Made by a program: the position numbers and the translations under genes
Shown here: one piece after another, positions 1 through 64,000 of the stretch
How the letters are laid out: each line of letters opens with the position of its first letter
Numbering within the stretch: the stretch's first letter is position 1
The notes under the pieces: generated by a model
Seen by the model: only the letters and a program-made list of their open reading frames with translations
Database searches by the model: none
What the model was told of the DNA's origin: nothing
Assembly: GCA_051748565.1 (NCBI GenBank)
Contig: JBNJHN010000003.1
Coordinates: forward strand, 9,596-73,595
Origin: Bacillota bacterium
GTDB lineage: Bacteria > Bacillota > Dethiobacteria > DTU022
DNA: 64,000 nucleotides
Direction of reading: 5' to 3'

Positions 1-1809
1 GGTACAGTAATTTTCTTTTATGGTGGATGGGTTTTTATCCAGGGGGCCTGGGAAGAGCTTAAAGCCCTGCTCCCGGGGATGATGACCCTTATTTCGCTGG
101 CGATATCTGTTGCATTCCTTTTTTCTTGGGTTGTGCAGTTGGGGTTGCTTGAAGCAGAGGCACTCTGGTGGGAGCTGGCCACACTGGTCACAATTATGCT
201 TCTTGGCCACTGGATCGAGATGCGCTCAATCGAACAGGCACAGGGTGCATTACAGGAGCTGGCGAAACTGCTTCCCGATTTTGCCACCCGTATTATTAAC
301 GGGAGTGAAGAGAAGGTTGCCGTAAGTGAACTGAAAATTGGCGACATTGTTCTTGTTCGTCCGGGAGAAAGCGTTCCTGTAGATGGAGTGCTGCGGAAGG
401 GTAAAAGTGATATAAATGAGGCGATGGTGACCGGAGAATCAAAGCCGGTGAAAAAGAGAGAAGGGGATGAGGTAATAGCCGGTACTATTAATGGTGAAGG
501 TTCACTCCGTATCGAAGTAACAGGTACCGGTGAGGATACCAAGCTGTCCGGTATAATGCGACTTGTGGCTGATGCGCAGAAGTCAAAATCAAGAGCTCAG
601 AATCTGGCTGATCGTGCCGCTCAGCTGCTTACCGGTGTTGCGATAACTGCCGGCTTAATTACTCTCGTCGCCTGGCAGTTTCTTGGTGCACCTATTGATT
701 TTACGATTATCCGGACTGTAACCGTTCTGGTTATCGCCTGCCCTCATGCCTTGGGTCTGGCCGTACCCCTGGTTGTCGCTATTTCCACGACATTAGGGGC
801 TTTAAGTGGCCTTTTAGTGCGGGATCGACGTGGCCTTGAGGAAGCCCGAAACCTGGACATAGTGATTTTCGATAAAACCGGAACATTGACCCTGGGTGAA
901 TTTCGAGTTGTAGCAATAACTACCAATGGTGAAGTTTCGGAGGAAGAAGCGCTGCGGCTTGCTTCCGGAGTAGAGTCTGAATCCGAGCATCCCATTGCCC
1001 TTGGTATTGTGAATACGGCGAAGGATCGTGATATCAAGATTCCCCCTGCCGAAGAATTCCGTGCACTGACCGGCAAAGGAGTAGCCGCCACAGTAGGTGG
1101 GATTGAATACAAGGTAGGCGGACCTGCACTCCTCAAGGAAGAAGAAGTGGAATTGCCATCTTCACTTCTCAAGGCATCCGAGGCTGTTTCTGAGCGCGGG
1201 CAGGCAGCGATTTACCTGCTCGGTAAGGGTAAAGTGATAGCCTTGTTTGCAGTGGCCGATGCAATCCGTGAGGAGAGCAGTGAGGCCGTTCTTGAACTTC
1301 AGAAGATGGGGATAGAAGTGGTAATGCTTACAGGAGACACACAGGCTGTAGCTGACGCAGTTGCGGGGGAGATTGGAATCGACAAAGTCTTTGCCGAAGT
1401 GCTGCCAGAGGATAAGGCTTCTAAAGTGCAGGATCTTCAGAAACATGGTAAAAAGGTGGCCATGATTGGAGATGGGGTCAACGATGCTCCGGCCCTTGCT
1501 ACTGCTGATATCGGCATTGCCATAGGGGCGGGGACCGACGTAGCTGTGGAAGCCGGGCATATCGTCCTGGTCAGGTCCGATCCACGGGATATCCCCCGGA
1601 TTGTTACCCTATCCAGGGCTACCTATGCAAAGATGCTGCAGAATTTATGGTGGGCGGCAGGCTATAATATTGTTGCCATTCCACTGGCTGCAGGCGCCCT
1701 GGCTGCATGGGGAATTTTACTCACACCGGCATTTGGCGCATTGCTGATGTCGGCCAGCACTGTTATCGTCGCAATAAATGCGCAGCTTTTAAGGCGCCTC
1801 GAGCTATAA
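1..1809 (+). CDS. Heavy-metal translocating P1B-type ATPase, 5'-truncated by the window edge (reading frame is open from position 1)
   Basis: Translation shows the P-type ATPase motifs DKTGTLT (phosphorylation site) and GDGVNDAPAL, plus the transmembrane metal-binding motif CPH (IACPHALG). CPH rather than CPC is typical of CopB-like P1B-3 pumps. The frame continues upstream of base 1. Confidence 0.85.
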   Translation, partial: GTVIFFYGGWVFIQGAWEELKALLPGMMTLISLAISVAFLFSWVVQLGLLEAEALWWELATLVTIMLLGHWIEMRSIEQAQGALQELAKLLPDFATRIINGSEEKVAVSELKIGDIVLVRPGESVPVDGVLRKGKSDINEAMVTGESKPVKKREGDEVIAGTINGEGSLRIEVTGTGEDTKLSGIMRLVADAQKSKSRAQNLADRAAQLLTGVAITAGLITLVAWQFLGAPIDFTIIRTVTVLVIACPHALGLAVPLVVAISTTLGALSGLLVRDRRGLEEARNLDIVIFDKTGTLTLGEFRVVAITTNGEVSEEEALRLASGVESESEHPIALGIVNTAKDRDIKIPPAEEFRALTGKGVAATVGGIEYKVGGPALLKEEEVELPSSLLKASEAVSERGQAAIYLLGKGKVIALFAVADAIREESSEAVLELQKMGIEVVMLTGDTQAVADAVAGEIGIDKVFAEVLPEDKASKVQDLQKHGKKVAMIGDGVNDAPALATADIGIAIGAGTDVAVEAGHIVLVRSDPRDIPRIVTLSRATYAKMLQNLWWAAGYNIVAIPLAAGALAAWGILLTPAFGALLMSASTVIVAINAQLLRRLEL

Positions 1810-2106
1810 TAATCTTACAGGCTTTAAAGGTAACCTTTCATACAGGGTATAAGGTCATCGAAAGTGGGAGTTGGCGGAGGAGATATAAAAAAGCAAGAAA
1901 GGTTTCGGTAACTGCCGGCAGCAGGTTATTGGCGTTTTAGGTAGAAATTAATATTTTTGTAATGGCAATTAGGTAATAAAATGCCTCTTTCCGGTATGTC
2001 AAAATACGTTGCTTTTTTCACAACTTGATGATAGCATAACATTGAGAAATTTTTATCAATCACCCGAAATCCTGGATTGTATTATCTGCAATGAAGCCTG
2101 ATGTTT

Positions 2107-2139
2107 CCGAAACTTTTTTATTATATATGAAAAGTTCGG
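2107..2139. promoter_or_regulatory. Imperfect inverted repeat CCGAAACTTTT-N12-AAAAGTTCGG in the promoter region of the thiolase operon (candidate operator)
   Basis: Seen directly: ccgaaactttt ... aaaagttcgg, with one base of asymmetry. It lies 60-90 bp upstream of the 2198 start codon in an AT-rich leader. Confidence 0.25.
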
Positions 2140-2197
2140 TAAAATTTAAAATAATCTATGATAGGAGGGAATACCCCTATTTCAGGGGGGTAAGAAC

Positions 2198-3379
2198 ATG
2201 AGCAAACCAGTTGTAGTAAGTGCAGTTAGAACAATTGCAGGCAGTTATGGTGGAAGTTTAAGTAGCTTCAGTGCTCCCCAGTTGGGAGCGAAAGTAATCG
2301 AAGAGGTAGTTAAGAGAGCAGGTATTTCAGGTGAGGAAGTTGATGAATTGGTATTTGGCTGCGGTTGGCAAGCCGGAATAGGTCCCAATGTGGCTCGTTA
2401 TTCTTCAGTACTAGCCGGCTTGCCGGTGGAGGTGCCCGCTTATACGATTAACATACGTTGTGCTTCCAGTTTGCAGGCCACTATCCAGGGGGCTAAATCT
2501 ATCCTCCTCGGTGATGCGGATACGGTAGTGGTCGGTGGCACAGAATCTGCTTCCAATGTACCCTACATCCTTGATAAGGCTCGCTGGGGGGCACGGATGG
2601 GTGATATGATTGCTTACGACGGACTGCACAAGGATGGCTTCATGTGTCCTATGGCCGGAATGCTGATGGGTGGTACTGCGGAACTATTGGCCGAAAAATA
2701 CGATATAGATCGTGTAGAGCAGGACAGTTTTGCCCTGGAAAGTCACCAGAAAGCAGTTAAAGCATCGGAAGAAGGTAAATTCAAAGATGAAATTTTACCG
2801 GTGCAGGTGGTACAGAAAAAACAGACATTGACGGTTGATCAGGAAGAAATCCCGAGGGCCGATGCTTCCATAGAAAGAATGGCTAAACTGCCTCCGGTCT
2901 TTAAAAAGGAAGGAACTGTAACAGCCGGTAACAGCTGTGCTCTTTCCGATAATGCCTCAGCCCTGTTAATCATGTCTGAAGAAAAAGCAAAATCCCTGGG
3001 ACTTACACCTCTGGCTGCAATACGAGGTTATGCCGCAGGGGGAGTTGATCCTAAATACATGGGTATTGGACCCGTAAAAGCTATCCCCATGGCATTGGAA
3101 AAAGCCGGAGTGAACCTGGATGATATCGATTTAATAGAACTGAACGAAGCTTTTGCAGTTCAATACCTGGCTGTGGAAAGAGAAATGAAGTGGAACCGCG
3201 ATAAGGTTAATGTTTACGGTGGAGCTATCGCCCTCGGTCATCCCGTAGGCGCAACCGGTACCAAGCTTATAACCACCCTGCTTTATGCATTGAAAGCACA
3301 TGACAAGGATTTAGGTCTGGTCAGCGCGTGTGTTGGCGGAGGCCAGGGGGTAGCCTTAATCTTTGAAAGATTAAGTTAA
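2198..3379 (+). CDS. Acetyl-CoA C-acetyltransferase (thiolase II family)
   Basis: 393 aa. The Cys-containing N-terminal thiolase region and the C-terminal GHPVGATG / CVGGGQG signatures are present. An RBS-like GGGGGG stretch precedes the ATG. Confidence 0.9.
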   Translation: MSKPVVVSAVRTIAGSYGGSLSSFSAPQLGAKVIEEVVKRAGISGEEVDELVFGCGWQAGIGPNVARYSSVLAGLPVEVPAYTINIRCASSLQATIQGAKSILLGDADTVVVGGTESASNVPYILDKARWGARMGDMIAYDGLHKDGFMCPMAGMLMGGTAELLAEKYDIDRVEQDSFALESHQKAVKASEEGKFKDEILPVQVVQKKQTLTVDQEEIPRADASIERMAKLPPVFKKEGTVTAGNSCALSDNASALLIMSEEKAKSLGLTPLAAIRGYAAGGVDPKYMGIGPVKAIPMALEKAGVNLDDIDLIELNEAFAVQYLAVEREMKWNRDKVNVYGGAIALGHPVGATGTKLITTLLYALKAHDKDLGLVSACVGGGQGVALIFERLS

Positions 3380-3409
3380 AATTACTACTTAAAACGGGAG
3401 GCTTAATTA

Positions 3410-4297
3410 TTGATGGAAGTAAAGAAATGTTTTATTTTAGGCGCCGGGATTATGGGTACGGGAATAGCTCAACTAATGGCTCAAAAAGGTATTGAAGCTA
3501 TCCTGGTAGATTTAGATGAAGCAATTGCCAAGCGCAGCTTGGCTAATATTGAAAAAGGGCTCCAAAAAAGAGTTGAGAAGGGAAAGATGAGTGAAGAAGA
3601 GGTAAAAGATATTCTTGGGCTCATCAAAATTTCCACGAAAATGGAAGATGCTGCGGACGCTGATTTCATAATTGAAGCAATTGTCGAAAATGTTGAAGTC
3701 AAGCAGAAGGTTTTTGGAGAGCTCGAAAAAATAGCAAGGGAAGATGTAATCCTGGCAACAAATACCACTGCCTGTTCAATTTCTGAAATAGCATCAGCTG
3801 TTTCAAACCCAGGCAGGGTTGTGGGAATGCATTTCTTTAACCCGGCGGTGGTCATGAAACTGGTCGAAATAATGCCTGCTGTATCAACTGATGCTGAAGT
3901 GGTCAATAAAACAAGGGAATTAGCTGAATTTCTCGGCAAAGAACCTGTAGTTACCGCCAAAGAAGGCATCGCCGGAATAGCCAGCCGTGTTCTGGCGGCG
4001 TTGCTTAACGAAGCTGTCTGGGTTCTCGATGAAGGAATCGGGACTGTGAGCGATATTGATAAAGCCATGCAGATGGGAGCCAATCAGCCTATGGGGCCGC
4101 TGACATTAATTGATCTGATTGGCATTGATACTCACCTGGCGAAAACCAGAACTCTTTATGAAAAATTCGGTGATCCGCGTTATCGTCCCTGTTACCTGCT
4201 GGAGAAAATGGTCAATGCCGGATACCTGGGCCGTAAAACTAAAAAAGGATTTTACGATTACGAGCAGGATCCCCCTGTTCCGATGCAGCTAAAATAA
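3410..4297 (+). CDS. hbd: 3-hydroxybutyryl-CoA dehydrogenase
   Basis: Rossmann motif GAGIMGTGIAQ at the N-terminus and 3HCDH N- and C-domain architecture. Sits in an operon with thiolase, ACAD and crotonase. Confidence 0.9.
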   Translation: MMEVKKCFILGAGIMGTGIAQLMAQKGIEAILVDLDEAIAKRSLANIEKGLQKRVEKGKMSEEEVKDILGLIKISTKMEDAADADFIIEAIVENVEVKQKVFGELEKIAREDVILATNTTACSISEIASAVSNPGRVVGMHFFNPAVVMKLVEIMPAVSTDAEVVNKTRELAEFLGKEPVVTAKEGIAGIASRVLAALLNEAVWVLDEGIGTVSDIDKAMQMGANQPMGPLTLIDLIGIDTHLAKTRTLYEKFGDPRYRPCYLLEKMVNAGYLGRKTKKGFYDYEQDPPVPMQLK

Positions 4298-4331
4298 AAC
4301 AAGTAAGGCCAATAAAAAGGAGGTGTTGTTC

Positions 4332-5486
4332 TTGGATTTTGATCATACTCCAGAACAAGAAAGCGTTAGGAAAATGGTTTGTGAATTTGTTTCTAAAGAA
4401 ATTACCCCCTACGCCGGAGAATGGGACAAGGAAGAAAAGTTTCCCTGGGACGTTTGGAAGAAAATGGGCGAAACCGGTATTATCGGAACGGTTATACCCG
4501 AAGAATATGAAGGCAGCGGGATGGATAATATAACCCATGCAATTGTTGCCGAAGAACTGGGTTACGGCTGCACCTCTATGAGAGGAACTTATTCAGTCCA
4601 GATTTCTCTCGTAGCCAAAACCATCCTAACCTTTGGCACTGAAGAACAGAAACAAAAATACCTACCCGGTATGGCCATGGGTGAAATTATCGGCTGCTAT
4701 GGCCTTACTGAACCTGACTCAGGCAGCGATGCAGCCAGCCTTTCATCCACAGCGGAAGAAGACGGTGACTACTACATCCTCAACGGTAATAAGATGTGGA
4801 TTACCAACGCCGGAATTGCCGATGTAGCCATGGTTTTTGCCAAGACAGACAAAAGCGCCGGCGCCAGGGGAATAACTGCTTTTCTTGTAGAAAAAGACAC
4901 TCCCGGCTATTCAACTGAAAAAATTCATGACAAGTTGGGATTGCGGGCTTCCGATACATCGGAGATAATTCTCGACAATGTCAGAGTCCATAAAGATGCA
5001 ATCCTTGGCGAAAAAGGGAAAGGTTTTAAAGTGGCCCTTTCAGCCCTTGACAATGCCCGCTTTACAGTAGCGGCAGGTTGTGTGGGGGCTGCCCAGTCAG
5101 CGCTGGATACGGCAAAGCAGTATGCTAAAGACAGGGTTCAGTTTGGAAAGCCGATTGCCGGTCATCAGCTGGTTCAGCAATTAATCTCCAATATGGTTTT
5201 AGACATTGAATGCGGCCGGTTGTTAGTTTACCGGGCAGGACACCTGAAAAATAAAAAAGTTCCCAATACCCGAGAGACTTCGCTGGCCAAATACTTCTGC
5301 ACCGAAATGGTTAACCGGGTGGCCTATAATGCCATTCAGGTTTTAGGTGGTTACGGTTTTTCCGGGGAATATCCCCTGGAAAGGATTTACCGTGATGCGC
5401 GGGTTAATACCCTTTATGAGGGAACATCCCAAATTCAACAGCTTATCCTGGGCAATATCGAGCTGGGTATACCTGCTTTTACTTAG
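4332..5486 (+). CDS. Acyl-CoA dehydrogenase (short-chain/glutaryl-CoA dehydrogenase-like)
   Basis: ACAD family, about 385 aa, with a C-terminal YEGTSQIQ motif. AAGGAGG is followed by a TTG at 4332 that gives the typical M-D-F-x-x-T-x-E-Q N-terminus. The ORF track lists a GTG at 4323 that is too close to the RBS. Confidence 0.8.
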   Translation: MDFDHTPEQESVRKMVCEFVSKEITPYAGEWDKEEKFPWDVWKKMGETGIIGTVIPEEYEGSGMDNITHAIVAEELGYGCTSMRGTYSVQISLVAKTILTFGTEEQKQKYLPGMAMGEIIGCYGLTEPDSGSDAASLSSTAEEDGDYYILNGNKMWITNAGIADVAMVFAKTDKSAGARGITAFLVEKDTPGYSTEKIHDKLGLRASDTSEIILDNVRVHKDAILGEKGKGFKVALSALDNARFTVAAGCVGAAQSALDTAKQYAKDRVQFGKPIAGHQLVQQLISNMVLDIECGRLLVYRAGHLKNKKVPNTRETSLAKYFCTEMVNRVAYNAIQVLGGYGFSGEYPLERIYRDARVNTLYEGTSQIQQLILGNIELGIPAFT

Positions 5487-5559
5487 ATCTGCATTTTTTA
5501 ATAATTTAAGGGAAAGAAGTCAGTTTTCTTCTTTCTCTTATATATGGAGAGAGGTAAAC

Positions 5560-6339
5560 ATGTTTAATCTATTAAAATTCGTTAAAGAAACCCCGCTGGC
5601 TATTATTACCATAAATCGTCCGGAAGTCAGAAATGCACTATCAAATGCCCTGGTGGAAGAACTGGCGGAAGCTTTTTCCCAGGTTAAAAATGATCCGGAA
5701 ATAAGAACACTGATCATAACCGGAGAAGGGGATAAAGCTTTTATGGCCGGGGCGGATATCAAGGAACTTGAAGAAAGGGATTTTATTAAAGGCCGGGAGC
5801 AGACCAGGCGCCGCCAGGAAGTATTTAATATGCTCTGGGAGATGCCGATTCCTGTAATAGCGGCCATAAATGGTTATGCTTTGGGAGCAGGTTTAGAGTT
5901 GGCCATAGCCTGCACTTTACGTCTGGCTTCTTCGAACGCCCAGATGGGTTCACCGGAAATTAACCTGGGAATCATTCCAGGCGATGGCGGCACTCAGCGC
6001 CTGCCGCGTTTGGTTGGTTTCGGAAGAGCCATGGAAATGGCCTTAACAGGTGGCATGATTGATGCTGAAGAAGCATATCGTATCGGACTGGTTAATAAAC
6101 TGGTTGAACCGGAAAACCTGATGGAAGAAGCAAAGAAATACGCACATAAGCTTGCTGCGAAGTCACCGCTTGCTGTCCAGTACGCAAAAGAGGCAGTTAA
6201 TCGTTCCCTGGAGATGGGACTCTATGAAGGCCTTGCCCATGAATCCTATCTTCATGCACTGGCTTGTGCCACGGAGGATAAGAAAGAAGGCGTGAAGGCT
6301 TTTCTGGAAAAAAGAAAGCCCGAGTACCAGGGGAAATAA
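5560..6339 (+). CDS. Enoyl-CoA hydratase (crotonase family; 3-hydroxybutyryl-CoA dehydratase-like)
   Basis: 259 aa from the ATG at 5560, preceded by GGAGAGAGG. Crotonase fold with AAINGYALGAGLELA and FMAGADIKEL. The longer 5347 ORF overlaps the ACAD 3' end and is rejected. Confidence 0.85.
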   Translation: MFNLLKFVKETPLAIITINRPEVRNALSNALVEELAEAFSQVKNDPEIRTLIITGEGDKAFMAGADIKELEERDFIKGREQTRRRQEVFNMLWEMPIPVIAAINGYALGAGLELAIACTLRLASSNAQMGSPEINLGIIPGDGGTQRLPRLVGFGRAMEMALTGGMIDAEEAYRIGLVNKLVEPENLMEEAKKYAHKLAAKSPLAVQYAKEAVNRSLEMGLYEGLAHESYLHALACATEDKKEGVKAFLEKRKPEYQGK

Positions 6340-6362
6340 TAGCATCGGTTTGATAACTGCAA

Positions 6363-6410
6363 AAGGGTCCGGCCGATAGCGGAATTCCGCTTCGGTTTGG
6401 CCCTTTTTTA
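6363..6410 (+). terminator. Rho-independent terminator candidate after the beta-oxidation operon
   Basis: Extended imperfect GC-rich hairpin (gggtccggccgatagcggaa / ttccgcttcggtttggccc) followed by TTTTTT. Confidence 0.45.
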
Positions 6411-6476
6411 CTTTGATAAATTTCATTTTCATCTGCATAGCTAATCCATTACTTTCCCTTCCTATTATTACCATAA

Positions 6477-6590
6477 TTGAAGGTGGATTCATTCTAAAGG
6501 ACTAATCCATAATTTACTCTTTTTTCACCTTGCTTCCATGCTTTTTAGCGATTCTATTATTATAAATATCCTGTAAACTGGTAAAGTAGA
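6477..6590 (+). repeat. Divergent copy (C) of the conserved ~100-nt intergenic element, 64 bp upstream of bamB
   Basis: gaaggtgg ... tttactcttttttcaccttgcttccatgctttttagcgattctattatt ... gtaaagta aligns to the copies at 28917 and 45853. A ~26-nt insertion follows the first block. Confidence 0.4.
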
Positions 6591-6653
6591 AGTAGTTTAT
6601 AAGTCGCTGGGAATGATTTTACAAAGGAAAACATACCTAAGAGGTGTTGAAAA

Positions 6654-8633
6654 ATGAGATATGCTGAAACAGGGTATAATTTGGAAATTAACTTATCGAC
6701 TGGAAACATTGAGAAGGTGGAAACCGATCCGGAATTAACAAAAATGCATCTGGGCGGCCTGGGAACCAATGCCAGGTTGTTATGGGATCGGGTCCCCCCC
6801 GAAGCTGAACCTTTTTCTCCGGATAATCTTTTAATTTTTGGGACAGGCCTCTTGTGCGGCACCCCTGCTATAGGAGCCAACCGGACTATAATTAGCACTT
6901 ACTCTCCTCAGACTTTATTTATGGCTTTTTCCATGATGGGAGGATTCTTTGCCCCGGAATTAAAATATGCCGGCTATGATAAAGTAATCTTTAGCGGTAA
7001 GTCGCCGAATCTTGTTTACATATGGATTAATAATGACAAAGTAGAAATACGTGATGCTTCTCATTTGCAGGGCAAAGGGGCGGTTCAAACCGAAAAGCTT
7101 ATTCGAGAGGAGCTGCAGGAACCCAATGCCCAGGTAGCCGCTATCGGCCTGGCCGGTGAAAACAGGGTCTATATGGCCTCCATTGAGCACGGACGATCCA
7201 GCGCCAGCAGACTGGGTCTGGGTGCCGTGATGGGTGACAAGGGGATAAAAGCAATAGCTGTACGTGGAACTAACGATGTCAATGTAGCCCGACCGGTTGA
7301 TTTAATTAATTTTTGTACAGATATTCTGAATTATATTCCGGAAAGAGATGGCAATCCGATTCCCGGAGTGATGCCTATCTTAGCCGGGCTTGGTTCGCCG
7401 AAAGAGATGTTAATTCATGATGAAAAGTGGCATACTGAGAATTTCATGTGGGGTAATGCCAGAACACGGATAAAAGATTACTGGACCAAGGATATTGAAG
7501 ATAAGTGGAAAGAATCGCAGGAGAGTGCGCGAAAGCGTCTGATAAGCTGTTATAACTGCCCGATGGAATGCGGAGCCATAATTTCTATTCCCGGTATATC
7601 AACTTACATGATGAAATGTTTCTCGAAGCTCACCTACACCATGGCAGCATACTCAGACCTTGATTTCGGTTTTAGAATAGCGCAGCGTGCCACAGAATAC
7701 GGTGTCGATGGATTTTCTATGCCACAGGTTATGGCCTTTGCCCTCGAGCTTTATGAGGCCGGCATCCTTACAGATGATGACTTTCCGGGTATGCCTTCCG
7801 ATAATGAGGAAAGATTTTTCTGGTTGCTGGACAGGATTGTCCGGCGGGAAGGGATTGGTGATATTCTGGCCGATGGTGTTTACTGGGCAGCCCGCCGGAT
7901 TGGTAAGGGAGCGGAGGAATATGATCATAATACTATTAAAAAGCATGAGCAGTTACCGCTCAAGCTATCAATGCTGAATCCGATTTATTTCCTGATGTGG
8001 GCCACCGGCGAAAAGATTAATATTACCCAGATTGAAGGGAATTTCCCCCAGGCACCTTTTCCCACCCGTGAGGAGCGGGAAGAGTTTGTTAAGGATTGGG
8101 TTCATGTTCCTGATGAGAAGTTCAAGAAATACTTTTTAGATTGGGAACTGCGCGGGGAAAATTCATTTCCTTATTACCCTCCCGTTGATGCTACCTGTGA
8201 AATTGTTGATTGGCAGGAGACCATGCATTATATTGATGATTCCCTCGGATTATGTGCCGGTTTATCATCGTTTCCCCTAAAGCCTCCCTATCATATCCAT
8301 AACCTGCCGATCCTGATTTCGAAAGCAGCCGGAATTGATATGGATAAAGATAAACTGTGGGAAATTGCCAAGAGGAATCGGACTTTATTGAGAGCGATTA
8401 ATGTAAGAAGAGGTTTAAGAAGGGAAGATGACCGTCCTCCTGAGAATCATTGGAAGAAGAGATTCCCCGAACTCGAAGTTCAGCTCTTGGATCAATATTA
8501 CAAACTTAAAGGTTTCAATAACGATGGTGTTCCAACCAGGGAATCCTTACTTGAATTGGGTATGGATTACGTTGGCGAAGACCTGGAGAAGAGAGGGATT
8601 TATGACAATGGCGAAAGTAAAAAAGAAAGTTAA
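6654..8633 (+). CDS. bamB: Tungsten-containing aldehyde:ferredoxin oxidoreductase-family protein; BamB-like active-site subunit of class II benzoyl-CoA reductase
   Basis: 659 aa, AOR N-terminal and catalytic domains. It is the first gene of an AOR / ferredoxin / HdrD / HdrA / MvhD / NuoE / NuoF / NuoG-like cluster. Confidence 0.85.
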   Translation: MRYAETGYNLEINLSTGNIEKVETDPELTKMHLGGLGTNARLLWDRVPPEAEPFSPDNLLIFGTGLLCGTPAIGANRTIISTYSPQTLFMAFSMMGGFFAPELKYAGYDKVIFSGKSPNLVYIWINNDKVEIRDASHLQGKGAVQTEKLIREELQEPNAQVAAIGLAGENRVYMASIEHGRSSASRLGLGAVMGDKGIKAIAVRGTNDVNVARPVDLINFCTDILNYIPERDGNPIPGVMPILAGLGSPKEMLIHDEKWHTENFMWGNARTRIKDYWTKDIEDKWKESQESARKRLISCYNCPMECGAIISIPGISTYMMKCFSKLTYTMAAYSDLDFGFRIAQRATEYGVDGFSMPQVMAFALELYEAGILTDDDFPGMPSDNEERFFWLLDRIVRREGIGDILADGVYWAARRIGKGAEEYDHNTIKKHEQLPLKLSMLNPIYFLMWATGEKINITQIEGNFPQAPFPTREEREEFVKDWVHVPDEKFKKYFLDWELRGENSFPYYPPVDATCEIVDWQETMHYIDDSLGLCAGLSSFPLKPPYHIHNLPILISKAAGIDMDKDKLWEIAKRNRTLLRAINVRRGLRREDDRPPENHWKKRFPELEVQLLDQYYKLKGFNNDGVPTRESLLELGMDYVGEDLEKRGIYDNGESKKES

Positions 8634-9147
8634 GGTAATCAAAATCGACACTGATAAATGTAACGGCTGCAGGTCGTGCGAGGTAATTTGCTCGGCGTTT
8701 CACGCTACCGATAAATATAGTATTATCAATCCCTCCAGGGCCCGAATCCGTCTGATTCGCGATCCACTGCGTGATGTTTACCTTCCTGTATATGCAGGTG
8801 AATATACGCCGGCTGAATGTATGGGCAGAGACAAATATGTTGTCGATGGAAAAGAATATGAAGAATGTGCTTTCTGCAGGGCTTCCTGTCCCTCCAGGGA
8901 TGTTTTCAAAGAGCCTGACTCGGGTCTTCCGCTTAAATGCGACATGTGTGAAGACGATCCGGAACAGGAGGAGCCTCTCTGTGTTAAATGGTGTTTGTCT
9001 GATGCCCTGACATATGAGGAGAGAGAGGAAGAAGTTGAAGAAGAAGTGCTGCTGGACGAGATGGAAACAGGTTTAAAATCACTGGTGGATAAATACGGTT
9101 TAAATAATCTTATTGACAGCATTGCCCGAATGTCACAAAAAGACTAA
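8602..9147 (+). CDS. bamC: 4Fe-4S ferredoxin-domain protein, BamC-like
   Basis: Cys clusters CNGCRSCEVIC, CAFCRASCP and CDMC..C, with an acidic C-terminus. The ATG at 8602 overlaps the bamB stop and follows GAGAGGGA. The exact start is uncertain (8602 or 8608). Confidence 0.7.
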   Translation: MTMAKVKKKVKVIKIDTDKCNGCRSCEVICSAFHATDKYSIINPSRARIRLIRDPLRDVYLPVYAGEYTPAECMGRDKYVVDGKEYEECAFCRASCPSRDVFKEPDSGLPLKCDMCEDDPEQEEPLCVKWCLSDALTYEEREEEVEEEVLLDEMETGLKSLVDKYGLNNLIDSIARMSQKD

Positions 9148-9179
9148 AAGATTATGATAAAGGTGGGGATTATAAAATC

Positions 9180-10331
9180 GTGGATACTGAAGCCCCGATT
9201 AAAGAGGTTATAGAGGAGATAAAAGAATTTGGTGGCGACGCTGTAAAATTTTGTTATCAATGTGGAAAATGCGATACAGTATGTCCCTGGAATAAAGTTA
9301 CAAAATTTAGCATACGCAAGTTGATACGTGAGGCTACTTTTGGCATACCGGAAGTAGAGCTTGAAGAAGTCTGGCGCTGTACTACCTGTGGTAAATGCCC
9401 CCAGGAATGTCCCAGGGACGTAAAGCAAGTAGATGATGTTGTGGCCATGCGCAGGATAGCCGCGGAATATGGTGTATCTTCAACCCTGCTGAAACCTGTT
9501 CGTTCAGCAAGCGCAAGCCTTGCCGCTGAAGGTAATCCCGTTGTCCAGGATCGATCCAGGAGGACTGAATGGGCAGAAGGTCTGAATATAAAACCATTCA
9601 CAGAAGAAATGGAAATTCTTTATTTCTCCTGCTGCTATGTCTGTTATGATCAGAGATTGAAGGAAATTGGTCAGGCCACGGTCAGGCTTCTTAATAAAGC
9701 TGAAGTCGATTTCGGCACACTGGGCACCCTGGAGAACTGTTGTGGAGAAAGTATCCGTAAAACAGGCAATGAAGAAATTTTTAAAAGTCTGGCCAGAGAA
9801 AATATTAAAACCTTTATAGAACACGGGGTCAAGAAAATTCTCGTTTCTTCTCCACATTGCTACCATACTTTTAAGAACGAATATCCTGAATTCAAAGCGA
9901 ATTTTGAAGTGGTTCACATTACCCAGTATTTGCACGATCTAGTTAACGAGGGAAGACTTCAGATCAATAAGGAGTATGAAAAGAAAGTAACCTATCATGA
10001 TCCCTGTTATCTGGGCCGGCATAACGGTATTTATGACATTCCGCGGGAAATTTTAAAAAAGATACCCGGCCTGGAACTAAACGAGATGGCCGAATCGCGT
10101 GAAGACAGTTTATGCTGCGGGATGGGTGGAGGCAGGATTTGGATCGATACCAAGATGCCTGAGAGATTCTCCAATATCAGGATTCAAGATGCAATCAATC
10201 TTGGAGCCGAAGTCCTTGTCACCTCTTGCCCTTATTGTGTTGATGCTCTCGAGGAAAGCAGATCGGGGTTAAACCTGGAAAGTGCTATAGAGATAAAAGA
10301 TATCACGGAAATACTCCAGGAAGTGATCTGA
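9180..10331 (+). CDS. bamD: HdrD-like heterodisulfide-reductase-type protein with a ferredoxin domain and two CCG Cys-rich domains, BamD-like
   Basis: CYQCGKCDTVCP and CTTCGKCPQECP motifs are followed by CCG-type motifs (CCGESI, CCGMGGG). The GTG start lies 11 nt after AAAGGTGGGG. Confidence 0.75.
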   Translation: MDTEAPIKEVIEEIKEFGGDAVKFCYQCGKCDTVCPWNKVTKFSIRKLIREATFGIPEVELEEVWRCTTCGKCPQECPRDVKQVDDVVAMRRIAAEYGVSSTLLKPVRSASASLAAEGNPVVQDRSRRTEWAEGLNIKPFTEEMEILYFSCCYVCYDQRLKEIGQATVRLLNKAEVDFGTLGTLENCCGESIRKTGNEEIFKSLARENIKTFIEHGVKKILVSSPHCYHTFKNEYPEFKANFEVVHITQYLHDLVNEGRLQINKEYEKKVTYHDPCYLGRHNGIYDIPREILKKIPGLELNEMAESREDSLCCGMGGGRIWIDTKMPERFSNIRIQDAINLGAEVLVTSCPYCVDALEESRSGLNLESAIEIKDITEILQEVI

Positions 10332-10400
10332 GGTGCGAAAGATTAAATGTACTGCAATAGAATAGCGGGTTTGATATAAAACCTGATGAGGTGATAGAAA

Positions 10401-13400
10401 GTGGAAAATAAATTGGAAATAAATAGCGGGCAACTTGTCAGAAACCTTGCAGGCAGTAATTTTGGAGATGTAATGGTTGTAGGTGGAGGGGTCAGCGGCA
10501 TCCAGTCATCCTTAGATCTTGCTGCTGCCGGTTTTAAGGTTTATCTTGTTGACAGCGCCCCTGCTATTGGCGGCCATATGGCCCAGCTGGATAAGACCTT
10601 TCCGACCAATGATTGCTCTATGTGAATACTCTCACCCAAACTGGTCGAGGTCGACCGGAATACCAATATTGAGGTCCTTTCCTATACTGAAGTGGATAGT
10701 GTGGAAGGCGAAGCGGGGAACTTTAAAGTAACCCTGAGGAAAAAACCCAGGTATGTATTAGAAGACAAGTGCACCGGCTGCACTGTCTGCGTTGAGTATT
10801 GTCCTGTAAAGTACCCTGATAAATTTAATCAGGATATATCGAAGAATAAAGCGATTCATATATACTATTCTCAGGCAATCCCCCTGATCACCTATATAGA
10901 TGAAAGCTGCATTTACCTGAAAGAGAAAAAGTGTCGCATCTGTGAGGCAGTATGTAAAAACGAGGCAATAGATTTTAATCAGACCGAAGAGAAGGTGGAA
11001 ATAAAAGTCGGGGCTGTAGTTCTGGCTCCGGGTTATGAACCATTTGATCCGGGCATAAGAGAGGACTATGGCTACGGTAAGTTCGAGAATGTGATAACCA
11101 GCATGGATTATGAACGGTTGACGGATTCCACGGGTCCTTATGAAGGCCAGGTCCTGCGCCCTTCCGATATGAAGCATCCCCATAAAGTAGCCTGGATCCA
11201 GTGTGTCGGTTCCAGGCAGGTTAACCCACCGGGCGCGAAAAGCTATTGTTCCTCGGTCTGCTGCACCTATACGCAGAAACAGGTAATATTAACAAAAGAA
11301 CATGACCCTGAATCTGAATGTGTCGTATTCCATAATGACATTCGATCCTACGGCAAAGATTTCGAGCGATTTTATAAAAGGGCAGAGGATCTGCCCGGGG
11401 TTCAATTTATCAGAAGCTATCCGTCGGTGGTAAAGGAAGATCCGGAAACCAGGAGTGTTACGATAAAATATGCAACCAATGATGACGGTGTGAAGGAAGA
11501 AGAATTTGACATGGTTGTATTATCGGTCGGGTTAAATCCACCCGCTGATTTTGAGAAACTGGCTGATAAGTTTGGTATTGAATTAAATGATCATGGCTTC
11601 TGCAAAACTAATCCTGTAAATACAATGCAGACTTCCCGCCCGGGATTATTTATCAGCGGCGCTTTCCAGGGTCCGTTAGATATCCCCGAATCTGTTGTAA
11701 CTGCGAGCGGCGCAGGGTCTCAGTGTGGCGAGCTTCTTAATTACAGGAGAGGGGATCTCTCCAAAGAAAGGGTATATCCTCCGGAAAGGGATGTTTCTTC
11801 AGAAGAACCCAGAATCGGCGTTTTTGTATGTCACTGTGGAGCGAATATCGGCAGGGTGGTTGATGTTCCTTCCAATGTTGAATATTCCTTAACCCTGCCC
11901 AACGTTGTCTATGCCCAGGAACAGCTTTTTTCATGTGCAACTAATTGTGCCGAAGAAATTACTGAGAAGATAAAAGAGAAAGAGCTAAACCGCGTAATCG
12001 TTGCCGCCTGTTCTCCGAGGACACTTGAAATGTTATTCCGGGATACACTTCGGGAGGCGGGGCTGAATCAATACTACTATGAAATGGCCAATATCAGGGA
12101 ACATTGCTCCTGGGTTCACCCCAAAGAAAAAGATAAAGCTACTCAAAAATCCAAGGATATTATTCGAATGGCAGTAGCCCGTGCCCGCCACCTGGAGCCG
12201 TTAATGGAGATAGATCTGCCGGTTGATAAAAGGGCTCTGGTGGTTGGTGGAGGAATTGCCGGCATGACCTGTGCACTCTCTATTGCCGCTCAGGGGCATG
12301 AAGTGCACCTGGTGGAAAAGGATAAAAACCTGGGAGGAACAGCAAGGAAAATATATGATACCCTGGAAGGGCTTGATGTTCAGACCTATTTACGCGACAT
12401 GATCGGCAAAGTTTATCAAAACCCCCTGATCCATGTTTATACCGATGCTGCAATCAAACAGAACACAGGGTATATTGGAAATTTTATTACCAGGGTGGAG
12501 ATTGATGGAAGAATAGCAGAAATTAAGCATGGAGCAACTGTGATTGCCACGGGTGCTGATGTTTATACACCCAGCGAATACCTTTATGGTAAAGATGACA
12601 GGGTTCTGACCCATCTCGAGTTGGAAGAAAAGATTGTTGAAGAAGATGAAAAAGTTATTAATGCTGAAAACCTGGTTATGATTCAGTGCGTGGGTTGCAG
12701 AAATGAAGACAGGGATTATTGTAGTCGAATCTGCTGTAACGAATCCGTAAAAAACGCCCTGAAGCTAAAAGAGAAAAACCCGCAGATGGATATCTATATT
12801 CTCTTCAGGGACATGAGAACCTATGGTTATAATGAAGATTTTTACAGGGCTGCGGCGGATAAAGATATCAAATTTATTCGTTACGAACCTGAAGAAGAAC
12901 CACAGATTGAAGCTGCTGAGGGAGAAAACGGGCCTGTTTTAAGGGTTACCCTGCCCGATTATGTTTTAGAGAAAAAACTTGAAATAGATGCTGATATTAT
13001 TGCACTGGCTGCTGCTGTTATTCCTTCTGCAGGGGCTAAAGAAATAGAAAGCTTATTCAAGGTTGGCTTGAACCAGGATGGTTTCTTTAAAGAGGCCCAT
13101 GTTAAATTAAGGCCGGTTGAATTTGCTGCAGACGGTGTTTATCTTTGTGGCTTGGCACACTATCCAAAGCTGATTTCAGAGACGGTCAGCCAGGCTTATG
13201 GTGCCGCGGGCCGGGTTTTAACCCTTCTTTCAAAAGATATCGTGACCGCTTCCGGCTCTATATGTGAGGTTGAAGAAGAAAAGTGTGTTTCCTGTGGAGC
13301 ATGTATTGCAGCCTGTACCTACGGTGCCATAGAATTCCGGGAAACAGAAATGGGTATTAAAGCTTTTGTCAATCCTGTTCTTTGTAAAGGTGACGGAGTC

Positions 13401-13526
13401 TGCAATGCAGTTTGCCCGACAGGGGCCATACAACTTAAGCACTTTACCGACAAAGAACTCTTGAGTCAAATCGATGCTGCAATACCGGAAGAAGAAGTCA
13501 TAAAGAAAATTGAAGCGCTGGTTTAG
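10401..13526 (+). CDS. bamE: HdrA-like FAD/FeS flavoprotein, BamE-like, with in-frame UGA (selenocysteine) at 10623-10625
   Basis: The track ORFs 10401-10625 and 10692-13526 are in the same frame and separated only by TGA. The reading is ...[23 protein letters not shown]..., which puts the UGA at the conserved HdrA Cys. Also present are an N-terminal FAD motif [10 protein letters not shown], a second GGGIAG motif, and several CxxCxxCxxxCP ferredoxin motifs. Confidence 0.8.
10641..10658 (+). other. Candidate bacterial SECIS hairpin 15 nt downstream of the bamE UGA
   Basis: ctGGTCGaggtCGACCgg forms a 5-7 bp stem with a small G-containing loop at the spacing expected for SelB-dependent recoding. 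Confidence 0.4.
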
Positions 13527-13671
13527 AACTTTTGGCAATACAAAATGTTTAGTTACTCAATTTAATATAAATCAAAATAAAATTTCTATTTCACCATAGC
13601 AAGGGAAATGAGTCTTTGGAAGTTTTTAAAAAATATATTTAAACGTATTAGAAACACAGGAGGTGTGGCGA

Positions 13672-14439
13672 ATGAGTACAGAAATGACTTTTAAACCAAG
13701 CATTATTGGTTTTGTATGTCAGTGGTGAGGATATGGAGCTGCGGATCTGGCTGGAGTTTCCAGACTACAATATACAACTGAAATCAGGCTTATTCGCGTT
13801 ATGTGCACCGGTAGAATCGACCTCGCACATATAATTAGGGCTTTCTCAAATGGGATAGATGGTGTTTTTATTGGTGGTTGTCGTTTAAATGAATGTAATT
13901 ATATTACTCACGGAAATTTTCATGCACTAAATATTGTGCTTCTTTGTAAGAAAATGATGGAATACATCGGTCTGAATCCCGAACGTTTGAGGATTGAGTT
14001 TATGTCATCCGGGGAGGGGAATCTTTTTGCCGAAGTTGTCGATGATTTTGTAGAGACAGTCAGGGAGACAGGCCCTCTTGGAAAAAGTGAGGGAATTGAT
14101 GAAACTGGATTAAAAGTAAATCTTAAAGCTATAACCAGCTTAATCCCCTATATCAGGCTGGTGGAAAGTGAAAGGCTAAGAGGGCACTTTGGAACATTAG
14201 CAGAGTTCAGGGACTTTTATTCCAGCGAAGAATTTGAAAGGCTCTTCCAGGAGCTGATCGCAGATAAACTGGCAATCAGCCAAATTATGATGCTCCTGCG
14301 GGAAAAACCCCTGTCTACGGGAGAAATCTCTGAGATACTGGGTCTTTCCCCGTCTGAAATATCAAAACACCTGAATAGTTCAGCAAAGCTTGGCCTGGTC
14401 AGGTATGAGGAAAATGAGAAGCGCTTTGCTTCTGTCTGA
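13672..14439 (+). CDS. bamF: MvhD/FlpD-like (methyl-viologen-reducing hydrogenase delta subunit family) protein, BamF-like, with in-frame UGA (selenocysteine) at 13726-13728
   Basis: The ATG at 13672 follows AGGAGGTG. Translation [53 protein letters not shown] places the UGA at the second Cys of the conserved CxWC..GADLAG MvhD motif. It is in frame with the track ORF 13801-14439. Confidence 0.75.
13746..13764 (+). other. Candidate SECIS hairpin about 18 nt downstream of the bamF UGA
   Basis: tCTGGAgttTCCAGa forms a 5-bp stem with a 3-nt loop. An alternative pairing is tctgg/ccaga with a 9-nt loop. Confidence 0.35.
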
Positions 14440-14487
14440 TACTAATCAGCAATCAGCATGGTGAAGGGGGATCGCGGGGCAGAGGCC

Positions 14488-14940
14488 ATGGATAATACCA
14501 GAATTGATCAAATCGTTGAAAAATATGACTGTGAAGCCAGTTCGCTCATCCAGGTATTATTGGAAATTCAGAGTGAAAACCGCTGGCTTCCAAAGCAGGT
14601 ATTGGAGAGGATTAGCGAAAGGCTAGAGGTGCCTTTGGCCAGAATACAGCACATTGCTACTTTTTATAAGGCATTTAGTTTAGTTCCGAAGGGCCGTCAT
14701 GAAATACATATTTGCATGGGTACCGCCTGTCATGTCCGTGGTGCGCAACTTGTCCTCGACAAAGTTCAAGACCTGACCGGTATTAACCCTGGCGAAACAG
14801 ACCTGGATCTCAAATTCAGCCTGGAGACGGTTAACTGTCTTGGTTGTTGTGCTTTAGGCCCGGTGATGGAAATTAATGGGCAAATTCACGGGAAGATATC
14901 ACCGGCCGAGACAGCAGATGCCCTAAAAAAATACGACTGA
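14488..14940 (+). CDS. bamG: NuoE-like 2Fe-2S thioredoxin-fold ferredoxin, BamG-like
   Basis: Cys pattern CMGTACHVRG ... CLGCCALGP is typical of NuoE/HoxE. The ATG at 14488 follows GGGGCAGAGG. The upstream in-frame ATG at 14458 has no RBS. Confidence 0.75.
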   Translation: MDNTRIDQIVEKYDCEASSLIQVLLEIQSENRWLPKQVLERISERLEVPLARIQHIATFYKAFSLVPKGRHEIHICMGTACHVRGAQLVLDKVQDLTGINPGETDLDLKFSLETVNCLGCCALGPVMEINGQIHGKISPAETADALKKYD

Positions 14941-14962
14941 GGGAAGATTGTGAGGGAAGATT

Positions 14963-16885
14963 ATGCCACGGATAAACTCACCTGCTGAACTGGAAGCAAT
15001 CAGAAAGGAATTACTGTCTCAACGAGATCCCGACAAACGGACTATTACGCTTTGCTCCGGTTCTGCCTGCCACGCAACGGGCAGCAGGTTGGTAGCTGAG
15101 AGTATCGAAGAAGAGATAAAAAAACAGGGTTTAACTGATCAAGTCGATATAAGGAAGACTGGTTGCCATGGTTTTTGTGAGAGAGGTCCGATCATAGTTA
15201 TCCACCCCGATGAAATATGCTACTTACAGATTAAGCCCGATGATGTTCCTGAAATTATTTCTGAGACGATCAAAGAAAATAGGATCATAGAGCGTTTACT
15301 TTATAAAGATCCCGCTACAGAGGAAGAGATAATTCATGAACATGAAATTCCCTTCTACAAGAACCAGAAAAGGCTTCTTTTCGGGGCCAATATTACAATA
15401 GATCCCAAAAGTATTGAAGACTACCTGGCTATTGGCGGTTATTCTGCGCTGGTTAAAGTTCTTTTTGAAATGAATCCTGAACAGGTTTTGGAAGAAATTA
15501 AAAAATCTAACCTGAGGGGCAGAGGTGGCGGCGGCTTTCCGGCAGGGATAAAATGGGAAGGCTCCCGTAATGCACCGGATGATAAGAAATATGTAATAGT
15601 AAATGCGGACGAAGGTGACCCCGGAGCCTACATGGATAGAAGTTTACTCGAAGGCAATCCTCATTCAGTTCTTGAGGGGCTGGCGATTGGAGCTTATACC
15701 ATTGGCGCAGAGGAGGGTTATATTTACGTTCGGCAGGAATACCCGCTGGCAGTAGAAAATATTGGTATTGCGATCAGCCAGGCTGAGGAATATGGATTCC
15801 TGGGGGATAATATTCTCGGCTCAGGCTTTAATTTCAAAGTTATTGTGCACCAGGGGGCAGGCGCGTTTGTCTGCGGCGAGTCTAGCGCTTTAATGACGGC
15901 TTTGGAAGGCAGGGCAGGTGAACCAAGGCCGAAGTATATCCGTTCAAACATCAAGGGCCTATGGGAAAAACCTACTGTTTTGAATAATGTTGAAACCTGG
16001 GCCAATGTTCCATTAATTATCAATAACGGTGCCGATTGGTTTACACAATATGGAACGGAAAAAAGCAAGGGTACAAAGATTTTTTCATTGGTAGGCAAAA
16101 TAAACAATACCGGTCTTGTAGAAGTAGCGATGGGTATGACCCTGCGAGATATTATTTTCAAAATAGGTGGCGGAATCCCCGGAGACAAGAAGTTTAAAGC
16201 AGTACAGACTGGCGGGCCGTCCGGCGGCTGCCTGCCAGCAGATTTATTAGATTTGGAAGTAGGTTTTGATGAGCTTACCCAGGCCGGCTCGATGATGGGT
16301 TCCGGGGGTATGATTGTCATGGATGAAGATACCTGCATGGTTGATGTGGCCAGGTATTTCCTTGATTTTCTCGCTGATGAATCGTGCGGTAAATGTGTCC
16401 CCTGCCGCGAAGGTGTCAAACAGATGCTGAACATTTTGACTAATATTACCCGGGGTAAGGGTAAGGAGGGTGATATTGAGCTTTTGGAGGAGCTGGCGGA
16501 GGTGGCCAGAGAGGGAGCACTCTGTGCTTTGGGTCAGACTGCGCCAAATCCGTTTATAAGTACATTAAAGTATTTTAAAGATGAGTATGAAGCACATATC
16601 AATGAAAAGAAGTGCCCGGCACTATATTGCAAAGAGCTTATTGACTACTATATTGATCCGGAAAAATGCCGGGCCTGTATGATTTGTCTCAAACAGTGTC
16701 CCGCAGATGCAATTATAGGGGAAAAGAAAAAGATCCATATAATAGACCAGGAGAAATGCACGAAGTGCAATACTTGTTTTGAGGTTTGTCCACCCCGTTT
16801 TAATGCGGTGAAGAAAATATCCGGTGAACCTGTCCCGCCTCCAATTTCCGAAGAAGAAAGAGTTATCACCAGGGGGAATAATTAA
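14963..16885 (+). CDS. bamH: NuoF-like NAD(P)H-binding FMN/4Fe-4S flavoprotein with extra N-terminal thioredoxin-like and C-terminal 2x[4Fe-4S] domains, BamH-like
   Basis: 640 aa. Contains the GRGGGGFPAGIKW FMN/NADH motif, the SLBB domain, CGKCVPCREG, and the C-terminal CRACMICLKQCP and CTKCNTCFEVCP motifs. Confidence 0.85.
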   Translation: MPRINSPAELEAIRKELLSQRDPDKRTITLCSGSACHATGSRLVAESIEEEIKKQGLTDQVDIRKTGCHGFCERGPIIVIHPDEICYLQIKPDDVPEIISETIKENRIIERLLYKDPATEEEIIHEHEIPFYKNQKRLLFGANITIDPKSIEDYLAIGGYSALVKVLFEMNPEQVLEEIKKSNLRGRGGGGFPAGIKWEGSRNAPDDKKYVIVNADEGDPGAYMDRSLLEGNPHSVLEGLAIGAYTIGAEEGYIYVRQEYPLAVENIGIAISQAEEYGFLGDNILGSGFNFKVIVHQGAGAFVCGESSALMTALEGRAGEPRPKYIRSNIKGLWEKPTVLNNVETWANVPLIINNGADWFTQYGTEKSKGTKIFSLVGKINNTGLVEVAMGMTLRDIIFKIGGGIPGDKKFKAVQTGGPSGGCLPADLLDLEVGFDELTQAGSMMGSGGMIVMDEDTCMVDVARYFLDFLADESCGKCVPCREGVKQMLNILTNITRGKGKEGDIELLEELAEVAREGALCALGQTAPNPFISTLKYFKDEYEAHINEKKCPALYCKELIDYYIDPEKCRACMICLKQCPADAIIGEKKKIHIIDQEKCTKCNTCFEVCPPRFNAVKKISGEPVPPPISEEERVITRGNN

Positions 16886-16887
16886 CA

Positions 16888-17499
16888 ATGAGTAAAATTT
16901 TATTGACTATTGATGGCAAAGAGGTTGAAGCAAATGATGATATGACTATATTGGAAGCGGCACAAAGTATAGGTATAGTTATACCTACACTTTGTCACCA
17001 CGAGAAGTTAGAACCTTATGGGGGGTGTCGGGTTTGCACAGTTGAGGTAGAATCAAATGGCAGGACTAAGCTGGTTGCAGCCTGTGTTTATCCGGCAGAG
17101 CGTAATTTAACTGTTATAACCAGGTCCGAAAAGATAGACAGAATTCGCAAAATGATCTTACAGCTATTGCTTTCTCATGCCCCGGATTCCGAGCAGCTGC
17201 AGGATTTGGCCAAGGAGTATGGCGCAGATAGTAATCGCTTTGAAAAAGAGGCTTCATTTTGCATACATTGTGGTTTATGTGTAAGGTACTGCAACGAAAT
17301 AAAAAAGAAGGATGCTGTCGGATTTATCAACAGAGGTGCCAGAAGAGAGATAAACTTTATCCCGGAGGTTGCCTCCAAAGAATGCTGGCATTGCAAAGAA
17401 TGTTTCCCACTCTGTCCCACAGCGGCACTTCAGGCAGCTTATGTTTTCACTGAAGCCCTTGTGGCTTCTAAAGCTCCTTTTGAAACTGAATCTGATTGA
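16888..17499 (+). CDS. bamI: NuoG N-terminal-like 2Fe-2S/4Fe-4S ferredoxin, BamI-like
   Basis: 203 aa. A 2Fe-2S fold (CHHEKLEPYGGCRVCTVEV) is followed by CIHCGLCVRYCN and CWHCKECFPLCP. Confidence 0.7.
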   Translation: MSKILLTIDGKEVEANDDMTILEAAQSIGIVIPTLCHHEKLEPYGGCRVCTVEVESNGRTKLVAACVYPAERNLTVITRSEKIDRIRKMILQLLLSHAPDSEQLQDLAKEYGADSNRFEKEASFCIHCGLCVRYCNEIKKKDAVGFINRGARREINFIPEVASKECWHCKECFPLCPTAALQAAYVFTEALVASKAPFETESD

Positions 17500-17568
17500 T
17501 GAAGCTTCAAGCTGCCCCGACTAATCCTGCACGATCTTCAGAATGGTATTCCTGATTTTTTGCAGTTA

Positions 17569-19479
17569 TTATTCTTTGAAAGCAATTTCAATTATATAAA
17601 CCCCTGAGGAAAATTTCTTTTCCACCACCGAGCCGGTTTTCTCCAATAAATGCAAAACATGTTTATTGTCGGGCAGTATTTCAGCTTTAAAGCCGACCAG
17701 ACCTTGTTTTTTTGCAATATAAGCCAGGTAAGAAAGTAGTTTAGTGCCTAAACCTTTTTGATGGTAATCGTCTCTGACGACCAAGGCAACCTGGGCAGTG
17801 AGAGTGCCTTCAATTACTGCAAATTGACCAACCCCGATCACTACTTCAGAGTCACCGTCCTCAATAGTCGCCAGGATAACCATTTCCTTTGTATAATCAA
17901 TTACGACAAAAATGTCCTGCAGCATTTCATGGGGCATATCTTTCCTTCGTGAAAGAAAGCGGTTATATTTTGTTTCATCTGAAAGTTTATAAAAGAAGTC
18001 TTTTAAAAGGGGCTCATCACTTATCTTAACCGGTCGCAGGCGAAATTCCAGCCCTGATTTTGTTGCCTTGTGCGTCTCAAGTTCAGCAGGGTATTCTCCT
18101 TTTTCTCCGGGCATAAAAGCCTGGTCCTGATAAATAAGAGATGCCTTCTTTGCTTCTTCAATCAGCCATGGTTGGAAATCAGGATGGGCGATAGAAATCA
18201 AGGCCATTGCTCTTTCCCTGATATTTTTACCATGCAGATATGCTATCCCGAATTCTGTAACCACGTAATGAATATCACCGCGGGTTAGTGTTACACCGGC
18301 GCCTTCTTTAAGAAAAGGGACGATTCTGGATATTTTTCCGCCATCAGTAGTTGAAGGCAAGGTAAGAATGGTTTTGCCACCCGGTGCCAGAACCGCACCA
18401 CGCATGAAATCTGCCTGGCCGCCGATTCCGCTGAAAAAAAATCTGCCGAGAGATTCTGCCGTAGCCTGCCCGGTTAAATCTATTTCCAGTGCGGTATTAA
18501 TTGCCACCATGTTTTTATTCATAGAAATTGTGATGGGACTGTTTGTATAGTCAATCTGCTTAAATTCTATACTCGGATTATCATCAAGGAATCGATATGT
18601 CGCCTTACTCCCCATGCAAAAGGAGGCTACAGTTTTTCCCCGGTCGACAGTTTTTTTAGAGTTATTGACCACGCCTTTTTTCATAAGCTCCACGATTCCA
18701 TCACTGAGCAATTCCGTATGGACACCTAAATTATTTTTTGATTCAAGACTGTTAAGAATTGCATTCGGCAGGCTTCCGTAACCGACCTGAATAGTATTGC
18801 CATCTTCAATTATCCGTGAAGCAAACTGGCCAATTTTTTTAACAGCATCAGAAGGCGTATCGGGAGTTTTATATTCCAGTACGGGCTCGTCATAATGCAC
18901 CACGAAATCAACATCTTTGATTTTTAGGAATGTATCCCCATGAGTTCTCGGCATTTTAGAATTGAGCTGGGCAATTACCAGAGAGGCATTTTCAACTGCA
19001 GTCTTGGTAATATCAACACTGATCCCGAGGCTCAGGTATCCGTGCTTATCGGGAAGTGAGGTTTGGATAATGGCGACGTCGACAGGCACCAGCTTGCGCC
19101 GGAATAATTCCGGAATTCCGGAAGCGAATATGGGAGTATAATCAGCAACTCCTTTGTTCACTATCTCCCTGGTATTTTCTACAATGAAGAAAGAATTATG
19201 CCTGAAGTTTTTCCTGAATTTATGATCGGCATATGGTGCAACACCTAGAGTCCAGACATGTAAAATTTCAGTGTCAAAGAAAGCTTTCGGGTTAGATTCT
19301 ACGAACTTTATCAGAGCCTGAACCAGGTACTGGGGTTCGCCACAACCGGTACCGATGTAGATCCTGTCACCGGCGTGAATATGACTGAAAATAACTTCTT
19401 CCGTGTCAAATTTTTCAGGGTATTTTTCTTTTGATTTTTCCAAATGAGCTTTCCGTTGTTGAATGTTTTCCCGATTCAT
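17569..19479 (-). CDS. Acetyl-CoA hydrolase/transferase-family (4-hydroxybutyrate / succinyl-CoA:acid CoA-transferase type) protein fused to a C-terminal GNAT acyltransferase domain
   Basis: 636 aa. The N-terminal ~450 aa form a family-I CoA-transferase (AcetylCoA_hydro/transf). The C-terminal ~170 aa show the GNAT motif A region (VVRDDYHQKGLGTKLLSYL). Convergent with bamI. Confidence 0.75.
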   Translation of the reverse strand: MNRENIQQRKAHLEKSKEKYPEKFDTEEVIFSHIHAGDRIYIGTGCGEPQYLVQALIKFVESNPKAFFDTEILHVWTLGVAPYADHKFRKNFRHNSFFIVENTREIVNKGVADYTPIFASGIPELFRRKLVPVDVAIIQTSLPDKHGYLSLGISVDITKTAVENASLVIAQLNSKMPRTHGDTFLKIKDVDFVVHYDEPVLEYKTPDTPSDAVKKIGQFASRIIEDGNTIQVGYGSLPNAILNSLESKNNLGVHTELLSDGIVELMKKGVVNNSKKTVDRGKTVASFCMGSKATYRFLDDNPSIEFKQIDYTNSPITISMNKNMVAINTALEIDLTGQATAESLGRFFFSGIGGQADFMRGAVLAPGGKTILTLPSTTDGGKISRIVPFLKEGAGVTLTRGDIHYVVTEFGIAYLHGKNIRERAMALISIAHPDFQPWLIEEAKKASLIYQDQAFMPGEKGEYPAELETHKATKSGLEFRLRPVKISDEPLLKDFFYKLSDETKYNRFLSRRKDMPHEMLQDIFVVIDYTKEMVILATIEDGDSEVVIGVGQFAVIEGTLTAQVALVVRDDYHQKGLGTKLLSYLAYIAKKQGLVGFKAEILPDNKHVLHLLEKTGSVVEKKFSSGVYIIEIAFKE

Positions 19480-19669
19480 TATTTCTCATTCCCTTCATTG
19501 ATTGCATGAATAATTGTTAACCAGGCAACCACTTTTATTCTATCACAAGCTAACCTTAATCATAAAACACAATTACCGATTCCGATGGCAAGCCAATAGA
19601 GGGGTTTTCAAAAATGCTGATGATCAAGTATACTGTTCCCATAGTAGATTTAGGCAAGGAGGAAAGTTT

Positions 19670-20074
19670 ATGGATAATCGGGAGGCAGATTTCTCAGAGC
19701 AGCTTAAAAAGCGATACCGGCAGGATCTTTTTCCTCAGTTATTGGGGATCAAGCTCGAATCAGTGCGAGCCGGTTATGCAAGGGTAAGTATGGAGGTTAC
19801 TCCCGATATGCAAAATTTTAACAGCGTTACTCACGGAGGGGCTATGTTTACCCTGGCAGATACCGCTTTCGGTCTTGCTTCAAACACCCGCGGAACAGCA
19901 TTGGCCCTTCATATCAGTGTCAATTATGTGAAAGCGACCGTAAGCGGTGATTTCTTAACTGCGGTGGCAGAGGAGGAACATCTTACCCGTTCGACAGGAA
20001 TTTACTGTATGACCGTTTTCCGTGGCAAAGAAACAGTAGCTTTGCTGAGGGGAACCGTATTTCGTAAAAGCTGA
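19670..20074 (+). CDS. PaaI/hotdog-fold acyl-CoA thioesterase
   Basis: SVTHGGAMFTLADTAFGLA hotdog signature. The ATG at 19670 follows AGGAGGAAAG. The longer 19514 ORF has no RBS. Confidence 0.75.
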   Translation: MDNREADFSEQLKKRYRQDLFPQLLGIKLESVRAGYARVSMEVTPDMQNFNSVTHGGAMFTLADTAFGLASNTRGTALALHISVNYVKATVSGDFLTAVAEEEHLTRSTGIYCMTVFRGKETVALLRGTVFRKS

Positions 20075-20110
20075 TCAAATACATTTCATCATTGTTGAAA
20101 GGGGTGTGTT

Positions 20111-20656
20111 TTGCCAGTGATCATGGAATTGAATGGGAAAAAACCGCAGGTAGCGGCGGGTGCCTTTATCGCGCCGACTGCAGCGTTGATTGGTGATGTG
20201 GTGGTAGAGGAGGGAGCCAGTATCTGGTTTGGGGCAGTTCTGAGGGGGGATTTTGGGCGGATATTTGTAGGGAAAAATACCAGTATTCAGGACAATGTAG
20301 TTGTGCACACAATGGTTGATGGAGAGACGATAATCGGCGATGACGTCACTGTGGCTCACGGTTCAGTATTGCATAACTGCACGGTTCGCCATGGTGCAAT
20401 CATCGGGTTGAACGCAGTGCTGCTGGATTTTTGTGAAATCGGTGAGAAAGCAATGGTTGCAGCAGGCAGTGTGGTAACTGCCAATATGAAGATACCTGCA
20501 AAACATCTGGCCGCAGGTGCCCCGGCGATAATAAAAAAAAAGATTGCCGGCGCATCCTTAATTTGGGTAGACTCCAGCGCTGCTCATTACAGGGAGATGG
20601 CTAATAGTTACCTGGAGCAGGGGATTGGGCGGGCTGACAGTTTGCTTTCTGATTGA
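20111..20656 (+). CDS. Gamma-class carbonic anhydrase / PaaY-like hexapeptide-repeat protein
   Basis: Left-handed beta-helix hexapeptide repeats with the His ligands of gamma-CA-like proteins. 181 aa. Confidence 0.7.
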   Translation: MPVIMELNGKKPQVAAGAFIAPTAALIGDVVVEEGASIWFGAVLRGDFGRIFVGKNTSIQDNVVVHTMVDGETIIGDDVTVAHGSVLHNCTVRHGAIIGLNAVLLDFCEIGEKAMVAAGSVVTANMKIPAKHLAAGAPAIIKKKIAGASLIWVDSSAAHYREMANSYLEQGIGRADSLLSD

Positions 20657-20895
20657 TAATAAGCTTTTTTCGGATATTTATTATAATTTTATTATTTAAA
20701 GAGAATATAACTTTTTCAAAATGGTTCAACCTTATTACATATGATATTATAAAACGTAGGTTAAATAGATATCTAAAATGGATAACCGACCAGAATCAAT
20801 TGCATTTGGAGAGGTTTTTCAGCTGCTTTGACGAATTAACGATCGCAAAACGGCAAGTAAACCTTTTCAATATATATGAAAGGAAGTGTTTAAAT

Positions 20896-21318
20896 ATGGA
20901 CAAACTGATGCTTGCAACAGATGGTTCAAAGCACTCAATGAAAACGATTGATCAGTCAATTAAACTGGCTTCTAAACTGGGAGCCGAGGTAACAATCCTG
21001 TATATTATTGAAGGTAATCCCCAGATCGGTTATGATCTGTTCGCCGCCTATAAAAAAACCGAAGCCGAGTTAGAGAATACTGCGAAAAAAGTTTTGGAGA
21101 AATCGGCACAGCCCTTTATAGACAAAGGGATCTCGGTTAAAACAAGACTTGAAAAGGGACACCCGGCAGATATTATATGTGAAATCGCTGAGAAAGAAAA
21201 ATTTAATTACGTTATTCTTGGAAGCAGGGGCCTGGGCGGAATTAAAGAAATGCTGCTTGGGAGTGTCAGTAATGCCGTCGCCAATTGCATCAAAACAAAC
21301 ATAATAATTATTAAATAA
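20896..21318 (+). CDS. Universal stress protein (UspA family)
   Basis: MDKLMLATDGSKHS ... VILGSRGLGGIKEMLLGSVSN is the canonical Usp ATP-binding C-terminus. The ATG at 20896 is in frame with the track ORF and has an upstream AAGGAAG. Confidence 0.75.
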   Translation: MDKLMLATDGSKHSMKTIDQSIKLASKLGAEVTILYIIEGNPQIGYDLFAAYKKTEAELENTAKKVLEKSAQPFIDKGISVKTRLEKGHPADIICEIAEKEKFNYVILGSRGLGGIKEMLLGSVSNAVANCIKTNIIIIK

Positions 21319-21390
21319 TTCTTTAAAGCTTTATCCTGGCTCTCAAAATTTCGGCGCAAAAGTACCAGTTTAGCTCCGCTCACAAAAATT

Positions 21391-21439
21391 ATTACCAGGT
21401 CCAAATAATCTTCGATAGCTTCGATTCGGACCTGGTAAT
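21391..21439. terminator. Perfect 12-bp inverted repeat (ATTACCAGGTCC-N25-GGACCTGGTAAT) between convergent genes; bidirectional terminator candidate
   Basis: Seen directly. It is flanked by an A-run upstream and a T-run downstream. Confidence 0.45.
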
Positions 21440-21464
21440 TTTAATATAATTAAGAAGCTGCCTC

Positions 21465-22661
21465 TTAAACAGAAACTTTCACAATCAGGGCTGCTCCGGT
21501 ATCGCCGGCAGCACAACCGGAGAACATACCGTAACCCCCGCCTAAAAGAACAAGTTCTTCAATCATTTCAACAATACAGCGACCGACGGTCGGTCCTTGG
21601 GGATGGCCAAAGATTATCGGGCTTCCATAATTGTTGAAGCTCATCACGTCGATTCCCAATTCGTTGGCCATATAGATATCATTGGCGGCAAATGGATTAT
21701 GGGTTTTTATGGTTTTAATATCTTTTATATCTAAACCGGCTTTTTCCAAAGCCATCCTGGCTGCAGGAACAGGGGCCATGGACATGTGTGCTTTCGGGGC
21801 CCGGCTGTAACCGTAGGAAATTACCTGGATCTCAATATTTTTGTCTGCGCTGTATTCCGAGGCTTTCTCTTTGCTGGTAACTATGATGCCGCAGTTACCA
21901 TCTGCCGGGTGTGTTTGTGAGCCAAAAGTGTGCACTCCGTCGGGGATTACAGGTTTGAGCCTGGCCAACCCTTCTTTTGTGGTTGGAGTAATACCTTCAT
22001 CAGTTTCAAGAGTCCCCATTTCTTTTCTGCTTATCTTGAACTCAACTGGGAACATGTAGCTCTTTTGGAATTCGCGGTCGTTTTTAACCCCATCCATATA
22101 CTGCTCGTAACGTTTTAGGGCCACCTCGTCACACTGCTCACGGCTGATGTTGCCGGCCTTCTTTACCACATTCTCAGCCGTCTGAATCATTGCGACTCCT
22201 CCCCAGGGATCGCTGCCGAAATGATCCATAACCCAATCTTCAGAGATAACCTGTCCTCCGGGGCCGGCTGGATTGGGCCAAATCGTGTGTGGGCCGTTAG
22301 AGGTTCGGTCTGTCATCAGGCAAAAAGCATTTTCATAATTGCCGGCTTCAATACTTATGGCAGCCATATTAACGCAGGTGGTTGAAGTTGAGCATGCCTG
22401 AGATATATGAACTGCCGCTATCTTCTCAGCTCCCATCATGGCAGCTGCCCATGGTGATGCATAAAAGGTGCAGGGTTGCCCGATTGTCTTTCCAAACACC
22501 AGGTAATCAAAATCCCCTGGGTCGATTTTTTTCTCAGCAAGCCATCTTTTTGCCGTTGCTGCCCCCAATTCGATAGAATTTTCATTGGCCAGGCTGCCCT
22601 GCCATCTGGAAAAAGGTGAACTGAAATAACCACGGTACGGGATGAATGCTTTTGTGTACAT
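21465..22661 (-). CDS. Thiolase-family protein (acetyl-CoA acyltransferase-like, divergent)
   Basis: 398 aa. Thiolase N- and C-terminal domains with an active-site Cys region (SQACSTS) and a C-terminal GCAAGDTGAA-like motif. Confidence 0.7.
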   Translation of the reverse strand: MYTKAFIPYRGYFSSPFSRWQGSLANENSIELGAATAKRWLAEKKIDPGDFDYLVFGKTIGQPCTFYASPWAAAMMGAEKIAAVHISQACSTSTTCVNMAAISIEAGNYENAFCLMTDRTSNGPHTIWPNPAGPGGQVISEDWVMDHFGSDPWGGVAMIQTAENVVKKAGNISREQCDEVALKRYEQYMDGVKNDREFQKSYMFPVEFKISRKEMGTLETDEGITPTTKEGLARLKPVIPDGVHTFGSQTHPADGNCGIIVTSKEKASEYSADKNIEIQVISYGYSRAPKAHMSMAPVPAARMALEKAGLDIKDIKTIKTHNPFAANDIYMANELGIDVMSFNNYGSPIIFGHPQGPTVGRCIVEMIEELVLLGGGYGMFSGCAAGDTGAALIVKVSV

Positions 22662-23152
22662 CTTCTTGCCTCCTGTTATTATTTATAAGGGCTTGACAAT
22701 ATTTTTCGACATTACCCGAATTATTCCTGCCTGGCTTAAAAAGAACTGTTTTTGAATAGGCCGTTTTCATCAAGTAAGGGTATATATGCTTCATTTTAAT
22801 TTATTTTAAAAGAATTATATAAAGTTAATTTTAATTATGCATAATTACTTATTATATTTAAATTTATAGTAATATTGTGCAATAAATATGAACGTTCTAT
22901 CGAAATGATGAAAAAATACAAAAGTGGACTTGATTAGAAAAATAATTTGTGTTAAACTGAATTAATTTATTATTGCAATCTTTCCTGTTTTTCCAAAATA
23001 TATTTGATTTAAAAATGTTAGTTTGAAGGGTATTTACTCAATTACTTAGGAGAAAGAAGGTGTTATAAAAAAATATTGATGGAAGCAAGGATAGGAAATG
23101 CAAGCTGTCTCAGGTAGTACTAAACTTACATTTGTAGAAGGAGGGTCAAGTA

Positions 23153-24283
23153 ATGAAAACAAAGCTTTTATTGCTGTTGCTTATATTTGCGTTAGTTCTG
23201 GTGCCAGTAATTAGCGGTTGTGCACCGGCGGATGAGCCGGCACCGGATCCGGAACCGGATCCGAACGGAGAGCCGGATGAAGAGCCGGAAGAGGATGCCC
23301 AGAGTTTCACCCTGCAATTTGCCACTTTTTGGCCAGGTGTAGACTTTCAGGTAGAAGAAGGGCACAAGGGTTGGGCTAAAGAAATCTCAGACCGTGTAGC
23401 TGCTGAGACTCCGCACTCAGTTGAATTTGAATGGCATTACGCCGGTGCTCTCCTTGCGGCGACAGAAATTTATACCGGGGTGGCACAAGGGGCTGCAGAC
23501 CTGGGGTCAACCTGTCCAATTTATACTGCAGGTGTATTCCCGGTATCGCAGGCGTTCGAGCTGCCTGGCTTTAACAATGACAATGCCCTGGTTGCCTCGG
23601 TGACTATACATGAGGCCTGGAAACAGTCCGAATTATTGCAGGAAGAATTCAAAGATGTAAAGATCATGCACTTTTGGGCAACCGGTCCCGGTGATTTTAT
23701 GACCAACACCCGGATTGAAACTATGGAAGACCTCGCCGGGCTGGAACTAAGAGCTCTTGCCGGTTCAGGTTCTGCACTTGCTCTGATGGGTGGAGTACCT
23801 GTAGCTTTCCCCATGGGTCAATCTTATGAAAATATCGAAACCGGGGTTGTTGATGGTCTGATAGCCCCAACAGATACGTTACAAGGTTTCAGGCTTGCTG
23901 AGGTGACCCAGTATATTACGAAGACCCCATTCATCTACAATATCCTTTTTATGAAAGTGATGAATTGGGACACCTGGAATTCCTTACCACCTTCGGTACA
24001 GCAAATCTTTGACGAGGTAAATGAGAAGTACGTCATTGAGTATGGCAAATTAAGAACTGACTACACCCTGATCGGTGAGCAATTTGGGGTTGAGGAGTTC
24101 GGGATGGAAGTAATCGAGCTTGCCCCGGATGAGTATCAGCGCTGGGTTGAGACTTCCATGCCAGTTGTGGATCAGTGGATCGAAGCAACCGATGACTTGG
24201 GGTTGCCCGGCCAGGAAATTGTGGACATGGTCCGCGAATTTGACGCCCGATACTCGGCAGAGCACGGCAGCTACGGCAATTAA
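23153..24283 (+). CDS. TRAP transporter substrate-binding lipoprotein (DctP family)
   Basis: Lipobox LVPVISGC followed by a Pro/Glu/Asp-rich linker (PADEPAPDPEPDPNGEPDEEPEED), then the DctP fold. Confidence 0.8.
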   Translation: MKTKLLLLLLIFALVLVPVISGCAPADEPAPDPEPDPNGEPDEEPEEDAQSFTLQFATFWPGVDFQVEEGHKGWAKEISDRVAAETPHSVEFEWHYAGALLAATEIYTGVAQGAADLGSTCPIYTAGVFPVSQAFELPGFNNDNALVASVTIHEAWKQSELLQEEFKDVKIMHFWATGPGDFMTNTRIETMEDLAGLELRALAGSGSALALMGGVPVAFPMGQSYENIETGVVDGLIAPTDTLQGFRLAEVTQYITKTPFIYNILFMKVMNWDTWNSLPPSVQQIFDEVNEKYVIEYGKLRTDYTLIGEQFGVEEFGMEVIELAPDEYQRWVETSMPVVDQWIEATDDLGLPGQEIVDMVREFDARYSAEHGSYGN

Positions 24284-24396
24284 GTTCGCTGTTCAAAAAT
24301 CAAATCGTTTGATTTTGCTTAAGATATAAGTCAAATTGGTGGAGGGGGCTTCCACCATCCCGGAGTATTTTTCCGGCGAGGTGGGCGCCCTCTCTG

Positions 24397-24945
24397 ATGA
24401 AAACAGAAGACACGAATACGGCAATGACAGGGGGTCGGATTTACTTGGTAAAATTATTTGAACGATTTGTGCAGGGCCTGACCTGGCGTACAGCGCAGGT
24501 AGCCCAAATTGCCTTATTTATTTCAATGGCTATAATTATGACCAATATACTTATGCGGATTCCATGGCAGCCTTTACCCGGCACAGTGGAGATCGTGGAG
24601 ATGACTGGAGCCGTGCTTTTAGCATTAGGTGTGGCTTATACAGCAATTATGAAAGGCCATATCATGGTCGGGGTGCTGGTAGAGCGTTTTTCAGCACGCG
24701 TTCAGGCCGCCATAGAAATATTTGTAAGCATTTTATCACTTATTTTTACCTATCTTCTTGCCCGCGAGATCTTAATTTTTGCTATCAGCAGTATGCAGAG
24801 GGGCTACACGACCGGACATCTTTATGTGCCCATAGCACCTGCGATCTTTGTTGTTGCTTTTGGATTTATTATGCTGGCACTCGTGTTAATCCTGGATCTG
24901 CTAAAGGCAGTAATGCTCATTACGAAAAGGAGTGAAAGCGGATGA
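24397..24945 (+). CDS. TRAP transporter small permease (DctQ family)
   Basis: 182 aa with 4 predicted TM helices. Overlaps the dctM start by 4 nt. Confidence 0.7.
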   Translation: MKTEDTNTAMTGGRIYLVKLFERFVQGLTWRTAQVAQIALFISMAIIMTNILMRIPWQPLPGTVEIVEMTGAVLLALGVAYTAIMKGHIMVGVLVERFSARVQAAIEIFVSILSLIFTYLLAREILIFAISSMQRGYTTGHLYVPIAPAIFVVAFGFIMLALVLILDLLKAVMLITKRSESG

Positions 24946-26249
24946 CCCCAATTCAAATTGGCCTGCTATCTATTGTAATAATATTCATCCTTCTCTTTTT
25001 ACGAATGCCTGTGGCTTATGTAATGCTCGTTGTGGGGATGTCCGGTTTTGCAATTATTAGAACACCAGCGGCGATGTTCTCAATTTCTGCGCAGACTATA
25101 TATAATACTTTTGCCTCTTATTCCCTTATTGTTGTACCCTTGTTTGTCTGGATGGGTTTTATAGCTTTCTATTCCGGTATAAGTTCGCGGATTTATGATG
25201 CCGCCTATAAGGTTATGGGCAGTATGAAAGCGGGCCTTGCCCTGGCTACTATTGGTGCCTGTACTGCATTTGGCGCCATCTGCGGCTCAACCACAGCAAC
25301 CGCTGCAACAATGAGCGCTGTAGCCCTTCCGGAAATGAAAAAATATAATTACAACCGCTCACTATCAACAGCCACGGTTGCTTCGGCATCAATTCTGGGT
25401 GTTATGATCCCACCCAGCGTAATTTTTATTCTTTACGGAATTTCTGCCCAGCAATCGATCAGACAACTATTTTTGGCCGGAATTTTCCCCGGAATCTTAT
25501 TAATGCTTCTCTTCATGCTGGCTGCTTACCTCCAGGCTTTACATAATCCAAAACTGGCTCCTCCGGGACCGCAGGTGCCGTGGGCTGAGAAGATAAGGGC
25601 GATGATGAGTGGAGGAGTTGAGGTTCTTATTATCTTTATTGCAGTAATGGGGGGGCTTTTTGCCGGAATATTTACCCCTTCTGAGGCCGGGGCGGTAGGT
25701 GCCTTTGCCACACTTGTCGTTGCCCTGGTCAGGCGCCAGCTGAAATGGCAGGGTTTTCTTGATTCTCTGAGAGACTCGGTGCGTGTATCGGCGATGATCA
25801 TGTTTTTGGTTGCTGCAGCGGCAATCTATGGCCGTTTTTTGGCTGTGACAGGATTACCTGGAGGTCTTGCTCAATGGGCTGTAGCGCTACCTTTACCCCC
25901 TGTAGCCATTATGGCGATCATATTGTTCATTTATCTGATTCTCGGATTTTTTGTAGATGCCCTGGCGCTGATTTTACTGACGGTGCCAATTTTTTATCCG
26001 GTTGCAGTCGAGCTAGGTTTTGATCCGATCTGGTTTGGAGTTATAATTGTATTGGCTCTTGGGATGGGTTGTATAACACCACCGGTAGGGGCCAATGTTT
26101 ATGTTGTAGCCGGTGTGGATCGGGAAACCCCGGTGATGGAAATTTTCCGGGGCGTGGGATGGTATTTATTAGCTATTATTCTTTGCACCGTTATCCTGAT
26201 AATATTCCCGGAAATTGCAACTTTCTTACCCCGAATGGTATTTAATTGA
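24942..26249 (+). CDS. TRAP transporter large permease (DctM family)
   Basis: 435 aa polytopic membrane protein, typical DctM. Confidence 0.85.
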   Translation: MTPIQIGLLSIVIIFILLFLRMPVAYVMLVVGMSGFAIIRTPAAMFSISAQTIYNTFASYSLIVVPLFVWMGFIAFYSGISSRIYDAAYKVMGSMKAGLALATIGACTAFGAICGSTTATAATMSAVALPEMKKYNYNRSLSTATVASASILGVMIPPSVIFILYGISAQQSIRQLFLAGIFPGILLMLLFMLAAYLQALHNPKLAPPGPQVPWAEKIRAMMSGGVEVLIIFIAVMGGLFAGIFTPSEAGAVGAFATLVVALVRRQLKWQGFLDSLRDSVRVSAMIMFLVAAAAIYGRFLAVTGLPGGLAQWAVALPLPPVAIMAIILFIYLILGFFVDALALILLTVPIFYPVAVELGFDPIWFGVIIVLALGMGCITPPVGANVYVVAGVDRETPVMEIFRGVGWYLLAIILCTVILIIFPEIATFLPRMVFN

Positions 26250-26336
26250 GAATAGGAAATCTATAAAACAGAGTTGCTATAAGATTTATAATTAATAAAG
26301 CAAATTAAATTTAATTTATATGATTAAAAATATTCA

Positions 26337-26368
26337 CAAGCCGGTTTAAATCCCGGCTTGTTTTTTTC
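26337..26368 (+). terminator. Rho-independent terminator after the TRAP operon
   Basis: CAAGCCGG-tttaaatc-CCGGCTTG followed by TTTTTTT. Confidence 0.6.
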
Positions 26369-26382
26369 TATCCGCCAAAAAC

Positions 26383-27099
26383 CTAATGGCCAATTTTGTC
26401 GTTGTCGGCATTTTCAATTATAAATAAGCTATCTGCCCTGTTCCGGCTAAGTTTCATAGCCAGGGATATAGCCTGGGTTCTGTTTTTCACCTGTAGTTTC
26501 TGATAAATGTTGCGCAGGTGGGTCTTTACCGTGTCGACTGCCAGATTTGTGGCTGAGGAGATTTCTTTATTTGTTAAACCCTTAACCAGCTGCCTGAGGA
26601 TTTCCTGCTCTCTTGGTGTGAGTTCTACCCGCTTTTCTTCTTTTTCCAGAGGCTTTATTTCGGTAAGTTTTTTACTCAGGCGGGTATAATCGTTTACTAT
26701 CTGGCGAAAAACAGATTGATCGATAATGGTTTCTCCATTATGAACTCTTTTAATTGTATCGATCAGGTTTTGTCTGCTAACATGTTTGAGAATATAGCCG
26801 GATGCCCCGCTTTGAAGGGCCAGACGGATTGATTCCGTATCTTCAAAGATAGTTAAAAAAATTATTTTTATCTCCGGTTTTTGGGCCAGGATTTGCTTCG
26901 CTGTTTCTATACCGTTTACGCCTTCCATTTTAATATCCATGAGAATGACATCGGGTGCAACCTCATGCGCTTTAGCTATAGCTTCTTCACTGTTTCCGCA
27001 GCTGCCGGCGATGGAGATACCTTCACAGTTTTCAAGCATATTCGACAATCCTTCCCGGACCATGGGGTGATCATCAACAATGAGGATTTTAATAGTCAA
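26383..27099 (-). CDS. LuxR/NarL-family response regulator (REC + HTH)
   Basis: ILIVDDHPMVREGL ... the conserved D in DIKMEG ... and a C-terminal LTPREQEILRQLVKGLTNKEIS LuxR HTH. The TTG start at 27099 lies 8 nt after GGAAGGAG. The track ORF extends to 27195 with no RBS. Confidence 0.75.
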   Translation of the reverse strand: MTIKILIVDDHPMVREGLSNMLENCEGISIAGSCGNSEEAIAKAHEVAPDVILMDIKMEGVNGIETAKQILAQKPEIKIIFLTIFEDTESIRLALQSGASGYILKHVSRQNLIDTIKRVHNGETIIDQSVFRQIVNDYTRLSKKLTEIKPLEKEEKRVELTPREQEILRQLVKGLTNKEISSATNLAVDTVKTHLRNIYQKLQVKNRTQAISLAMKLSRNRADSLFIIENADNDKIGH

Positions 27100-27134
27100 T
27101 TCAAGAACTCCTTCCCGAGCTTCCCGAGTGAAAC

Positions 27135-28865
27135 TTAAATAGGAATACTTACATTTATCTTTGTTCCCTTGCCGGGGCCGCTGTGGATGTTGCAAACTCC
27201 TCCCAGCATGAGGGCTCTTTCCTGTATGCTGGCCAGACCCAGGCGATTCTGTAGTTGCGGTGTTTCGGCAAATACTGTATTGATTCCGGTACCATTGTCC
27301 TCAATTGACAGATTTACTTCTGCATCTTCTATATCCAGCCGGACCTTTACTTTTGTAGCATCGGCATGCTTGATTACATTGGTCAGCGCTTCCTGTAATA
27401 TCCTGAATAATGTAACTTCAATATTTGAAGCCAGCCGCTGTTTTTCACCTTTAACTTCCAGTTCTATAGGAAGATCGTTCTTTTCAGAAATATTATAAAC
27501 ATGGGCTTCAACAGCAGGAATTAAGCCATAATTATCAAGAATAATCGGGCGAAGATCGTAAAGTATTCTTCTCACTTCTTGGATCTGTTCACTGAGGACA
27601 TTTGTAACATCGGTGATCTCACTATGCCATTTCTGTGATTCCACCGCTTCAGTGGATGCGATTCTCTGCAGTCGGTACCAAATGGCTATAAGAGATTGTA
27701 TAATACCGTCATGCAGATCGGCAGCCAGACGCTTGCGTTCGTCTTCCTGAGCAGTTGTCAGCTTATTTACCAGCTGGTGTAAAAGCTGTTCTTTTTGACC
27801 CAGGGTTTCAATTAGCCCGGCATTTTCCATTGCTACCGCAGCAGCCCGGGCGATTGCGAATATGATTTCGATCTCATCACTTTCAAAACCACCCGATTCC
27901 AGCAGGCGATCTGTCTGCATAATACCAATAGTTTTCCCTTTGCTTAAAATCGGAACCAGCAGGACCCAGCTGTAAGCGAAATCATCGATAATTTCCCGGG
28001 GTAGCTGCCTGGTTATATTTTGTGGGGTAATGATCACCGGCTGTTCTGTTTTAATTGCCCGCTTAATGCCCGGGAACAGCTTTGCGCCTTTCAATGCTTT
28101 AAACTTTTTTTTCAAGTCAGGATCGTAGCTCCCCACTGCGACAGCAGGAATAAGGGTCTGGTCTTCTTCGTTTAGCAGGTATATGCAGCTCCTTGCCGAA
28201 AACAGGTCTGCTGTTAACTGGGTAACAATATGCAGCACCTGCCTTATATCCAGTGTGGAGCTGATCGTGTTTACCAGCTCCAGCCAGACGGCAAGCTTTC
28301 TCAGATGGCGATCTTTTTGTCTCCGGAAAAGTGATTCCTGGATTATATCGGCCATATGCCTGCCCAGGGAAACGGCTTTTGCCAGCATATATTGTCCGCT
28401 CTGGTAGTCAGTATTGAATATACCGATTTCCATTGTTCCAACAGGATCGCCGGCTTTTAAAAGAACCGGTAAGGTGGTTGATATCACCGGAGAAAGTGAC
28501 TCCAGCAATTTTTTATTTTGCCTGTTCTCTGCAATTGATAAGTAATCACTTAATTGGGAACAGCGATTTTCATAAGCTTCAACTTCAGAAGCTGTTCTCT
28601 CCCCATCCCTGGAAGCGTGCCAGCAGACCAGGTCTTTGCCGTCCCGAACCAGCATCAGGCTGGCCTGACAGAAATCAAAATAATCAACAGAGGTTTGCAG
28701 GATATTCTGAAGAGAAGTTCTTACTTCCTTTACAGCATTAAAGTTGGGGCTGACACGACAAATTAGGATTAACTCCGGTTTTAACTTCGGGGCAGATAAA
28801 TGGTCCGGCAATTGTTTACCACCTTTTCCAGCAGTTTGCAGTTCCTCGGGAATCTGTTTGTTCAA
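27135..28865 (-). CDS. Sensor histidine kinase with tandem GAF domains, HisKA_3 (H-box LHDGIIQSL) and HATPase_c; cytoplasmic
   Basis: 576 aa with no TM segments. Of the NarX/DegS-type kinase families that pair with LuxR regulators. Confidence 0.8.
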   Translation of the reverse strand: MNKQIPEELQTAGKGGKQLPDHLSAPKLKPELILICRVSPNFNAVKEVRTSLQNILQTSVDYFDFCQASLMLVRDGKDLVCWHASRDGERTASEVEAYENRCSQLSDYLSIAENRQNKKLLESLSPVISTTLPVLLKAGDPVGTMEIGIFNTDYQSGQYMLAKAVSLGRHMADIIQESLFRRQKDRHLRKLAVWLELVNTISSTLDIRQVLHIVTQLTADLFSARSCIYLLNEEDQTLIPAVAVGSYDPDLKKKFKALKGAKLFPGIKRAIKTEQPVIITPQNITRQLPREIIDDFAYSWVLLVPILSKGKTIGIMQTDRLLESGGFESDEIEIIFAIARAAAVAMENAGLIETLGQKEQLLHQLVNKLTTAQEDERKRLAADLHDGIIQSLIAIWYRLQRIASTEAVESQKWHSEITDVTNVLSEQIQEVRRILYDLRPIILDNYGLIPAVEAHVYNISEKNDLPIELEVKGEKQRLASNIEVTLFRILQEALTNVIKHADATKVKVRLDIEDAEVNLSIEDNGTGINTVFAETPQLQNRLGLASIQERALMLGGVCNIHSGPGKGTKINVSIPI

Positions 28866-28916
28866 TTTTATCTTTTACCTGTGATAACGTCAACACAGGC
28901 GTTTCAAAGTATTCAT

Positions 28917-29013
28917 CCGAAGGTGTTAGCTCTGATTTCACTCTTTTTAACCTTCATTCCATGCTTTTAAGGGATTTTTTTATTGACACTCTTTGATTAA
29001 GCTTAAAGTAAGG
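28917..29013 (+). repeat. Copy A of the conserved ~100-nt intergenic element (candidate shared promoter/operator), between the divergent TCS and methyltransferase operons
   Basis: ccgaaggtgttagctctgatttcactctttttaaccttcattccatgcttttaagggatttttttattgacactctttgattaagcttaaagtaagg is roughly 80-85 % identical to 45853-45950. Contains TTGACA. Confidence 0.5.
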
Positions 29014-29120
29014 ATCTATGTCTTTCAATTTTAAAACTGGCCAGGCGTAGCTTTCAGTCTGACCTCCTTTTACATTACCACAAATAACTTGGCTGTCGAA
29101 AGACGGGTGCGATGAACTAA

Positions 29121-29915
29121 ATGGCTTTTTTGAAAACAGATGAAATAATGAGTTACCACTCATTTGAATGGCATAACCATATTGATGACCTCATCTTTGG
29201 GCCTGGTAGAAGAGAATTAGACCTACTGAGAGGTTTTTTATCCCATTATCCTGTCAAGTCGGTGCTTGACGTTGCCTGTGGAGACGGTGATATTGCGATC
29301 ATGCTTGCCGGACTGGGGAAGAGGGTTACTGTTTTGGATCAAGATTATGCGCGGCTTAAAAGTATTCATTTAAAAAGTATTTTAGCAGGAGTTCAACTCG
29401 AAGCTATCTGTGGTGATATGCGCGATCTCTCCAGTGTTTATAAAAGCAGGTGTAATTTGATTACCAGCTTGCGGAATTCGCTGCCCAGGTTAATAAATGA
29501 TACTGATATATGGGGGACACTGGCCCAGATGTACCTGGCGCTTGAATCTGAAGGTTTAATAGCAATTCAAATGTTTGATTATGATCGCCTTTATAAGGAA
29601 AATATTTATGATTTGAACCAGATTGATAGTTATTACAGTGAAATTGGAGTAAAAGTTTATTTTGAACATGGACGGGGAAAATCAGACGCTAAATTCATAT
29701 TTGATATATCTGGTCAACATTTTCCGGAAAAGAAGATCGAGAAGATTATTTTTCCGGTAAGGCCGATTTTTCAAAATGAGCTGGATATGTGGCTTGCCGA
29801 ACTTGGTTTTAAAAAGATTGAAAATTTCGGTAAACTAACCGATAATTATCACAAAGGGGATGCCTGGCAGAATTTTACGATAGCATTCCGGCCGGGCTCT
29901 TCAGATGATCATTAA
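29121..29915 (+). CDS. Class I SAM-dependent methyltransferase
   Basis: VLDVACGDGDIAIMLA motif I. The start is uncertain (29121 or 29148). Confidence 0.65.
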   Translation: MAFLKTDEIMSYHSFEWHNHIDDLIFGPGRRELDLLRGFLSHYPVKSVLDVACGDGDIAIMLAGLGKRVTVLDQDYARLKSIHLKSILAGVQLEAICGDMRDLSSVYKSRCNLITSLRNSLPRLINDTDIWGTLAQMYLALESEGLIAIQMFDYDRLYKENIYDLNQIDSYYSEIGVKVYFEHGRGKSDAKFIFDISGQHFPEKKIEKIIFPVRPIFQNELDMWLAELGFKKIENFGKLTDNYHKGDAWQNFTIAFRPGSSDDH

Positions 29916-29928
29916 AGGAGGGGTTGGC

Positions 29929-30675
29929 ATGCGTTTGCAGGATAAGGTTGTCATTATTACCGGGGCCAGCAAAGGAATAGGTGAAGCGGTTTCGCTGGCA
30001 TTGGCCCGTGAAGGTGCAAATCTGGTTTTGGTCAGCCGAAGCATAAAAGAAGACGATCAGGTTGTCCGGGAAGCAAAAAAAGCAGGAAGTCAGGTTATGG
30101 TTAAACAGGTTGATGTCGGAGAATATAACCAGGTGACCGGGATGGTTGAAGAAGCGATAGAAAAATTTGGCAAAATTGATGCACTTTTTAATAATGCCGG
30201 AATCAGCAAGCCGGCTATGCTTTGGAAAATGACACCCGAACAGTGGGAAGAGGTGCTCAGGATAAACCTTTCCGGCACTTTTTTCTGTATTCAGGCGGTA
30301 TCGAAGCAGATGATTGAGCAGCAATCAGGTTCGATTATCAACGTAACATCCTCTGCAGGCCTGCTGGGAACGATAGGACAGATTAATTATACAGCGGCAA
30401 AGGGAGGGGTTTATGCGATGACCAAATCTGCTGCCAAGGAACTGGCCCGTTACCAAATCAGGGTCAACACGATCGCACCGATGGCAGAAACTGAAATGAC
30501 ACAGGTTATTGCCAGTGATCCCAAATTTAAAGCAAAATACCTGGAGCGAATACCACTGGGCCGCTTTGGTCTTCCTGAAGAAATAGCCCCGATTGTTGTT
30601 TTTTTAGTCTCAGATGAATCAAGTTATATTACTGGTCAGACAATTTGTATTGACGGTGGTTTGGTTATGCCTTAA
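29929..30675 (+). CDS. SDR-family oxidoreductase (3-oxoacyl-ACP reductase-like)
   Basis: TGASKGIGEA, NNAG, and the S...YxxxK triad. The ATG at 29929 lies 5 nt after AAAGGAGGGG. Confidence 0.85.
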   Translation: MRLQDKVVIITGASKGIGEAVSLALAREGANLVLVSRSIKEDDQVVREAKKAGSQVMVKQVDVGEYNQVTGMVEEAIEKFGKIDALFNNAGISKPAMLWKMTPEQWEEVLRINLSGTFFCIQAVSKQMIEQQSGSIINVTSSAGLLGTIGQINYTAAKGGVYAMTKSAAKELARYQIRVNTIAPMAETEMTQVIASDPKFKAKYLERIPLGRFGLPEEIAPIVVFLVSDESSYITGQTICIDGGLVMP

Positions 30676-30701
30676 GCTTATACCTAATTTTGTAAAGGAG
30701 G

Positions 30702-31862
30702 ATGATTATGCCTAAAGATGTCGCGATTATCGGGGTGGGGCAAAGTGCTTTTGTCAGAGGTTACGAAGGCTCGATCAGGGAGCTTTCTTTTGAAGCTTAC
30801 AGAGAAGCAATGCAGGATGCCGGAATTACTGCTGCAGAGGTGGATGCCTCTCTTGTTTGCTCTGCTCCGGAGTATGACAAGCAGCGCAGCCCTTCAGGTC
30901 TGATTGCAGAATACCTGGGGCTGAATCCGCAGCCCACTTTTGCCATTGAAAGTGTCTGCTCTTCCAGTACAACCGGAATCAGAACAGCATATGCTCTGAT
31001 TAAAAGTGGGCTGCACGATGTTGTCGTGGTGATCGGTTTTCAAAAAATGTCGGAGATTACATCCGCAGACTCACAGGAACGAATGGGTCGCGGTGCCGAT
31101 ATTATGTGGGAATCTCCTTTTGGCACGACCATGCCGGCTTATTATGCAATGCATGCGCGTGCGCATTTTGATACTTATGGCAGTACGGAGAAAGATCTTG
31201 CCCTGATCAGAGTAAAGGCAGCGAAGTATGGGCAGCTGAATGAAAAAGCGGTTTATCGAAAGGATCTTGAACTGGATCAGGTTTTAAATTCGGATTATGT
31301 GACAACTCCATTAAAAAGATTTGACTGCTGTGCTAATGCCGACGGATCTTCCTGTATTGTTTTAGCTTCCGCAGAAAAAGCAAAAGAGATTTCTACAAGA
31401 CCTGTATGGATTCTCGGACTTGGTTCGGCCACCGCTTCTTTAAGCATGACCGGCCGGGAAGCATATGACGGCCTGGAAAGCGTCCGTATGGCTGCCCGCC
31501 AGGCTTATGAAATGGCCTCACTTGAACCTTCTGATATAGATGTGGCCGAAGTACACGACTGCTTTACAATTGCTGAACTGATGGCTTATGAAAACCTCGG
31601 ATTTGCCGAACCCGGAAGGGGTGTAGAACTAATTCGAGATGGGGAGACATATCTTGAGGGTAAAATTCCTGTAAATGTAGACGGTGGGCTTTTATCAAAG
31701 GGACATCCGATTGGTGCTACCGGAGGATCTCAGGTTAGGACTATTGTGCAGCAGCTGCGTGGTGAAGCCGGAGAGATCCAGGTGCCAGGGGCAGAAACAG
31801 GGCTTGTTCATAATGTTGGTGGAGTAGGGATATATGGAAATGTAATCATTCTGGGAAGCTGA
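30702..31862 (+). CDS. SCP2/SCP-x-type thiolase-like protein
   Basis: 386 aa thiolase fold of the type that usually partners with a DUF35 OB-fold protein. Confidence 0.75.
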   Translation: MIMPKDVAIIGVGQSAFVRGYEGSIRELSFEAYREAMQDAGITAAEVDASLVCSAPEYDKQRSPSGLIAEYLGLNPQPTFAIESVCSSSTTGIRTAYALIKSGLHDVVVVIGFQKMSEITSADSQERMGRGADIMWESPFGTTMPAYYAMHARAHFDTYGSTEKDLALIRVKAAKYGQLNEKAVYRKDLELDQVLNSDYVTTPLKRFDCCANADGSSCIVLASAEKAKEISTRPVWILGLGSATASLSMTGREAYDGLESVRMAARQAYEMASLEPSDIDVAEVHDCFTIAELMAYENLGFAEPGRGVELIRDGETYLEGKIPVNVDGGLLSKGHPIGATGGSQVRTIVQQLRGEAGEIQVPGAETGLVHNVGGVGIYGNVIILGS

Positions 31863-31878
31863 AAGGAGTAATGTCCAG

Positions 31879-32724
31879 TTGCGGTCACCAGTGATTGATT
31901 TTCATATTCACCCTATCTTTTATGATCAATTTTATGTTGAAAGTGCTTTGAACTGGATAAAGGAAATGCACGCAGATAAAGATTGGGATCAATTTTACCG
32001 GGAATTTTCTGATCCGGATTACTTTCTGAGCTACCTGCAAGAAAACGGTGTAGATTGCGGAGTTATAATGGCTGACTTATGCCCGGCAGTAACCGGCATA
32101 TGTACAAATGAATATGTGCTTGAATTCTGTAAAGACAGGGAACCTCTGATCCCCTTTGCCAGCATCAACCCTTATCTGACCGTACATACTGGAAGAGAAT
32201 TGCAACGCCTGGCAGGAGAGGGTTTCCGTGGATTGAAACTCTATCCCACCTATCAGCATTATTTCCCCAATGAACGTTTTCTTTATCCCCTCTATGCAAA
32301 GGCAGAGGATCTACAAGTACCGCTGATGGTTCATACCGGTTCCTCTGTGTTTAAAGGAGCCAAACTAAAATATGGAGATCCGCTTTACCTGGATGAAGTG
32401 GCCGTTGATTTTCCAGATTTAAAAATTATCCTGGTCCATAGCGGCAGGGGATTCTGGTATGACAGCGCTTTTCTATTAACACGGTTACATGACAATATTT
32501 ACATGGAACTGGCCGGATTACCTCCGCATAAACTGCTGGATTACTTCCCTGAAATAGACAGGTTATCAGAAAAAATCTTGTTTGGCTCCGATTGGCCCGG
32601 TATAACTGATTTGAAAGGCAACATCGATGCGATCAGGCAGTTGCCTCTCGCTGAAGAAACAAAGAATAACATTTTAGGTGTCAATGCGGCCAAGCTTCTG
32701 AATCTAACGATAGAAAACCTGTAA
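31879..32724 (+). CDS. Amidohydrolase_2 (TIM-barrel metal-dependent hydrolase / ACMSD-like decarboxylase family)
   Basis: HxH at the N-terminus (DFHIHP), plus later His and Asp ligands. The TTG at 31879 lies 9 nt after AAAGGAG. Confidence 0.7.
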   Translation: MRSPVIDFHIHPIFYDQFYVESALNWIKEMHADKDWDQFYREFSDPDYFLSYLQENGVDCGVIMADLCPAVTGICTNEYVLEFCKDREPLIPFASINPYLTVHTGRELQRLAGEGFRGLKLYPTYQHYFPNERFLYPLYAKAEDLQVPLMVHTGSSVFKGAKLKYGDPLYLDEVAVDFPDLKIILVHSGRGFWYDSAFLLTRLHDNIYMELAGLPPHKLLDYFPEIDRLSEKILFGSDWPGITDLKGNIDAIRQLPLAEETKNNILGVNAAKLLNLTIENL

Positions 32725-33066
32725 AAAAGCAAGAGAACGGCAGTGTTTATAAAAGAAGGAATATTTTTTTCTTTGTGGAATTGGAAAAATTGAAACTTTT
32801 ACAGGGGAGGTGTTGGATCGGTAAATAATAAAGAATTTGTTTAGTATTTAAGCACTTTTATTTTACCGGTGAAATGGCAGGTTGGTAGAATGGTAGCATG
32901 GATGCCTCTAAGCTTTTTGTTGATCACCGCATGGTAATAAGGCAGCACGGTTGCTTATTGTTTAAACTGTGATTGGCCGGGCATGGCTGTTTGGTCGAAA
33001 TGCCTGCCTGAATAATTGTGAGCCCAGGCCCATGCAGTGTAAAAATAATGTGGAGGTGTCAACACA

Positions 33067-34092
33067 ATGGGTACTTTTAATCCCTTGAATATACTTGTTG
33101 CCTTGCAGCCCGGGCTGGGAAGCCCGGTTGAATACGAAGATTTAATCAAAGCACGATTTCCTGACAAAGTATCTAAAGGTGAGATCAGGGTTCGACTGAT
33201 CCAGGATGGTTCTGCCGCAGCTATCCCCGATGAATATCTCGATACGCATATTGTTGGTGCCGGGGTTGTTGTAGAGAGAGTCCCGGAGATGGATAACCTG
33301 CAATGGGTGATGACTTTCAGTGCAGGTATTGATCACTGGGAAAAATGGGGCAAACTTCCTTCTCATGTTCCTTTGACTCATCTTCCGGGTGGTTCAGGCA
33401 TTCCTATTTCAGAATTTGTGATCGGCTTGATGCTGAACCTTTCGAAAAAATTTAACCTGCTTTGGGATCAGCAAAAAGAAAGAAAATTTATTCGTGTCCG
33501 TGGGGAGGAGCTTTATGGAAAAACAATTGGCATAGTCGGTCTTGGCGGTATCGGTCGACAGATTGCCAAGCGGGCCAAAGCTTTTGATATGCGTGTAATT
33601 GGCTCTGATATCCAGGTTACGGAGATTCCCCATGTAGACGAGGTTTTCTTGAGTGATCAGGTGGATGAAGTAATCCGCCAGAGTGATTTTCTGGTACTTG
33701 CCTGCCCGGAGACCAGTGAAACCCGGGGAATGATGGATGAAAGAAGTTTCAAGTTAATGAAAAAAACAGCGTACCTGATAAACTGTGCCCGCGGTTCTCT
33801 GATCGTAAAAGAAGATTTCATCAAAGCGTTGAACGAAGGTTGGATTGCCGGGGCAGCTAATGACACCCATTGGATCAAAAAACCGCTTCCCTCATACCTT
33901 CCTGAAGATGATGAACTTTGGGCATGTAAGAACATACTGATCACACCTCATATTTCCAGCTGGTCTGATCTGTACGCCCCCAGGTTCGGCGGCCTTTTTG
34001 TAAATAATATCGAACGCTTTCTTGATGGAAAACCTCTGACCCATGTTGCGCCCGGATTTGAGGGTGATCCGCAGTGGTTGAAAAATATATAA
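33067..34092 (+). CDS. D-isomer-specific 2-hydroxyacid dehydrogenase (NAD-binding)
   Basis: GIVGLGGIGRQIAKRA Rossmann motif and the catalytic R/E/H arrangement of the D-2-HDH family. Confidence 0.8.
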   Translation: MGTFNPLNILVALQPGLGSPVEYEDLIKARFPDKVSKGEIRVRLIQDGSAAAIPDEYLDTHIVGAGVVVERVPEMDNLQWVMTFSAGIDHWEKWGKLPSHVPLTHLPGGSGIPISEFVIGLMLNLSKKFNLLWDQQKERKFIRVRGEELYGKTIGIVGLGGIGRQIAKRAKAFDMRVIGSDIQVTEIPHVDEVFLSDQVDEVIRQSDFLVLACPETSETRGMMDERSFKLMKKTAYLINCARGSLIVKEDFIKALNEGWIAGAANDTHWIKKPLPSYLPEDDELWACKNILITPHISSWSDLYAPRFGGLFVNNIERFLDGKPLTHVAPGFEGDPQWLKNI

Positions 34093-34110
34093 ATTAAAAG
34101 GAGATTTCTT

Positions 34111-35256
34111 TTGGATCTAACCAAACTAATAGAACCTTTCGAAAATGCGCTTATTGATCCGACAGAAGAGATCAGACAGTGGAAGAGAGAAAAAGGGAGT
34201 AAGGCAGTCGGTTTTTTAATGGCCGATGTTCCCGAGGAGTTAATTCATGCCGCAGGATTTCTACCTTATGGAATCACCGGCGGAAATGCCGAGATGGAGC
34301 TGGCTGAAACACACCTGCAGCCCTGGGTCTGCTCTTACGTTCGTAATTCTCTCTCTCTTGCCCTTAGCGGAAAACTTGATTTCTTAGATGGTTTGATTAT
34401 CCCGCATACCTGTGATACAACGCGTATGCTGCTTGATTTATGGAAGCATGTCCGGCCCTTTCCCTACATGGAAGATTATCGCCTGCCGCGGCAGGTTGAT
34501 CGCCCCAGCGCCGGAAATTATCTTATTAAAGAGTTGGAAAGAGTTAAATGTGGATTAGAGCAGTATGCAGGTGAATCAATCGGTCCGGACACCCTTAAAA
34601 AGAGTATAATTCTCTATAATCAAAACCGGGAACTTTTACGCAGGGTTTTCGATATCCATGCCCAGGATCCAGCTATAATCAGCAGCCGTGAAATATATAA
34701 ACTGATTAATGGTGCCATGGTTATGCCCAGGGAAAGGGTCAATAAGCTATTGAACCAGATAGTCGATATATTGGATGAATCAAACATTTGCGAAGCTAAC
34801 GGCAACTATTTGCGTCTATTATTATCAGGCACGTTGTTGGAACCCTTCGAAATACTGGATTTAATTGACAGTTGCGGGGGCGCTGTAATCGGAGACGATT
34901 TTCAAAATGGTTATCGATATATCGAAACTGATGTCCTGGTCAGGGATGATATAATGGGGGCCTTTGCCGAGCGGCAGCTGAATCGCATTCCGTCTGCAGC
35001 ATTTGATATAAAGGAGAGGCCTAGAAGGGAATTTTTGGCAGAGCTTGCTAAAGAGAAACATGCCAACGGTGTAATTTTTTTGCACCAGAGTTTTTGTGAG
35101 CCTGAAAACTTTGATTACTATGACAACTTACAGGCCATGAAAAACGCCGGTATCCCGGCCATACGGCTCGAAACTCAATTTGGTCGATCCTCCCTGGGAC
35201 AAATGCGCACCAGGATTCAGGCCTTCATGGAGATGCTCGGGGGTGCAAGCCAATGA
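34111..35256 (+). CDS. 2-hydroxyacyl-CoA dehydratase / benzoyl-CoA reductase BcrC-BadD-HgdB-family subunit
   Basis: 381 aa, HGD-D family, with conserved Cys residues. Translationally coupled to the next paralog. Confidence 0.75.
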   Translation: MDLTKLIEPFENALIDPTEEIRQWKREKGSKAVGFLMADVPEELIHAAGFLPYGITGGNAEMELAETHLQPWVCSYVRNSLSLALSGKLDFLDGLIIPHTCDTTRMLLDLWKHVRPFPYMEDYRLPRQVDRPSAGNYLIKELERVKCGLEQYAGESIGPDTLKKSIILYNQNRELLRRVFDIHAQDPAIISSREIYKLINGAMVMPRERVNKLLNQIVDILDESNICEANGNYLRLLLSGTLLEPFEILDLIDSCGGAVIGDDFQNGYRYIETDVLVRDDIMGAFAERQLNRIPSAAFDIKERPRREFLAELAKEKHANGVIFLHQSFCEPENFDYYDNLQAMKNAGIPAIRLETQFGRSSLGQMRTRIQAFMEMLGGASQ

Positions 35257-36449
35257 CCTCCGGAGTAGCTTTTAAAACTGCTGCACTGATGAAAGAAGTT
35301 ATGGCCCGCTATAACGAAGCCGGGAAAGATGCCAAGAACAGAGGCATTCCAGTGGCCTGGGTAACTGCAGTATTTCCAGTCGAGATTATCTATGCTGCCG
35401 GTCTATTTCCTTATTATCCGGAAAACTTTGGTGCTGTGGCCGCTGCCAGGAAAGTTGCCGATAAGTTATCTTCAGCCGCTGAAGCGAGGGGATATGCCCG
35501 GGACCTCTGCGGCTATGCCCGTTGCGGTATTGGTGATGCCTATGCTACTGAGCACCCGATCGGAGAAATATTAAAACCGGACCTAATATTCTGCTGTAAC
35601 ACCCAGTGCGGTAGCCTGCCGAAATGGTTCGAGGTGGCCGGACGATTTTATAATGTTCCTTATTTCTTACTGGATTCCCCGCGGGTGGGAATTGAAACAG
35701 ACCAACTCTGTAAGGGTTATTACGTGGAACAGCTTTATGAAATGATTGCTTTCATCGAGAAGTTTACCGGGAATCCTTTTGATTTTGACCGATTAACCGA
35801 GGTGCTCACGCTTTCCAACGAAGCCTGCCGCCTGTGGAATGAAATTTTAGGTACTGCTGCCCTGAAGCCTGCTCCCTTTGGATTTTTTGATGCCAGTTTT
35901 CATATGGCCCCTATTGTCACCATGCGCGGAACACAGGAAGCAGTTAATTATTACCGTGCTTTAAAAGAGGAAATTGATAAACGGATCGAAAAGGGTATAA
36001 CAGCCATTCCTGATGAACGTTACAAGATATATTTTGACCATATACCCTGCTGGCCTAAATTACGCTGGTTTTCAGAACTTTTTGCTTCACGTGGAGCCCT
36101 GGTCGCTGTTTCGCAATATACTCATTCCTGGGCATATTCATTTGACCTTGAATGTCCCATGGAAAGCCTGGCTGAAAGTTATACTCATGAATTTGTTAAC
36201 CGCTGTTTTGACTACCGGGTACAGAGAAAGATTGATTTTATGGAAAAATACGGGGTTGATGGGTTTGTATTATTTTCCAACCGAAGCTGTAAACCCAATG
36301 CTATCGGGCTTTATTCCAAAAGCAAATTGATCAGAGAAAAAACGGGGCTTCCCGGGGTGGTATTTGAAGCCGACATGTCAGACCTGCGTTTTTTTTCCGA
36401 AGCACAGGTGTTGGCTAAACTGGAATCATTTTTTGAGCAGTTAAAATAA
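35253..36449 (+). CDS. 2-hydroxyacyl-CoA dehydratase HgdA/BcrB-family subunit (paralogous partner)
   Basis: 398 aa, same family. Start overlaps the upstream stop (ATGA). Confidence 0.75.
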   Translation: MTSGVAFKTAALMKEVMARYNEAGKDAKNRGIPVAWVTAVFPVEIIYAAGLFPYYPENFGAVAAARKVADKLSSAAEARGYARDLCGYARCGIGDAYATEHPIGEILKPDLIFCCNTQCGSLPKWFEVAGRFYNVPYFLLDSPRVGIETDQLCKGYYVEQLYEMIAFIEKFTGNPFDFDRLTEVLTLSNEACRLWNEILGTAALKPAPFGFFDASFHMAPIVTMRGTQEAVNYYRALKEEIDKRIEKGITAIPDERYKIYFDHIPCWPKLRWFSELFASRGALVAVSQYTHSWAYSFDLECPMESLAESYTHEFVNRCFDYRVQRKIDFMEKYGVDGFVLFSNRSCKPNAIGLYSKSKLIREKTGLPGVVFEADMSDLRFFSEAQVLAKLESFFEQLK

Positions 36450-36475
36450 TATTGCATACACGAGGAGGATTAACT

Positions 36476-38224
36476 TTGAAAAAACTAATGACAGGAAACG
36501 AAGCTTTTGCCTATGGGGCATATATTAACGGGGTTCGGGTCGGAGCGGCTTATCCGGGCACTCCCAGTTCGGAAATCATGGATAACTTTTCTAAATATCC
36601 GGGAGTTTTCGCCGAATGGTCTCCCAATGAAAAGGTGTCCTTGGACGTGGCTATCGGGGCAGCATATTCAGGTACTAGGGCCATGTGTGCAATGAAACAT
36701 GTCGGTTTGAATGTTGCGGCCGACTCGTTTTTTTATGCCGTTTACACAGGAATAAAGGCCGGACTGGTAATTGTTTGTGCTGATGATCCCGATATGCACA
36801 GCTCACAGAACGAGCAGGATAACCGGAATTATGCAAAATTTGCTAAATGTGCTATGCTGGAGCCCTCTGACAGCGAGGAAGCAAAGGAATTTACAGGTAT
36901 TGCTTTGGATATGAGTGAACAATTTGAAGCACCGGTTTTAGTCCGCAGCGTAACCAGGCTTTCTCATTCTTCTTCACCGGTGGAGGTAACTGAAACAAGT
37001 CCTCCACCTCCTCCGGAGGAACCACCCTTCTATGAGCGTGATGCGCAGAGATATGTAATGGTTCCCTCAAACGCCCGCCGCCGTCACCCGGTGGTTGAGG
37101 AACGTTTGAAAAAAATGGCTGAATTTGCCGAAACTATGCCGATTAATTATATCGAACCGGGAGATAAGAGCCTTGGTATTGTCAGTGCCGGGGTAAATTA
37201 CCAGTACGCTAAAGAGGTCTTTCCAAATGCTACTTTTTTAAAGCTTGGCATGGTTTATCCTCTGCCGGAAAAACTAATCCGCGAGTTTGCTTCACAGGTG
37301 GAGACAGTTATAGTAGTGGAAGAACTTGATCCGTTCCTGGAAGAGCAGCTGAAGCTGATGAGTATCGAGGTCAGGGGCAAAGATATATTTCCCATGATTG
37401 GTGAGTTTAGCCCATCCCTGGTCAGGCGATGCGCTGTAGATGCCGGTCTGATCGAAAGTCCGGAAATACCAACGGAAATTAATACAAACCTGGAGCGGCC
37501 GATCCGGCCTCCAATGCTTTGCCCCGGTTGTGGTCACCGTTCCCTTTTCCACGTCCTAAGAGAAGCCGGAGTTTTGATCACAGGCGATATCGGCTGCTAT
37601 ACACTGGGTTGGGCCCCTCCGCTAAGTGGTATGCATACTACGGGGTGTATGGGTGCAAGTATCGGTGTTGCCCATGGTATCGATAAGGGCGGTGTGAAAG
37701 ATGATGTAGTTGCCGTCCTGGGGGATTCCACTTTTCTACACTCCGGTATCCACCCGCTTATTGATGTTTTATATAACCGGGGCAATACAACTACCATTAT
37801 TTCTGATAACAGTGCAACAGCTATGACCGGTTTTCAGGAACACCCGGGAACCGGTAAAACACTGCAAAATAAAACGACAAAGCATGTAGATGCTGAGAAA
37901 CTGGTCCGGGGTATCGGCTTTGAGAAAGTCGATATCTGTGATCCCTATGAAATTGACCGAATGGCAGAAATACTGCAGGATCATTTGAAGAGCGGAGAAC
38001 CTTCTGTAATAATCGCCCGTCACCCTTGTGTGCTGAATGCGAAAGAAAAAAAGGAACCGCCTGTAGTCGATCCGGAGATTTGTATTAACTGTGGAATCTG
38101 CCTGGATATCGGCTGCTCCCCTCTGGTTCAGGAAGCTGAACATATACGTATTGATACCATGTTATGCAATGGTTGCGGTCTTTGTGTTAAGGTTTGTCCC
38201 CAGGAGGCCATTATCGAGCAGTAA
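36476..38224 (+). CDS. iorA: Indolepyruvate:ferredoxin oxidoreductase alpha subunit (TPP-dependent, C-terminal 2x[4Fe-4S])
   Basis: N-terminus MKKLMTGNEAFAYGA, TPP-binding GDIGCY..GD motif, and C-terminal CINCGICLDIGCSP / CNGCGLCVKVCP. The TTG at 36476 lies 6 nt after GAGGAGGA. An ATG at 36488 is an alternative start. Confidence 0.8.
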   Translation: MKKLMTGNEAFAYGAYINGVRVGAAYPGTPSSEIMDNFSKYPGVFAEWSPNEKVSLDVAIGAAYSGTRAMCAMKHVGLNVAADSFFYAVYTGIKAGLVIVCADDPDMHSSQNEQDNRNYAKFAKCAMLEPSDSEEAKEFTGIALDMSEQFEAPVLVRSVTRLSHSSSPVEVTETSPPPPPEEPPFYERDAQRYVMVPSNARRRHPVVEERLKKMAEFAETMPINYIEPGDKSLGIVSAGVNYQYAKEVFPNATFLKLGMVYPLPEKLIREFASQVETVIVVEELDPFLEEQLKLMSIEVRGKDIFPMIGEFSPSLVRRCAVDAGLIESPEIPTEINTNLERPIRPPMLCPGCGHRSLFHVLREAGVLITGDIGCYTLGWAPPLSGMHTTGCMGASIGVAHGIDKGGVKDDVVAVLGDSTFLHSGIHPLIDVLYNRGNTTTIISDNSATAMTGFQEHPGTGKTLQNKTTKHVDAEKLVRGIGFEKVDICDPYEIDRMAEILQDHLKSGEPSVIIARHPCVLNAKEKKEPPVVDPEICINCGICLDIGCSPLVQEAEHIRIDTMLCNGCGLCVKVCPQEAIIEQ

Positions 38225-38268
38225 GCCAATGCAAACTTTAATTAAAAATCCGAGAAGGAGGCATCGAT

Positions 38269-38853
38269 ATGAATAATATTGACTTTTTAATGGCCGGGGT
38301 CGGAGGCCAGGGTACAATACTGGCCAGCAATATTCTGGCACAAGTAGGCCTGAATTTAGGCTATGATGTTAAGAAAGCTGAAGTGCATGGAATGGCACAG
38401 CGGGGGGGACAGGTCGACAGCCATGTGCGCTGGGGTGAAAAAGTGCATTCCCCGCTGGTGGAAGAAAACAACGTTGATTACATTATTGGTTTTGAAATGT
38501 TGGAGGCATCCCGCTTTCCGCACTTTTTAAAGCAGGGTGGTACGGCTCTAGTTAATGACTATCGCATCAACCCGCCTGTGGTAAATCTTGGTACTGCCAC
38601 ATATCCGTCAAAAGAGGAAATTGAAGCTCTCCTGCTCAGCAGGGCTGGAAAAGTATATTGGATAGAAGGCACGGACATCGCCAGGGATTTGGGAAATCCC
38701 GCCATGGTCGGCGTGGTGCTGCTTGGCGCTCTATCAAATCTCGTCGGAGGTGATCAGGAAATTTGGCTTAAAGTTATCGGGCAAATGGTTCCGCCCAGGT
38801 TTGTAGAACTTAATAAAGAAGCTTTTTTAGCGGGTCGAAAAGCTACCATTTAA
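38269..38853 (+). CDS. iorB: Indolepyruvate oxidoreductase beta subunit
   Basis: 194 aa, pyruvate/ketoisovalerate oxidoreductase gamma-like domain (GVGGQG). Confidence 0.8.
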   Translation: MNNIDFLMAGVGGQGTILASNILAQVGLNLGYDVKKAEVHGMAQRGGQVDSHVRWGEKVHSPLVEENNVDYIIGFEMLEASRFPHFLKQGGTALVNDYRINPPVVNLGTATYPSKEEIEALLLSRAGKVYWIEGTDIARDLGNPAMVGVVLLGALSNLVGGDQEIWLKVIGQMVPPRFVELNKEAFLAGRKATI

Positions 38854-38888
38854 AGAATATAAAGTCATTTTATTAAGGAGGGAAAACG

Positions 38889-40454
38889 ATGAATTTTGCT
38901 TCCTACGGCATTATTAATGCGAAAAAGTATCCGGATAAGGAATTTTTAGTTGAGTGCACTCCTTCAATCAAGAAAAGGAGGGTGCTTACATGGAAAAAGT
39001 TTAATGAAGAAACCAACCGCGTGGCTAATTATTTACAACAGCAGCTTGGAGTTAAAAAAGGTGATTTCGTAATGCATCTTCTGATGAACAGCCTTGAATG
39101 GATTGTTACCTACCATGCTATTCTTAGGGTTGGAGCGGTTGCGGTTCCCCTTAATTTCCGTTTTGCATCCACAGATATTAAGTATGCCGCTGATGCCAGC
39201 AGTCCGAAAGTTTTTATCCTGGGAGAAGGGTTTTTAGAGAAAGTCGAGCCGATCCGCAAGGAAATGGAAACCGTTACCTCCTACATCTGTATCGGCGACA
39301 ATGTTCCTGCGGAAATGATTCCATACTCGGAAGTTTTAAGCAATTCCAGTTTGGAAGATGTTCTCGTTGAGGTAGATGACGCTGATCCGGCGGAATTGAT
39401 GTTTACTTCTGGAACGACCGGTCCGCCCAAACCCGTTTGCCAGGCTCATCAAACCCTTTATCAGATCGGTATCGGTAATGCTCTGACTTATGCTGAAGGC
39501 CATGAGACAGTTTACCTGGCTGCACACCCCCTTTATCACAGCGGAAGCTTATTTTTATCTTTCCCCAGCTACCTGGCCGGGGGAAAAATCGTGCTGCTCC
39601 TGGAAATTGACGACCCCAAATATCTTCTCGAAACAATTGCAGATGAAAAAATTAACAACGGTTGGGTAACGGTTCCGACCATGTCCGATTCGATTAATGC
39701 AATCAAAAAAGGGATCATTGAAGTTGACCAGTATGATTTTTCTCACGTAACCGGGAATATCGTTATCGGTGCCCAACCGGTGCCTTCCACATTGTTCAAA
39801 GATATGAAGAAGCTGCTGCCTTTCAGGACCGGGAATATTTACGGGATCACAGAAGGCGGCGGCGGAGGGACGCTTAATCTTTATGATGATGAAGTATTAA
39901 ACCGGCCGGGTTCTATTGGTACTCCGACTTTTAACGTGGCAGCCCGGGTTGTAGATGATAATGGGAACGATGTTCCGGTTGGAGAGGTCGGCGAACTGCT
40001 GTTGAAAGGACCTCGCAACATGAAGGAATATTTTAAGAATCCCGAAATGACCGCCAGGGCGATCCGCGATGGTTGGCTTTATACAGGGGACCTGGTACGC
40101 CAGGATGAAGATGGCTTTATTTATATCGCCGATCGCAAAAAAGACCTGATTATCAGGGGAGGCGAAAACATTTTCCCGGTCGAAATTGAAGATGTTTTGC
40201 GCCGAAACCCGAAAATCGCCGATGTGGCGGTGATTGGTCACCCACACGAGCGTTATGTGGAGATCGCGATGGCTGTTGTACAGCTCTACCCGGAAGAAAC
40301 AATGAATGAACAGGAAGTGGTTGATTTCTGCAAAGAAGAAGGGTTGGCCAGGTATAAATGGCCGGAAAAAGTTGTTTTTGCTCCAGTCATGCGTAATGTA
40401 ACCGGTAAGATAGACAAACCCCGCCTAAGGATAGAGTATATAAGCGGCGAGTAA
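38889..40454 (+). CDS. AMP-dependent acyl-CoA synthetase/ligase
   Basis: Contains the TSGTTGPPK AMP-binding motif, with GDL/YTGD and K at the C-terminus. Confidence 0.8.
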   Translation: MNFASYGIINAKKYPDKEFLVECTPSIKKRRVLTWKKFNEETNRVANYLQQQLGVKKGDFVMHLLMNSLEWIVTYHAILRVGAVAVPLNFRFASTDIKYAADASSPKVFILGEGFLEKVEPIRKEMETVTSYICIGDNVPAEMIPYSEVLSNSSLEDVLVEVDDADPAELMFTSGTTGPPKPVCQAHQTLYQIGIGNALTYAEGHETVYLAAHPLYHSGSLFLSFPSYLAGGKIVLLLEIDDPKYLLETIADEKINNGWVTVPTMSDSINAIKKGIIEVDQYDFSHVTGNIVIGAQPVPSTLFKDMKKLLPFRTGNIYGITEGGGGGTLNLYDDEVLNRPGSIGTPTFNVAARVVDDNGNDVPVGEVGELLLKGPRNMKEYFKNPEMTARAIRDGWLYTGDLVRQDEDGFIYIADRKKDLIIRGGENIFPVEIEDVLRRNPKIADVAVIGHPHERYVEIAMAVVQLYPEETMNEQEVVDFCKEEGLARYKWPEKVVFAPVMRNVTGKIDKPRLRIEYISGE

Positions 40455-40467
40455 CCAAAAAAATCAT

Positions 40468-40502
40468 GTGGGGAGCTGGGCGCTTCCCACACAAATTTTT
40501 TA
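40468..40502 (+). terminator. Rho-independent terminator
   Basis: gtgtggggagc-tgggc-gcttcccacac followed by AAATTTTTT. Confidence 0.5.
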
Positions 40503-40567
40503 TATAACCTGTCTGCATTTCAAATTCAAAATACAATAAAAGTGAAAGATAAAGTTGAGGTGCCCTG

Positions 40568-41749
40568 ATGGCGCGGATCGCAGACGGATGGAAAGTGGCG
40601 CTTGCCGGAACAGGTGTTAATTTTTTTATGAGTATCCCTTATGCCTGGAGCATCATTGCCAGCGGTCTTAACCAGCAGCTGGGCTGGAGTCCGGTCCAGG
40701 CAGCTTTTCCATACACGGTTTTTCTGATCAGTTATTCTTTATTTATGGCCCCGGTTGGCAGGTGGCAGGACAGGGTAGGCCCACGCCGCGTTGTAACCAT
40801 TGGCGGTTTCGTTTTAGGTGGCTCATCGCTTTTAAGCGCACTTTTTCTTTGCCCGGTAGGATTGGCGATCCTGTGGGGTGGGGTTTACGGTTTTGGAGCA
40901 GCATGCTGTTATGCTTCTGCAACCCCGGCAGCTATGAAATGGTTTGCGCCGGAAAAAAAAGGACTTGTTGCAGGGGTGGTAGTAACCGGTTCAGGTATTT
41001 CCGCATTTCTAATGGCTCCACTGGTTTATTATCTGGCTGGTTTTGGTATGAGGATTACCTTCCTTATTCTCGGCCTTTTGCTGTTAGTTGGCATAACCTC
41101 TCTGTCTCGTTTTATCAATAACCCTCCCGATTATTTTGCCCGGTCAAAATATTTAACCTTATCAGGACCTTGGTACAGAATGTTTTTGGTTCCTCAGATT
41201 ATTATGCTCTGGCTTATGTTCTGGGTTACAACCGGGATAGGGGTTACCTTTGTTACCCATCTTGATACTATGGCCCGGGTTCAGGCATCCTTTGGACTGG
41301 GGTATGTCCTGGTGGCATTATTTGCTTTTTTTAATGCAGTTGGAAGAATAACCGCAGGGCTTGTAACTGATCGGATCGGGCCCAAAAGAGCAATGACGCT
41401 GGACTTCAGCATTACTCTGCTGGCTCTTATTATGCTTTTACAGGTTTCTTCTCCATTCTCACTGGGATTCATTGTTTCGATTCTGGGATTGGCATATGGT
41501 GGGCTATATACTCTTTTTCCGGCAGCCATTGCCGTATATTTCGGGGAAAAAGATCTGGGTTTGATTTACGGTTTAATTTTTACGGCACTGGGGGCAGGTG
41601 GCATGTTTCCCCTGATCACGGGTTACCTTTTTGACCGACAGGGTGACTTTTTTGGCGCTTATATCGTTTTGGTTATCGCCTCCGCGGCAGTATTGCTTTT
41701 ATCTTTCTTCCTGAAAAAACCGATTGAAGAAAAGGCAATCCTAAATTAA
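40568..41749 (+). CDS. MFS transporter (oxalate/formate antiporter-like family)
   Basis: 393 aa with about 12 TM helices. The N-terminal motif resembles OFA. Confidence 0.7.
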   Translation: MARIADGWKVALAGTGVNFFMSIPYAWSIIASGLNQQLGWSPVQAAFPYTVFLISYSLFMAPVGRWQDRVGPRRVVTIGGFVLGGSSLLSALFLCPVGLAILWGGVYGFGAACCYASATPAAMKWFAPEKKGLVAGVVVTGSGISAFLMAPLVYYLAGFGMRITFLILGLLLLVGITSLSRFINNPPDYFARSKYLTLSGPWYRMFLVPQIIMLWLMFWVTTGIGVTFVTHLDTMARVQASFGLGYVLVALFAFFNAVGRITAGLVTDRIGPKRAMTLDFSITLLALIMLLQVSSPFSLGFIVSILGLAYGGLYTLFPAAIAVYFGEKDLGLIYGLIFTALGAGGMFPLITGYLFDRQGDFFGAYIVLVIASAAVLLLSFFLKKPIEEKAILN

Positions 41750-41806
41750 ACCCCCTGGCTGCTGAAGCTGTAAGTCGAATTTAACATATATTAAATATTT
41801 GTAATT

Positions 41807-43378
41807 CTAAGACCCGTATTTATCCCGCAGGACACGATGCAGAATTTTACCAGTTGCAGTAAGCGGCATTTCTTCGTCCCCGATAAAATCTATAGATTTT
41901 GGCCGTTTGTAACCGGCAATTTTATCCTTACAGTATGTGATAATTTCGATGGCAAGCTCTTCAGATGGTATATATCCCTTGTATAAAACAATTATGGCTT
42001 TGACGGCTTCGCCCCATTTTTCATCGGGGACCCCTATTACCGCAACATTCTTTACAGAAGGATGAGTGGCTACAGCATTTTCAACTTCAGAAGGGTAAAC
42101 ATTTTCTCCGCCCGTGATAATCATGTTCTGCTTTCGATCGACCAGGTAATAGTAACCCTCTTCGTCTCTCATGGCCATATCCCCGGCAGAGCACCACCTG
42201 CCGTGAAAAGCTGCAGCAGTTTTCTCAGGGTCTTTCCAGTATTCTTTAAATACAATTGGAGAACAACTGTAAAGTTCTCCTACTGTACCTTCAGGTACCT
42301 CTTCTTTATTTTCATCCAGTAGTTTGATTCGGTTACTGCCGAAGATTTCCCGCCCAATAGATCCGAGCTTGGCAAACTGTTCTTCCGGGCGCAGGTAGGT
42401 AACCAGGCCGGCTTCTGTAGAACCGTAAGCTTCCCAGAGTTCCGCCGATTTAAAATAATCCATAATTGAAAGCTTCAATTCTTTTCTGGCCGGTGCGGAA
42501 GAAATTAACAACTGCCTGATACAGCTTACATCATATTTATGCTTTACTTCTTCCGGTAATCCGAGAATCATAATATAATGCGTCGGGACCAGCGAAGTGT
42601 ATGTGATTTTATATTCGGAAATTGTTTTCAACAAATCTTCGGGATCGAAGGTAACCATACTGTAGACCATAACCGGTGCCGCCAGAAGAGTATACGCAAA
42701 TGAGTAGTAGATCGAGTTTACATGACACATGGGCATTACCAGTAATATTTTATCATCAGGCCTGACTCCCATATTGATGTTGCTGAGCAGGTATTGGGCG
42801 CAATAACTTTCATGAGTCCTGACTGCACCTTTTGGTTTCCCGGTGGTTCCGGAAGTATACATAATCGTCCATGTATCCGCTGAGTCAACCATTACGTCGG
42901 GTTCCCCGGCCGGGCTGTTTTCAATAAATTTTTCATAATCGATAAACCCTTCCGGATCTTCGCCATTCCCGATGGAAATAAAATTAGCAGGAGAAATGGT
43001 CTTTAAATTATCTCGTATGCTGTTGACTCCTTCAATAAAAGGACTTTCCACTATGAAAGCCTTACACTCTGCATGATTGACTATGTATTCATATTCCAGC
43101 GGTGTCAGTCGGAACATTATTGGTACAACCACCTGGCCTCCCTTGGCACAGGCCGCGTAGATCTCCATCCATTCGACCCTGTTATAAGCAATGACAGCAA
43201 CCCGATCCCCGTATCCGACTCCCATATTTTCCAACCCGTTGGCAATCCGGCATGACCTGTCATTCCATTCTTTGAAAGAAAAACTTTTATTTTTATCCTG
43301 GCAGCCCAATCGTTCGGGATACTTTAAAGCATTAGTCCTAAGGGCGGTCCCCACGTGCATCCAATTACTTAAAGTCAT
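41807..43378 (-). CDS. AMP-dependent aromatic/alicyclic acid-CoA ligase-like synthetase
   Basis: 523 aa with YTSGTTGKPKG, and TGD and K motifs. Confidence 0.8.
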   Translation of the reverse strand: MTLSNWMHVGTALRTNALKYPERLGCQDKNKSFSFKEWNDRSCRIANGLENMGVGYGDRVAVIAYNRVEWMEIYAACAKGGQVVVPIMFRLTPLEYEYIVNHAECKAFIVESPFIEGVNSIRDNLKTISPANFISIGNGEDPEGFIDYEKFIENSPAGEPDVMVDSADTWTIMYTSGTTGKPKGAVRTHESYCAQYLLSNINMGVRPDDKILLVMPMCHVNSIYYSFAYTLLAAPVMVYSMVTFDPEDLLKTISEYKITYTSLVPTHYIMILGLPEEVKHKYDVSCIRQLLISSAPARKELKLSIMDYFKSAELWEAYGSTEAGLVTYLRPEEQFAKLGSIGREIFGSNRIKLLDENKEEVPEGTVGELYSCSPIVFKEYWKDPEKTAAAFHGRWCSAGDMAMRDEEGYYYLVDRKQNMIITGGENVYPSEVENAVATHPSVKNVAVIGVPDEKWGEAVKAIIVLYKGYIPSEELAIEIITYCKDKIAGYKRPKSIDFIGDEEMPLTATGKILHRVLRDKYGS

Positions 43379-43645
43379 ATTTGTTCCAACTCCCGAATTA
43401 GATTTTATCTTTAAACTTTTTAAATATCACTATCGCCATAATTTTTATTCTTCACTTTTAAATTATTCCCTTCCGAATAATCGTTTTAAAACAAGAGGTA
43501 ACCCGTTTATCACTCTTATGATGCAAAAATCCCTCTTTTAGGTGATAGCCAAATTTAATCATATTTTATAATATTAAGTCAATGGCGAACAATTTTTATC
43601 TTCTGTATGAAAAATTCTTAAAAAAATTAAGGAGGGAATATCCAG

Positions 43646-44497
43646 GTGGTTATTTCTAAAATTGGCATACTGGGCGCCGGTGCAATGGGTGGGGGTATAG
43701 CCCAGGTAGCGGCCCAGTCCGGGTTTGAAGTTGTTCTATGCGATGTAGAGATGTCTTTCGTTGATCGGGCTCTTACAAAAATGACGGCATTTTTGGATAA
43801 AAGCATTGAAAAAGGCCGATTAACCGAGGAACAGAAGGCTGAAAGTTTATCTCGGATAACTCGTACGATCTCTATTTCTGATTTTAATTCCGTCGATCTG
43901 GTGATTGAAGCAATTATTGAAGATCTCGAGCAAAAAAAGAAAGCGTTGAGTGAACTTGAGCAGGTATGTAAACCGGGAGCGCTCCTGGCTTCAAATACTT
44001 CTTCAATGTCGATTACTGTGCTGGCCGGCGCCACAAAGAGGCCGGAACTTTTTGCCGGTATGCATTTCTTTAACCCGCCGGCACTGATGAAGCTCGTTGA
44101 AATCATCAGGGGCTATTACACCAGTGATGAAACAATTGCCGCGCTTGAAACTGTAGCAAAGAAAATGGGTAAGATTACTGTGGAAGTGAAGAAGGATTCC
44201 CCGGGATTTATTGTAAACCGAATTTTGATTGCCCAGTTTGCTGAAGCGATCCGCCTCCTGGAGGAAGGTGTGGCTTCACCGGAAGATATCGATACGGCAA
44301 TAAAGACAGGGCTTAATTACCCCATGGGTCCATTTGAGCTTCAGGATTTTACCGGGGTTGATATTGCTTATTTCGTAATGAACTACTTTTATGATGAATT
44401 CAAGGAAACACGCTGGAATCCGCCGCAGGCAATCAAAGCATTGATCAGAGCGGGCAGGCTTGGTAAAAAAACCGGTGCCGGCTGGTATGATCATTAG
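43646..44497 (+). CDS. 3-hydroxyacyl-CoA dehydrogenase
   Basis: GAGAMGGGIAQ Rossmann motif and 3HCDH domains. The GTG start lies 9 nt after AAGGAGGG. Confidence 0.85.
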   Translation: MVISKIGILGAGAMGGGIAQVAAQSGFEVVLCDVEMSFVDRALTKMTAFLDKSIEKGRLTEEQKAESLSRITRTISISDFNSVDLVIEAIIEDLEQKKKALSELEQVCKPGALLASNTSSMSITVLAGATKRPELFAGMHFFNPPALMKLVEIIRGYYTSDETIAALETVAKKMGKITVEVKKDSPGFIVNRILIAQFAEAIRLLEEGVASPEDIDTAIKTGLNYPMGPFELQDFTGVDIAYFVMNYFYDEFKETRWNPPQAIKALIRAGRLGKKTGAGWYDH

Positions 44498-44547
44498 ATT
44501 CAGGTTTTATTACCCGCTATGAATATGTTTTGCCCTGAAGGAGGAAG

Positions 44548-45852
44548 ATGAATATAATGGCTTTTTTTGAGCAAAAATGGGAAACCATGCCTCAGGATGA
44601 ATTGCAGGAAATACAGTTGGATAAGTTTAAAAAGCAAGCCCGGCTTGTTTATGGAAACCAGTTTATTAAAGAACGCTTTGATCAAGCCGGGTTACATCCC
44701 GGCGAAGTCAAGGATTGGGAGGATATCAGGAAGGTGCCTTTTATGACCAAGGACGACCTGCGTGAGAATTATCCTACCGGTCTTGTTTCCGGGGACTGGA
44801 ACGATGTTTACCGTGTGCATATGACCTCTGGAACTACAGGGGTGCCAACCCCAATGGTTTATAGCAAGAATGATCTCCATGTCTGGGCCAGGTGCATGGC
44901 ACGAAACTTTGTTGGGGGTGGATTGCGCAAAGAAGATGTTGTCCAACAGGCACACGGGCTGGGGCTTTTCACCGGTGGATTTGGTTTTCATTACGGGCTT
45001 GAACTGGTCGGAGCTAAAGTTATCCCTACCGGAGCAGGTGGTACCGAGAGACAGCTGCGGTTAATGCAGGAATGGGGGACAACTGTATTTACCGGAACTC
45101 CTTCTTATGCAGCTTATATGGCCGAATTTGCCTTGGAACACGGGATCGATCCGGTGAAAGATTTGAAACTACGGCTCGGTTTTCATGGTGGAGAACCTTG
45201 TTCTGACGAGCTTATGGATAGAATTAATTCTCGTCTCGGCTACAAAGCTCATGGTGGAGGAATGAGGCGCTGCTATGGATTGACCGAAATGGGTGGGCCG
45301 ATTGCCATGGATTGTGAAAACGGAAGCGGAATACATATCTGGGCCGATCATTACCTGGCGGAAGTGCTTGATCCGGAAACACATGAAAATGTGGAAAAGG
45401 GGCGGCCGGGAGAACTGGTTATCAGCAATCTTAGTTTCGAGGTGATGCCCTTACTGCGTTACCGTACCGGCGATAATGTCGTGATCAGCACCGATACCTG
45501 TGAATGCGGCCGAACCCATCCGCGAATTGTTCAATTTGTCGGGCGGTTGGATGACATGATTTTAGTCAGCGGAACAAATGTATATCCAAGTCAGGTTGAA
45601 CATATTTTATTGAATCATAGCGAACTTAGTGAAAACTGGCAGCTTGTAGTGGGCGATAAAAAGGGGTTACACACACTGAAAATTGAAATTGAACCTGTAG
45701 CCGGAGTTCATATCGATGAGCAATTCTTAGCATCAGTGGAAAAAGAGCTTCACCAGTGCCTTGCCATAAAGTGCCCGATTGTGATTCAACCCCTGGGCAG
45801 CCTGCCCAGGTTTGAAGGAAAAGCAGTTCGGGTTATAGATCAGCGTACTTAA
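44548..45852 (+). CDS. Phenylacetate-CoA ligase (PaaK)/F390-synthetase-family adenylate-forming enzyme
   Basis: 434 aa. The N-terminus KWETMPQDELQEIQLDKF, the TSGTTG motif and the PaaK C-terminal domain are present. Confidence 0.8.
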   Translation: MNIMAFFEQKWETMPQDELQEIQLDKFKKQARLVYGNQFIKERFDQAGLHPGEVKDWEDIRKVPFMTKDDLRENYPTGLVSGDWNDVYRVHMTSGTTGVPTPMVYSKNDLHVWARCMARNFVGGGLRKEDVVQQAHGLGLFTGGFGFHYGLELVGAKVIPTGAGGTERQLRLMQEWGTTVFTGTPSYAAYMAEFALEHGIDPVKDLKLRLGFHGGEPCSDELMDRINSRLGYKAHGGGMRRCYGLTEMGGPIAMDCENGSGIHIWADHYLAEVLDPETHENVEKGRPGELVISNLSFEVMPLLRYRTGDNVVISTDTCECGRTHPRIVQFVGRLDDMILVSGTNVYPSQVEHILLNHSELSENWQLVVGDKKGLHTLKIEIEPVAGVHIDEQFLASVEKELHQCLAIKCPIVIQPLGSLPRFEGKAVRVIDQRT

Positions 45853-45950
45853 CCGAAGGTGTTAGCCCTGTTTTCACTCTTTTTTAATCTCGAATCCATG
45901 CTTTTAAGGGATATTTTTATTGGTTTGCATTGGGTAAGCTTAAAGTAAAT
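45853..45950 (+). repeat. Copy B of the conserved ~100-nt intergenic element, starting at the paaK-like stop codon and 145 bp upstream of the DUF35-oah operon
   Basis: ccgaaggtgttagccctgttttcactcttttttaatctcgaatccatgcttttaagggatatttttattggtttgcattgggtaagcttaaagtaaatg aligns base by base with 28917-29013. Confidence 0.5.
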
Positions 45951-46094
45951 GTCGATAGAGCCCGAAAAATTCTATAATACCCGCAGTTTTATTGAAAAAG
46001 GTTTTTTTCTTTGTATGAAGAAATATTTAAGCACTTTGTTTGCAATCAATCCATGATATTTTCAAAAATGATCTGTTCCGGGGAGGGTGATAGA

Positions 46095-46508
46095 ATGGGT
46101 TTTGAAAAGTTTGGAAGGGTTAGCTTTACTTCGCAGACTAAGGCGGGGCCTTTTGTTGATTACCTGGAAAAAGAGGGACTTTACGCCACTAAATGCCGTG
46201 TTTGTGAGCGCACTTTTTTTCCTCCCAGGGCAGATTGTGCCTCCTGCATGAGTAGTGATATGGCCTGGCTTAAAGTTCAAGGTAACGGTAAACTGCTCAG
46301 CTTTACCAGGGCCTGTTTTGGCCCGACCGGATTCGAAGAAGATGTTCCTTATGTGCTCGCGGTAGCCGATTTCAATAAGTTAAAAGTATTTGGAAGGTTC
46401 AACGAAGATTTCCCTGAAGATCAACTGAGTATTGGTATGGAGGTTAAAGTACAAACCATTTCCCTGCCAGATGGCCAGATAAGTTATGAATTTAAACCGG
46501 CGCAATAA
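46095..46508 (+). CDS. DUF35 Zn-ribbon/OB-fold protein (thiolase-associated family)
   Basis: A CxxC...CxxC rubredoxin-like knuckle (CRVCERTFFPPRADCASC) followed by an OB-fold. The ATG lies 5 nt after GGGAGGGTGA. Confidence 0.7.
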   Translation: MGFEKFGRVSFTSQTKAGPFVDYLEKEGLYATKCRVCERTFFPPRADCASCMSSDMAWLKVQGNGKLLSFTRACFGPTGFEEDVPYVLAVADFNKLKVFGRFNEDFPEDQLSIGMEVKVQTISLPDGQISYEFKPAQ

Positions 46509-46678
46509 TTTTAGTTGATTTCCGACCTAACTTAAATGTAAAGGTAAGCGCCGGAACCAAGGGGGGTGTGGAACAACGAGCGAGTTGTAACCGGGATATA
46601 AGCCCGGGAAATGCAGGTTCAGTTTATAAAAGATTATAAAATTTAAGTCTATTTTTCTATTCTGGAAGGAGGATTAGT

Positions 46679-47809
46679 ATGGATTTAAATAAGTGGCCCC
46701 GACAGGAAGGCCCGGTTGACCACATGCTTTATGGTGAAGAACATTTTGGTACAGAGCCTCCCTGTGTATTGTACGAAAAAAAGCCTGTGCTGGATCCTGA
46801 AGGTAAAGAAGTGGAAGGGCTTAACTCAGCCTGGGTAATTTTAAATAACCCCAGTCAGTATAATTCTTATACCACAGAAATGGTTAAAGGAGTTATCGCC
46901 GGGATGCACAAGGCAGCCATGGATCGTTCCGTGGTTGCAGTAGTATTTACTGCTGTTGGTGACAAAGCTTTTTGTACCGGCGGGAATACCAAGGAATACG
47001 CTGAATACTACAGTGGAAACCCCACCGAATACGGTTATTACATGGATCTTTTTAACGGGATGGTCGATTCAATCCTGATGTGTAAAAAACCGGTAATCTG
47101 CCGTGTAAACGGAATGAGGGTTGCAGGCGGACAGGAGATCGGTATGGCCTGCGACCTTACCATTGCATCAGACCTGGCAATTTTCGGCCAGGCCGGGCCC
47201 AAGCATGGTTCTGCACCTGTTGGCGGCTCCACCGATTTTCTTCCCCTTTACCTGTCTATGGAGCAGGCCATGTGGAGCTGTATCTCCTGCGAAATGTGGA
47301 GTGCCTATAAGATGCAACGCGAAGGCCTTATTTCAAAGGCAGTACCTGTTCTCAAGGTTGATGGGAAGATTGTCCGCAACCCTCTGATTATTACCGATAA
47401 GTATGTTGATAACGGAGAAATAGTTTATGGCGAATCGGTCAGAGGTGAAGCGGCTGCCAAGGCTAAAGAATTGCTAAAGTCCTCTGAAACTGACTTCTCT
47501 TTGCTCGACAACGAAATTGACAAGGTCCTCTGGACCCTGACCAACCTGTTCCCCAACTGCCTGATGATGTCTATCGACGGGATTCGTCAGAAGAAGAAGT
47601 TTTTCTGGGATCAGGCTAAGCTGCCCAGCCGTCACTGGCTCTCTGCCAACATGCAGACGGAAGCCTACCTGGGCTTTAACGCTTTTAATACCAAGAGACT
47701 TAGAGGAAAAGATACTATTGACTTTATCAAGTACCGCCAACTTCTTGCCGAAGCCAGTCCTTTCGACCAGGAACTGATCGATGCTGTTATGGGTGAGCGG
47801 CTTGAATAA
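46679..47809 (+). CDS. bamA: 6-oxocyclohex-1-ene-1-carbonyl-CoA hydrolase (ring-cleaving, crotonase superfamily)
   Basis: 376 aa. Contains SQYNSYTT and GGQEIGMACDL, the peptide motifs targeted by the widely used bamA/oah marker-gene primers, plus the extended C-terminus typical of Oah. Confidence 0.85.
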   Translation: MDLNKWPRQEGPVDHMLYGEEHFGTEPPCVLYEKKPVLDPEGKEVEGLNSAWVILNNPSQYNSYTTEMVKGVIAGMHKAAMDRSVVAVVFTAVGDKAFCTGGNTKEYAEYYSGNPTEYGYYMDLFNGMVDSILMCKKPVICRVNGMRVAGGQEIGMACDLTIASDLAIFGQAGPKHGSAPVGGSTDFLPLYLSMEQAMWSCISCEMWSAYKMQREGLISKAVPVLKVDGKIVRNPLIITDKYVDNGEIVYGESVRGEAAAKAKELLKSSETDFSLLDNEIDKVLWTLTNLFPNCLMMSIDGIRQKKKFFWDQAKLPSRHWLSANMQTEAYLGFNAFNTKRLRGKDTIDFIKYRQLLAEASPFDQELIDAVMGERLE

Positions 47810-48000
47810 ACAGTGATTTCAGGATCAGGGTAACTATGAAAATATATGGTCGGTGTTCTCTGCCTTGCATTTAATACGGTATTATGCATCAGACAGATGA
47901 CGAAACAATGAGGACATGACGCAGGTTTTCAATTAAAGAACAATTGGGAATGCCGACCATGTTTTCCTCCCAGCAGGTCAAAAAAATGGGGTGATTTGTT

Positions 48001-48765
48001 TTGGCTTATGAATTTTTAAAAACTAAAAGCGAAGCCGGGGTAGTAACTATTATCCTGGACCGGCCTCCCCTGAATGTATTAAATATAGAGATGATGGAAG
48101 AGTTAATAGTCGCTTTGAAATGGGCCGATGAGCAGCCCGAATCCCTGCTGGCAATAACAGGTGAAGGTAAAGCCTTTTCTGCCGGTGTTGATATCGCCGA
48201 CCATACCCCGGATAAAGTTGACATGATGATCGATGTATTCGACCGTCTTTTCCTAACCATGTCCGAAATCAAGAAACCGATTGTTGCCATTGTTAACGGA
48301 GCTGCTCTCGGGGGCGGCTATGAGATTGTTTTATTCTGTGACCTGGTAGTGACTTCCGATAAGGCTAAGCTGGGCCAGCCGGAAACAAAAGTGGGAGTTT
48401 TCCCGCCGATTGCCTGTTACATTTTGCCCAATCTTGTCTCCTGGCCTTTGGCCATGGAAATAATCTTAAGTGGTGACATATTTGATGCGGCTCGGGCTGA
48501 GGAGATCGGCCTTGTAAACAAAGTAATCCCCGCAGAAGACTTTGACCAAGGAGTAGAAGAATTTCTGAAACGGTTTTCCGAAATGAGCCCTGCTGTTCTG
48601 GCATTGGCTAAAAAAGCGGCAAAAGCAGGTGTCGGTAAAGATTTTTCGGAAGGTATCGAAGCAATTGACTGGATCTACCTTAATGAGCTTATGAAGACCG
48701 ATGATGCTGTCGAGGGCCTGCAGGCATTTATGGAAAAGAGAAAACCGGTTTGGCGGGGAAAATAA
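48001..48765 (+). CDS. dch: Enoyl-CoA hydratase; cyclohexa-1,5-diene-1-carbonyl-CoA hydratase (Dch)-like by context
   Basis: Crotonase fold (FSAGVDI, NGAALGGGYE), 254 aa with a TTG start. The function is assigned from its position between oah and had. Confidence 0.6.
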   Translation: MAYEFLKTKSEAGVVTIILDRPPLNVLNIEMMEELIVALKWADEQPESLLAITGEGKAFSAGVDIADHTPDKVDMMIDVFDRLFLTMSEIKKPIVAIVNGAALGGGYEIVLFCDLVVTSDKAKLGQPETKVGVFPPIACYILPNLVSWPLAMEIILSGDIFDAARAEEIGLVNKVIPAEDFDQGVEEFLKRFSEMSPAVLALAKKAAKAGVGKDFSEGIEAIDWIYLNELMKTDDAVEGLQAFMEKRKPVWRGK

Positions 48766-48789
48766 TATTCTCAAAGGAGGTTTTACCTC

Positions 48790-49857
48790 ATGAGTGTACC
48801 GTCAAAAATTGAAACATGGCAGATGGCGGAACCTAAAAAACTTGTTCGGACCAGTATCGATGTGCCGGAACTGAAACCCGGAGAAGTCCTGGTTGAGGTT
48901 GCCGGCTGTGGAGTTTGTCATACCGATGTCGGCTATTTTTATGATGGGGTACCAACCGTCAGCGATCCACCGCTGACATTGGGACACGAAATAAGCGGGC
49001 GCGTTGTGGCCGGTGATGAGGAATTGATCGGCAAGGAGGTTATTATACCCGCGGTTATGCCCTGCAATAGTTGCGATATTTGTGCAGAAGGCCGTGGAAA
49101 CCGCTGCCTTAAACAAAAAATGCCTGGTAACAGCATGGGCACATACGGTGGTTTTGCCAGCCACATACCGGTGCCTGCTGATGATCTATGCGTGATTGAA
49201 GATCGTAAAGGCATGGATTTGGAATATTTTTCGGTAGTGGCTGATGCGATTACCTCTCCCTATCAGGCCGCTAAAAGGGCTGATATTAAACCCGGTGACA
49301 GAGTTGTGGTTGTTGGCGCAACAGGTGGTATTGGCGTCTATATGACCCAGATTGCCGCCGCCCTTGGAGCTGAAGCCGTTATAGCTATTGCAAGAAATAA
49401 AGAAAAACTTGATAGATCATTAGAATTTGGTGCTACTCATGCTATCAGCACGCTTGACCAGAGCGTAAAAGATGTCCGCGATGCCTATAGGGCTTATTGC
49501 AAAGAAAATCGCCTGCCCGGTCACGGTTGGAAGATTTTTGAGTGCACCGGTAGTAAGATGGGCCAGGAAATCGGGCTTGAACTGCTTTCTTTCACCGGAA
49601 AACTTCTGGTGGTTGGTTTCGGAATGCAGAAGGTGGAGTACATGCTTTCCCGCTTGATGGCTTTTGATGCAGAAATTATCGGGACCTGGGGCTGCTTGCC
49701 AAAATATTACAAGGAAGTATTACAAATGGTTCTTGACGATAAATTACAGATCAAACCCTTCGTAGAACTGCGGCCCATGAGTCGGATCGAAGAATCATTT
49801 GAACAATCACATGCCGGAAAACTGATGCAAAGAGTGGTGCTTACTCCTGATTTTTAG
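48790..49857 (+). CDS. had: Zn-dependent alcohol dehydrogenase-family protein; 6-hydroxycyclohex-1-ene-1-carbonyl-CoA dehydrogenase (Had)-like by context
   Basis: GHEISGRV, a structural Zn Cys cluster (CNSCDICAEGRGNRC) and GATGGIG NAD-binding motif. Adjacent to oah and dch. Confidence 0.7.
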   Translation: MSVPSKIETWQMAEPKKLVRTSIDVPELKPGEVLVEVAGCGVCHTDVGYFYDGVPTVSDPPLTLGHEISGRVVAGDEELIGKEVIIPAVMPCNSCDICAEGRGNRCLKQKMPGNSMGTYGGFASHIPVPADDLCVIEDRKGMDLEYFSVVADAITSPYQAAKRADIKPGDRVVVVGATGGIGVYMTQIAAALGAEAVIAIARNKEKLDRSLEFGATHAISTLDQSVKDVRDAYRAYCKENRLPGHGWKIFECTGSKMGQEIGLELLSFTGKLLVVGFGMQKVEYMLSRLMAFDAEIIGTWGCLPKYYKEVLQMVLDDKLQIKPFVELRPMSRIEESFEQSHAGKLMQRVVLTPDF

Positions 49858-49956
49858 AAAAAAAAATGCTAATATCCGGGACTCTAGGTCGAGGTTTTCC
49901 TGAAAATGTATATTACCCGGATTGCAAGTTATTCCCTCTGAGAAGATTATCCCCCT

Positions 49957-49995
49957 CCCCGCCTGAAGGTGAGGTCCGGGGCGGGGGTTTCTTCT
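49957..49995 (+). terminator. Rho-independent terminator candidate after had
   Basis: ccccgcc-N16-ggcgggg followed by a T-rich tract. Confidence 0.4.
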
Positions 49996-50176
49996 TCTCT
50001 CTTTTTCCGAAGGGTCAGTTTGGGTGCGGATGAAGAAAGTTTTGGGGGAGGCTGATACAGTGGAATATTTAATTATAGAAAACAACGCTTGATTTTAAAC
50101 CGAACCATAAATATTTAGTATAACCGTAAAAATATTTTTTTATTTGATATGCTGATATCCTATATTGAGCCTGTCA

Positions 50177-51439
50177 ATGAGGAGAATAGAAACATTGATA
50201 AAACGGTTTTTATCAAATGAGGGTAAATCAGGCATTCATTACGGTTATGTGATCATAAGCATGGGAACCATGGTCGTGGCGGGTTCCCTTGGTTTTGCCC
50301 GCTTTGGTTATACCATGATCCTGCCGGTCATGCAGCGCAGCCTGGGTTTGAGTTTAACTGAGATGGGTCTGTTGGCTACCGGAAACATGATCGGATATCT
50401 GTTTTTTTCATTAATCGGAGGGATGCTGGCCAGTAAATACGGTCCAAAACTTGTCATTACGCTATCTTTGTTTGTGGTAGGATTGGCCATGATCGGCACC
50501 GGTTTAGCCCAGGGTTTTGCCCTGGCGCTCTTCATGCGCATAATCACCGGTTTGGGAAGTGGTGGCAGTAATGTCCCGGTTATGGGTATTGCCTCTTCAT
50601 GGTTTGCACCGCGGAAAAGAGGTATGGCTACCGGTATTATGGTAGGGGGAAGCGGGATTGGCCTTGTATTGGTTGGATTAGTGCTTCCGAGAATTTTTGC
50701 TTATTACGGAGAAATGGGCTGGCGCGTTGGCTGGTACCTGCTCGGCGGTTTGGTTATTATCATTGGTTTTATGGCCTTAAAATTTCTTGTCAATCGGCCT
50801 GCTGACCTGGGTTTGTGCCCAGTTGGCGGTGAGGAAGCGATTAAGGGGCAGAACGGTGTATCATCTTTGCAGTGGTCACTGGTTTACCGCTCAAAAACTA
50901 TCTGGCACCTGGCTTCCATCTACTTCCTTTTTGGCTTCTCATACATAATTTATGCTACTTTTTTTGCCTCTTTTCTGGTCGATGAACGTGGTTTACTGGA
51001 GACCACAGCCGGTAGTTTGTGGGCTTTGATCGGAGTGCTCAGTATTTTCAGCGGTCTGCCCTGGGGACTTATCTCAGATCGCTTTGGTCGAAGAACCGGC
51101 CTGGTTGCTATTTTTTTATTACAATTTGCTTCTTTTTTAATCTTCTCACTTACTGCTAATTTCAGTGGTTACTTAATCTCAGCAGTTCTTTTCGGCTTAA
51201 CAGCATGGAGTATCCCCGGTGTTATGGCTGCCAGTGTAGGAGATCATTTGGGGAGCAGGCTGGCTCCGGCTGCCCTGGGAATTATAACCCTTGTTTTCGG
51301 GGCGGGGCAGGCTTTGGGCCCTGCTATTTCCGGTTATCTTGCAGACCTTACTTCTTCTTTTTCTCTTGCTTTTCTTCTAGCCGCCTGCGCTGCACTGCTC
51401 GGAGCGATTTCTTCATTATTTTTAAAATTACACTCATAA
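50177..51439 (+). CDS. MFS transporter
   Basis: About 12 TM helices. The start codon is uncertain (TTG at 50165 or ATG at 50177). Confidence 0.65.
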   Translation: MRRIETLIKRFLSNEGKSGIHYGYVIISMGTMVVAGSLGFARFGYTMILPVMQRSLGLSLTEMGLLATGNMIGYLFFSLIGGMLASKYGPKLVITLSLFVVGLAMIGTGLAQGFALALFMRIITGLGSGGSNVPVMGIASSWFAPRKRGMATGIMVGGSGIGLVLVGLVLPRIFAYYGEMGWRVGWYLLGGLVIIIGFMALKFLVNRPADLGLCPVGGEEAIKGQNGVSSLQWSLVYRSKTIWHLASIYFLFGFSYIIYATFFASFLVDERGLLETTAGSLWALIGVLSIFSGLPWGLISDRFGRRTGLVAIFLLQFASFLIFSLTANFSGYLISAVLFGLTAWSIPGVMAASVGDHLGSRLAPAALGIITLVFGAGQALGPAISGYLADLTSSFSLAFLLAACAALLGAISSLFLKLHS

Positions 51440-51564
51440 ACCCGGATGAAGGTAATCGGCAGCCGGTGTGGAAATAATTTATCAGTATTTAGATAGTACT
51501 TATAGCCATGTGGTTTTTTATCGCAGTAGTATATGCTTGAATGGTTGCGAAGGAGGGATGAACT

Positions 51565-52533
51565 GTGACAGATAAAAATAAGAATCAGGAGCATGCCTGT
51601 ATCACAGAGGAAGCAATATTGGCGGCCTATCGAAAGAAACTTCCTCTGGTATTAGAAAAAATTATCGAGAGTTGCAACGTACAAAATTGCAGCAGTCACA
51701 TCGATTATGAGCCGATACCATCTAAAGAATCTGTTGTTAAAATAATCGATAAATTATTGGAAATAATTTTCCCGGGCTTTTTTAACCCCGAGAAACTGGA
51801 TCCCATAAATCTGAATTTCCACATCGGTCAGAGTGTAACCCAGCTTTACAGCATGATGGCCGAACAGGTTGTTAGCAGTATCCGGCATGACTGTATGCGC
51901 TATAATCTGACCTGCAGGGAGTGTATTGAAAATGGATATGATATTACACTAAAAGTATTGGAAAAGATTCCTGAAATTCGCCATACACTGACAACTGATG
52001 TTCAAGCTGCATATGACGGAGATCCTGCTGCCAGGAGCTATGATGAAATAATTTTCAGCTATCCGGGAATATATGCCATTACAATATACAGGGTGGCGCA
52101 TTTGCTCTATCGGTTTGATGTGCCTCTTTTACCGAGAATTATGACTGAATACGCTCACAGCCAGGCGGGTATTGATATCCATCCGGGTGCAGTGATTGGT
52201 GAACGTTTTGTGATAGACCATGGAACAGGAGTTGTAATTGGCGAAACGGCTACCATTGGTAAGGATGTCCGCATTTATCAGGGGGTTACTTTAGGCGCTC
52301 TTTCGCTGCCCCGAGGTGCCGGTGGAAAGCTTCGCGGCCAAAAGCGGCACCCTGATATTGAAGATAATGTGATTATTTATTCAGGGGCAACAATACTTGG
52401 AGGAAATACAACCATTGGAGCGAGATCTGTAATTGGTGGTAATGTTTGGATCACCGAATCAGTTCCACCTGATACACAGGTGATAATGGAAGAGCCGCAG
52501 CTGGTATACAAAAAAGGCCGGGGAAAATATTGA
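51565..52533 (+). CDS. cysE: Serine O-acetyltransferase
   Basis: SATase N-terminal domain plus hexapeptide repeats (DIHPGAVIGERFVIDHGTGVVIGETA). The GTG start lies 7 nt after AAGGAGGG. Confidence 0.8.
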   Translation: MTDKNKNQEHACITEEAILAAYRKKLPLVLEKIIESCNVQNCSSHIDYEPIPSKESVVKIIDKLLEIIFPGFFNPEKLDPINLNFHIGQSVTQLYSMMAEQVVSSIRHDCMRYNLTCRECIENGYDITLKVLEKIPEIRHTLTTDVQAAYDGDPAARSYDEIIFSYPGIYAITIYRVAHLLYRFDVPLLPRIMTEYAHSQAGIDIHPGAVIGERFVIDHGTGVVIGETATIGKDVRIYQGVTLGALSLPRGAGGKLRGQKRHPDIEDNVIIYSGATILGGNTTIGARSVIGGNVWITESVPPDTQVIMEEPQLVYKKGRGKY

Positions 52534-52591
52534 TGGTATTTTCATCAGCATTGTTCAAACTTTATATTAATGAAAGGAGGATTGATTTTTG

Positions 52592-52783
52592 ATGTGTATG
52601 GTTACAGTTTATAAAAATTGCTTGAACGAGGAAAATAAAGTAGCTGAAAAAGTGACAAGGTACGCCTTGGATCTGCTATCAAAGAAGCTTACAGTTTATC
52701 CCATGCTGGAAGAACCGAGAGAGTTTGATATTACCAGGGGAGTTAGCTGGGACGAAAGTAACGATTCGATGATTATTGAATAA
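52592..52783 (+). CDS. Small hypothetical protein (63 aa)
   Basis: An ATG 8 nt after AAAGGAGG. No recognisable domain. Confidence 0.25.
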   Translation: MCMVTVYKNCLNEENKVAEKVTRYALDLLSKKLTVYPMLEEPREFDITRGVSWDESNDSMIIE

Positions 52784-52851
52784 CCAGACTATATTTACGA
52801 TTTATTAAATTTTTGCTGGAGTTATAAGTGAGATTTAAGAGAGCAATCTAA

Positions 52852-53553
52852 TCACAAATACACCATACGATTATTTCTATCCAGGAACATTTTAGTGGTC
52901 CTTGCATTCAGGATACGTTCAATGTCAGCAGCCATTTCATCGCGGGCAGTTATTACTCTTTCAAGATTGTAGTTTGTAAAACCGTCAATAGGAAAGAAGA
53001 TATTTGTGCTTTTTGCAGTCACCCTGCCCCGATCGCTCTGCCGCCAGATCCACTTTCTGGTCTTAATATTGTGGCCGGAAGCATAAACCAGTTCTTCCAC
53101 ATCTATCATTTCCGGATCAGTTTGACCAAAAGGAATAAAAACATCGCCTTTTCTGCTAAATCGAACCACTATATTGCCTTCATCTGTATCAAGATCATGG
53201 GCACCCATGGGCAGGGAATATTTTAATGAATATGTGTTAACCAGGTTCACAGCGGGGTTGATGTCAGGGAGGTTGTTCCCTTTGACAATGCGGGAGGTTA
53301 GAGCTTCAACCGAACAGGGAAACTTGTTTGGATTGATATTCATTTTTTTAAATGAATCCCGATATGGTTGTAAGTCCCGATGTTCCTTTGGTTTAATCGA
53401 ACGGAATTTTTTACGAGCTTCATCAATTGACTGTTCAAGTAATCCCCATATCTCATTATTGTTCCCGCTATTATCAAGGTCCCTGGCGACAACTACTCCG
53501 AAGCATACTTCCGGCAGGATCAAAAATACCTTTTCGTCAACAATAAACTGCAT
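52852..53553 (-). CDS. B3/B4 tRNA-binding-domain protein
   Basis: 233 aa, B3/4-domain-like by composition and length. Moderate confidence. Confidence 0.55.
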   Translation of the reverse strand: MQFIVDEKVFLILPEVCFGVVVARDLDNSGNNNEIWGLLEQSIDEARKKFRSIKPKEHRDLQPYRDSFKKMNINPNKFPCSVEALTSRIVKGNNLPDINPAVNLVNTYSLKYSLPMGAHDLDTDEGNIVVRFSRKGDVFIPFGQTDPEMIDVEELVYASGHNIKTRKWIWRQSDRGRVTAKSTNIFFPIDGFTNYNLERVITARDEMAADIERILNARTTKMFLDRNNRMVYL

Positions 53554-53675
53554 CTGTCAATCACCCCATCTTCATTTAATAATATTATAGAGGAAGTTGT
53601 CGCCGTCTGTCGAATCAATTTTCATAATTCCAAGTTAACCATGCTTCGATAATTAAGGAGGAGTTTTTAAGAAAC

Positions 53676-54110
53676 ATGAAAATTATCGTTGATGCCGATG
53701 CCTGCCCCAAAGCGGTTCTGCAAAACTGCATTGATATGGGGCTGAAATACAATATCGAGGTGTGGACAGTAGCCAGTTTTAACCATAATATAAAATCCGA
53801 TCATCATATCATGGTCGGCAGTGACTCACAGGAGGCTGATATTAAAATAACAAATCTTGCTGAAAAGGGAGACATTGTTGTTACCCAGGACTGGGGCCTT
53901 GCAGCGATGCTTGTTGGTAAACAGGCCAGGTGTATAAACCCGGACGGTAAAGAATACCGGCCTGAATATATAGGCTTTTTGTTGGAAGAGAGGGAGCTAA
54001 AAGCTAAATATCGTCGCAGTGGAGGCAGGACCAAAGGGCCTAAAAAGCGGACCGATAAAAATGATATCTATTTTTTTATCGAACTGGAGAAAATGATAAA
54101 ACAGGGATAA
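53676..54110 (+). CDS. YaiI/UPF0178 (DUF188) family protein
   Basis: [12 protein letters not shown]-terminus, characteristic of YaiI. Confidence 0.7.
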
Positions 54111-54505
54111 TTTCTTTACCCCTGAATATTTTTGTTGCGCTTTCACAACCAACAATTTACAGCTTAAGACCAGTCAGGCAGGGATAACTATCACAAATGC
54201 TATATAACCTCTACGGCGAGGGTTATCAAACCTGGTATTATTTTTCTCCCCAATCATTTTTACCTCCCCTCATATCAGATCAATTGTTTCCTCAGCCGAC
54301 CTATTTAGATATTAAACTGTGAATTTGGCAATATCCTTTAGGATAATGTTGTTGAATATGCCTGGTCCGGCGCTGTCATCATTATATTTATCCCTATCCC
54401 CAATGGCAGCAATAAGTATGATATTATGAAAGAAATAAATATATATGAATCTAACCTGATCATTAGTTAAGTCAATTTAAACAGTAATAAGAAGGGAGTG
54501 AGATA

Positions 54506-55276
54506 ATGTCTGAAATTTTATTTCAAGCTGCAATTGTGATCTTCATTTACTTTTTTGCGTTTTTCCTGGTAGCCCAGTATATCCGTAATAATTCTATAGT
54601 GGATATGGGCTGGGGCGCGGGGTTTGTACTTGTGGCCTTTGTTATACTTGTAAGCCAGGGTGCTTACGTGGAGAGGAACCTGTTGATTACCCTGCTGGTT
54701 ACTATCTGGGGTGGCAGGTTAACTTATTATATCGTGAGGCGTAACTGGGGCAAGCCTGAAGATTTCCGCTATGCCAAGTGGCGGAAGGAATGGGGCAAAT
54801 GGCTGGAGCCCAGGGCATTTTTGCAGATTTTTATGCTGCAGGGTGTTTTGATGCTGATCATTGGTTACCCGATTATCGTAGTTAACGCTAACCCGCAGCC
54901 CGGATTAAATTTTATTGATTATCTGGGGCTATTAATCTGGATTACCGGTTTTATTTTTGAATCTGTTGGAGATAAACAACTTGCAGAGTTTAAGAAGGAT
55001 CCTGCCAACAAGGGGCACGTTATTCAAAGCGGCCTCTGGAAATATACTCGCCACCCCAATTACTTTGGAGAAGCGACCATGTGGTGGGGCATTTTCCTGT
55101 TGACTATTTCTGTGCCTCTCGGTTGGAGCGCGGTTATCAGTCCGTTGACGATAACCCTGATGTTGCTGTATGTTTCGGGAGTGCCCATGCTGGAGAAAAA
55201 ATATAAAGATAATCCTGAATTCCAGGAATATGCCCGGCGTACAAACAAGTTTTTTCCCTGGTTTCCAAAAAAATAA
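54506..55276 (+). CDS. DUF1295 / steroid-5-alpha-reductase-like membrane protein
   Basis: Polytopic membrane protein with a C-terminal HPNYFGE motif. Confidence 0.6.
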
Positions 55277-55300
55277 CATCCGGTTTGGAGGTTTTATATT

Positions 55301-55702
55301 ATGCTTCAATTTATTCTGCTGTACCTGGTAGTTTTAGGGGCATTCCTTGTAATTGACATGATCTGGCTGGGTCTGGTTGCCAGGACTTTTTACCGTGATC
55401 AACTTGGCTATATAATGAGTTTAAAAGTTAACTGGCCTGCCGCAATTATATTTTACCTGCTTTTCATTGTGGGGCTGATATTCTTTGTTGTATATCCTTC
55501 GATTGGCCGTGACAGCTGGGTTTATGCCTTTTTCAGCGGTGCTTTTTTCGGTCTTATTTGTTATGCCACTTACGATTTGACTAACCTGGCCACATTGAAA
55601 GATTGGCCTCTCAAGGTTACCCTGGTTGATCTGGCCTGGGGCTCGTTTTTATCGGCAGTTCTTTCATTAATTGGCTTCTTATATGGCAGGACATTATTTT
55701 AA
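55301..55702 (+). CDS. Small integral membrane protein (DUF2177-like)
   Basis: 133 aa with 4 TM helices. Confidence 0.5.
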   Translation: MLQFILLYLVVLGAFLVIDMIWLGLVARTFYRDQLGYIMSLKVNWPAAIIFYLLFIVGLIFFVVYPSIGRDSWVYAFFSGAFFGLICYATYDLTNLATLKDWPLKVTLVDLAWGSFLSAVLSLIGFLYGRTLF

Positions 55703-55760
55703 TCAGGTACCACTGGATGGGCGAAGACAAGTAGTATTTCTTCCCAATATCTATGGATGA

Positions 55761-57239
55761 CTATTTGCCAGTCATGTTTGTGAGCATGGGGACAGTCTGG
55801 GCGGCATCTCCCCAGAGAGTGATGACATGTGATTGTCTGTAAAGCAGGTTATCGACGCCTGAATATCCGGGTTTCTCGTCCAGATTGCAGATAATTATAT
55901 TTTTTGCTTTTTCAGCATCCAGTATTGGCATTCCGGAAATTGGTGTTCCCTCTGCAGCATTGGCTGCAGGATTAATTACATCACAGGCTCCGACTACGAT
56001 TACCAGGTCGGCATGAGGGAACTGGGGATTGATGGCATCGATATCCATTAGTTTTTCGTAATCGATTCCTGCTTCGGCTAAAAGCACATTCATGTGTCCG
56101 GGCATTCGTCCTGCAACAGGGTGGATGGCAAACTTGACTTCTTTACCCATTCCTTCCAGGGCGTCTGTTAATTCACGGACTGCCATCTGGGCCTGGGCTA
56201 CGGCCATACCATAACCGGGCACAATAATAACTCTGCCGGCATTTTGAAGTATTTCAGAGAGCTTTTCCTCCGGGACTGCTTCACCGTTATCTTCCAGGAT
56301 CTTTTCTTCCTCAGCCGTTACACTGCCTTCGGCTGCGAGCTCTTCATCGCTTTTTTCAGATGAAATATCTGTTACTGCATCGGAAGACAGGCTTTCTGCC
56401 TGAGCCGGAGAGGTTTTAACCTGTGTGCCGGGGGTAAAACCGGCCAGCACTGCTAAAAGGCTTCGGTTCATGGCCCGACACATTATCCGGGTTAGAATGA
56501 GGCCGGCAACGCCAACAAGAGCTCCTGTTCCAGACAGGATTAGATTTCCGACAGCCAGTCCGGCTACTGCGGCAGCGATACCAGAAAAAGAATTTAAAAG
56601 GGAGATAACAATAGGCATGTCGGCTCCGCCTATACGCAGGGTCATAAAAAACCCGGCCACAAGTCCAAACAGGGCTACAAAGGGCATAACCTGCCCGAAG
56701 TAAAGACCCATAAAGCTCATATTAATGATTATCAAAAGGGCGGCTACCATAATTGTTGCCCGCAGAATGTGCCCGTGCCCTTTAAGCTGGATCGCTTTGC
56801 GAAAAGCGAGGCCTTGAAGTTTTAAGACGGCAATAATGCTGCCGCTGAATGTTAAAGAGCCTACGCTCATAGCCAGGCCGGATGTGCCCCAGAAAAGCAT
56901 TATTGCTCCTTCGCCTCCATAACCGAGAATGGCAGACCAGACAACTAATGCCGAAGCTGCTCCACCAAGTCCGTTTAACAGGGCAACTGTTTGGGGCATA
57001 TGGATCATTCTGACTGACTGGCCAAGGATTACCCCGAGGATTGCACCGATAAGCACATAGATAACAGCTGAAGAAATAGAGCCCTGACTTGTAGCGATAA
57101 AGGTCCAGGTAATGGCCAATAACATCGCTAAAGCGCCCAGCCGATTACCCCAGAGAGCGGTTTTTGGAGACTGCATTAGTCTTATACCTGCTAAAAATCC
57201 TATTATAATCAATGCCGCAAATGTTATTGTTATTGCCAC
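55761..57239 (-). CDS. pntB: NAD(P) transhydrogenase subunit beta
   Basis: 492 aa, N-terminal TM domain plus a C-terminal NADP(H)-binding dIII domain (GYGMAVAQAQ). Confidence 0.85.
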   Translation of the reverse strand: MAITITFAALIIIGFLAGIRLMQSPKTALWGNRLGALAMLLAITWTFIATSQGSISSAVIYVLIGAILGVILGQSVRMIHMPQTVALLNGLGGAASALVVWSAILGYGGEGAIMLFWGTSGLAMSVGSLTFSGSIIAVLKLQGLAFRKAIQLKGHGHILRATIMVAALLIIINMSFMGLYFGQVMPFVALFGLVAGFFMTLRIGGADMPIVISLLNSFSGIAAAVAGLAVGNLILSGTGALVGVAGLILTRIMCRAMNRSLLAVLAGFTPGTQVKTSPAQAESLSSDAVTDISSEKSDEELAAEGSVTAEEEKILEDNGEAVPEEKLSEILQNAGRVIIVPGYGMAVAQAQMAVRELTDALEGMGKEVKFAIHPVAGRMPGHMNVLLAEAGIDYEKLMDIDAINPQFPHADLVIVVGACDVINPAANAAEGTPISGMPILDAEKAKNIIICNLDEKPGYSGVDNLLYRQSHVITLWGDAAQTVPMLTNMTGK

Positions 57240-57535
57240 GGGATTTCCTGCACCTCACTCTCGCGTTTCTTACCCTTGAACATACGCAGCATCCGCTCGG
57301 TAACCCAAAATCCGCCCGCTACGTTAATCATAGCCAGGATCAGGGCCGCAGCAGCCCAGGCGCCGGCTTCTGCAGGAGCGGTGTTATATACTGCCAGGGC
57401 ACCAATTACTGTAATGCCCGAAAGAGCATTCATGCCGGACATTAGAGGGGTGTGCAGCAGGGGAGGTACCGCGGATATAACCCGGTAGCCCAGAAGCGCT
57501 GCAGCGATTAAAACAATGAGCAGTGCATAAATCAT
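57230..57535 (-). CDS. pntAB: NAD(P) transhydrogenase alpha subunit part 2 (membrane)
   Basis: 101 aa with 3 TM helices. Lies between pntAA and pntB. Confidence 0.75.
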   Translation of the reverse strand: MIYALLIVLIAAALLGYRVISAVPPLLHTPLMSGMNALSGITVIGALAVYNTAPAEAGAWAAAALILAMINVAGGFWVTERMLRMFKGKKRESEVQEIPWQ

Positions 57536-57552
57536 AAGTCAGATCAGCTCCT

Positions 57553-58737
57553 CTACTCCAGACCCATGGCCATCAGGGTGCCATGATGTACAATACGGCC
57601 GCCGTGGGTAACAAGGGTCGACTGGATAATTTCATCGCTTGTATCAGTTTTGACTTTTCCTTCCTGCAAAAGATAGGACAGAAAATTGAAAGTGCTTTGA
57701 GCAAACATGTTGGTGGCATCAATTGGCAGGGTTGCGGGAATATTCATAATTCCGCTAATTGTAACTCCATCAAAATTGAATTCCTCACCGCAGCGGGTAA
57801 TTGCACAGTTGCCCCCCTGGTCTACAGCGATATCAACTATTACAGATCCTTTTTTCATTTTTTTGATCATGGGCTCATCAATAATAACTGGAGCTACTTC
57901 TCCCGGGATAAGGGCACTGAGGATAACAGCATCGCTTTCTGCAACATGCGGGGCTAAAGTTTCACGTTCTCGTTCATACCATTCACCGGGCAGCCGTCGG
58001 GCGTAGCCGCCTTCACCTACCGCAAGTTCCCGGGGGATGTTGAATTCTATATTTTCAGCTCCCAGGCTGCGAGCCTGTTCATTGGCTTCGGGCCGTATAT
58101 CAAGGGTTTTGACTTTAGCCCCCAGCCTTTTTGCGGTGGCGATAGATTGCAATCCTGCGACTCCGGTTCCAATTACCAGAAATTGAGCGGGGTGAATAAT
58201 ACCAAAAGATGTCGGTATCATTGGAATGAAACGTCCCAGGTTATTGGCGGCAAAAATGACTGCTTTGTATCCGGCTACTGTACTCATGGATGTTAAAGAA
58301 TCCATCTGCTGTGCTCTCGAAATCCGTGGGATGCCATCCAGGGTATATCCGGTAATCCCTCTTTCAGCAAGGATTTTTATCCCTTCGTGGTTAACAGAGT
58401 GAGCCGGGTGCAGAAAACTAATTATCACGCCATTCTCAGGAAACAGTTCGGCCTCATGTTTGCCCAATTCTTCATGGTAACGGGGTTCCTTGACCTTTAA
58501 TATGATCCCGGCCTGCCTGTATATTTCACGGACATCCGAAATTATTTCCGCCCCTTTTTCCCTGAAGCTCTCATCGTCGATGTAAGCTCCTGCGCCTGCA
58601 CCGGTTTCTATCATAACACGTGCACCTGCGGAAACCATCTTACCGACAGTATCAGGAATAGCTGCTACCCTTTTTTCCCCGGGCATTATCTCGCGGGGAA
58701 CTCCAATAATAATTTTGTCAATCTGCACAGCAAACAC
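57553..58737 (-). CDS. pntAA: NAD(P) transhydrogenase alpha subunit part 1 (dI, alanine-dehydrogenase/PNT domain)
   Basis: 394 aa with IGVPREI and the GTGVAGLQ NAD-binding motif. Confidence 0.85.
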   Translation of the reverse strand: MFAVQIDKIIIGVPREIMPGEKRVAAIPDTVGKMVSAGARVMIETGAGAGAYIDDESFREKGAEIISDVREIYRQAGIILKVKEPRYHEELGKHEAELFPENGVIISFLHPAHSVNHEGIKILAERGITGYTLDGIPRISRAQQMDSLTSMSTVAGYKAVIFAANNLGRFIPMIPTSFGIIHPAQFLVIGTGVAGLQSIATAKRLGAKVKTLDIRPEANEQARSLGAENIEFNIPRELAVGEGGYARRLPGEWYERERETLAPHVAESDAVILSALIPGEVAPVIIDEPMIKKMKKGSVIVDIAVDQGGNCAITRCGEEFNFDGVTISGIMNIPATLPIDATNMFAQSTFNFLSYLLQEGKVKTDTSDEIIQSTLVTHGGRIVHHGTLMAMGLE

Positions 58738-59016
58738 CCCCGGTTTTGTACGGAAAAAAAGCTTCCGTTTACTTGTCTGGAAACCCCTGATGCTTATTAT
58801 AAGACTTAATTGCGATTGTTACTATGCTTCTCCGACTGCTGTAACAATAATCAGATCTAGAATTAACATATCCTAGTATATTATATCAGAGGATCCGTTG
58901 GGTTAAAACCGTATTTAAGCCAAATACTTAAATAAATGCTTTTCTATTGAGCTTTATAGCTGGTTATAGTAAGCTTAAAATGCATTTGCCATATTTATAA
59001 GCGGAGGTTTTAATAA

Positions 59017-59871
59017 ATGGTTCTGTTAACAGGAGCGGCAGGTAAAACCGGTCGGGCGATAATGAAAGCGCTTGCCGCCTGTAATATTGAAACACGTGCC
59101 CTCGTCCGCCGTAATAATCAGGTCTCAGAGCTGAAAAAAACCGGCGCAACTGATGTTTTTATTGGCGATATGGTGGATGCTGATACTTATCAAAGGGTAA
59201 TGCGCGGAGTTAGAGCTGTCTATCACATCTGCCCGAACATGCACCCTTCCGAAATAGAAATCGGGCGGCTTGCTATTAATGCAGCTGCTGATTATGAAGT
59301 GGATCATTTTGTTTATCATTCTGTTTTGCACCCACAAACCGAGAAAATGCCTCATCACTGGCAAAAATTGCGTGTTGAGGAAATGCTGTTTGAATCCGGC
59401 CTTGATTTTACCATTTTGCAGCCAGCGCCTTACATGCAAAATATTCTGGCGAGCATGAAGATAATTTTAAAACATGGTCTTTACAGGGTTCCATATCATC
59501 TTGAAACCCGGCTTAGCATGCTTGACCTGTGGGACCTTGGTGAAGTCGCAGCGACAATACTGACTGAACCCGAACACAGGGGCGCTGTTTACGAAATTGC
59601 CGGTACTGCCGGATTAACCCAGGCAGATGTTGTTGCCCTAATTGGTGATATTCTGGGGAAAAAAGTTGTAGTTGAAGAAATCACTATTGAAAATTGGCGT
59701 CAGGAAGCGCAGGGATTGGGTATGGGTCCATACCAGTTGGAAACACTGGCAAAAATGTTTGATTATTACGCTAACTATGGTTTATGCGGCAGCAGCAATG
59801 TTTTGAGCTGGCTTCTCGGGCGCAAACCGACAAGTTTGAGCAGTTTCATAAAACGAGAGTTTGTCAAATAA
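59017..59871 (+). CDS. NmrA-like NAD(P)H-binding protein
   Basis: LLTGAAGKTGRAI Rossmann N-terminus. Confidence 0.7.
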   Translation: MVLLTGAAGKTGRAIMKALAACNIETRALVRRNNQVSELKKTGATDVFIGDMVDADTYQRVMRGVRAVYHICPNMHPSEIEIGRLAINAAADYEVDHFVYHSVLHPQTEKMPHHWQKLRVEEMLFESGLDFTILQPAPYMQNILASMKIILKHGLYRVPYHLETRLSMLDLWDLGEVAATILTEPEHRGAVYEIAGTAGLTQADVVALIGDILGKKVVVEEITIENWRQEAQGLGMGPYQLETLAKMFDYYANYGLCGSSNVLSWLLGRKPTSLSSFIKREFVK

Positions 59872-59893
59872 CCTGGATGTGGAGGTATAGGAG

Positions 59894-60247
59894 ATGTATG
59901 TAACCGATCTGGATAGAACCAAAGAAATTGATATTACCCCCGAAAGCCTTGAAGGGAAAGGAAAAGCTACAGTCCGCTGGCTGCTTGGTGAACCTGAGGG
60001 TGCCCCGAATTTTGAAATGCGTTACTTTTCGCTTACCGGTGATATTTCCACTGAATGGCATAATCATGATTGGGAGCACCAGGTGTTTGTGATAAAGGGA
60101 AATGGCAAAATCCGCTCAACCGAGCAGGAAGTTAACCTCGGGCCAGGCAGTGCCGTGCTGGTAGCGCCGAATGAACAGCATCATTTCATTTGCACCGGCA
60201 AAAGGTTCGATTTTATTTGTGTTGTGCCAAAAGGGACCCGCAGCTGA
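59894..60247 (+). CDS. Cupin-domain protein
   Basis: 117 aa with the cupin His motif (HNHDWEHQVFV). Confidence 0.6.
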   Translation: MYVTDLDRTKEIDITPESLEGKGKATVRWLLGEPEGAPNFEMRYFSLTGDISTEWHNHDWEHQVFVIKGNGKIRSTEQEVNLGPGSAVLVAPNEQHHFICTGKRFDFICVVPKGTRS

Positions 60248-60387
60248 AAAATCAGCAGGGGAAAATAATAAATAGAATTGTGTGGGGACCAAATCGAAAG
60301 TTTCTAGAATTATTTCAATTAATTTTCCGGTTAAGAAGGATTTTTGCAGGTTTTGGCGAAGGAAAGTAAACATATATTGCGTATGAA

Positions 60388-60615
60388 CCCTGTGGGAGAG
60401 TTCCGTTCAGCGGACACCGAAGGAGCAACCTTCCGACCTGGCGGGCGGTGGGGAAACTCTCAGGTTTCAGTACCATCGGGGGATGCACCTCTGGAGAGCG
60501 CCCGTTAATACGGGGCACCGACGGGGAAAGCCTCTTAATTTATATAAGGGAGCAATCTCTCAGGTATCAGGGACAGAGTAAAAAGCCGCAGGGCTTTCTC
60601 TGTCCTTTTTGTTTT
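60388..60615 (+). promoter_or_regulatory. Tandem glycine riboswitch (two aptamers plus terminator expression platform) in the gcvT leader
   Basis: Aptamer 1 is GGGAGAG...CACCGAAGGAGCAA...CTCTCAGG. Aptamer 2 is CTGGAGAG...CACCGACGGGGAAA...CTCTCAGG...GGACAGAG. The terminator stem GGACAGAG/CTCTGTCC is followed by TTTTTGTTTT. Confidence 0.8.
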
Positions 60616-60663
60616 CTTGTTTCCAGCAGTGAAATTTATAAAGAAAGGAGGATGGTAGTACTG

Positions 60664-61767
60664 ATGAGTGAAGGAAATAAAACACCATTCTACGAAAAAC
60701 ACCTCGCACTGGAAGGGAAAATAGTCGACTACAGTGGTTGGCTTCTGCCGGTTCAATATCCGAAAGGATTGGTTGAAGAAGTTCACGACACCCGCCAGAG
60801 AGCAACTATTTTCGATGTTTCACACATGGGCGAAGTCAGTGTCAAAGGTAAAGATGCCGAAGTATATTTACAGAAGATCTTGGTTAATGATATTTCAACT
60901 CTTAAAAACAATGCTATTATGTACAGCCCGGTTTGTTATCCTGACGGTGGAGTTGTCGATGATATCCTGGTCTACCGCATTGAAGAAGAAGATTTTTTCC
61001 TGGTAGTAAATGCTGCAAATACAGACAAAGACTATGCCTGGTTCAAAGAAAATATGTCTGGCGATGTCGAACTAAATAACCTTTCTTCAGATTATGCCCA
61101 GATTGCCCTGCAGGGGCCCAACAGCGAGGCAATCTTGCAGCAGCTAACTGATGCATCTTTAGCTGAAATGAAGAATTATCATTTCCTGCCGGATTTACAA
61201 GTAGCCGGAGTAAACTGCATTGTATCCAGAACCGGCTATACCGGGGAAGATGGTTTCGAAGTTTACTGTAAAAATGATGGAGCTGATGTCCTTTGGGATG
61301 CCATTTGGACGGCTGGTGTGAAGCATGAGCTTAACCCTGCAGGGCTTGGAGCCAGGGATGTCCTGCGTCTGGAGGCAGCGATGCCTCTCTACGGCCATGA
61401 ATTGAGCAAAGAACTTACCCCCCTGCAGGCCGGCCTGGATCGTTTTGTAGCCCTCGAAAAGAAAATTGCTTTTAACGGACAGGAAGCTTTAAAAAAGCAG
61501 CAGTCGGAAGGAATGAGCAGAAAACTTTTCGGCCTGGAAATGCTGGAGCGGGGTGTGCCTCGTGAAGGTTATCCGGTTAAAGCCGGAGATCAGGAAATTG
61601 GCTGGGTCAGCAGTGGATCTTATTCCCCAACGCTGGACAAGTTTATCGCCATGGCTTTTTTAGATCCGGAAGTTGTTAAGCAAACCAGTGAAGTTGATTT
61701 AATGATCCGCAATCGCTCTTACCGGGCGCGGATTACCAAAATGCCATTTTACAGGAGGAAAAAATAA
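60664..61767 (+). CDS. gcvT: Glycine cleavage system aminomethyltransferase (T protein)
   Basis: The ATG at 60664 follows AAAGGAGGA. GcvT domains are present, and the gene lies downstream of the glycine riboswitch. The track ORF start at 60448 is rejected. Confidence 0.9.
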   Translation: MSEGNKTPFYEKHLALEGKIVDYSGWLLPVQYPKGLVEEVHDTRQRATIFDVSHMGEVSVKGKDAEVYLQKILVNDISTLKNNAIMYSPVCYPDGGVVDDILVYRIEEEDFFLVVNAANTDKDYAWFKENMSGDVELNNLSSDYAQIALQGPNSEAILQQLTDASLAEMKNYHFLPDLQVAGVNCIVSRTGYTGEDGFEVYCKNDGADVLWDAIWTAGVKHELNPAGLGARDVLRLEAAMPLYGHELSKELTPLQAGLDRFVALEKKIAFNGQEALKKQQSEGMSRKLFGLEMLERGVPREGYPVKAGDQEIGWVSSGSYSPTLDKFIAMAFLDPEVVKQTSEVDLMIRNRSYRARITKMPFYRRKK

Positions 61768-62165
61768 TGAAATATAATATTATTGATGGTGTAAGATACA
61801 CCAGGAAGCATGAATGGGCCCGTCAAGAAGACAATACTGTCGTCGTCGGTCTTTCAGACTTTGCTCAGGACAAGCTTGGTGAAATAGTTTTTGTCGAGCT
61901 GCCGGATATTGGCACAGAAGTCGAAGCGGGTAAAGGGTCTGCAGTAATCGAGTCGGTTAAAGCCGTAGCTGACCTATATGCCCCTGTAGACGGAACCGTG
62001 GTTGAGATTAATGAAGATCTGCTTGATCAACCTGAAGCAATCAACTCAGACCCTTACGGAGCCGGTTGGGTATATAAAGTTGAAATCAAGGATGAAGCCC
62101 AATTTGATGCATTGATGGATAAGCCGACTTATGAAAAATTTGTTATAGAGGAGGATGAGAAATAG
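61767..62165 (+). CDS. gcvH: Glycine cleavage system H protein
   Basis: Lipoyl-lysine motif ESVKAVADLYAP. Confidence 0.9.
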   Translation: MKYNIIDGVRYTRKHEWARQEDNTVVVGLSDFAQDKLGEIVFVELPDIGTEVEAGKGSAVIESVKAVADLYAPVDGTVVEINEDLLDQPEAINSDPYGAGWVYKVEIKDEAQFDALMDKPTYEKFVIEEDEK

Positions 62166-62168
62166 CAT

Positions 62169-63518
62169 ATGGGTGGTAAACATTACCTTCCCCTGACTGA
62201 TGAAGATCGGCGTGAAATGCTTGCTGTAATCGGTGTTAATGCCGTTGAAGATCTTTTTAATGATATCCCGGCAGAAGTACGCCTGAAACGGGAACTGGAT
62301 CTGCCGCCGGCACTGGCGGAATCGGAGGTGATAAGCTATCTGAATTCGCTGGCATCAAAAAACAGGCATTTCCATAATTCTGTTTCATTCCTGGGTGCAG
62401 GGGTTTATGATCATTTTATTCCTTCCATTATTAAACATGTCACCGGTCGCAGTGAGTTCTATACATCTTATACTCCCTATCAGCCTGAAATAAGCCAGGG
62501 AGTCCTGCAGGCAATTTTTGAGTTCCAGACGATGATCTGCCAGCTAACCGGAATGGAAGTATCGAACGCTTCTATGTACGATGGCGGCACTGCTGTTGCC
62601 GAAGGAGCAATTATGGGCTGTGGGGCAACAAGAAGATCCAAAACTCTTGTTTCTCGTTCGGTCAGTCCTTTTTATCGCGAGGTGCTCAGTAATTATTATA
62701 ACAGCCGTGGCCTTGACCTGGAAGAGATCCCTCTAAAAGACGGCCGCACCGACTTGTCCGAGCTGGACAAGATGCTTGGTGACGATATTGCTTCGGTAGT
62801 CCTGCAGCAGCCCAACTTCTTCGGTATGATTGAAGAAATGGATGGCCTGGCTGAAATGGTTCACAATCATAAAGCAGTTTTTGTTGTCTCCGCCGATCCC
62901 TTATCGCTGCCCCTGCTGCAGAGTCCGGCCGAGTACGGTGCTGATATCGTAGTTGGTGAAGGGCAGGGCCTGGGTGTCCCTGCATCATTTGGCGGACCAT
63001 TGCTGGGCATTATGGCAGCGCGCGGTAAATTTGTTCGCCAGATGCCCGGTCGTATTGCCGGAGAAACTGTTGACAGCGAAGGGAATCGCGGTTATGTTTT
63101 GACCCTTCAAACCAGGGAACAGCATATCAGACGTGAAAAAGCGGCTTCCAATATCTGCTCCAATGAAGCCCTTGTGGCACTTGGGGCAGCTGTTTATCTT
63201 GCTGCGCTTGGCCCGCAGGGAATGCGTGAAGTTGCCCGGCAGTGCCTTCAGAAAGCTGCCTATGCCCGTGAAAAGATAACGGCTCTCAAAGGTTTTGAGA
63301 ATTTATTCGAAGGGCATTATTTTAAAGAGTTTGCAATAAAAGTGCCCGGCGATCCCGCAGAACTCAATAAAAGGCTGTTGGATAAAAATATTCTCGGTGG
63401 CGTCGATCTGGCTCCCTTTTATCCAGAGCTAAAAAATACCATGTTATTTGCTGTCACAGAAAAGAGGACCCGCCAGGAGATCGATGCCCTGATCCGGGAA
63501 TTGGAGGGATGGAAATGA
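62169..63518 (+). CDS. gcvPA: Glycine dehydrogenase (decarboxylating) subunit 1
   Basis: 449 aa, GcvP N-terminal half. Confidence 0.9.
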
Positions 63519-64000
63519 GAAAATCTAAAGCCCTATTATTCGAAATGAGCCGCCCGGAGCGACAGGGTTATTCTCTGCCGTCCTGTGATGTTCCAGAAAA
63601 ACCGGTGGATGAGCTTCTTCCTAAGAAGATGCAGAGAAGTGAACCGCTTGATCTGCCCGAACTATCGGAAAATGAAATAATCCGACATTATACGGAACTT
63701 TCGACCCGTAATTTTGGTGTCGACACCGGTTTCTATCCACTTGGTTCATGTACAATGAAATATAACCCGAAAGTTAACGAAGACGTTGCCACTCTGCCCG
63801 GTTTTGCTTTGATGCATCCCTGTCAGCCGATGGAAACAACCCAGGGGGCCCTGGAGCTACTTTATAATATGGAGCAGGGTCTTAAAGAACTTACTGCCAT
63901 GGACCGTTTTACCCTGCAACCTGCTGCAGGTGCACATGGTGAGCTGACCGGCTTAATGGTGATCCAGGCTTATCACCGTCACCGGGAAGATTACAAACGT
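63515..64000 (+). CDS. gcvPB: Glycine dehydrogenase (decarboxylating) subunit 2, 3'-truncated by the window edge
   Basis: The ATG overlaps the gcvPA stop (ATGA). The N-terminus [16 protein letters not shown] ... [13 protein letters not shown] is typical of GcvPB. Confidence 0.85.

Follow-up and report, generated by a model that had tools for sequence, protein, structure and literature searches.

A probable class II benzoyl-CoA reductase gene cluster, bamBCDEFGHI, in an uncultured Bacillota bacterium

The analysed stretch of DNA, referred to here as the window, is 64 kb long and belongs to a MAG recorded at NCBI as "Bacillota bacterium." Positions 6654–17499 of the window are filled by eight plus-strand genes in the order bamB-C-D-E-F-G-H-I (Table 1), with the start of bamB as the first position and the stop of bamI as the last; the extent, the common direction and the gene order given in the original prediction were thereby borne out. 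The intergenic distances from bamB to bamI are, in order, −26, 32, 69, 145, 18, 22, and 2 nt. The overlap of bamB and bamC (26 nt) is also found in related contigs, where the same overlapping 179-aa bamC is called. The Pfam and NCBIfam domains agree with expectation for every one of the eight subunits, and no frame disruptions were found in the cluster besides two in-frame TGA codons. The synteny is identical in contigs 97% identical to the window, and the BCDEFGHI order is seen again in related loci of other genomes. The match of the cluster to the Bam system is far beyond chance.

Table 1. Positions of the predicted genes and sequence elements of the bam locus and its surroundings in the window.
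Feature	Position	Strand	Description
thiolase	2198-3379	+	upstream beta-oxidation gene, Pfam
3-hydroxyacyl-CoA dehydrogenase	3410-4297	+	upstream beta-oxidation gene, Pfam
acyl-CoA dehydrogenase	4323-5486	+	upstream beta-oxidation gene, Pfam; ambiguous type
enoyl-CoA hydratase	about 5545 to 6339	+	upstream beta-oxidation gene, Pfam
intrinsic terminator (predicted)	6361..6409	+	between upstream beta-oxidation genes and bamB
bamB	6654-8633	+	AOR-family tungsten-pterin catalytic subunit, 659 aa
bamC	8608-9147	+	ferredoxin-like subunit, three [4Fe-4S] clusters, 179 aa, 12 Cys
bamD	9180-10331	+	HdrD-like (HdrC + HdrB), two cubane [4Fe-4S] motifs and two CCG domains, 383 aa
bamE	10401-13526	+	fused double HdrA-like flavoprotein, 1041 aa, predicted selenocysteine codon 75
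bamE predicted Sec codon 75, in-frame TGA	10623-10625	+	second residue of CxxC/U redox pair
bamE SECIS-like hairpin	10641..10658	+	7-bp stem, apical loop AGGU, begins 18 nt after UGA
bamF	13672-14439	+	MvhD/FlpD-like [2Fe-2S] adaptor, C-terminal winged helix-turn-helix, 255 aa, predicted selenocysteine codon 19
bamF predicted Sec codon 19, in-frame TGA	13726-13728	+	same residue number as Geobacter Sec19
bamF SECIS-like hairpin	13751..13763	+	CUGG/CCAG stem, loop AGUUU
bamG	14458-14940	+	NuoE/HydC-like thioredoxin-fold [2Fe-2S] subunit, 160 aa
bamH	14963-16885	+	NuoF/HydB-like, FMN- and NAD(H)-binding, 640 aa
bamI	16888-17499	+	NuoG N-terminus/HoxU-like, one [2Fe-2S] and two [4Fe-4S] motifs, 203 aa
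oah	46679-47809	+	TIGR03200 578 bits, cut-off 464, passes
dch candidate	48001-48765	+	TIGR03189 155 bits, cut-off 292, below
had	48790-49857	+	TIGR03201 485 bits, cut-off 339, passes

A hairpin at 6361–6407 is contained in a structure with a folding energy of −32 kcal/mol (z-score of −4.4 relative to shuffled sequences, 0/200 of which were as stable) and is followed by a U tract; this predicted terminator delimits the bam transcription unit on its 5′ side. Terminator-like structures were found neither in the largest internal gap of the cluster nor in the region 3′ of bamI. The proposal of a single operon fits the strong terminator upstream of bamB and the largest internal gap, in which none was detected, and the eight genes may be co-transcribed, but no terminator was found that would mark the end of the unit after bamI. 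Shine-Dalgarno sequences were identified upstream of bamB (AGAGGTG), of bamE, which starts with GTG (GAGGTG), and of bamF, which starts with ATG (AGGAGGTG).

BamB and BamC were compared with the crystallised proteins of Geobacter metallireducens. BamB aligned with PDB 4z3w_A at 1133 bits over residues 1–651, without gaps and with 72% identity, so that the numbering is kept. The tungsten-ligating Cys322, the [4Fe-4S] cysteines C299, C302, C306, and C534, and all four of the Zn-binding/proton-relay residues E251, H255, E257, and H260 are present (roles taken from the review PMC12096430). The tungsten Cys and the Zn site, to which the original prediction had drawn attention, are thus both in place. 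A Cys ligand to tungsten is absent from other AOR/WOR members, with the exception of the YdhV clade (PMC12096430). BamC aligned with the corresponding G. metallireducens subunit (4z3w_E) at 257 bits over residues 5–178, and its cysteines are arranged in cluster motifs. The nearest BamB relatives in databases, with 85–86% identity, come from MAGs labelled Syntrophomonadaceae, Dethiobacter, or Bacillota, and within the GTDB representative set BamB identity did not exceed 86%.

The only Pfam domains of BamB are generic (AFOR_N and AFOR_C), and the NCBI name of the protein is [quoted passage not shown] Such annotation would suit a set of generic paralogues of the AOR, Hdr/Mvh, and Nuo/Hox types that is unrelated to Bam and has no aromatic role, such as an aldehyde oxidoreductase beside a heterodisulfide reductase and a module of NADH dehydrogenase. 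However, BamB reached only 208 bits with the AOR equivalog NF007354 (cut-off 868), and the match was confined to the N-terminal domain (residues 6–226). With this score and with Cys322 present, its identification as a generic aldehyde:ferredoxin oxidoreductase was rejected.

The Hdr-like subunits led to the same result. BamE scored 934 bits, in three stretches, with the HdrA2 model (cut-off 1100) and 724 bits with the HdrA model (cut-off 1400); three stretches also aligned to HdrA structures (640 bits). BamD contains a CCG domain (Pfam, 4e-32) and Fer4, and its matches to HdrC and HdrB are weak. The BamD residues H226, W321, and Y352 are invariant in 67/67 relatives and would correspond to H230, W325, and Y356 of Geobacter, as judged from a constant offset of −4 and not from direct alignment. 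In the Geobacter complex these His, Trp, and Tyr residues occupy the heterodisulfide site, according to a cryo-EM preprint (10.64898/2026.04.10.717634). Identity with HdrABC/MvhD was therefore rejected, on account of the sub-threshold HdrA scores and the predicted blockage of the heterodisulfide site. In BamE, K293 aligns with Lys409 of HdrA and is kept in 66 relatives, and C72/U75 is the sole CxxC-type pair before residue 124; by numbering, both fit a constant offset of +13 relative to K280 and C59/C62 of Geobacter. All the residue equivalences drawn here between BamD–BamI and Geobacter are numbering offsets of this kind (the holo-complex was absent from the PDB copy searched).

The remaining four subunits are the extended MvhD-like adaptor BamF and the HydBC/NuoEFG-like input module BamGHI. 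[quoted passage not shown] BamG contains the 2Fe-2S_thioredx domain (3e-49) and scored about 131 bits with the HoxE and NuoE models. The Pfam domains of BamH are Complex1_51K, NADH_4Fe-4S, 2Fe-2S_thioredx, and Fer4, with the [2Fe-2S] thioredoxin domain at the N-terminus and a 2x[4Fe-4S] ferredoxin domain at the C-terminus; the FMN-proximal Asp219 has the same residue number as in Geobacter BamH. In BamI, Fer2_4, Fer4_7, and Fer4_Nqo3 were detected, with 111 bits for HoxU and 110 bits for the NuoG N-terminal region. The curated Hdr and Nuo equivalog cut-offs were all missed by the Bam proteins. Together, the sub-threshold equivalogs, Cys322, the fused double HdrA, the conserved BamD residues, and the recurrent eight-gene order effectively refute a generic AOR/Hdr/Nuo assembly, to which we attach next to no probability.

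The two in-frame TGA codons lie in bamE and bamF. Owing to them, a mechanical ORF list starts bamE at 10692 and bamF at 13801, and in closely related contigs gene callers give BamE as two pieces of 74 aa and about 940 aa and shorten BamF to 212 aa; reading through the TGA codons restores the conserved N-termini. Taken at face value, these broken gene models would describe a decaying cluster, with nonsense mutations in bamE and bamF and no complex made. The comparative data contradict this reading. Both stops are TGA and fall exactly at positions that are Cys in the Hdr/Mvh homologues (Sec75 of BamE aligns to Cys in the HdrA motifs DCSMC/DCSIC). Among independent related loci, the aligned bamE codon is TGA in 61/68, with TGC or TGT in the seven remaining loci, while the bamF codon is TGA in 55/59 and a Cys codon in three.

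Conserved hairpins are located 3′ of both TGA codons. In bamE, all seven pairs are maintained across 62 distinct sequences, and third-codon positions +5 to +12 have a conservation of 0.87–1.00, compared with roughly 0.4–0.85 (mostly 0.5–0.7) elsewhere. The hairpin is intact in 62/63 Sec-type loci and weakened to 4–6 of 7 pairs in 6/7 Cys-type loci. The bamF hairpin is invariant across 55 distinct sequences, with third-codon positions +8 to +12 conserved at 0.93–1.00; all four pairs are kept in 57/57 Sec-type loci, and one or two of four in the three Cys-type loci. In single-sequence folding the SECIS regions were no better than shuffles, so that the support for the hairpins is entirely comparative. 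Selenocysteine in BamE and BamF is also on record for Desulfococcus multivorans and G. metallireducens. We infer that both TGA codons are selenocysteine codons, and decay of the cluster is accordingly very improbable. The genes selA, selB, and selD and a tRNA-Sec were not found within the window.

Upstream of the cluster lie four beta-oxidation genes, among which the acyl-CoA dehydrogenase scored 379 bits on the glutaryl-CoA dehydrogenase Acd model (cut-off 470); its top PDB match was 3mpi (345 bits), and a short-chain acyl-CoA dehydrogenase gave 343 bits. Downstream, oah and had exceed their equivalog cut-offs. The dch candidate between them falls below its own cut-off and is not separable from generic crotonases; it is therefore called by position. 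The 64-kb window was searched for genes of ETF, glutaconyl-CoA decarboxylase, and tungstate transport, and none was found; nor did any ligase pass a benzoate-CoA ligase model. The original proposal that one window carries the whole benzoyl-CoA pathway is thus upheld for oah and had, but not for dch and glutaryl-CoA dehydrogenase, which score below cut-off, nor for the ETF, decarboxylase, and ligase steps. The window also carries other aromatic-acid genes, the substrate of which is ambiguous.

Based on these results, the product of the region is very probably a Bam[(BC)2DEFGHI]2-type benzoyl-CoA reductase, which belongs to class II and requires no ATP; the host is an uncultured member of the Bacillota. 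Strict anaerobes employ complexes of this type for breaking the benzene ring. The prediction of a complete W/Se/FAD/FeS gene set is supported by the comparison with the crystallised BamBC, the BamB residues, the selenocysteine codons with their hairpins, and the cryo-EM residues at consistent offsets. Incorporation of tungsten and selenium, assembly of the complex, the substrate, and the electron donors and acceptors are predicted.

A Bam-type complex acting on another aryl-CoA or alicyclic CoA ester, e.g., a substituted benzoyl-CoA, should also be considered, since several bamB paralogues are common in anaerobes (Desulfotomaculum gibsoniae has six bamB copies). The ambiguous aromatic-acid genes mentioned above would be compatible with such a substrate. 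Furthermore, the 72% identity to Geobacter BamB falls between the values for the presumed orthologue of D. multivorans (79%) and its second paralogue (64%), and specificity for benzoyl-CoA is therefore a property that we infer. Against a different substrate stand the retention of every named active-site residue of BamB in a gapless alignment, the full bamC–I set adjoining bamB, and the presence of oah and had above their cut-offs in the window. Overall, we regard another substrate as improbable and benzoyl-CoA as the favored one.

Judging from the homologous enzyme of G. metallireducens, BamGH, with its FMN, NAD(H), and Fe-S sites, would accept electrons from NADH and reduced ferredoxin, and BamI together with the MvhD-like BamF (Sec19) would relay them to BamE, the double-HdrA protein, at its bifurcating FAD. 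The low-potential electron would then pass through the Cys72/Sec75 pair to the BamE Fe-S clusters, the three BamC clusters, and finally BamB, where benzoyl-CoA may be converted to cyclohexa-1,5-diene-1-carbonyl-CoA at the tungsten-bis-pterin-OH2 site. The high-potential electron is expected to exit via the HdrD-like subunit BamD toward an acceptor; in Geobacter, ETF has this role.

The locus is unremarkable for a system that has been studied well and whose gene order, cofactors, and presence in Gram-positive anaerobes have already been described. In G. metallireducens GS-15 (BamBC, PDB 4Z3W–4Z40) the same eight genes are adjacent, and the homology of BamC extends along the entire protein. The shared features also include Sec19 and the winged helix-turn-helix of BamF, D219 of BamH, the bifurcating-FAD lysine and CxxC/U pair of BamE, and the BamD His/Trp/Tyr residues. 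A thiolase, an acyl-CoA dehydrogenase, and an acetyltransferase-type gene adjoin the cluster, like bamN, bamM, and bamK in Geobacter. In contrast to Geobacter (Deltaproteobacteria in the cited literature), the host belongs to Bacillota, no bamOP (ETF) genes lie within 64 kb, and BamD has an extra Cys151.

The enzymes of the sulfate reducers D. multivorans and Desulfosarcina cetonica are likewise of the W/Se type, and a BamE selenoprotein with a SECIS has been reported for D. multivorans (dmul_C24500/10). In this species, however, bamB–D are duplicated with bamOP between the copies, whereas the window holds a single copy without ETF genes. Within the same phylum, class II genes and full benzoate pathways have been reported for D. 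gibsoniae and for Dethiobacter/Thermincola MAGs from benzoate enrichments; the window represents a different species, with one bamB copy seen. Compared with the HdrABC-MvhAGD and HydABC modules, BamE resembles HdrA, BamF MvhD/VhuD, BamD HdrC plus HdrB, and BamGHI NuoEFG/HoxEFU/HydBC, but Bam lacks both a hydrogenase and a heterodisulfide site, BamE corresponds to a permuted HdrA dimer in fused form, and a tungsten enzyme, not ferredoxin, receives the low-potential output. With our analysis, a cluster that is labelled generically in the NCBI record can be named by function, and the likely ATP-independent dearomatisers of benzoyl-CoA gain an uncultured lineage of Bacillota.

Two differences from Geobacter concern mechanistically debated sites. 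The 2026 cryo-EM study proposed the Cys59–Cys62 disulfide of BamE as the low-potential electron relay (10.64898/2026.04.10.717634). With the predicted Sec75 in place of Cys62, a selenenylsulfide is predicted here instead of a disulfide, and the frequency of Sec at this site (see above) would make the Geobacter model enzyme atypical in this respect. In BamD, the N-terminal CCG domain has all five Cys, including Cys155, so that a canonical non-cubane [4Fe-4S] distal cluster is predicted, whereas a Cys-to-Ser replacement makes the distal D4 cluster of Geobacter a [3Fe-4S] cluster. Because the 64 kb contain no ETF gene, the exit of the high-potential electron could have a different tuning or lead to another acceptor. 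That this lineage is a natural variant at both sites, with a selenenylsulfide relay in BamE and a canonical distal cluster in BamD, is a speculative and rather unlikely proposal. The position corresponding to Cys155 is Ser in 52/66 relatives, which makes Cys the minority state. This small survey shows Sec as the usual state of the BamE redox pair and the all-Cys distal BamD motif as the exception, which may guide the choice of comparison enzymes for work on the bifurcation mechanism.

Judged from its sequence, the bam cluster encodes a canonical class II benzoyl-CoA reductase of the W/Se type, probably as one operon, and is a member of a well-known kind. BamB aligned with the BamB of Geobacter metallireducens (4z3w_A) without gaps from residues 1–651 to 1–651, with 1133 bits and 72% identity, whereas the second-best solved structure, the Pyrococcus AOR, reached 221 bits; BamC matched 4z3w_E with 257 bits. 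Because the BamB alignment is gapless, published residue numbers can be applied directly, and all five BamB-specific residues set out in a 2025 review (PMC12096430) are kept, together with the [4Fe-4S] cysteines. The curated NCBIfam cut-offs of the generic AOR, Hdr and Nuo equivalogs were passed by none of the eight Bam proteins. The original prediction of a class II benzoyl-CoA reductase cluster is therefore correct with respect to the structure matches, the cofactor residues and the domain architectures: the best matches are not generic paralogues, and no tungsten-cofactor residue is missing from BamB. The predicted boundaries also coincide exactly with the outer limits of the co-directional genes, according to the ORF list for 5000–19000 and the translations. 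The best solved-structure match of BamD was a 1042-aa "Iron-sulfur-binding reductase" (9ojn_A, 215 bits over residues 59–379), with a score far above those of its HdrB and HdrC matches.

Features of the bam cluster and of other loci in the window (domains of the Bam proteins from Pfam/NCBIfam)
Feature	Position	Strand	Domains or content	Remarks
Terminator	6361-6407		intrinsic terminator	between bamB and the stop (6339) of the upstream enoyl-CoA hydratase gene
bamB	6654-8633	+	AFOR_N + AFOR_C	
bamC	8608-9147	+	polyferredoxin	
bamD	9180-10331	+	2x[4Fe-4S] + two CCG domains	
bamE	10401-13526	+	HdrA-like in three stretches; two FAD/NAD Rossmann regions; ferredoxin domains	GTG start 10401; Shine-Dalgarno GAGGTG; TGA at codon 75
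bamE hairpin	10641-10658		7 bp, loop AGGU	3' of bamE TGA
bamF	13672-14439	+	FlpD/MvhD + ArsR-type HTH	ATG start 13672; Shine-Dalgarno AGGAGGTG; TGA at codon 19; motif FVCQW-U-GYG
bamF hairpin	13751-13763		CUGG/CCAG	3' of bamF TGA
bamG	14458-14940	+	NuoE-type [2Fe-2S]	
bamH	14963-16885	+	NuoF-type FMN/NADH module; N-terminal thioredoxin-like [2Fe-2S]; C-terminal 2x[4Fe-4S]	
bamI	16888-17499	+	NuoG-N-terminus/HoxU-like	
CoA-transferase-family gene	17569-19479	-	acetyl-CoA hydrolase/transferase family, fused to C-terminal GNAT acetyltransferase domain	convergent with bamI
TRAP transporter and two-component pair	23153-28865	+ / -	DctP, DctQ, DctM (+); GAF-domain histidine kinase, LuxR-type response regulator (-)	adjoining
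Side-chain oxidation-type genes	29905-32724 and 46011-46508	+	SDR, SCP-x-type thiolase, Amidohydro_2 protein, DUF35/ChsH2 OB-fold protein	
Hydroxyacid/oxoacid gene run	33067-41749	+	2-hydroxyacid dehydrogenase; two HGD-D subunits; indolepyruvate-type 2-oxoacid:ferredoxin oxidoreductase (alpha, beta); AMP-forming CoA ligase; MFS transporter	HGD-D subunits resemble HadBC/FldBC/BcrBC; no curated cut-off reached
pntAB-type transhydrogenase	55761-58737	-	proton-translocating NAD(P) transhydrogenase: alpha, 4TM alpha-2 piece, beta	
Glycine riboswitch	60383-60578	+	tandem, Rfam RF00504 (66 and 42 bits)	5' of gcvT-gcvH-gcvPA

Two of the subunits are predicted selenoproteins. In the mechanical ORF list, the HdrA-like ORF begins at an apparent start at 10692, 360 nt past the preceding stop, and the MvhD-like ORF at 13801, 275 nt past the preceding stop; reading of the DNA and its translation showed that both extend upstream in frame through a single TGA. 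Selenocysteine has already been documented in BamE of D. multivorans (PMC5109826) and in BamF of Geobacter (10.64898/2026.04.10.717634). When the GTDB representative genomes were scanned with BamB, 80 related loci were obtained, in which the codon aligned to bamE codon 75 was TGA in 61 of 68 loci (TGC or TGT in the other 7), and that aligned to bamF codon 19 was TGA in 55 of 59 (a Cys codon in 3). The hairpin following the bamE TGA was paired in all 62 distinct sequences, and that following the bamF TGA was invariant in 55. Third-codon conservation was 0.87–1.00 in bamE codons +5 to +12, and in bamF codons +8 to +12 it was 0.93–1.00, against about 0.5–0.7 at most other positions; such frozen positions past both TGA codons are the signature of an RNA constraint added to that of coding. 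Loci with TGA at these sites were compared, as a control, with those carrying a Cys codon: the hairpin was intact in 62/63 (bamE) and 57/57 (bamF) of the former, but weakened to 4–6 of 7 pairs in 6 of the 7 Cys-type bamE loci and reduced to 1–2 of 4 pairs in the Cys-type bamF loci. For these candidate SECIS-like hairpins, comparative analysis alone was informative; single-sequence folding of the 60 nt past each UGA was no better than for shuffles (z = -0.2 and -0.5). An Rfam search returned no element within or near the bam cluster, and no selenocysteine machinery genes were found in the 64-kb window.

Individual residues could be compared with those of the Geobacter holo-complex, whose cryo-EM structure is presented in a 2026 preprint (10.64898/2026.04.10.717634), with the equivalences inferred from constant numbering offsets instead of direct alignment. 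BamE K293 aligned with Lys409 of HdrA (5odc_A), which gives an offset of +13 to Geobacter Lys280. At this offset, Geobacter Cys59-Cys62 correspond to Cys72/Sec75, the sole CxxC-type pair ahead of residue 124, and Gln768 corresponds to position 781, which is variable among the relatives. An apparently unusual Lys at BamE 784, at the second FAD, was dismissed as a peculiarity, being conserved in 64 of 66 relatives. With an offset of -4, His230, Trp325 and Tyr356 of Geobacter BamD are H226, W321 and Y352, all invariant across 67 relatives. The TGA codon of bamF matches Sec19 of Geobacter BamF, the ArsR Pfam match corresponds to the C-terminal winged HTH named in the preprint, and BamH likewise has Asp at residue 219.

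Two sites differ from the model enzyme. In BamE, Sec75 stands where Geobacter has Cys62, whose disulfide with Cys59 is placed by the preprint on the path that takes the low-potential electron to cluster E3 (10.64898/2026.04.10.717634); in our BamE and in most relatives, the Cys72/Sec75 pair would be a selenenylsulfide. The second site is Cys155 in the N-terminal CCG domain of BamD, a position at which 52 of 66 relatives have Ser and 11 have Cys (13 once the near-identical metagenome contigs L081 and L082 are added). [quoted passage not shown] This position differs even among close relatives (Cys in locus L001; Ser in L002, L004 and L005; Thr in L003). Both variations are already implied by the literature and are not new kinds of system; the value of the locus lies in the corrected annotation and in two natural sequence variants at positions that are now of interest for the mechanism.

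The gene content of the related loci was also uneven. At E <= 1e-10, tblastn detected bamB, C, D, E, F and H but neither G nor I in 28 of the 80, suggesting that the NADH/ferredoxin input module is more variable than the core. The close Bacillota relative L004 has bamB-F followed by just a weak BamI-like match, without BamGH.

It is a reasonable inference that bamB-I form a single operon. The strong intrinsic terminator upstream of bamB lies within a fold of -32 kcal/mol (z = -4.4), is followed by a U tract, and places the bam genes outside the upstream operon. The largest gap, 145 nt between bamE and bamF, was considered as a site of internal termination and rejected, as no stable structure occurs there. 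A promoter/terminator consensus scan of 1800–19600 revealed no intergenic terminators, with counts equal to those of shuffles, but it also failed to pick up the genuine one at 6361–6407; sigma-54 -24/-12 patterns were at chance level (28 matches, 33 expected). No terminator was found 3' of bamI, and a convergent gene starts 69 nt on. Its product scored 285 bits with the butyryl-CoA:acetate CoA-transferase model, below the cut-off, and the fusion gene is likewise present in the 97%-identical contig L082. In Geobacter, the N-acetyltransferase gene bamK adjoins the bam genes; here, it is this GNAT-domain fusion gene that adjoins bamI.

That the window is a region of aromatic-acid catabolism is clear, albeit without a demonstrably complete pathway. 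Of the full benzoyl-CoA pathway originally predicted, the oah and had genes 29 kb downstream stood, passing their models (TIGR03200, 578 bits, cut-off 464; TIGR03201, 485 bits, cut-off 339), but the crotonase between them, the dch candidate, fell short (155 bits, cut-off 292). Upstream of bam lie genes for a thiolase, a 3-hydroxyacyl-CoA dehydrogenase, an acyl-CoA dehydrogenase and an enoyl-CoA hydratase. The acyl-CoA dehydrogenase is ambiguous: it scored 379 bits with the Desulfococcus-type glutaryl-CoA dehydrogenase model (cut-off 470), and its best PDB matches were 3mpi (345 bits) and a short-chain acyl-CoA dehydrogenase (343 bits). None of the three AMP-forming CoA ligases in the window passed a benzoate-CoA ligase model, and no genes for ETF or glutaconyl-CoA decarboxylase were found in the 64 kb.

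Several other loci may be related to aromatic acids. The run at 33067–41749 resembles a branch for aryl-pyruvate or aryl-lactate, from which benzoyl-CoA could be supplied; the window showed no gene for an activator ATPase. The SDR, SCP-x-type thiolase, Amidohydro_2 and DUF35 genes are of the types usual where the side chains of aromatic acids undergo beta-oxidation, the Amidohydro_2 protein being comparable to Geobacter bamU. The TRAP transporter and the adjoining two-component pair may serve uptake of an organic or aromatic acid and the associated regulation.

Class II reductase clusters have already been described in Gram-positive anaerobes such as D. gibsoniae (PMC4148979), and a full pathway for benzoate has been described for a Dethiobacter MAG (PMC8115662). 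A public BamB record with 100% identity (MGM0688113.1, "Bacillota bacterium" MAG, 73.9-kb contig) is named just as an AOR N-terminal-domain protein. Relatives with 97% identity and shared synteny occur in a JGI and an ENA metagenome, and the nearest GTDB species, with BamB identities of 85–86% (best 86%), are MAGs that carry the labels Syntrophomonadaceae, Dethiobacter or Bacillota. In the gene calls on L081 (13748–16870) and L082 (13749–16874), BamE is split into a 74-aa N-terminal piece and a remainder of 838–941 aa, and on L082 (17155–17793) BamF is called from after the TGA, with 212 aa; on the two contigs checked, such calls have the look of an annotation error that recurs with these selenoproteins. 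A start was probably also misplaced elsewhere in the window: the GTG at 60448, which mechanical calling took as the start, overlaps with the second aptamer of the glycine riboswitch, so that the true gcvT start is probably further downstream.

Follow-up and report, generated by a model that had tools for sequence, protein, structure and literature searches.

An in-frame UGA codon of bamE in a predicted class II benzoyl-CoA reductase operon very probably encodes selenocysteine

The bamE gene described here carries one in-frame UGA, at codon 75, and we conclude with a probability of about 0.93 that bamE is a single gene in which this codon is decoded as selenocysteine (Sec). The reading is based on the frame, the alignment of the codon with Cys or Sec in homologs, conservation of the TGA, the geometry of a downstream hairpin, constraint on that hairpin at the RNA level, and the fact that TGA serves as an ordinary stop elsewhere in the window, that is, the whole 64-kb (64,000-nucleotide) stretch of DNA that was analysed. 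Sec-containing BamE is already a documented selenoprotein, known from Desulfococcus multivorans. Features are listed in Table 1.

Table 1 Features of the bam operon and of the two UGA sites (positions in the window).
Feature	Position	Strand	Evidence
bamB, aldehyde:ferredoxin oxidoreductase-type catalytic subunit	6654-8633	+	Pfam AFOR_N 4e-69, AFOR_C 1.8e-61
bamC, poly-ferredoxin	8602-9147	+	4Fe-4S domains
bamD, HdrBC/HdrD-like, CCG domains	9180-10331	+	Pfam CCG 4.1e-32 plus Fer4
Shine-Dalgarno-like GAGGTG	10388-10393	+	Read from sequence; 7 nt before the bamE GTG start
bamE, fused double HdrA-like subunit of predicted class II benzoyl-CoA reductase, UGA at codon 75	10401-13526	+	Translation, Pfam, HdrA match
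Cys72 codon TGC, partner of Sec75 in the C-x-x-U motif	10614-10616	+	Sequence, translation
UGA, predicted selenocysteine codon, residue 75 of BamE	10623-10625	+	Frame, related loci, HdrA alignment
Putative bacterial SECIS hairpin CUGGUCG-AGGU-CGACCGG	10641-10658	+	Fold, conservation, bSECIS rules
bamF, MvhD-like adaptor with C-terminal winged helix-turn-helix, 255 aa, UGA read through	13672-14439	+	Translation; Pfam
Second predicted selenocysteine codon, BamF Sec19, motif CQW-U-GYGAADLAG	13726-13728	+	Translation, related loci
Conserved short hairpin CUGGA-GUU-UCCAG past the bamF UGA, candidate SECIS	13751-13763	+	Nearly invariant in related loci
bamG, NuoE-like	14458-14940	+	Pfam 2Fe-2S_thioredx 3.1e-49
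bamH, NuoF-like	14963-16885	+	Pfam Complex1_51K 1.1e-42, NADH_4Fe-4S 2e-33
bamI, NuoG-like	16888-17499	+	Pfam Fer2_4 2.2e-15

The first-pass annotation of this DNA had placed the ORFs 10401-10625 and 10692-13526 in one frame with a single TGA between them, and translation confirmed this. The two ORF starts are 291 nucleotides apart (97 × 3), translation of 10401-13526 contains exactly one internal stop, and the TGA at 10623-10625 joins both ORFs into a single gene of 1041 codons. On inspection of the sequence, the GTG at 10692 had no Shine-Dalgarno motif ahead of it comparable to that of the bamE start, which argues against the downstream ORF initiating on its own. Cys72 is the sole Cys encoded upstream of the UGA.

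Pfam domains delineated an intact bamBCDEFGHI operon that spans 6654-17499 on a single strand, in the order AFOR, ferredoxin, CCG, BamE, FlpD plus HTH, NuoE-like, NuoF-like and NuoG-like. The bamC ORF is open from 8428; translation probably begins at an ATG further in, at 8602 or 8608, where bamC still overlaps the 3' end of bamB. BamE itself contains two FAD/pyridine-nucleotide-disulphide oxidoreductase regions and 4Fe-4S domains, and it matched solved HdrA chains with an E value of 2.5e-164 in a permuted domain order: residues 24-442 align to HdrA 154-568 and residues 462-601 to HdrA 4-143, followed by a second FAD-binding region (612-731) and Fer4 domains at the C-terminus. At about 1000 aa, the protein thus fuses two HdrA-like units whose domains are permuted. 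It scored below the cut-offs of the NCBIfam models HdrA2 (934 bits against 1100) and HdrA (724 bits against 1400); judged from its sequence, the protein is a homologue of methanogen-type HdrA without being an HdrA equivalog, which is what a BamE should look like. The operon context and the fused double-HdrA architecture bear out the original assignment of 10401-13526 as bamE. Genes of the downstream benzoyl-CoA pathway lie nearby, namely oah (TIGR03200, 578 bits, curated cut-off 464) and had (TIGR03201, 485 bits, curated cut-off 339), while a dienoyl-CoA hydratase-like crotonase in the window scored under its cut-off. The encoded complex is predicted to be a class II benzoyl-CoA reductase, tungsten-dependent and ATP-independent.

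In the DCSxC motif the UGA takes the place of the second Cys, and it aligns to Cys197 of the solved HdrA 5odc_A, so that the earlier claim of a UGA on the conserved HdrA cysteine stands; six orthologues reading DCSMCIESPK at the site support it as well. The same annotation had named this position as one where some HdrA homologs have Sec, and the codon indeed aligns to a non-standard residue, X197, in PDB 9sfi_A, in agreement with the Sec197 described in Methanococcus maripaludis HdrA (PMC13518236). Among 77 informative related genomic loci covering the site, a sample biased toward this query, 71 carry TGA and six carry TGC, the latter being the six Cys-type BamE orthologues; three further loci were truncated and are outside this count. 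The codon alternates solely with Cys among orthologues, and 121 distinct sequences from metagenomes also have TGA there. Downstream of the codon, the Cys-type loci read IESPKFVEC, whereas the window and the Sec-type loci share ILSPKLVEV together with the hairpin. At least 524 relatives were detected. The nearest relatives of the window are metagenome-assembled genomes labelled Syntrophomonadaceae, Dethiobacter or Dethiobacteria, at no more than 88% identity. Both a UGA/Cys pair in homologues and TGA-containing orthologues in other organisms, as used for recognizing bacterial selenoproteins, were therefore found.

A hairpin had been proposed 15 nt after the UGA with the geometry of a bacterial SECIS element, and it was found at that distance, with a 5' arm at 10641-10647, an AGGU loop at 10648-10651 and a 3' arm at 10652-10658. 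The stem comprises 7 bp, including C-G and U·G pairs outside the bases that had been capitalised in the first-pass annotation. Taken by itself, the 18-mer has a folding energy of -9.7 kcal/mol (z = -2.7 relative to shuffled sequences), while longer windows around it were unexceptional (58 nt, z = -0.2; 91 nt, z = +0.1), and regional folding energy was consequently not used as evidence. Published limits for bSECIS elements are a loop of 3-9 nt, a stem of 4-16 bp, G followed by G or U at the start of the loop, a spacing of 16-37 nt and an energy of -7.5 kcal/mol or lower (PMC13188914). The bamE hairpin agrees with every one of these rules, having a 4-nt loop, a 7-bp stem, a loop 22 nt past the UGA and an energy of -9.7 kcal/mol. 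As in the bSECISearch consensus, its loop has G at position 2 followed by G; unlike the bSECISearch model, it has no evident bulged nucleotide or extended lower stem. When these rules were applied in a strict ungapped form, 21 of the 2217 TGA trinucleotides across the window (0.9%) were followed by a qualifying hairpin; the 13 TGA stop codons that were examined on the plus strand had none. Rfam returned no SECIS family, either at gathering thresholds over the whole window or at E ≤ 10 on 10560-10760, where the matches were at chance level. To our knowledge, Rfam has no general bacterial SECIS model, and this null result is therefore uninformative. An Rfam match to a glycine riboswitch was obtained elsewhere in the window.

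Conservation of the hairpin was analysed across related sequences. All cells of the stem are paired in 69 distinct sequences (100%), with one CG-to-AU compensatory change (locus L043) and UA/UG alternation. Because the hairpin is almost invariant, only this one full compensatory change was seen within the BamE type, and the support comes mainly from suppression of synonymous change rather than from covariation: over exactly the six codons of the hairpin, third-position entropy drops to zero or close to it (0-0.11 bits), compared with 0.6-1.65 bits in all flanking degenerate codons. The Cys-type orthologues have unrelated sequence there and no hairpin (-2 kcal/mol). In the metagenome sample, which was picked independently of the hairpin, a qualifying hairpin followed the codon in 113 of 121 distinct sequences, against the 0.9% background; some members of this set, which are paralogues, form the hairpin from other stems that carry compensatory changes and have a GGUC or GUU loop. 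Comparative sequence data thus indicate that the bamE hairpin is under selection as RNA, and on the same data the shared TGA in 71 of 77 loci and the frozen hairpin codons settle that it is more than a chance structure.

A second UGA of the same kind lies in bamF. Of 29 co-framed TGA junctions screened in the window, those of bamE and bamF were the only credible ones. Pfam found FlpD (4.3e-27) and HTH_5 in BamF, in the part encoded from 13801 onward. The bamF TGA is kept in all 65 related loci in which the motif was found, and Sec19 has the same residue number as the published Sec19 of Geobacter metallireducens BamF. The hairpin past this codon folds weakly (-6.9 kcal/mol for an extended stem) and fails the strict ungapped bSECIS filter; its conservation makes it a candidate SECIS.

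Recoding of the bamE UGA without selenium is an improbable alternative. It would involve near-cognate read-through with Trp or Cys, or a lineage-wide reassignment, the hairpin being merely a stimulator of read-through. Consistent with it, Sec machinery was not seen in the 64-kb window, in which no selA, selB or selD was found among the 55 long ORFs annotated, and no tRNA-Sec was detected, ARAGORN having found no tRNA at all. However, reassignment of the code was rejected, as TGA is the ordinary stop of 14 of the 55 ORFs, including four genes of the bam operon (bamD, bamF, bamG and bamI). Read-through with a standard amino acid is further at odds with the experimentally observed Sec at this position in HdrA, with the exclusive alternation with Cys, and with a hairpin that fits the SelB-type SECIS rules including the G-G/U loop.

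Still less probable is a split gene or pseudogene, in which the TGA is a true stop and the locus yields a 74-aa N-terminal fragment and a separate 944-aa protein, or no functional BamE. The ORF caller did return two ORFs, and the GTG at 10692 is available as a start. Yet the TGA recurs at the same codon in the 71 related loci and the 121 metagenome sequences, and the 22 codons from the TGA to 10692 are conserved as protein and align without a gap to solved HdrA. In addition, the N-terminal piece holds the GxGxxG FAD-binding motif required by the domain that follows, the start at 10692 lacks a Shine-Dalgarno motif, and a nonsense mutation would not bring synonymous-site freezing of a downstream hairpin. 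The first-pass annotation had judged a split pseudogene unlikely, a judgement strengthened by the persistence of the TGA in dozens of lineages. Lastly, a sequencing or assembly error hiding a Cys codon is scarcely credible: TGA is one base from TGC and TGT, and TGC does occur in six related loci, but those loci carry IESPKFVEC and no hairpin while the window bears the full Sec-type signature common to 71 independently assembled loci, and the operon holds a second TGA where BamF is known to carry Sec.

The selenocysteine reading was compared with three known systems. The D. multivorans BamE (dmul_C24500/10) is annotated as a selenoprotein of class II benzoyl-CoA reductase; according to its published description, it resembles the window gene in having a Sec-UGA followed by a SECIS, with the UGA splitting the gene into two locus tags, but it comes from a different host (PMC5109826). 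The G. metallireducens enzyme, for which a cryo-EM structure shows a Cys59-Cys62 disulfide in BamE (bioRxiv 10.64898/2026.04.10.717634), has the same operon, a fused double-HdrA BamE and BamF Sec19 at the identical residue number. Its Lys280 near the bifurcating FAD corresponds to K293 of the window BamE, and from this +13 offset in numbering its Cys59-Cys62 disulfide would be equivalent to Cys72-Sec75, a would-be selenenylsulfide. In M. maripaludis HdrA, a Cys-Sec bridge was seen between FAD and a [4Fe-4S] cluster (PDB 9sfi; PMC13518236). This protein shares with the window BamE the Sec at the homologous residue, the DC(S/A)xU motif and the thioredoxin-reductase-like domain, but it uses a 3'-UTR SECIS and different Sec machinery instead of an in-gene hairpin, and it is a single HdrA that reduces CoM-S-S-CoB, whereas the window BamE is a fused dimer that would feed a tungsten benzoyl-CoA reductase.

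By analogy with the established bacterial mechanism, SelB with Sec-tRNA(Sec) would bind the hairpin inside the coding sequence during translation and deliver Sec at the bamE UGA in competition with release factor 2. Sec75 would then belong to a C72-x-x-U75 motif located in the first of the thioredoxin-reductase-like FAD domains. Judging from the homologous pairs, Cys59-Cys62 in BamE of G. metallireducens and Cys-Sec197 in HdrA of M. maripaludis, Cys72 and Sec75 may form a reversible selenenylsulfide. The pair would take over the low-potential electron that leaves the bifurcating FAD and pass it to the adjoining [4Fe-4S] cluster, from which the path would lead toward BamC and BamB.

For annotation, bamE and bamF should each be treated as one selenoprotein gene and not as fragments or pseudogenes, and anaerobic aromatic degradation in this organism is predicted to need selenium as well as tungsten. 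More tentatively, and with somewhat less than even confidence, the C-x-x-C/U motif beside the bifurcating flavin of class II benzoyl-CoA reductases may in nature carry Sec more often than Cys (71 of 77 loci in the query-biased sample), within an HdrA family that uses at least three SECIS registers after the same codon (AGGU loop at +22, GGUC at +27 and GUU at +18). If so, the Cys59-Cys62 enzyme of G. metallireducens would be the minority form, and the proposed single-electron relay would normally proceed via a selenenylsulfide. Two structural studies from 2026 describe the redox pair beside the bifurcating flavin as an unresolved electron relay, and a comparison of the natural Sec-type and Cys-type BamE orthologues could show what selenium contributes to it.

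Two ORFs, 10401-10625 (74 aa) and 10692-13526 (944 aa), share a common frame in the ORF list, and translation of 10401-13526 gave 1041 sense codons with a single internal stop, the TGA at 10623-10625 (10600-10660: ttccgaccaatgattgctctatgTGAatactctcacccaaaCTGGTCGaggtCGACCGGaa). The first-pass annotation had described two co-framed ORFs split by one TGA, with a hairpin starting 15 nt past it; this observation was confirmed as written, the former from coordinates and translation and the latter from the sequence. A Shine-Dalgarno motif, GAGGTG, precedes the GTG start at 10401 by 7 nt, and inspection of the sequence ahead of the GTG at 10692 revealed no comparable motif. The gene, bamE, is located between the CCG-domain gene and the MvhD/FlpD-like gene, and the genes across 6654-17499 follow the bamBCDEFGHI order of class II benzoyl-CoA reductase. 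Two genes of the benzoyl-CoA pathway, oah and had, lie farther along, and both scored above their curated cut-offs. The read-through protein matched solved HdrA chains (E = 2.5e-164) in permuted domain order, with residues 24-442 corresponding to HdrA 154-568 and residues 462-601 to HdrA 4-143, and a second FAD domain was found at 612-731. This architecture fits BamE of G. metallireducens, a 'fused HdrA dimer with extensive domain permutation' (bioRxiv 10.64898/2026.04.10.717634). The score in the NCBIfam HdrA equivalog test was 934 bits, below the cut-off of 1100, as expected for a paralogue.

Coordinates of bamE, its neighbours and other features of the window
Feature	Coordinates	Strand	Remark
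Aldehyde:ferredoxin-oxidoreductase-type protein	6654-8633	as bamE	
Poly-ferredoxin	about 8602-9147	as bamE	
CCG-domain HdrBC/HdrD-like protein	9180-10331	as bamE	
bamE	10401-13526	+	in-frame UGA, codon 75
bamF, MvhD/FlpD-like protein with C-terminal HTH	13672-14439	as bamE	second in-frame UGA 13726-13728, codon 19, motif CQW-U-GYGAADLAG
NuoE-, NuoF-, NuoG-like proteins	14458-17499	as bamE	
636-aa ORF	17569-19479	-	directly downstream of bamI, opposite strand
D-2-hydroxyacid dehydrogenase	within 33067-45852		
Two HGD-D family proteins (2-hydroxyacyl-CoA dehydratase or BcrBC-like)	34111-36449		
Indolepyruvate/2-oxoacid:ferredoxin oxidoreductase-like pair	36452-38853		
Two AMP-forming CoA ligases, MFS transporter, PaaK-like ligase	within 33067-45852		
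Proton-translocating NAD(P) transhydrogenase, three genes (pntA-like, 4TM piece, pntB)	55761-58737	-	
gcvT	60448-61767 as listed		true start probably later
gcvH	61767-62165		
Glycine cleavage P-protein subunit	62169-63518		

HMMER placed the UGA codon, without gaps, on the second Cys of FPTNDCS(I/M)C-ILAPK in solved HdrA (Cys197 of 5odc_A) and opposite a non-standard X at position 197 of 9sfi_A, within FPTDDCAMXILAPK. HdrA of the 2026 M. maripaludis Hdr-Vhu-Fwd super-assembly carries Sec197, whose bridge to a Cys lies between cluster A3 and the FAD (PMC13518236). Since X197 and the published Sec197 coincide with the UGA, the first-pass statement that some HdrA homologs have Sec here was verified. 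A genome-collection scan listed 80 related loci with identities of 72-88%; among the matches listed, MAGs labelled Syntrophomonadaceae, Dethiobacter or Dethiobacteria were the closest. The homologous codon was TGA in 71 of the 80 and TGC in six (L033, L046, L050, L059, L066, L080), while three end before the site; the six TGC loci and Cys197 of 5odc_A bear out the expectation that the UGA stands opposite Cys in homologs. Sec-type genes read DC S(M/I) U-IL(S/A)PKLVEV(G/D)R and the six Cys-type genes DCSMC-IESPKFVEC. The TGA could be a sequencing error in a Cys-type gene, which is implausible because the window has the complete Sec-type signature. A pseudogene or split gene was excluded: the TGA is conserved across related loci, the 22 codons that separate the ORFs are conserved at the protein level, and 10692 lacks a ribosome-binding site. 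Global reassignment of UGA was likewise excluded, because 14 of 55 ORFs end in TGA, among them bamD, bamF, bamG and bamI.

The bamE hairpin satisfied all four bSECIS criteria, for loop, stem, spacing and energy, as quoted in PMC13188914, with a 4-nt loop (AGGU; G at position 2, then G), a 7-bp stem, a UGA-to-loop spacing of 22 nt and an energy of -9.7 kcal/mol. Under the same strict filter, 21 of 2217 TGA trinucleotides of the window qualified (0.9%), and a qualifying hairpin was absent after all 13 plus-strand TGA stop codons that were examined. Across 72 aligned TGA-type sequences (69 distinct), 100% of cells in the 7-bp helix were paired, with one fully compensatory change (C-G to A-U, in locus L043) and a U-A/U-G alternation at one position; shifting the 3' partner by 1-3 columns reduced pairing to 0-57%. 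The synonymous sites are more telling than the pairing. Third-position entropy was 0.00-0.11 bits in the hairpin codons CUG GUC GAG GUC GRC CGG against 0.6-1.65 bits in every degenerate flanking codon on both sides, and by our calculation the rank-order probability of all six falling below the 17 flanking codons is about 1e-5. In Cys-type orthologues these codons are free to vary and the hairpin cannot form (-2 kcal/mol). The bSECIS criteria and the frozen synonymous sites together bear out the proposed SECIS-like stem-loop 3' of the UGA.

An independent sample was obtained by scanning metagenome contigs with the pattern F-P-T-N-(D/E)-C-x-x-TGA-AT only, so that the hairpin played no part in selection. 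A qualifying hairpin was present in 113 of 121 distinct downstream sequences (93%), most of them of the BamE type, including versions whose closing pair is U-A instead of C-G. Other HdrA-like paralogues (metagenome loci such as L086, L088, L095, L103, L113 and L180) share the UGA position but have different hairpins: GGAUGUC-GGUC-GACAUCC, GGAUGCC-GGUC-GGCAUCC, GGAGGCC-GGUC-GGUCUCC and GAGUGC-GGUCG-GCACUU at spacing 27, and CAGACUC-GUU-GAGUCUG at spacing 18. They differ by compensatory substitutions and retain the G-(G/U) loop, a pattern that would be expected of a SelB-binding element.

By the established bacterial mechanism, the hairpin would recruit SelB with Sec-tRNA(Sec) for recoding; no tRNA, selA, selB or selD was found within the 64-kb window. 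The structure of G. metallireducens BamE shows a disulfide between Cys59 and Cys62, at 3.4 A from cluster E3 and 13.3 A from the bifurcating FAD, that is proposed as a low-potential electron relay toward BamB (bioRxiv 10.64898/2026.04.10.717634). The FAD-contacting Lys280 of that enzyme corresponds to K293 here, and this +13 numbering offset, which is not an alignment, would place Cys59/Cys62 onto C72/U75. Density for a selenenylsulfide was reported at the equivalent Cys-Sec197 pair of M. maripaludis HdrA (PMC13518236). From these two structures, a C72-U75 selenenylsulfide/selenol-thiol couple would be expected to act as an electron relay; the authors of both leave the pair's exact role unresolved (bioRxiv 10.64898/2026.04.10.717634; PMC13518236).

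The UGA residue of bamF shares its number with the Sec19 published for G. metallireducens BamF, and each of the 65 related loci in which the motif could be located has TGA at this codon. A short hairpin 3' of it, CUGGA-GUU-UCCAG (13751-13763), is nearly invariant; it is energetically weak and did not pass the strict bSECIS filter. Three Cys-type loci (L033, L050, L059) have TGC in BamE yet TGA at the BamF Sec19 position, so their loss of Sec from BamE did not result from lost Sec decoding.

Elsewhere in the window, a tandem glycine riboswitch (60383-60578; Rfam RF00504, 66 and 42 bits) is found upstream of gcvT, whose true start is probably later than listed, and of gcvH and the P-protein subunit gene. 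A second cluster, of aromatic or aryl-acid type, appears to occupy 33067-45852. In the 636-aa ORF, residues 17-448 are butyryl-CoA:acetate CoA-transferase-like, and a Pat-like acetyltransferase domain follows at the C-terminal end (473-622).

HdrA has long been known as a family of selenoproteins, both bacterial and archaeal (PMC1794560), D. multivorans BamE is a listed UGA/SECIS selenoprotein divided between two locus tags (PMC5109826), and Sec19 of BamF has been described for G. metallireducens (bioRxiv 10.64898/2026.04.10.717634). The feature is therefore already known, and the interpretation as a Sec-containing BamE is supported: a documented selenoprotein was correctly recognized in another organism, probably Dethiobacteria-related. 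Two minor points may be new, namely the near-invariance of the 18-nt hairpin across MAGs of different phylum labels and the several alternative SECIS registers within the family. By the titles of the 80 listed loci, this hairpin is almost identical across MAGs with the labels Bacillota (Syntrophomonadaceae, Dethiobacter, Desulfotomaculum), Thermodesulfobacteriota, Chloroflexota, Planctomycetota and others. With mis-binning of MAGs as the alternative, such near-identity across phylum labels suggests that the bam operon has spread horizontally.

Follow-up and report, generated by a model that had tools for sequence, protein, structure and literature searches.

Does the UGA that follows 18 codons of a putative bamF gene in this 64,000-nucleotide stretch of Bacillota DNA (the window) end translation, or is it read as selenocysteine (Sec)? 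We answer in favour of the latter with high confidence: bamF most probably encodes an adaptor subunit of the MvhD type in a class II benzoyl-CoA reductase, and in this gene the UGA at codon 19 is recoded as Sec. The argument is carried less by the RNA hairpin that follows the UGA than by the way in which related genes with and without a UGA at this position differ in their codons. The features discussed here are collected in Table 1.

The cluster that contains bamF encodes proteins with, in order, AFOR, 4Fe-4S, CCG/HdrD-like, HdrA-like, MvhD, NuoE-like, NuoF-like and 2Fe-2S/4Fe-4S domains. The BamB protein of the window matches the crystal structure of G. metallireducens BamB (PDB id: 4Z3W) with 1133 bits over 651 residues. 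Because of this match, and because the neighbouring genes carry the domain sets of BamC to BamI, the cluster is, as read from its sequence, the bamBCDEFGHI operon of a tungsten-dependent, ATP-independent benzoyl-CoA reductase of class II. BamF itself is recognised by its MvhD-like domain, by a C-terminal extension with an HTH_5 domain (residues 204–245) and by the UGA at codon 19. Upstream of the bam cluster lie genes of the lower pathway, which code for a thiolase, a 3-hydroxyacyl-CoA dehydrogenase, a glutaryl-CoA dehydrogenase and a crotonase.

Table 1. Positions of the bam genes, the UGA codons and the RNA and protein features of bamF in the window.
Feature	Position	Strand	Basis or remark
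Tungsten AOR-type protein (BamB)	6654–8633		Domain match
4Fe-4S protein	Between the AOR-type gene (6654–8633) and the gene at 9180–10331		Domain match
CCG-domain HdrD-like protein	9180–10331		Domain match
HdrA-like protein (bamE), 1042 codons	10401–13526		Domain match
Predicted Sec-UGA in bamE (HdrA-like), motif C-S-M-U-ILSPK	10623–10625	+	Translation
Putative bamE SECIS hairpin, CUGGUCG-AGGU-CGACCGG	10641–10658	+	Conserved block
Shine-Dalgarno sequence of bamF, AGGAGGTG	13658–13665	+	Direct reading; 6-nt spacer to the ATG at 13672–13674
Full coding sequence of bamF	13672–14439	+	Translation; 255 codons including Sec19; stop TGA at 14437–14439
N-terminal 18 codons of bamF before the UGA, including Cys16	13672–13725	+	Amino acids kept, synonymous sites vary
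MvhD/FlpD domain (PF02662) of BamF, residues 11–134	13702–14073	+	Pfam, alignment invariants, PDB matches
UGA of bamF, predicted to be decoded as Sec19	13726–13728	+	TGA conserved; same column as Cys in Cys-type homologs and as MvhD Cys16 (5ODC)
Putative bamF SECIS hairpin, UGGCUGGA-GUU-UCCAG(A)CUA	13748–13767	+	8-bp stem, bulged A13764; fold −6.9 kcal/mol
Apical 5-bp stem CUGGA/UCCAG with loop GUU	13751–13755/13759–13763; loop 13756–13758	+	Direct reading
Nucleotide-invariant block GCT GGA GTT TCC AGA (Ala-Gly-Val-Ser-Arg, codons 27–31)	13750–13764	+	Codon entropy
Gln codon CAA (+14), perhaps part of the signal	13768–13770	+	CAA in 80/80 Sec-type genes; CAA 15, CAG 3 in Cys-type genes
ArsR-type winged helix-turn-helix, C-terminal part of BamF, residues 204–245	14281–14406	+	Pfam HTH_5, 2.2e-10
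NuoE-like, NuoF-like and 2Fe-2S/4Fe-4S proteins	After bamF, in that order		Domain match

The original prediction started bamF at the ATG at 13672, behind a strong ribosome-binding site, and let the frame run on into the open reading frame annotated from 13801. Direct reading of the Shine-Dalgarno sequence and its spacer and translation of the frame bear this out: 18 codons are followed by the TGA, 236 further codons and the terminal stop, the TGA is the single interruption, and the ATG at 13801 is Met44, internal to this frame. Compared with its two nearest relatives, the DNA is conserved from the Shine-Dalgarno sequence of bamF onwards. The GGAGGTG and the ATG are kept in both, and the DNA upstream of them, which is intergenic, is unalignable. 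Neither a promoter-like nor a terminator-like site was found between bamE and bamF. In the 18 codons that precede the UGA, proline, glycine and valine are each written with four different codons among 80 distinct loci. Because amino acids are kept here while synonymous sites vary, this N-terminal segment is translated in the frame of bamF.

The protein read through the UGA is a complete member of its family. The Pfam profile FlpD/MvhD (PF02662) matches BamF residues 11–134 over profile positions 1–123 of 123 with a score of 153.2 bits (cut-off 22.3), so the MvhD domain needs the residues encoded before the UGA. MvhD and VhuD chains in the Protein Data Bank match BamF with E values of 1e-31 to 1e-38. 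Five positions are conserved across the BamF alignment, namely Cys16, Sec19, Cys45, Cys70 and Cys75. The best matches are 94% identical, in an NCBI metagenome assembly, and 84% identical, in a metagenome-assembled genome labelled Syntrophomonadaceae. The closest relatives in the databases (70–94% identity) are calls of 212–240 amino acids that start at assorted positions just after the UGA, and the full-length homologs (253–257 amino acids, 60–71% identity) carry the motif C-N-W-C-C/A with a cysteine at the UGA column.

The TGA is a fixed feature of one of these two types of gene. It stands at the codon-19 column in all 143 TGA-type relatives that were fetched from genomes and metagenomes. A scan of genomes gave 80 loci with 81 copies of the gene, each of them with TGA at the exact column (81/81), and the record titles assign these loci to Syntrophales, Desulfobacterales, other Thermodesulfobacteriota, Bacillota, Dehalococcoidia and Spirochaetes. 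The conserved lead-in to the TGA in the genome loci reads M-x5-F-K-P-K-I-L-G-F-V-C-[HQ]-W. Metagenomes, scanned with Cys-type proteins as the seed, yielded another 61 loci of the TGA type together with 18 of the Cys type, and these 18 have TGT or TGC at the UGA column. In the MvhD structures, Cys16 of the motif CCNWC is aligned to this column. These alignments agree with the original prediction, which had placed a Sec codon where an MvhD-like BamF has the second cysteine of its CxWC motif and had looked to an alignment with MvhD and BamF to support it. The two types also differ next to the UGA column, the Sec-type motif being C-[HQ]-W-U-[AG] and the Cys-type motif C-N-W-C-C, so that the vicinal Cys20 is lost in Sec-type BamF. 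A codon table from −12 to +59 around the TGA shows amino acids kept and synonymous sites free on both sides. Since conserved amino acids go together with free synonymous change, both sides of the TGA are translated in one frame.

Elsewhere in the window, TGA behaves as a stop. It ends 11 of the 46 long open reading frames, including bamD, bamF, bamG and bamI, and a reassignment of TGA in the genetic code was rejected on this ground. With TGA serving as a normal stop in the rest of the window, the recoding in bamF would be specific to its site. When the window was scanned for TGAs with long open frames on both sides, no further candidate emerged. Three consecutive open reading frames with TTG starts (19514–21318), considered as a possible case of a hidden in-frame stop, were rejected as separate genes. 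No selA, selB, selD or tRNA-Sec gene was found in the 64-kb window by the tRNA search and the NCBIfam/Pfam scan of open reading frames. Judging from its two intact genes with a UGA and a SECIS element (bamE and bamF), the source organism would nonetheless be competent for Sec insertion.

The hairpin downstream of the UGA has the shape expected of a bacterial SECIS element (bSECIS). The published criteria are a loop of 3–9 nt, an upper stem of 4–16 bp, a G in the first two loop positions, a UGA-to-loop distance of 16–37 nt and a minimum free energy of at most −7.5 kcal/mol (PMC13188914). In bamF, the loop has 3 nt (GUU), the stem has 5 bp or, with a bulged A, 8 bp, and the loop lies 27 nt from the UGA; the 5-bp stem begins 22 nt and the extended stem 19 nt from the UGA, the latter in keeping with the small hairpin previously noted 18–20 nt downstream. 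The hairpin alone folds with −6.9 kcal/mol, a borderline value next to the cut-off of −7.5 kcal/mol, for which the region to be folded is not stated in PMC13188914. In most sequences, the helix is extended beyond the bulged A through G-C, G-U and U-G/A pairs, and the sequences of one subclass, which have Leu TTA and Ser AGT, form their lower stem from another complementary pair, GACUU/AAGUC. The hairpin pairs are kept in 93.8% of alignment cells, compared to 29–50% when the partner columns are slid against each other.

Thermodynamics adds little to this picture. The folding of the region after the UGA, which the original prediction had proposed as a check, is split in its outcome: the geometry of the hairpin fits the bSECIS model, but single-sequence folding of the 65 nt from the UGA onwards (13726–13790) gives no signal over shuffled sequences (z = −0.11). 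This segment reaches −12.9 kcal/mol, but it does so through a competing pairing enabled by the rare GGA at codon 22. Between 7 and 9% of all TGAs in the window precede a hairpin of at least 5 Watson-Crick pairs with a G-first loop at a distance of 16–37 nt, and 24–35% do so when G-U pairs are allowed. Rfam gave only chance matches (E values of 5–10) when the whole window was searched at gathering thresholds and the surroundings of both UGAs at permissive E values. Taken alone, the bamF hairpin would be weak evidence, not beyond chance, and it is the comparative evidence that appears decisive.

This evidence comes from the codons that form the hairpin. The apical stem never varies, and neither RNAalifold nor pair counting detected compensatory changes in it. 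In place of covariation, we used the entropy of synonymous sites, with the Cys-type genes as a control. Among 80 distinct sequences of the Sec type, the hairpin's five codons have entropies of 0, 0, 0, 0 and 0.23 bits, compared to 1.2–1.7 bits for other four-fold codons in the same alignment. When 100 distinct Sec-type sequences are pooled, the 15-mer is identical in 92, its 14-nt core in 97, and all five pairs are present in 99. The same A-G-V-S-R peptide is written with a variety of codons in the 18 Cys-type genes: their arginine is CGN throughout, AGA does not occur, and the 5-bp stem can form in none of them (0/18). As the block is frozen in Sec-type genes only and degenerate in Cys-type genes, the constraint acts at the level of RNA and is tied to the UGA. 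The proposal that a SECIS hairpin follows the bamF UGA is thus upheld by synonymous sites that are frozen only in TGA-bearing genes. The core 13-mer of the hairpin occurs a single time in the window.

The neighbouring bamE gene carries a companion to this site. Its own UGA, in the motif C-S-M-U, is kept in every related locus with a flank long enough to cover the motif (66/66), which accords with the earlier suggestion of two Sec codons in adjacent subunits. Unlike the apical stem of bamF, the stem of the bamE hairpin does show compensatory changes among relatives, with U-A replaced by C-G and G-C likewise by C-G.

Four other explanations of the bamF locus have to be weighed against Sec insertion. 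The UGA could be a real stop that closes an 18-residue leader peptide, with BamF starting at the ATG of Met44 or at another downstream start, much as the closest database entries of 212–240 residues have been called and as the ordinary use of TGA elsewhere in the window would allow. We consider this exceedingly unlikely. A start at Met44 would remove positions 1 to about 33 of the MvhD profile, including Cys16 and the CxxC/U motif; there is no Shine-Dalgarno sequence before the ATG at 13801, whereas a strong and conserved one precedes the ATG at 13672; the stretch from the TGA to Met44 is conserved at the protein level, and in the frame that is also used before the TGA; and the truncated entries begin at differing, arbitrary positions. 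It is scarcely conceivable that bamF is a pseudogene or that a TGC or TGT was turned into TGA by faulty sequencing or assembly. A change of one base (TGY to TGA) would suffice for this, and Cys-type homologs do exist, but the TGA recurs in 143 independently assembled loci, the nucleotide-invariant downstream block is found only in genes that carry it, and the remainder of bamF and of the operon is intact.

The other two explanations accept that the UGA is passed, or that the downstream block matters, and leave out Sec. Read-through by a near-cognate Cys or Trp tRNA, or a relic SECIS in a lineage without the Sec machinery, would agree with the lack of Sec machinery genes in the 64-kb window. 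However, a relic signal would decay, and the SECIS core of the window is identical to the consensus; bamE and bamF both keep their UGA and their hairpin; and lineages that drop Sec normally fix TGY, as in the 18 Cys-type genes. This makes either variant very improbable. The frozen 15-nt block might also serve some other function in RNA or DNA, as a regulator site, an RNase site or a target of a small RNA, and the hairpin would then be incidental to the decoding of the UGA. Such a function could account for an apical stem without compensatory substitutions, in which the sequence is kept as well as the structure, and for the adjoining CAA, which is frozen too. It would not explain why the block is frozen only where a TGA lies 22 nt upstream and varies in Cys-type genes that encode the same peptide. 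Moreover, the geometry of the block matches the bSECIS model, and the exact 13-mer is present nowhere else in the window, so we hold this possibility to be extremely remote. Recoding of codon 19 as Sec is the reading with which we continue.

By the established bacterial Sec pathway, SelB charged with GTP and Sec-tRNASec would bind the hairpin in the mRNA while bamF is translated from the ATG at 13672. It would deliver Sec-tRNASec to the UGA in the A site, and Sec would be inserted in place of termination. Translation of the bamF mRNA would end at an ordinary UGA 711 nt further on, which has no SECIS signal.

A 2026 preprint on the Bam complex of G. metallireducens, one megadalton in size and solved by cryo-EM, shows Sec19 of BamF next to the [2Fe-2S] cluster F1 and does not call it a ligand (10.64898/2026.04.10.717634). 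From the identical codon number and motif, we infer that codon 19 in the window corresponds to this Sec19; by homology to the structure, Sec19 would lie beside cluster F1 of BamF. The original prediction held that the UGA replaces a cysteine that ligates the [2Fe-2S] cluster. The replacement of a cysteine stands, and the role as a ligand probably does not, given that the preprint places Sec19 near the cluster and not on it. By elimination from the five conserved positions, the ligands of F1 are presumably Cys16, Cys45, Cys70 and Cys75. Five Cys/Sec positions for a cluster with four ligands are consistent with position 19 being a spare, redox-active residue. Position 19 is probably not a ligand, and is more likely the fifth, redox-active Cys/Sec that adjoins the cluster. 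By homology, Sec19 would match the cysteine in MvhD that takes part in a disulfide close to the cluster, and it would probably serve as a redox relay of the selenol/selenenylsulfide type, linking the one-electron cluster with BamE's bifurcating, two-electron FAD. BamE of the source organism would also contain Sec, in a CxxU pair.

In G. metallireducens BamE, the equivalent site may be the disulfide formed by Cys59 and Cys62 (10.64898/2026.04.10.717634). The C-S-M-U motif of the window is taken to be its counterpart by its CxxC/CxxU form and its approximate position. On that equivalence, a BamE/BamF pair with two Sec residues would be the common environmental variant and Geobacter would have the single-Sec one. 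A bolder reading goes further: both proposed chalcogen relay sites would be Sec here and in the 66 loci, the double-Sec form would be the ancestral or kinetically preferred relay, and the BamF SECIS core, nearly invariant across phyla, would represent a distinct SECIS class that is recognised by its sequence and travels horizontally together with the operon. Such a double-Sec relay agrees with the missing vicinal Cys20 of Sec-type BamF, and we offer this reading as a speculation that is rather unlikely to hold as a whole. The double-Sec arrangement and the residues of the Sec-type motif bear on how the [2Fe-2S] cluster F1 passes electrons on to FAD in HdrA-type systems.

For annotation, the start of bamF should be set at 13672 and its codon 19 read as Sec. 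Most of its relatives in the databases are truncated at the N-terminus and have lost both Cys16 and Sec19. Apart from this, the comparison of bamF genes reveals a bacterial SECIS element with unusual clarity, its synonymous sites being frozen only together with a UGA.

The Sec codon of bamF is real, correctly read and already known, and biologically it is nothing new in kind. A selenocysteine was reportedly noted in the Geobacter Bam complex by Wischgoll in 2005, and Huwiler in 2019 is said to have given 'two selenocysteines' per dimeric Geobacter Bam complex. The window resembles Geobacter Bam[(BC)2DEFGHI]2 in the gene order bamBCDEFGHI, in an MvhD-like domain followed by an extension of about 100 residues with a winged helix-turn-helix, and in Sec at residue 19. 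G. metallireducens BamF is described as an MvhD-homologous adaptor that is more than 100 residues longer, with a winged helix-turn-helix that contacts BamI (10.64898/2026.04.10.717634). Unlike the Geobacter complex with its Cys59–Cys62 pair, BamE of the window has Cys-x-x-Sec, which would give two Sec residues per protomer instead of one.

In Desulfococcus multivorans, a Deltaproteobacterial anaerobic degrader of aromatic compounds, genes for mvhD, hdrA and bamE bear a UGA and a SECIS element, and selA, selB and selD are present in the genome (PMC5109826). The Sec genes listed there are bamE and a separate mvhD, not bamF, whereas in the window bamE and bamF are adjacent in one operon and both have Sec codons.

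The MvhD/VhuD family (PF02662, CxxU) is listed among the experimentally verified selenoprotein families (PMC13188914). BamF shares with MvhD and VhuD the fold and the set of conserved cysteines, with Sec19 at the position of Cys16 in CCNWC, and also the role of a [2Fe-2S] adaptor that feeds an HdrA-type bifurcating flavin. Unlike BamF, the archaeal MvhD and VhuD proteins are about 135–140 residues long and have neither the C-terminal extension nor its helix-turn-helix, and VhuD has two Sec residues where BamF has one. The recoding signals differ as well: the archaeal SECIS lies in the 3′ UTR and has a different structure, whereas the bamF signal lies inside the coding sequence right after the UGA. 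In this it resembles the bSECIS model (Zhang and Gladyshev 2005, as given in PMC13188914) and E. coli fdhF, both with a hairpin in the coding sequence 3′ of the UGA, a small loop that starts with G-U, as here 27 nt past the UGA, and a bulged nucleotide on the 3′ arm. Its primary sequence is unrelated to that of the fdhF SECIS, and its core is unusually invariant for a bacterial SECIS, with the same 14 nt recurring in 97 out of 100 distinct sequences that come from several phyla.

The residues around Sec19 of BamF differ with the type of protein: relatives with a TGA codon at position 19 (Sec-type) carry C-[HQ]-W-U-[AG]-Y, whereas those with a Cys codon there (Cys-type) carry C-N-W-C-C-Y (window 13717–13734; loci L001–L160). 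Two residues shift along with the Sec/Cys state, namely the Asn at position −2 and the vicinal Cys20. Among the protein database matches (P0001–P0120), the annotated proteins of nearly all close relatives of the window BamF are truncated at the N terminus: they begin after the UGA and have 212–240 residues. These truncated gene calls are a systematic misannotation, in which Cys16 and Sec19 are lost. Since the bamF stop codon is also TGA, one mRNA uses one UGA as Sec and another, 711 nt downstream, as stop.

The Gln codon at 13768–13770, two codons beyond the invariant hairpin block, is CAA in all 80 Sec-type sequences, and in the Cys-type sequences it is CAA in 15 and CAG in three. In most sequences this codon lies outside the SECIS stem. 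Codon 22 of the window bamF is a rare GGA (region 13734–13763), found in 3 of the 80 sequences, which allows the SECIS hairpin's 3′ arm to pair with UGGAG. This competing structure is preferred in the single-sequence minimum-energy fold of the window bamF. In one Dethiobacter alkaliphilus MAG, bamF of the Sec type is present twice, at a distance of 3.6 kb (L019:5055 and L019:8708), and the two copies have identical N-terminal and SECIS sequences.

Other genes and elements of the window
Feature	Position	Details
Lower benzoyl-CoA pathway genes	2198–6339	immediately upstream of bamB
bamE in-frame TGA and hairpin	10623–10658	HdrA-like; motif C-S-M-U-ILSPK
bamF stop codon	14437–14439	TGA
2-Hydroxyacyl-CoA dehydratase / class I benzoyl-CoA reductase B/C-like subunit genes	34111–40454	also indolepyruvate:ferredoxin oxidoreductase alpha subunit and acyl-CoA ligase genes
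Tandem glycine riboswitch aptamers	60383–60578	Rfam RF00504; 66.4 and 42.2 bits

The lower-pathway genes encode a thiolase, a 3-hydroxybutyryl-CoA dehydrogenase, a glutaryl-CoA dehydrogenase-like Acd and a crotonase, and the genes at 34111–40454 together suggest aromatic amino-acid or arylacetate catabolism beside the bam operon. The riboswitch aptamers stand ahead of ORFs at 60448–63518, the last of which is a glycine-cleavage P-protein (Pfam); the first two are assumed to be gcvT and gcvH.

In bamE, the TGA is followed by the hairpin CUGGUCG-AGGU-CGACCGG. All 66 related loci whose flank covers the motif keep the TGA, and the hairpin stem shows compensatory changes among relatives. A Cys59–Cys62 disulfide has been described in BamE in the cryo-EM structure from G. 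metallireducens (preprint 10.64898/2026.04.10.717634). We take this pair as the putative counterpart of the C-S-M-U motif, in which case the double-Sec BamE/BamF form would be the common variant.

Follow-up and report, generated by a model that had tools for sequence, protein, structure and literature searches.

A CoA-transferase joined to a Pat-like GNAT domain in a widespread family of anaerobes, and a variant copy beside a benzoyl-CoA reductase gene set

On the minus strand of the window, by which is meant the whole 64,000-nucleotide stretch of DNA that was analysed, lies a single unbroken open reading frame encoding 636 residues, in which a class-I CoA-transferase domain is followed by a GNAT domain of the kind found in the Pat protein acetyltransferases. 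The window copy is a member of a soda-lake Bacillota clade of 32 sequences, referred to below as the Gln clade, which also includes the copies at loci L001-L003, L086 and L087. The gene and its surroundings are as follows.

6654 to 17499, plus strand: bamB-to-bamI-like genes for a class II benzoyl-CoA reductase, converging on the fusion gene; the arrangement recurs at L001-L003 and L087 but not at L086
17569 to 19479, minus strand: whole fusion gene, 636 aa (ATG 19477-19479; TAA 17569-17571)
19480 to 19669, no strand assigned: divergent intergenic region of 190 bp, shared with the PaaI-like thioesterase gene; divergence conserved in L001-L003, L086 and L087
19670 to 20074, plus strand: hotdog-fold (4HBT, PaaI-like) acyl-CoA thioesterase, 134 aa, found divergent to the fusion gene throughout the Gln clade
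20111 to 28865, no single strand: context block kept across the Gln clade, with synteny in L001-L003, L086 and L087

The first question to be asked of such a gene is whether the fusion is genuine. Both domains are recognised above the Pfam cut-offs within the one reading frame, and all three of the families that the first-pass annotation had named for a domain search are matched: AcetylCoA_hydro (PF02550) over residues 11-199 (E 1.1e-46, 159.8 bits against a cut-off of 24), AcetylCoA_hyd_C (PF13336) over residues 290-443 (E 3.8e-63, 212.5 bits against 23.7) and Acetyltransf_1 over residues 528-616 (35.1 bits against 20.7). A protein with 100% identity, P0001, has been recorded from an NCBI MAG. 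The probability that an assembly error or a frameshift has merged two genes is negligible, since the frame is unbroken in the window and intact at full length in all 85 independent loci that were fetched, which span many assemblies and phyla, and both sets of domains are present, in proteins of 620-660 aa, in each of the 120 best database matches. The fusion that the first-pass annotation had proposed is therefore real, and no frameshift joins its two parts. Its description as unusual has to be given up, as the CoA-transferase and GNAT combination is encoded in 589 or more species-representative genomes. No description of the architecture was found in the literature searched. An AlphaFold2 model built from a 22-sequence alignment (mean pLDDT 65.7, pTM 0.55, residues 329-462 below 50) is too poor for the relative orientation of the two domains to be read from it.

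The immediate surroundings of the gene combine features of differing constancy. The bamI-like gene ends at 17499, leaving a convergent spacer of 69 bp in which a consensus scan found no terminator. A consensus scan for promoters around the gene gave nothing convincing, with hits at only about twice the shuffle expectation; the 190-bp divergent region is presumed to be the promoter region of both the fusion and the thioesterase genes. The convergence with the bam operon to which the first-pass annotation drew attention is indeed seen in the window, L001-L003 and L087, but it is confined to this one clade and is lost in L086, which keeps the fusion gene without the bam set. What is always kept beside the gene in the Gln clade is the divergent thioesterase/TRAP/two-component block, whose part between 20111 and 28865 comprises a hexapeptide protein, a Usp, a thiolase (minus strand), TRAP DctPQM, a response regulator (minus strand) and a GAF/HisKA_3 kinase (minus strand). 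Three AMP-forming ligases are also encoded in the window, at 38889-40454, 41807-43378 and 44548-45852, 19-26 kb from the fusion gene; the window includes ligases that bear the A10 lysine, and the strict PX4GK motif is found in only one of the three. In the ligase at 41807-43378 the Lys of a PLTATGK motif, near residue 511, is the candidate acylation site.

Within the protein, the N-terminal part contains the following elements.

18133 to 19449, minus strand: class-I CoA-transferase domain (AcetylCoA_hydro/4-hydroxybutyrate type), residues 11-449 (PF02550, PF13336; PDB 9vag, 3gk7)
18406 to 18423, minus strand: GGQADF, residues 353-358, the conserved CoA-transferase active-site loop (G353, G354 and F358 invariant in 86 sequences)
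18712 to 18720, minus strand: H254-T255-E256, with E256 the predicted CoA-thioester-forming nucleophile, aligned to residue 238 of 3gk7 (AbfT)
19411 to 19413, minus strand: K23, an invariant Lys of the N-terminal tail, aligned with TtCoAT Lys6, which lies beside the main GNAT-acetylated residue, Lys5

Across residues 20-449 the best solved match is 9vag (E 2.8e-120 to 4.7e-120), with further matches to the 4-hydroxybutyrate CoA-transferases 3eh7, 2oas and 3gk7 (the last at E 7.8e-103), and identity to active transferases is about 47% across 430 residues. The catalytic Glu is retained, with E256 aligning to the residue of AbfT, E238, that we take to be its nucleophile and that was reportedly identified as such by Macieira et al. 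in 2009; Glu occupies this column in 202 of 205 family sequences. The TIGR03948 model covers the whole domain (E 6.8e-85), with a score of 285.5 that falls so far under the equivalog cut-off of 674.8 that substrate specificity is not transferable. Taken together, the domain is a class-I CoA-transferase, apparently able to catalyse and of the 4-hydroxybutyrate or short-chain-acid:acetyl-CoA type, and K23 may be a candidate site of auto-acylation.

The C-terminal part of the protein belongs to the GNAT domain.

17587 to 18108, minus strand: Pat-type GNAT domain, residues 458-631 (Pfam, solved structures and NCBIfam ActPatMycb56)
17746 to 17763, minus strand: GNAT motif A / P-loop, H573-Q-K-G576-L-G578, mapping to PatZ G822-G824
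17791 to 17793, minus strand: Q563, encoded by CAG, where Pat has its catalytic Glu, aligned with PatZ E809 and S. lividans PatA E123
18076 to 18096, minus strand: EYPAELE, residues 462-468, the Pat-GNAT N-terminal extension, from alignments (Y463 and P464 invariant)

Acetyltransf_3 is matched over residues 480-616 with 33 bits, above its cut-off of 25.4, and the solved Pat-type GNATs match across residues 458-631 (4nxy at 5e-17, 9it0 at 9e-16, 4orf/4ava at ~1e-10). The mycobacterial Pat model, NCBIfam NF058543 (ActPatMycb56), is hit at E 3.7e-19, with 68.7 bits that lie below its cut-off of 460 and a match to the GNAT part only. The identities assigned to both domains in the first pass were correct, and the GNAT is Pat-like in particular. 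The EYPAELE element has its counterparts in EYPAHWE of S. lividans PatA and PYPHQLE of PatZ, and, in alignment with PatZ, R754 becomes R507, G822/G824 become G576/G578, N851 becomes N605 and K860 becomes K614, such that the predicted Pat-like substrate- and CoA-binding residues R507, G576, G578 and N605 are conserved.

The departure from Pat is found at PatZ E809, which aligns with Q563. Among 205 sequences this column holds Glu in 145, Asp in 28 and Gln in 32, with Gln in all 32 members of the clade of the window protein, while each of the remaining 173 has Glu or Asp. Motif A, defined as Arg/Gln-x-x-Gly-x-Gly/Ala and forming the acyl-CoA pyrophosphate loop, is preserved in its G-x-G portion (G576, G578) but not at its first position, which is His in the window copy rather than Gln or Arg. 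This first position is Gln in 165 of the 173 Glu/Asp-type members, and within the Gln clade it is divided between His (21/32) and Gln (11/32). Neither Q563 nor the motif-A His had been picked up in the earlier annotation. Since the Pat catalytic Glu is absent and motif A starts with His, the GNAT of the window copy could be slow or non-catalytic.

The pattern of change within the Gln clade bears on how these replacements are to be viewed. Ten clade-fixed substitutions fall in the 177-residue GNAT, the remodelled positions including E563Q, H560L and P607H, against five in the 450-residue transferase, none of which is at the nucleophile or in the GGQxDF loop, so that nothing suggests that the acid pocket has been re-tooled. 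Within the same clade the GNAT has a dN/dS of 0.047-0.089, compared with 0.029-0.055 in the transferase. The GNAT domain is under strong purifying selection, and decay of this domain in the Gln clade was rejected on these values.

The window protein is a member of a widespread two-domain family of anaerobes, with full-length homologues, 63-77% identical, distributed across bacteria and archaea in the at least 589 species-representative genomes. This combination predominates over other multidomain architectures in the closest GNAT relatives, the top 150 of which include 33 long cluster representatives with CoA-transferase plus GNAT and 3-4 with an ADP-forming acyl-CoA synthetase (ACD) plus GNAT. 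Across the family an ACD gene is found at +1 in 30 of the 69 loci that have enough downstream sequence, mostly overlapping the stop of the fusion gene by 4 nt, and the two genes are apparently linked through translational coupling. At +2, 31 loci carry an AAA_26+DRTGG (Pta-N-terminal-like) gene. In other loci Acs neighbours the fusion gene (11 of 82 loci) and the acetate channel SatP is present (5 loci). The ACD copies keep the phospho-His motif SHTG in 33 of 35 cases and have active ACDs as their best matches, on which grounds a "split Pat" with a dead ACD-like partner was rejected. Likewise discarded was the idea that the N-terminal extension of ~335 aa in the 960-aa relatives is a fused DRTGG protein, this being an Fe-S (Fer4) region. 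As the ACD partner is missing from 39 of the 69 informative loci, an acetate-node reading of the family rests on a large minority of loci plus those with Acs and SatP. In the Gln-clade loci (window, L001-L003, L086 and L087) the ACD and Pta-N partners are absent, and no ACD, DRTGG or Acs gene lies within the window.

How does the fusion compare with systems already known? The closest parallels for the C-terminal part are the type I Pat/PatZ (YfiQ) and type II S. lividans PatA enzymes, which likewise carry a homologous GNAT together with a large partner domain that binds acyl-CoA. The N-terminal YP..LE extension and the equivalents of R754, the P-loop glycines, N851 and K860 are shared, and the family operon order, GNAT then ACD, is that of type II PatA, where the GNAT precedes an ACD-like domain. 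The partner, however, is different: an NDP-forming synthetase-like domain without the catalytic His in Pat, and a CoA-transferase with its nucleophile here. No NDP-forming acyl-CoA-synthetase-like domain is found in the fusion polypeptide, the ACD of the family being, unlike in Pat, a separate and active-looking protein, and the window copy departs further from Pat in carrying Gln at the catalytic-Glu position. The fusion falls outside the five types into which a 2021 review divides the GNAT acetyltransferases.

For the N-terminal part, the best solved match is TtCoAT of Thermus thermophilus (TT_C1083, PDB 9VAG). This short-chain fatty acid:acetyl-CoA transferase of class I doubles as the main substrate of the GNAT TT_C1711, being acetylated at Lys5 and Lys6 of its N-terminal tail with functional consequences. 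It is TtCoAT Lys6 that aligns with the invariant K23 of the fusion family. Thermus makes its acetyltransferase as a protein of its own whereas in the fusion the GNAT is in cis, and regulation of TtCoAT includes an NAD+-sensing alanine-dehydrogenase-like pseudo-enzyme, where the accessory protein of the fusion operon is Pta-N-terminal-like. AbfT (3gk7) and the butyryl-CoA:acetate CoA-transferase (TIGR03948) have the same fold and active-site motifs as the fusion but are without a GNAT domain. A functional likeness is offered by E. coli, where the GNAT YiaC is a lysine lactyl-transferase, a writer of the modification. The CoA-transferase YdiF is said, by Dong et al. in 2022, to supply YiaC with lactyl-CoA. 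A CoA-transferase would there make a non-acetyl acyl-CoA and a GNAT place the acyl group on protein lysines, though YdiF and YiaC are two separate proteins from other subfamilies than those of the fusion. Finally, Geobacter metallireducens Bct (Gmet_2054) is a CoA-transferase acting between succinyl-CoA and benzoate, used beside a ligase for benzoate activation; its host is obligately anaerobic and has a class II benzoyl-CoA reductase. We know of no GNAT domain in Bct.

What the fusion protein does we infer from its sequence. The favoured reading, which we consider about evenly balanced between right and wrong, is that the family acts at the acetyl-CoA/acetate node as a transferase combined with a GNAT lysine acyltransferase, and that the window copy is a re-specialised form of it. 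The transferase domain would exchange CoA between acetate and other acids and, given that Pat-type GNATs require an acyl-CoA-binding partner domain, would also replace the inactive ACD-like domain of Pat as the acyl-CoA-binding, oligomerising partner of the GNAT. The GNAT would in turn use acyl-CoA as the donor to acylate a lysine of a partner enzyme, the candidate targets being an AMP-forming acyl-CoA ligase (Acs, for instance), the ACD that is co-translated with the fusion, or the K23 tail of the fusion itself, with the outcome that flux through the node is coupled to acyl-CoA supply. In the Gln clade the ACD and Pta-N partners would have been lost, and the gene sits in an anaerobic aromatic/acyl-CoA catabolic island, as a presumably re-specialised variant in which the GNAT active site has been remodelled under purifying selection. 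The likely role of the window transferase would be the ATP-independent activation of an imported carboxylate, and that of its GNAT either a modified acyl-lysine writer or some acyl-CoA-responsive function.

Against this stands the main idea of the first-pass annotation, that the protein is a dedicated benzoate or aromatic acid:succinyl-CoA/acetyl-CoA CoA-transferase whose GNAT acylates and regulates the AMP-forming ligases of the island. The convergence with bamB-I, seen in the window and at L001-L003 and L087, speaks for it, as do the constant TRAP carboxylate transporter, thiolase and PaaI-like thioesterase, the three ligases within the window, one of them with PX4GK, and the heavy acyl-lysine modification of the benzoate-pathway enzymes of Syntrophus, benzoate-CoA ligase included. 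We nonetheless regard it as unlikely. The family-wide context of ACD, Pta-N-terminal-like, Acs and SatP genes is one of acetate and short-chain acyl-CoA metabolism and not of aromatics, the nearest solved homologue, 9VAG, transfers CoA between short-chain fatty acids and acetyl-CoA, L086 retains the gene without the bam adjacency, the five clade-fixed transferase changes avoid the nucleophile and GGQxDF, and the ligases are 19-26 kb distant. A more ambitious proposal, that CoA-transferase plus GNAT constitutes a sixth and very widespread class of prokaryotic lysine acyltransferases, in which an active CoA-transferase complexed with the co-translated ACD makes or senses the acyl donor, and that the Gln clade is a non-acetyl (for example glutaryl, crotonyl or benzoyl) writer acting on the benzoyl-CoA enzymes, is distinctly improbable.

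The remaining alternatives turn on which of the two domains does the chemistry. The Gln-clade GNAT may be a dead pseudo-enzyme that binds acyl-CoA only, in an allosteric or structural capacity, the protein then being a regulated CoA-transferase; the replacement of the Pat catalytic Glu by Q563 in 32/32 clade members, the His that opens motif A in 21/32, the missing ACD/Pta-N partners and the lowered activity of PatZ E809A all point this way. Yet SePat E809Q shows no defect in vivo and basic pH rescues PatZ E809A, the clade keeps R507, the P-loop glycines and N605, the GNAT has a dN/dS as low as that of the transferase domain (though a binding module would be conserved too), and the fixed changes cluster around the active site, which has the look of re-specialisation and not of drift, leaving this possibility a doubtful one. 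That it is the CoA-transferase domain which is non-catalytic, an acyl-CoA sensor in a plain protein acetyltransferase, would follow the analogy of types I and II Pat, where an inactive NDP-forming synthetase-like domain binds acetyl-CoA and is needed for activity, but is very unlikely: the Pat partner lost its catalytic His, whereas here the Glu is kept in 202/205 sequences, GGQxDF is nearly invariant and the ~47% identity to active transferases extends over 430 residues. Least plausible among these functional alternatives, and barely credible, is that the GNAT N-acylates a small molecule (an amino acid, a polyamine or an antibiotic-like compound) and not a protein, with acyl-CoA from the transferase. 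Its weak NCBIfam matches to ArsN1, AAC(6'), PseH and RimI (E 4e-4 to 5e-3) are far exceeded by those to Pat-type GNATs (E 1e-15 to 1e-17), the Pat N-terminal extension and R507, the equivalent of R754 at the lysine-entry hole, are present, and no biosynthetic neighbours are seen.

The favoured reading, of a transferase and lysine acyltransferase at the acetyl-CoA/acetate node, matters for the broader view of protein acylation. Bacterial lysine acetyltransferases are known in five architectures, and in Pat/PatZ an inactive acyl-CoA-synthetase-like domain serves as the acetyl-CoA sensor; in the present family, spread over hundreds of species of anaerobic bacteria and archaea, such a GNAT is paired with an active-looking CoA-transferase. 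If the reading is true, a new class of lysine acyltransferase would be added, and an origin for the Pat architecture would be suggested, at which the operon hints through its gene order of GNAT then ACD. In anaerobes limited by energy it would also connect protein acylation with substrate-level phosphorylation at the acetyl-CoA/acetate node and, should the sixth-class proposal hold, the conversion of acyl-CoA to ATP would carry its own post-translational feedback. Were the Gln clade in fact a non-acetyl writer, it would provide the missing writer for the heavy acyl-proteomes of syntrophic aromatic degraders. The window variant itself amounts to a natural experiment on what the 'catalytic' Glu does, a matter already disputed for Pat, and is a candidate regulator in anaerobic aromatic degradation.

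The fusion is a single protein made of two domains; its gene and some associated positions are as follows.

The fusion gene and associated positions in the window
17569-19479, - strand: fusion gene, one unbroken ORF (636 codons, start ATG, stop TAA)
19411-19413, - strand: codon of fusion residue K23
17791-17793, - strand: codon (CAG) of fusion residue Q563
19514-20074, + strand: PaaI-like thioesterase as a mechanical ORF (TTG 19514), the likely true start being ATG 19670 behind an AAGGAGG ribosome-binding site

The Pfam models AcetylCoA_hydro (residues 11-199, E 1.1e-46) and AcetylCoA_hyd_C (residues 290-443, E 3.8e-63) are followed, over residues 480-616, by GNAT models (Acetyltransf_1 with 35.1 bits, cut-off 20.7; Acetyltransf_3 with 33, cut-off 25.4), and by model scores and motifs the protein belongs both to the class-I AcetylCoA_hydro-type CoA-transferases and to the GNAT superfamily. 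The equivalog-level NCBIfam models TIGR03948 (285.5 against 674.8) and NF058543 (68.7 against 460) are not reached. Among solved structures, residues 20-449 resemble 4-hydroxybutyrate CoA-transferases (9vag at E 4.7e-120, and also 3eh7, 2oas, 3gk7 and 3d3u), and residues 458-631 match Pat-type GNAT domains only, from Streptomyces lividans PatA (4nxy/4u5y, 5e-17), E. coli PatZ (9it0/9isq, 9e-16) and mycobacterial Pat (4orf/4ava, E ~1e-10). The first-pass annotation had described just such a two-domain protein, with a 4-hydroxybutyrate-type CoA-transferase and a Pat-like GNAT, convergent with the bam operon, and all of this is borne out; the bamI-like gene ends at 17499, leaving a 69-bp spacer (17500-17568) in which a consensus scan found no terminator-like hairpin. 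An assembly artefact as the origin of the fusion, which the annotation had also considered, is excluded by intact full-length ORFs in all 85 fetched loci and by 120 of 120 best protein matches with both domain sets. One NCBI 'Bacillota bacterium' MAG protein is 100% identical to the window fusion.

Those 120 matches, the best from a 5.8-billion-protein collection, are 620-660 aa long, at least 65% identical to the window protein and labelled Bacillota, Dethiobacteria, Spirochaetota, Thermodesulfobacteriota, Nitrospirota, Planctomycetota or Bipolaricaulota; their source names are solely 'GNAT family N-acetyltransferase' or 'acyl-CoA hydrolase/GNAT superfamily N-acetyltransferase'. In a one-genome-per-species collection at least 589 stretches encode a relative, the best 80 of which are 62-77% identical across the whole length and include the archaea Methanothrix, Thermoplasmata, Theionarchaea and an Iainarchaeum MAG. 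When the GNAT domain alone was searched against 1.84 billion 50%-identity cluster representatives, the long proteins among the best 150 matches comprised 33 CoA-transferase+GNAT representatives against 3-4 of the Pat-like type, in which the GNAT is joined to an ADP-forming acyl-CoA synthetase (ACD); the remainder were short standalone GNATs or fragments. Given this spread across species and this dominance among GNAT relatives, the earlier term 'unusual' is wrong as a statement of frequency. No description of the architecture was found in the literature searched, and none of the five architecture types in a 2021 review of bacterial lysine acetyltransferases has a CoA-transferase partner. The fusion is real, widespread and generically annotated, and apparently uncharacterised. 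Two homologues, P0209 (960 aa) and P0235 (967 aa), carry an extra N-terminal region of ~335 aa with 4Fe-4S dicluster (Fer4) motifs before the CoA-transferase+GNAT body, and are possibly redox-sensing three-part fusions.

What, then, does the CoA-transferase bring to the partnership? The catalytic Glu, over whose loss the first-pass annotation had been cautious, is kept: 202 of 205 family sequences have Glu at this position (E256, in an H-T-E motif), which aligns to residue 238 of Clostridium aminobutyricum AbfT (3gk7). In AbfT this residue is reported to be the glutamate on which the CoA thioester is formed. Across the family the GGQADF loop (353-358) is near-invariant. Unlike the partner domain of Pat, which has lost its catalytic histidine, the transferase has kept its predicted nucleophile. 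Its closest solved homologue, 9VAG, is Thermus thermophilus TtCoAT, which shuttles CoA between acetyl-CoA and a variety of short-chain fatty acids and is itself the main protein in the cell on which a GNAT acetyltransferase acts, being acetylated on its N-terminal tail principally at Lys5 and also at Lys6. K23 of the fusion aligns to Lys6, is invariant in 205 of 205 family sequences and, by this analogy, is a candidate auto-acylation site.

The family's gene neighbourhood was surveyed by clustering ORFs up to four genes from the fusion in 82 non-redundant loci. Directly downstream on the same strand in 33 of these lies a ~705-aa protein, followed in 31 by one of ~345 aa. The first is an ACD (Pfam CoA_binding, Succ_CoA_lig, Ligase_CoA_2 and ATP-grasp_5), with best PDB matches to 8wzu (4-hydroxybutyrate-CoA ligase [ADP-forming], E 1.8e-146) and 4xyl (an ACD) and best NCBIfam matches to 4-hydroxybutyrate-CoA ligase and acetate-CoA ligase models; its phospho-histidine motif AASHTGSLAG is kept in 33 of 35 copies, and its start usually overlaps the fusion stop by 4 nt. 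The fusion-then-ACD arrangement occurs in 30 of the 69 loci with at least 2.2 kb of downstream sequence, archaeal examples being L035, L050, L061, L080, L083 and L084. The second protein (AAA_26+DRTGG, here Pta-N) is the N-terminal half of a type II phosphotransacetylase without the catalytic domain, covering positions 3-367 of the 708 in NCBIfam PRK05632. The three-gene operon is seen in bacteria and archaea within L013-L084 (e.g. L074:2162-4276, L077:5246-6277, L080, L035). Acs (acetyl-CoA synthetase of the AMP-forming type) is found near the fusion in 11 of the 82 loci and a SatP/YaaH acetate channel in 5, with the order Acs-SatP-fusion in several Actinomycetota and Dehalococcoidia loci.

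Loci with Acs adjoining the fusion (Actinomycetota, Dehalococcoidia and others)
With a SatP/YaaH-type channel: L031, L052, L062, L065
Without SatP: L016, L018, L027, L029, L033, L039, L047

Because of these ACD, Pta-N, Acs and SatP neighbours, and with TtCoAT as the closest solved transferase, we infer that the family belongs to an acetyl-CoA/acetate and short-chain acyl-CoA node.

The GNAT active site was compared with Pat through the residues that a 2025 cryo-EM paper on PatZ identifies as key (R754, F756, E809, I846, the P-loop G822-G824 and K860), transferred by alignment together with N851.

PatZ residues and their fusion counterparts
R754: R507, invariant in the family
F756: L509
E809: Q563, at the 'catalytic' Glu, the exception
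I846: E600, residue type as in PatA E160
G822-G824: G576-G578
K860: K614
N851: N605, invariant in the family

Of the CoA-binding motif, a further point of caution in the earlier annotation, the P-loop glycines are kept, and the change of note lies instead at Q563. Across 205 aligned members this column has 145 Glu, 28 Asp and 32 Gln, the last being exactly the window protein and relatives at least 75% identical to it (the Gln clade). Motif A of the window protein begins with His (H573); 165 of the 173 Glu/Asp-type members have Gln there. Functional remodelling with Gln is plausible, since SePat E809Q has no defect in vivo and PatZ E809A, although its in vitro activity is markedly lowered, becomes active again at basic pH.

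The Gln clade has 5 fixed substitutions that are rare elsewhere in the 450-residue transferase against 10 in the 177-residue GNAT, where they sit at or beside active-site elements: L509 at the F756 position, the catalytic-strand changes H560L and E563Q, the P-loop change I577L, V601I beside the E600 backbone position, and further P607H and F612L. Within the clade, dN/dS (Nei-Gojobori, pairs with unsaturated dS only) ranges from 0.047 to 0.089 in the GNAT and from 0.029 to 0.055 in the transferase, so the GNAT has been maintained by selection after the active-site change. As far as sequence can tell, this GNAT is remodelled, not decayed.

Clade members, labelled Bacillota or Syntrophomonadaceae MAGs, come from soda-lake and similar sediments, one locus being a soda-lake sediment metagenome. 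None of the clade loci examined has ACD or Pta-N partners, and no ACD, DRTGG or Acs homologue lies within the 64-kb window. Constant in the clade is a divergently transcribed block encoding a PaaI-like hotdog thioesterase, a hexapeptide-repeat protein, Usp, a thiolase, a TRAP DctPQM transporter and a GAF/HisKA_3 two-component pair. From ATG 19670 the thioesterase is 134 aa, as in relatives, and shares a 190-bp divergent intergenic region with the fusion gene. The nearest Glu-type relatives, P0028 and P0038, lie in unrelated housekeeping contexts. A bamB-I-like operon of class II benzoyl-CoA reductase genes is convergent with the fusion in the window, L001-L003 and L087; L086 has unrelated genes in its place, and the bam link is therefore looser than that to the divergent block. 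The BamE/HdrA-like gene of the window (10401-10625 + 10692-13526, + strand) is interrupted by a TGA codon in frame at 10623-10625 (NDCSM-TGA-ILSPK), probably a selenocysteine codon, and the split (a ~74-79-aa and a ~910-941-aa ORF) recurs in L001-L003 and L087. A second catabolic module (33067-45852) encodes a D-2-hydroxyacid dehydrogenase, two HGD-D (2-hydroxyacyl-CoA dehydratase-like) subunits, an indolepyruvate/POR-type TPP/ferredoxin oxidoreductase, an MFS transporter, two medium-chain-type AMP ligases and one PaaK-type phenylacetate-CoA ligase, a set that resembles an aryl-pyruvate/aryl-lactate route.

The catabolic island around the window copy is what favours the first-pass proposal of a benzoate-specific enzyme, as does the heavy acyl-lysine modification of benzoate-pathway enzymes in Syntrophus, whose writer is not known. 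This proposal is nevertheless unlikely, given the acetate, ACD and Acs neighbours across the family, the retention of the fusion in L086 without bam, and the near absence of clade-specific change from the transferase. A dead, binding-only GNAT in the Gln clade would fit Q563 and H573 but leave the clustering of fixed changes round the active site unexplained, and seems improbable. The conserved nucleophile makes a non-catalytic transferase very improbable, and, with GNAT similarity specifically to Pat, a small-molecule acetyltransferase has the slimmest chance.

The preferred reading is of a putative Pat-like acyltransferase with an active-looking CoA-transferase partner. The transferase would swap CoA between acetate, or another small acid, and acyl-CoA, and would also serve as the acyl-CoA-binding, oligomerising partner that gates the GNAT, the role of the dead ACD-like domain in Pat. 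The GNAT would then acylate a lysine on a partner: an Acs-type ligase (the classical kind of Pat substrate, next to the fusion in 11 loci), the ACD translated with it, or, by analogy with TtCoAT, the fusion's own K23 tail. That both domains function at an acyl-CoA node with protein acylation, taken as one general statement, we hold to be about an even chance; any specific target is much less probable. Pat/PatZ/PatA is the known system that the fusion most resembles, but two Pat-defining features fail, in that the fusion is without an NDP-forming acyl-CoA-synthetase-like domain in the same polypeptide and the window copy without the catalytic Glu, and it is not filed as Pat for this reason. The operon order, in which the GNAT end is followed by the ACD gene, mirrors the GNAT-then-ACD-like domain order of type II PatA, whose GNAT is also the best structural match, and this suggests an evolutionary link of the operon to the Pat architecture.

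In genomes with the operon, transferase and ACD would together turn diverse acyl-CoAs into acid and ATP with acetate as the carrier, and the GNAT would block futile cycling with Acs. The window-lineage fusion we infer to be a re-specialised copy, seemingly a derivative specific to this lineage and remodelled in the GNAT active site, in which the transferase may spend acetyl-CoA or succinyl-CoA from neighbouring pathways to activate a carboxylate that the adjacent TRAP system brings in, and the altered GNAT may write a different acyl mark or act mainly as an acyl-CoA-responsive module.
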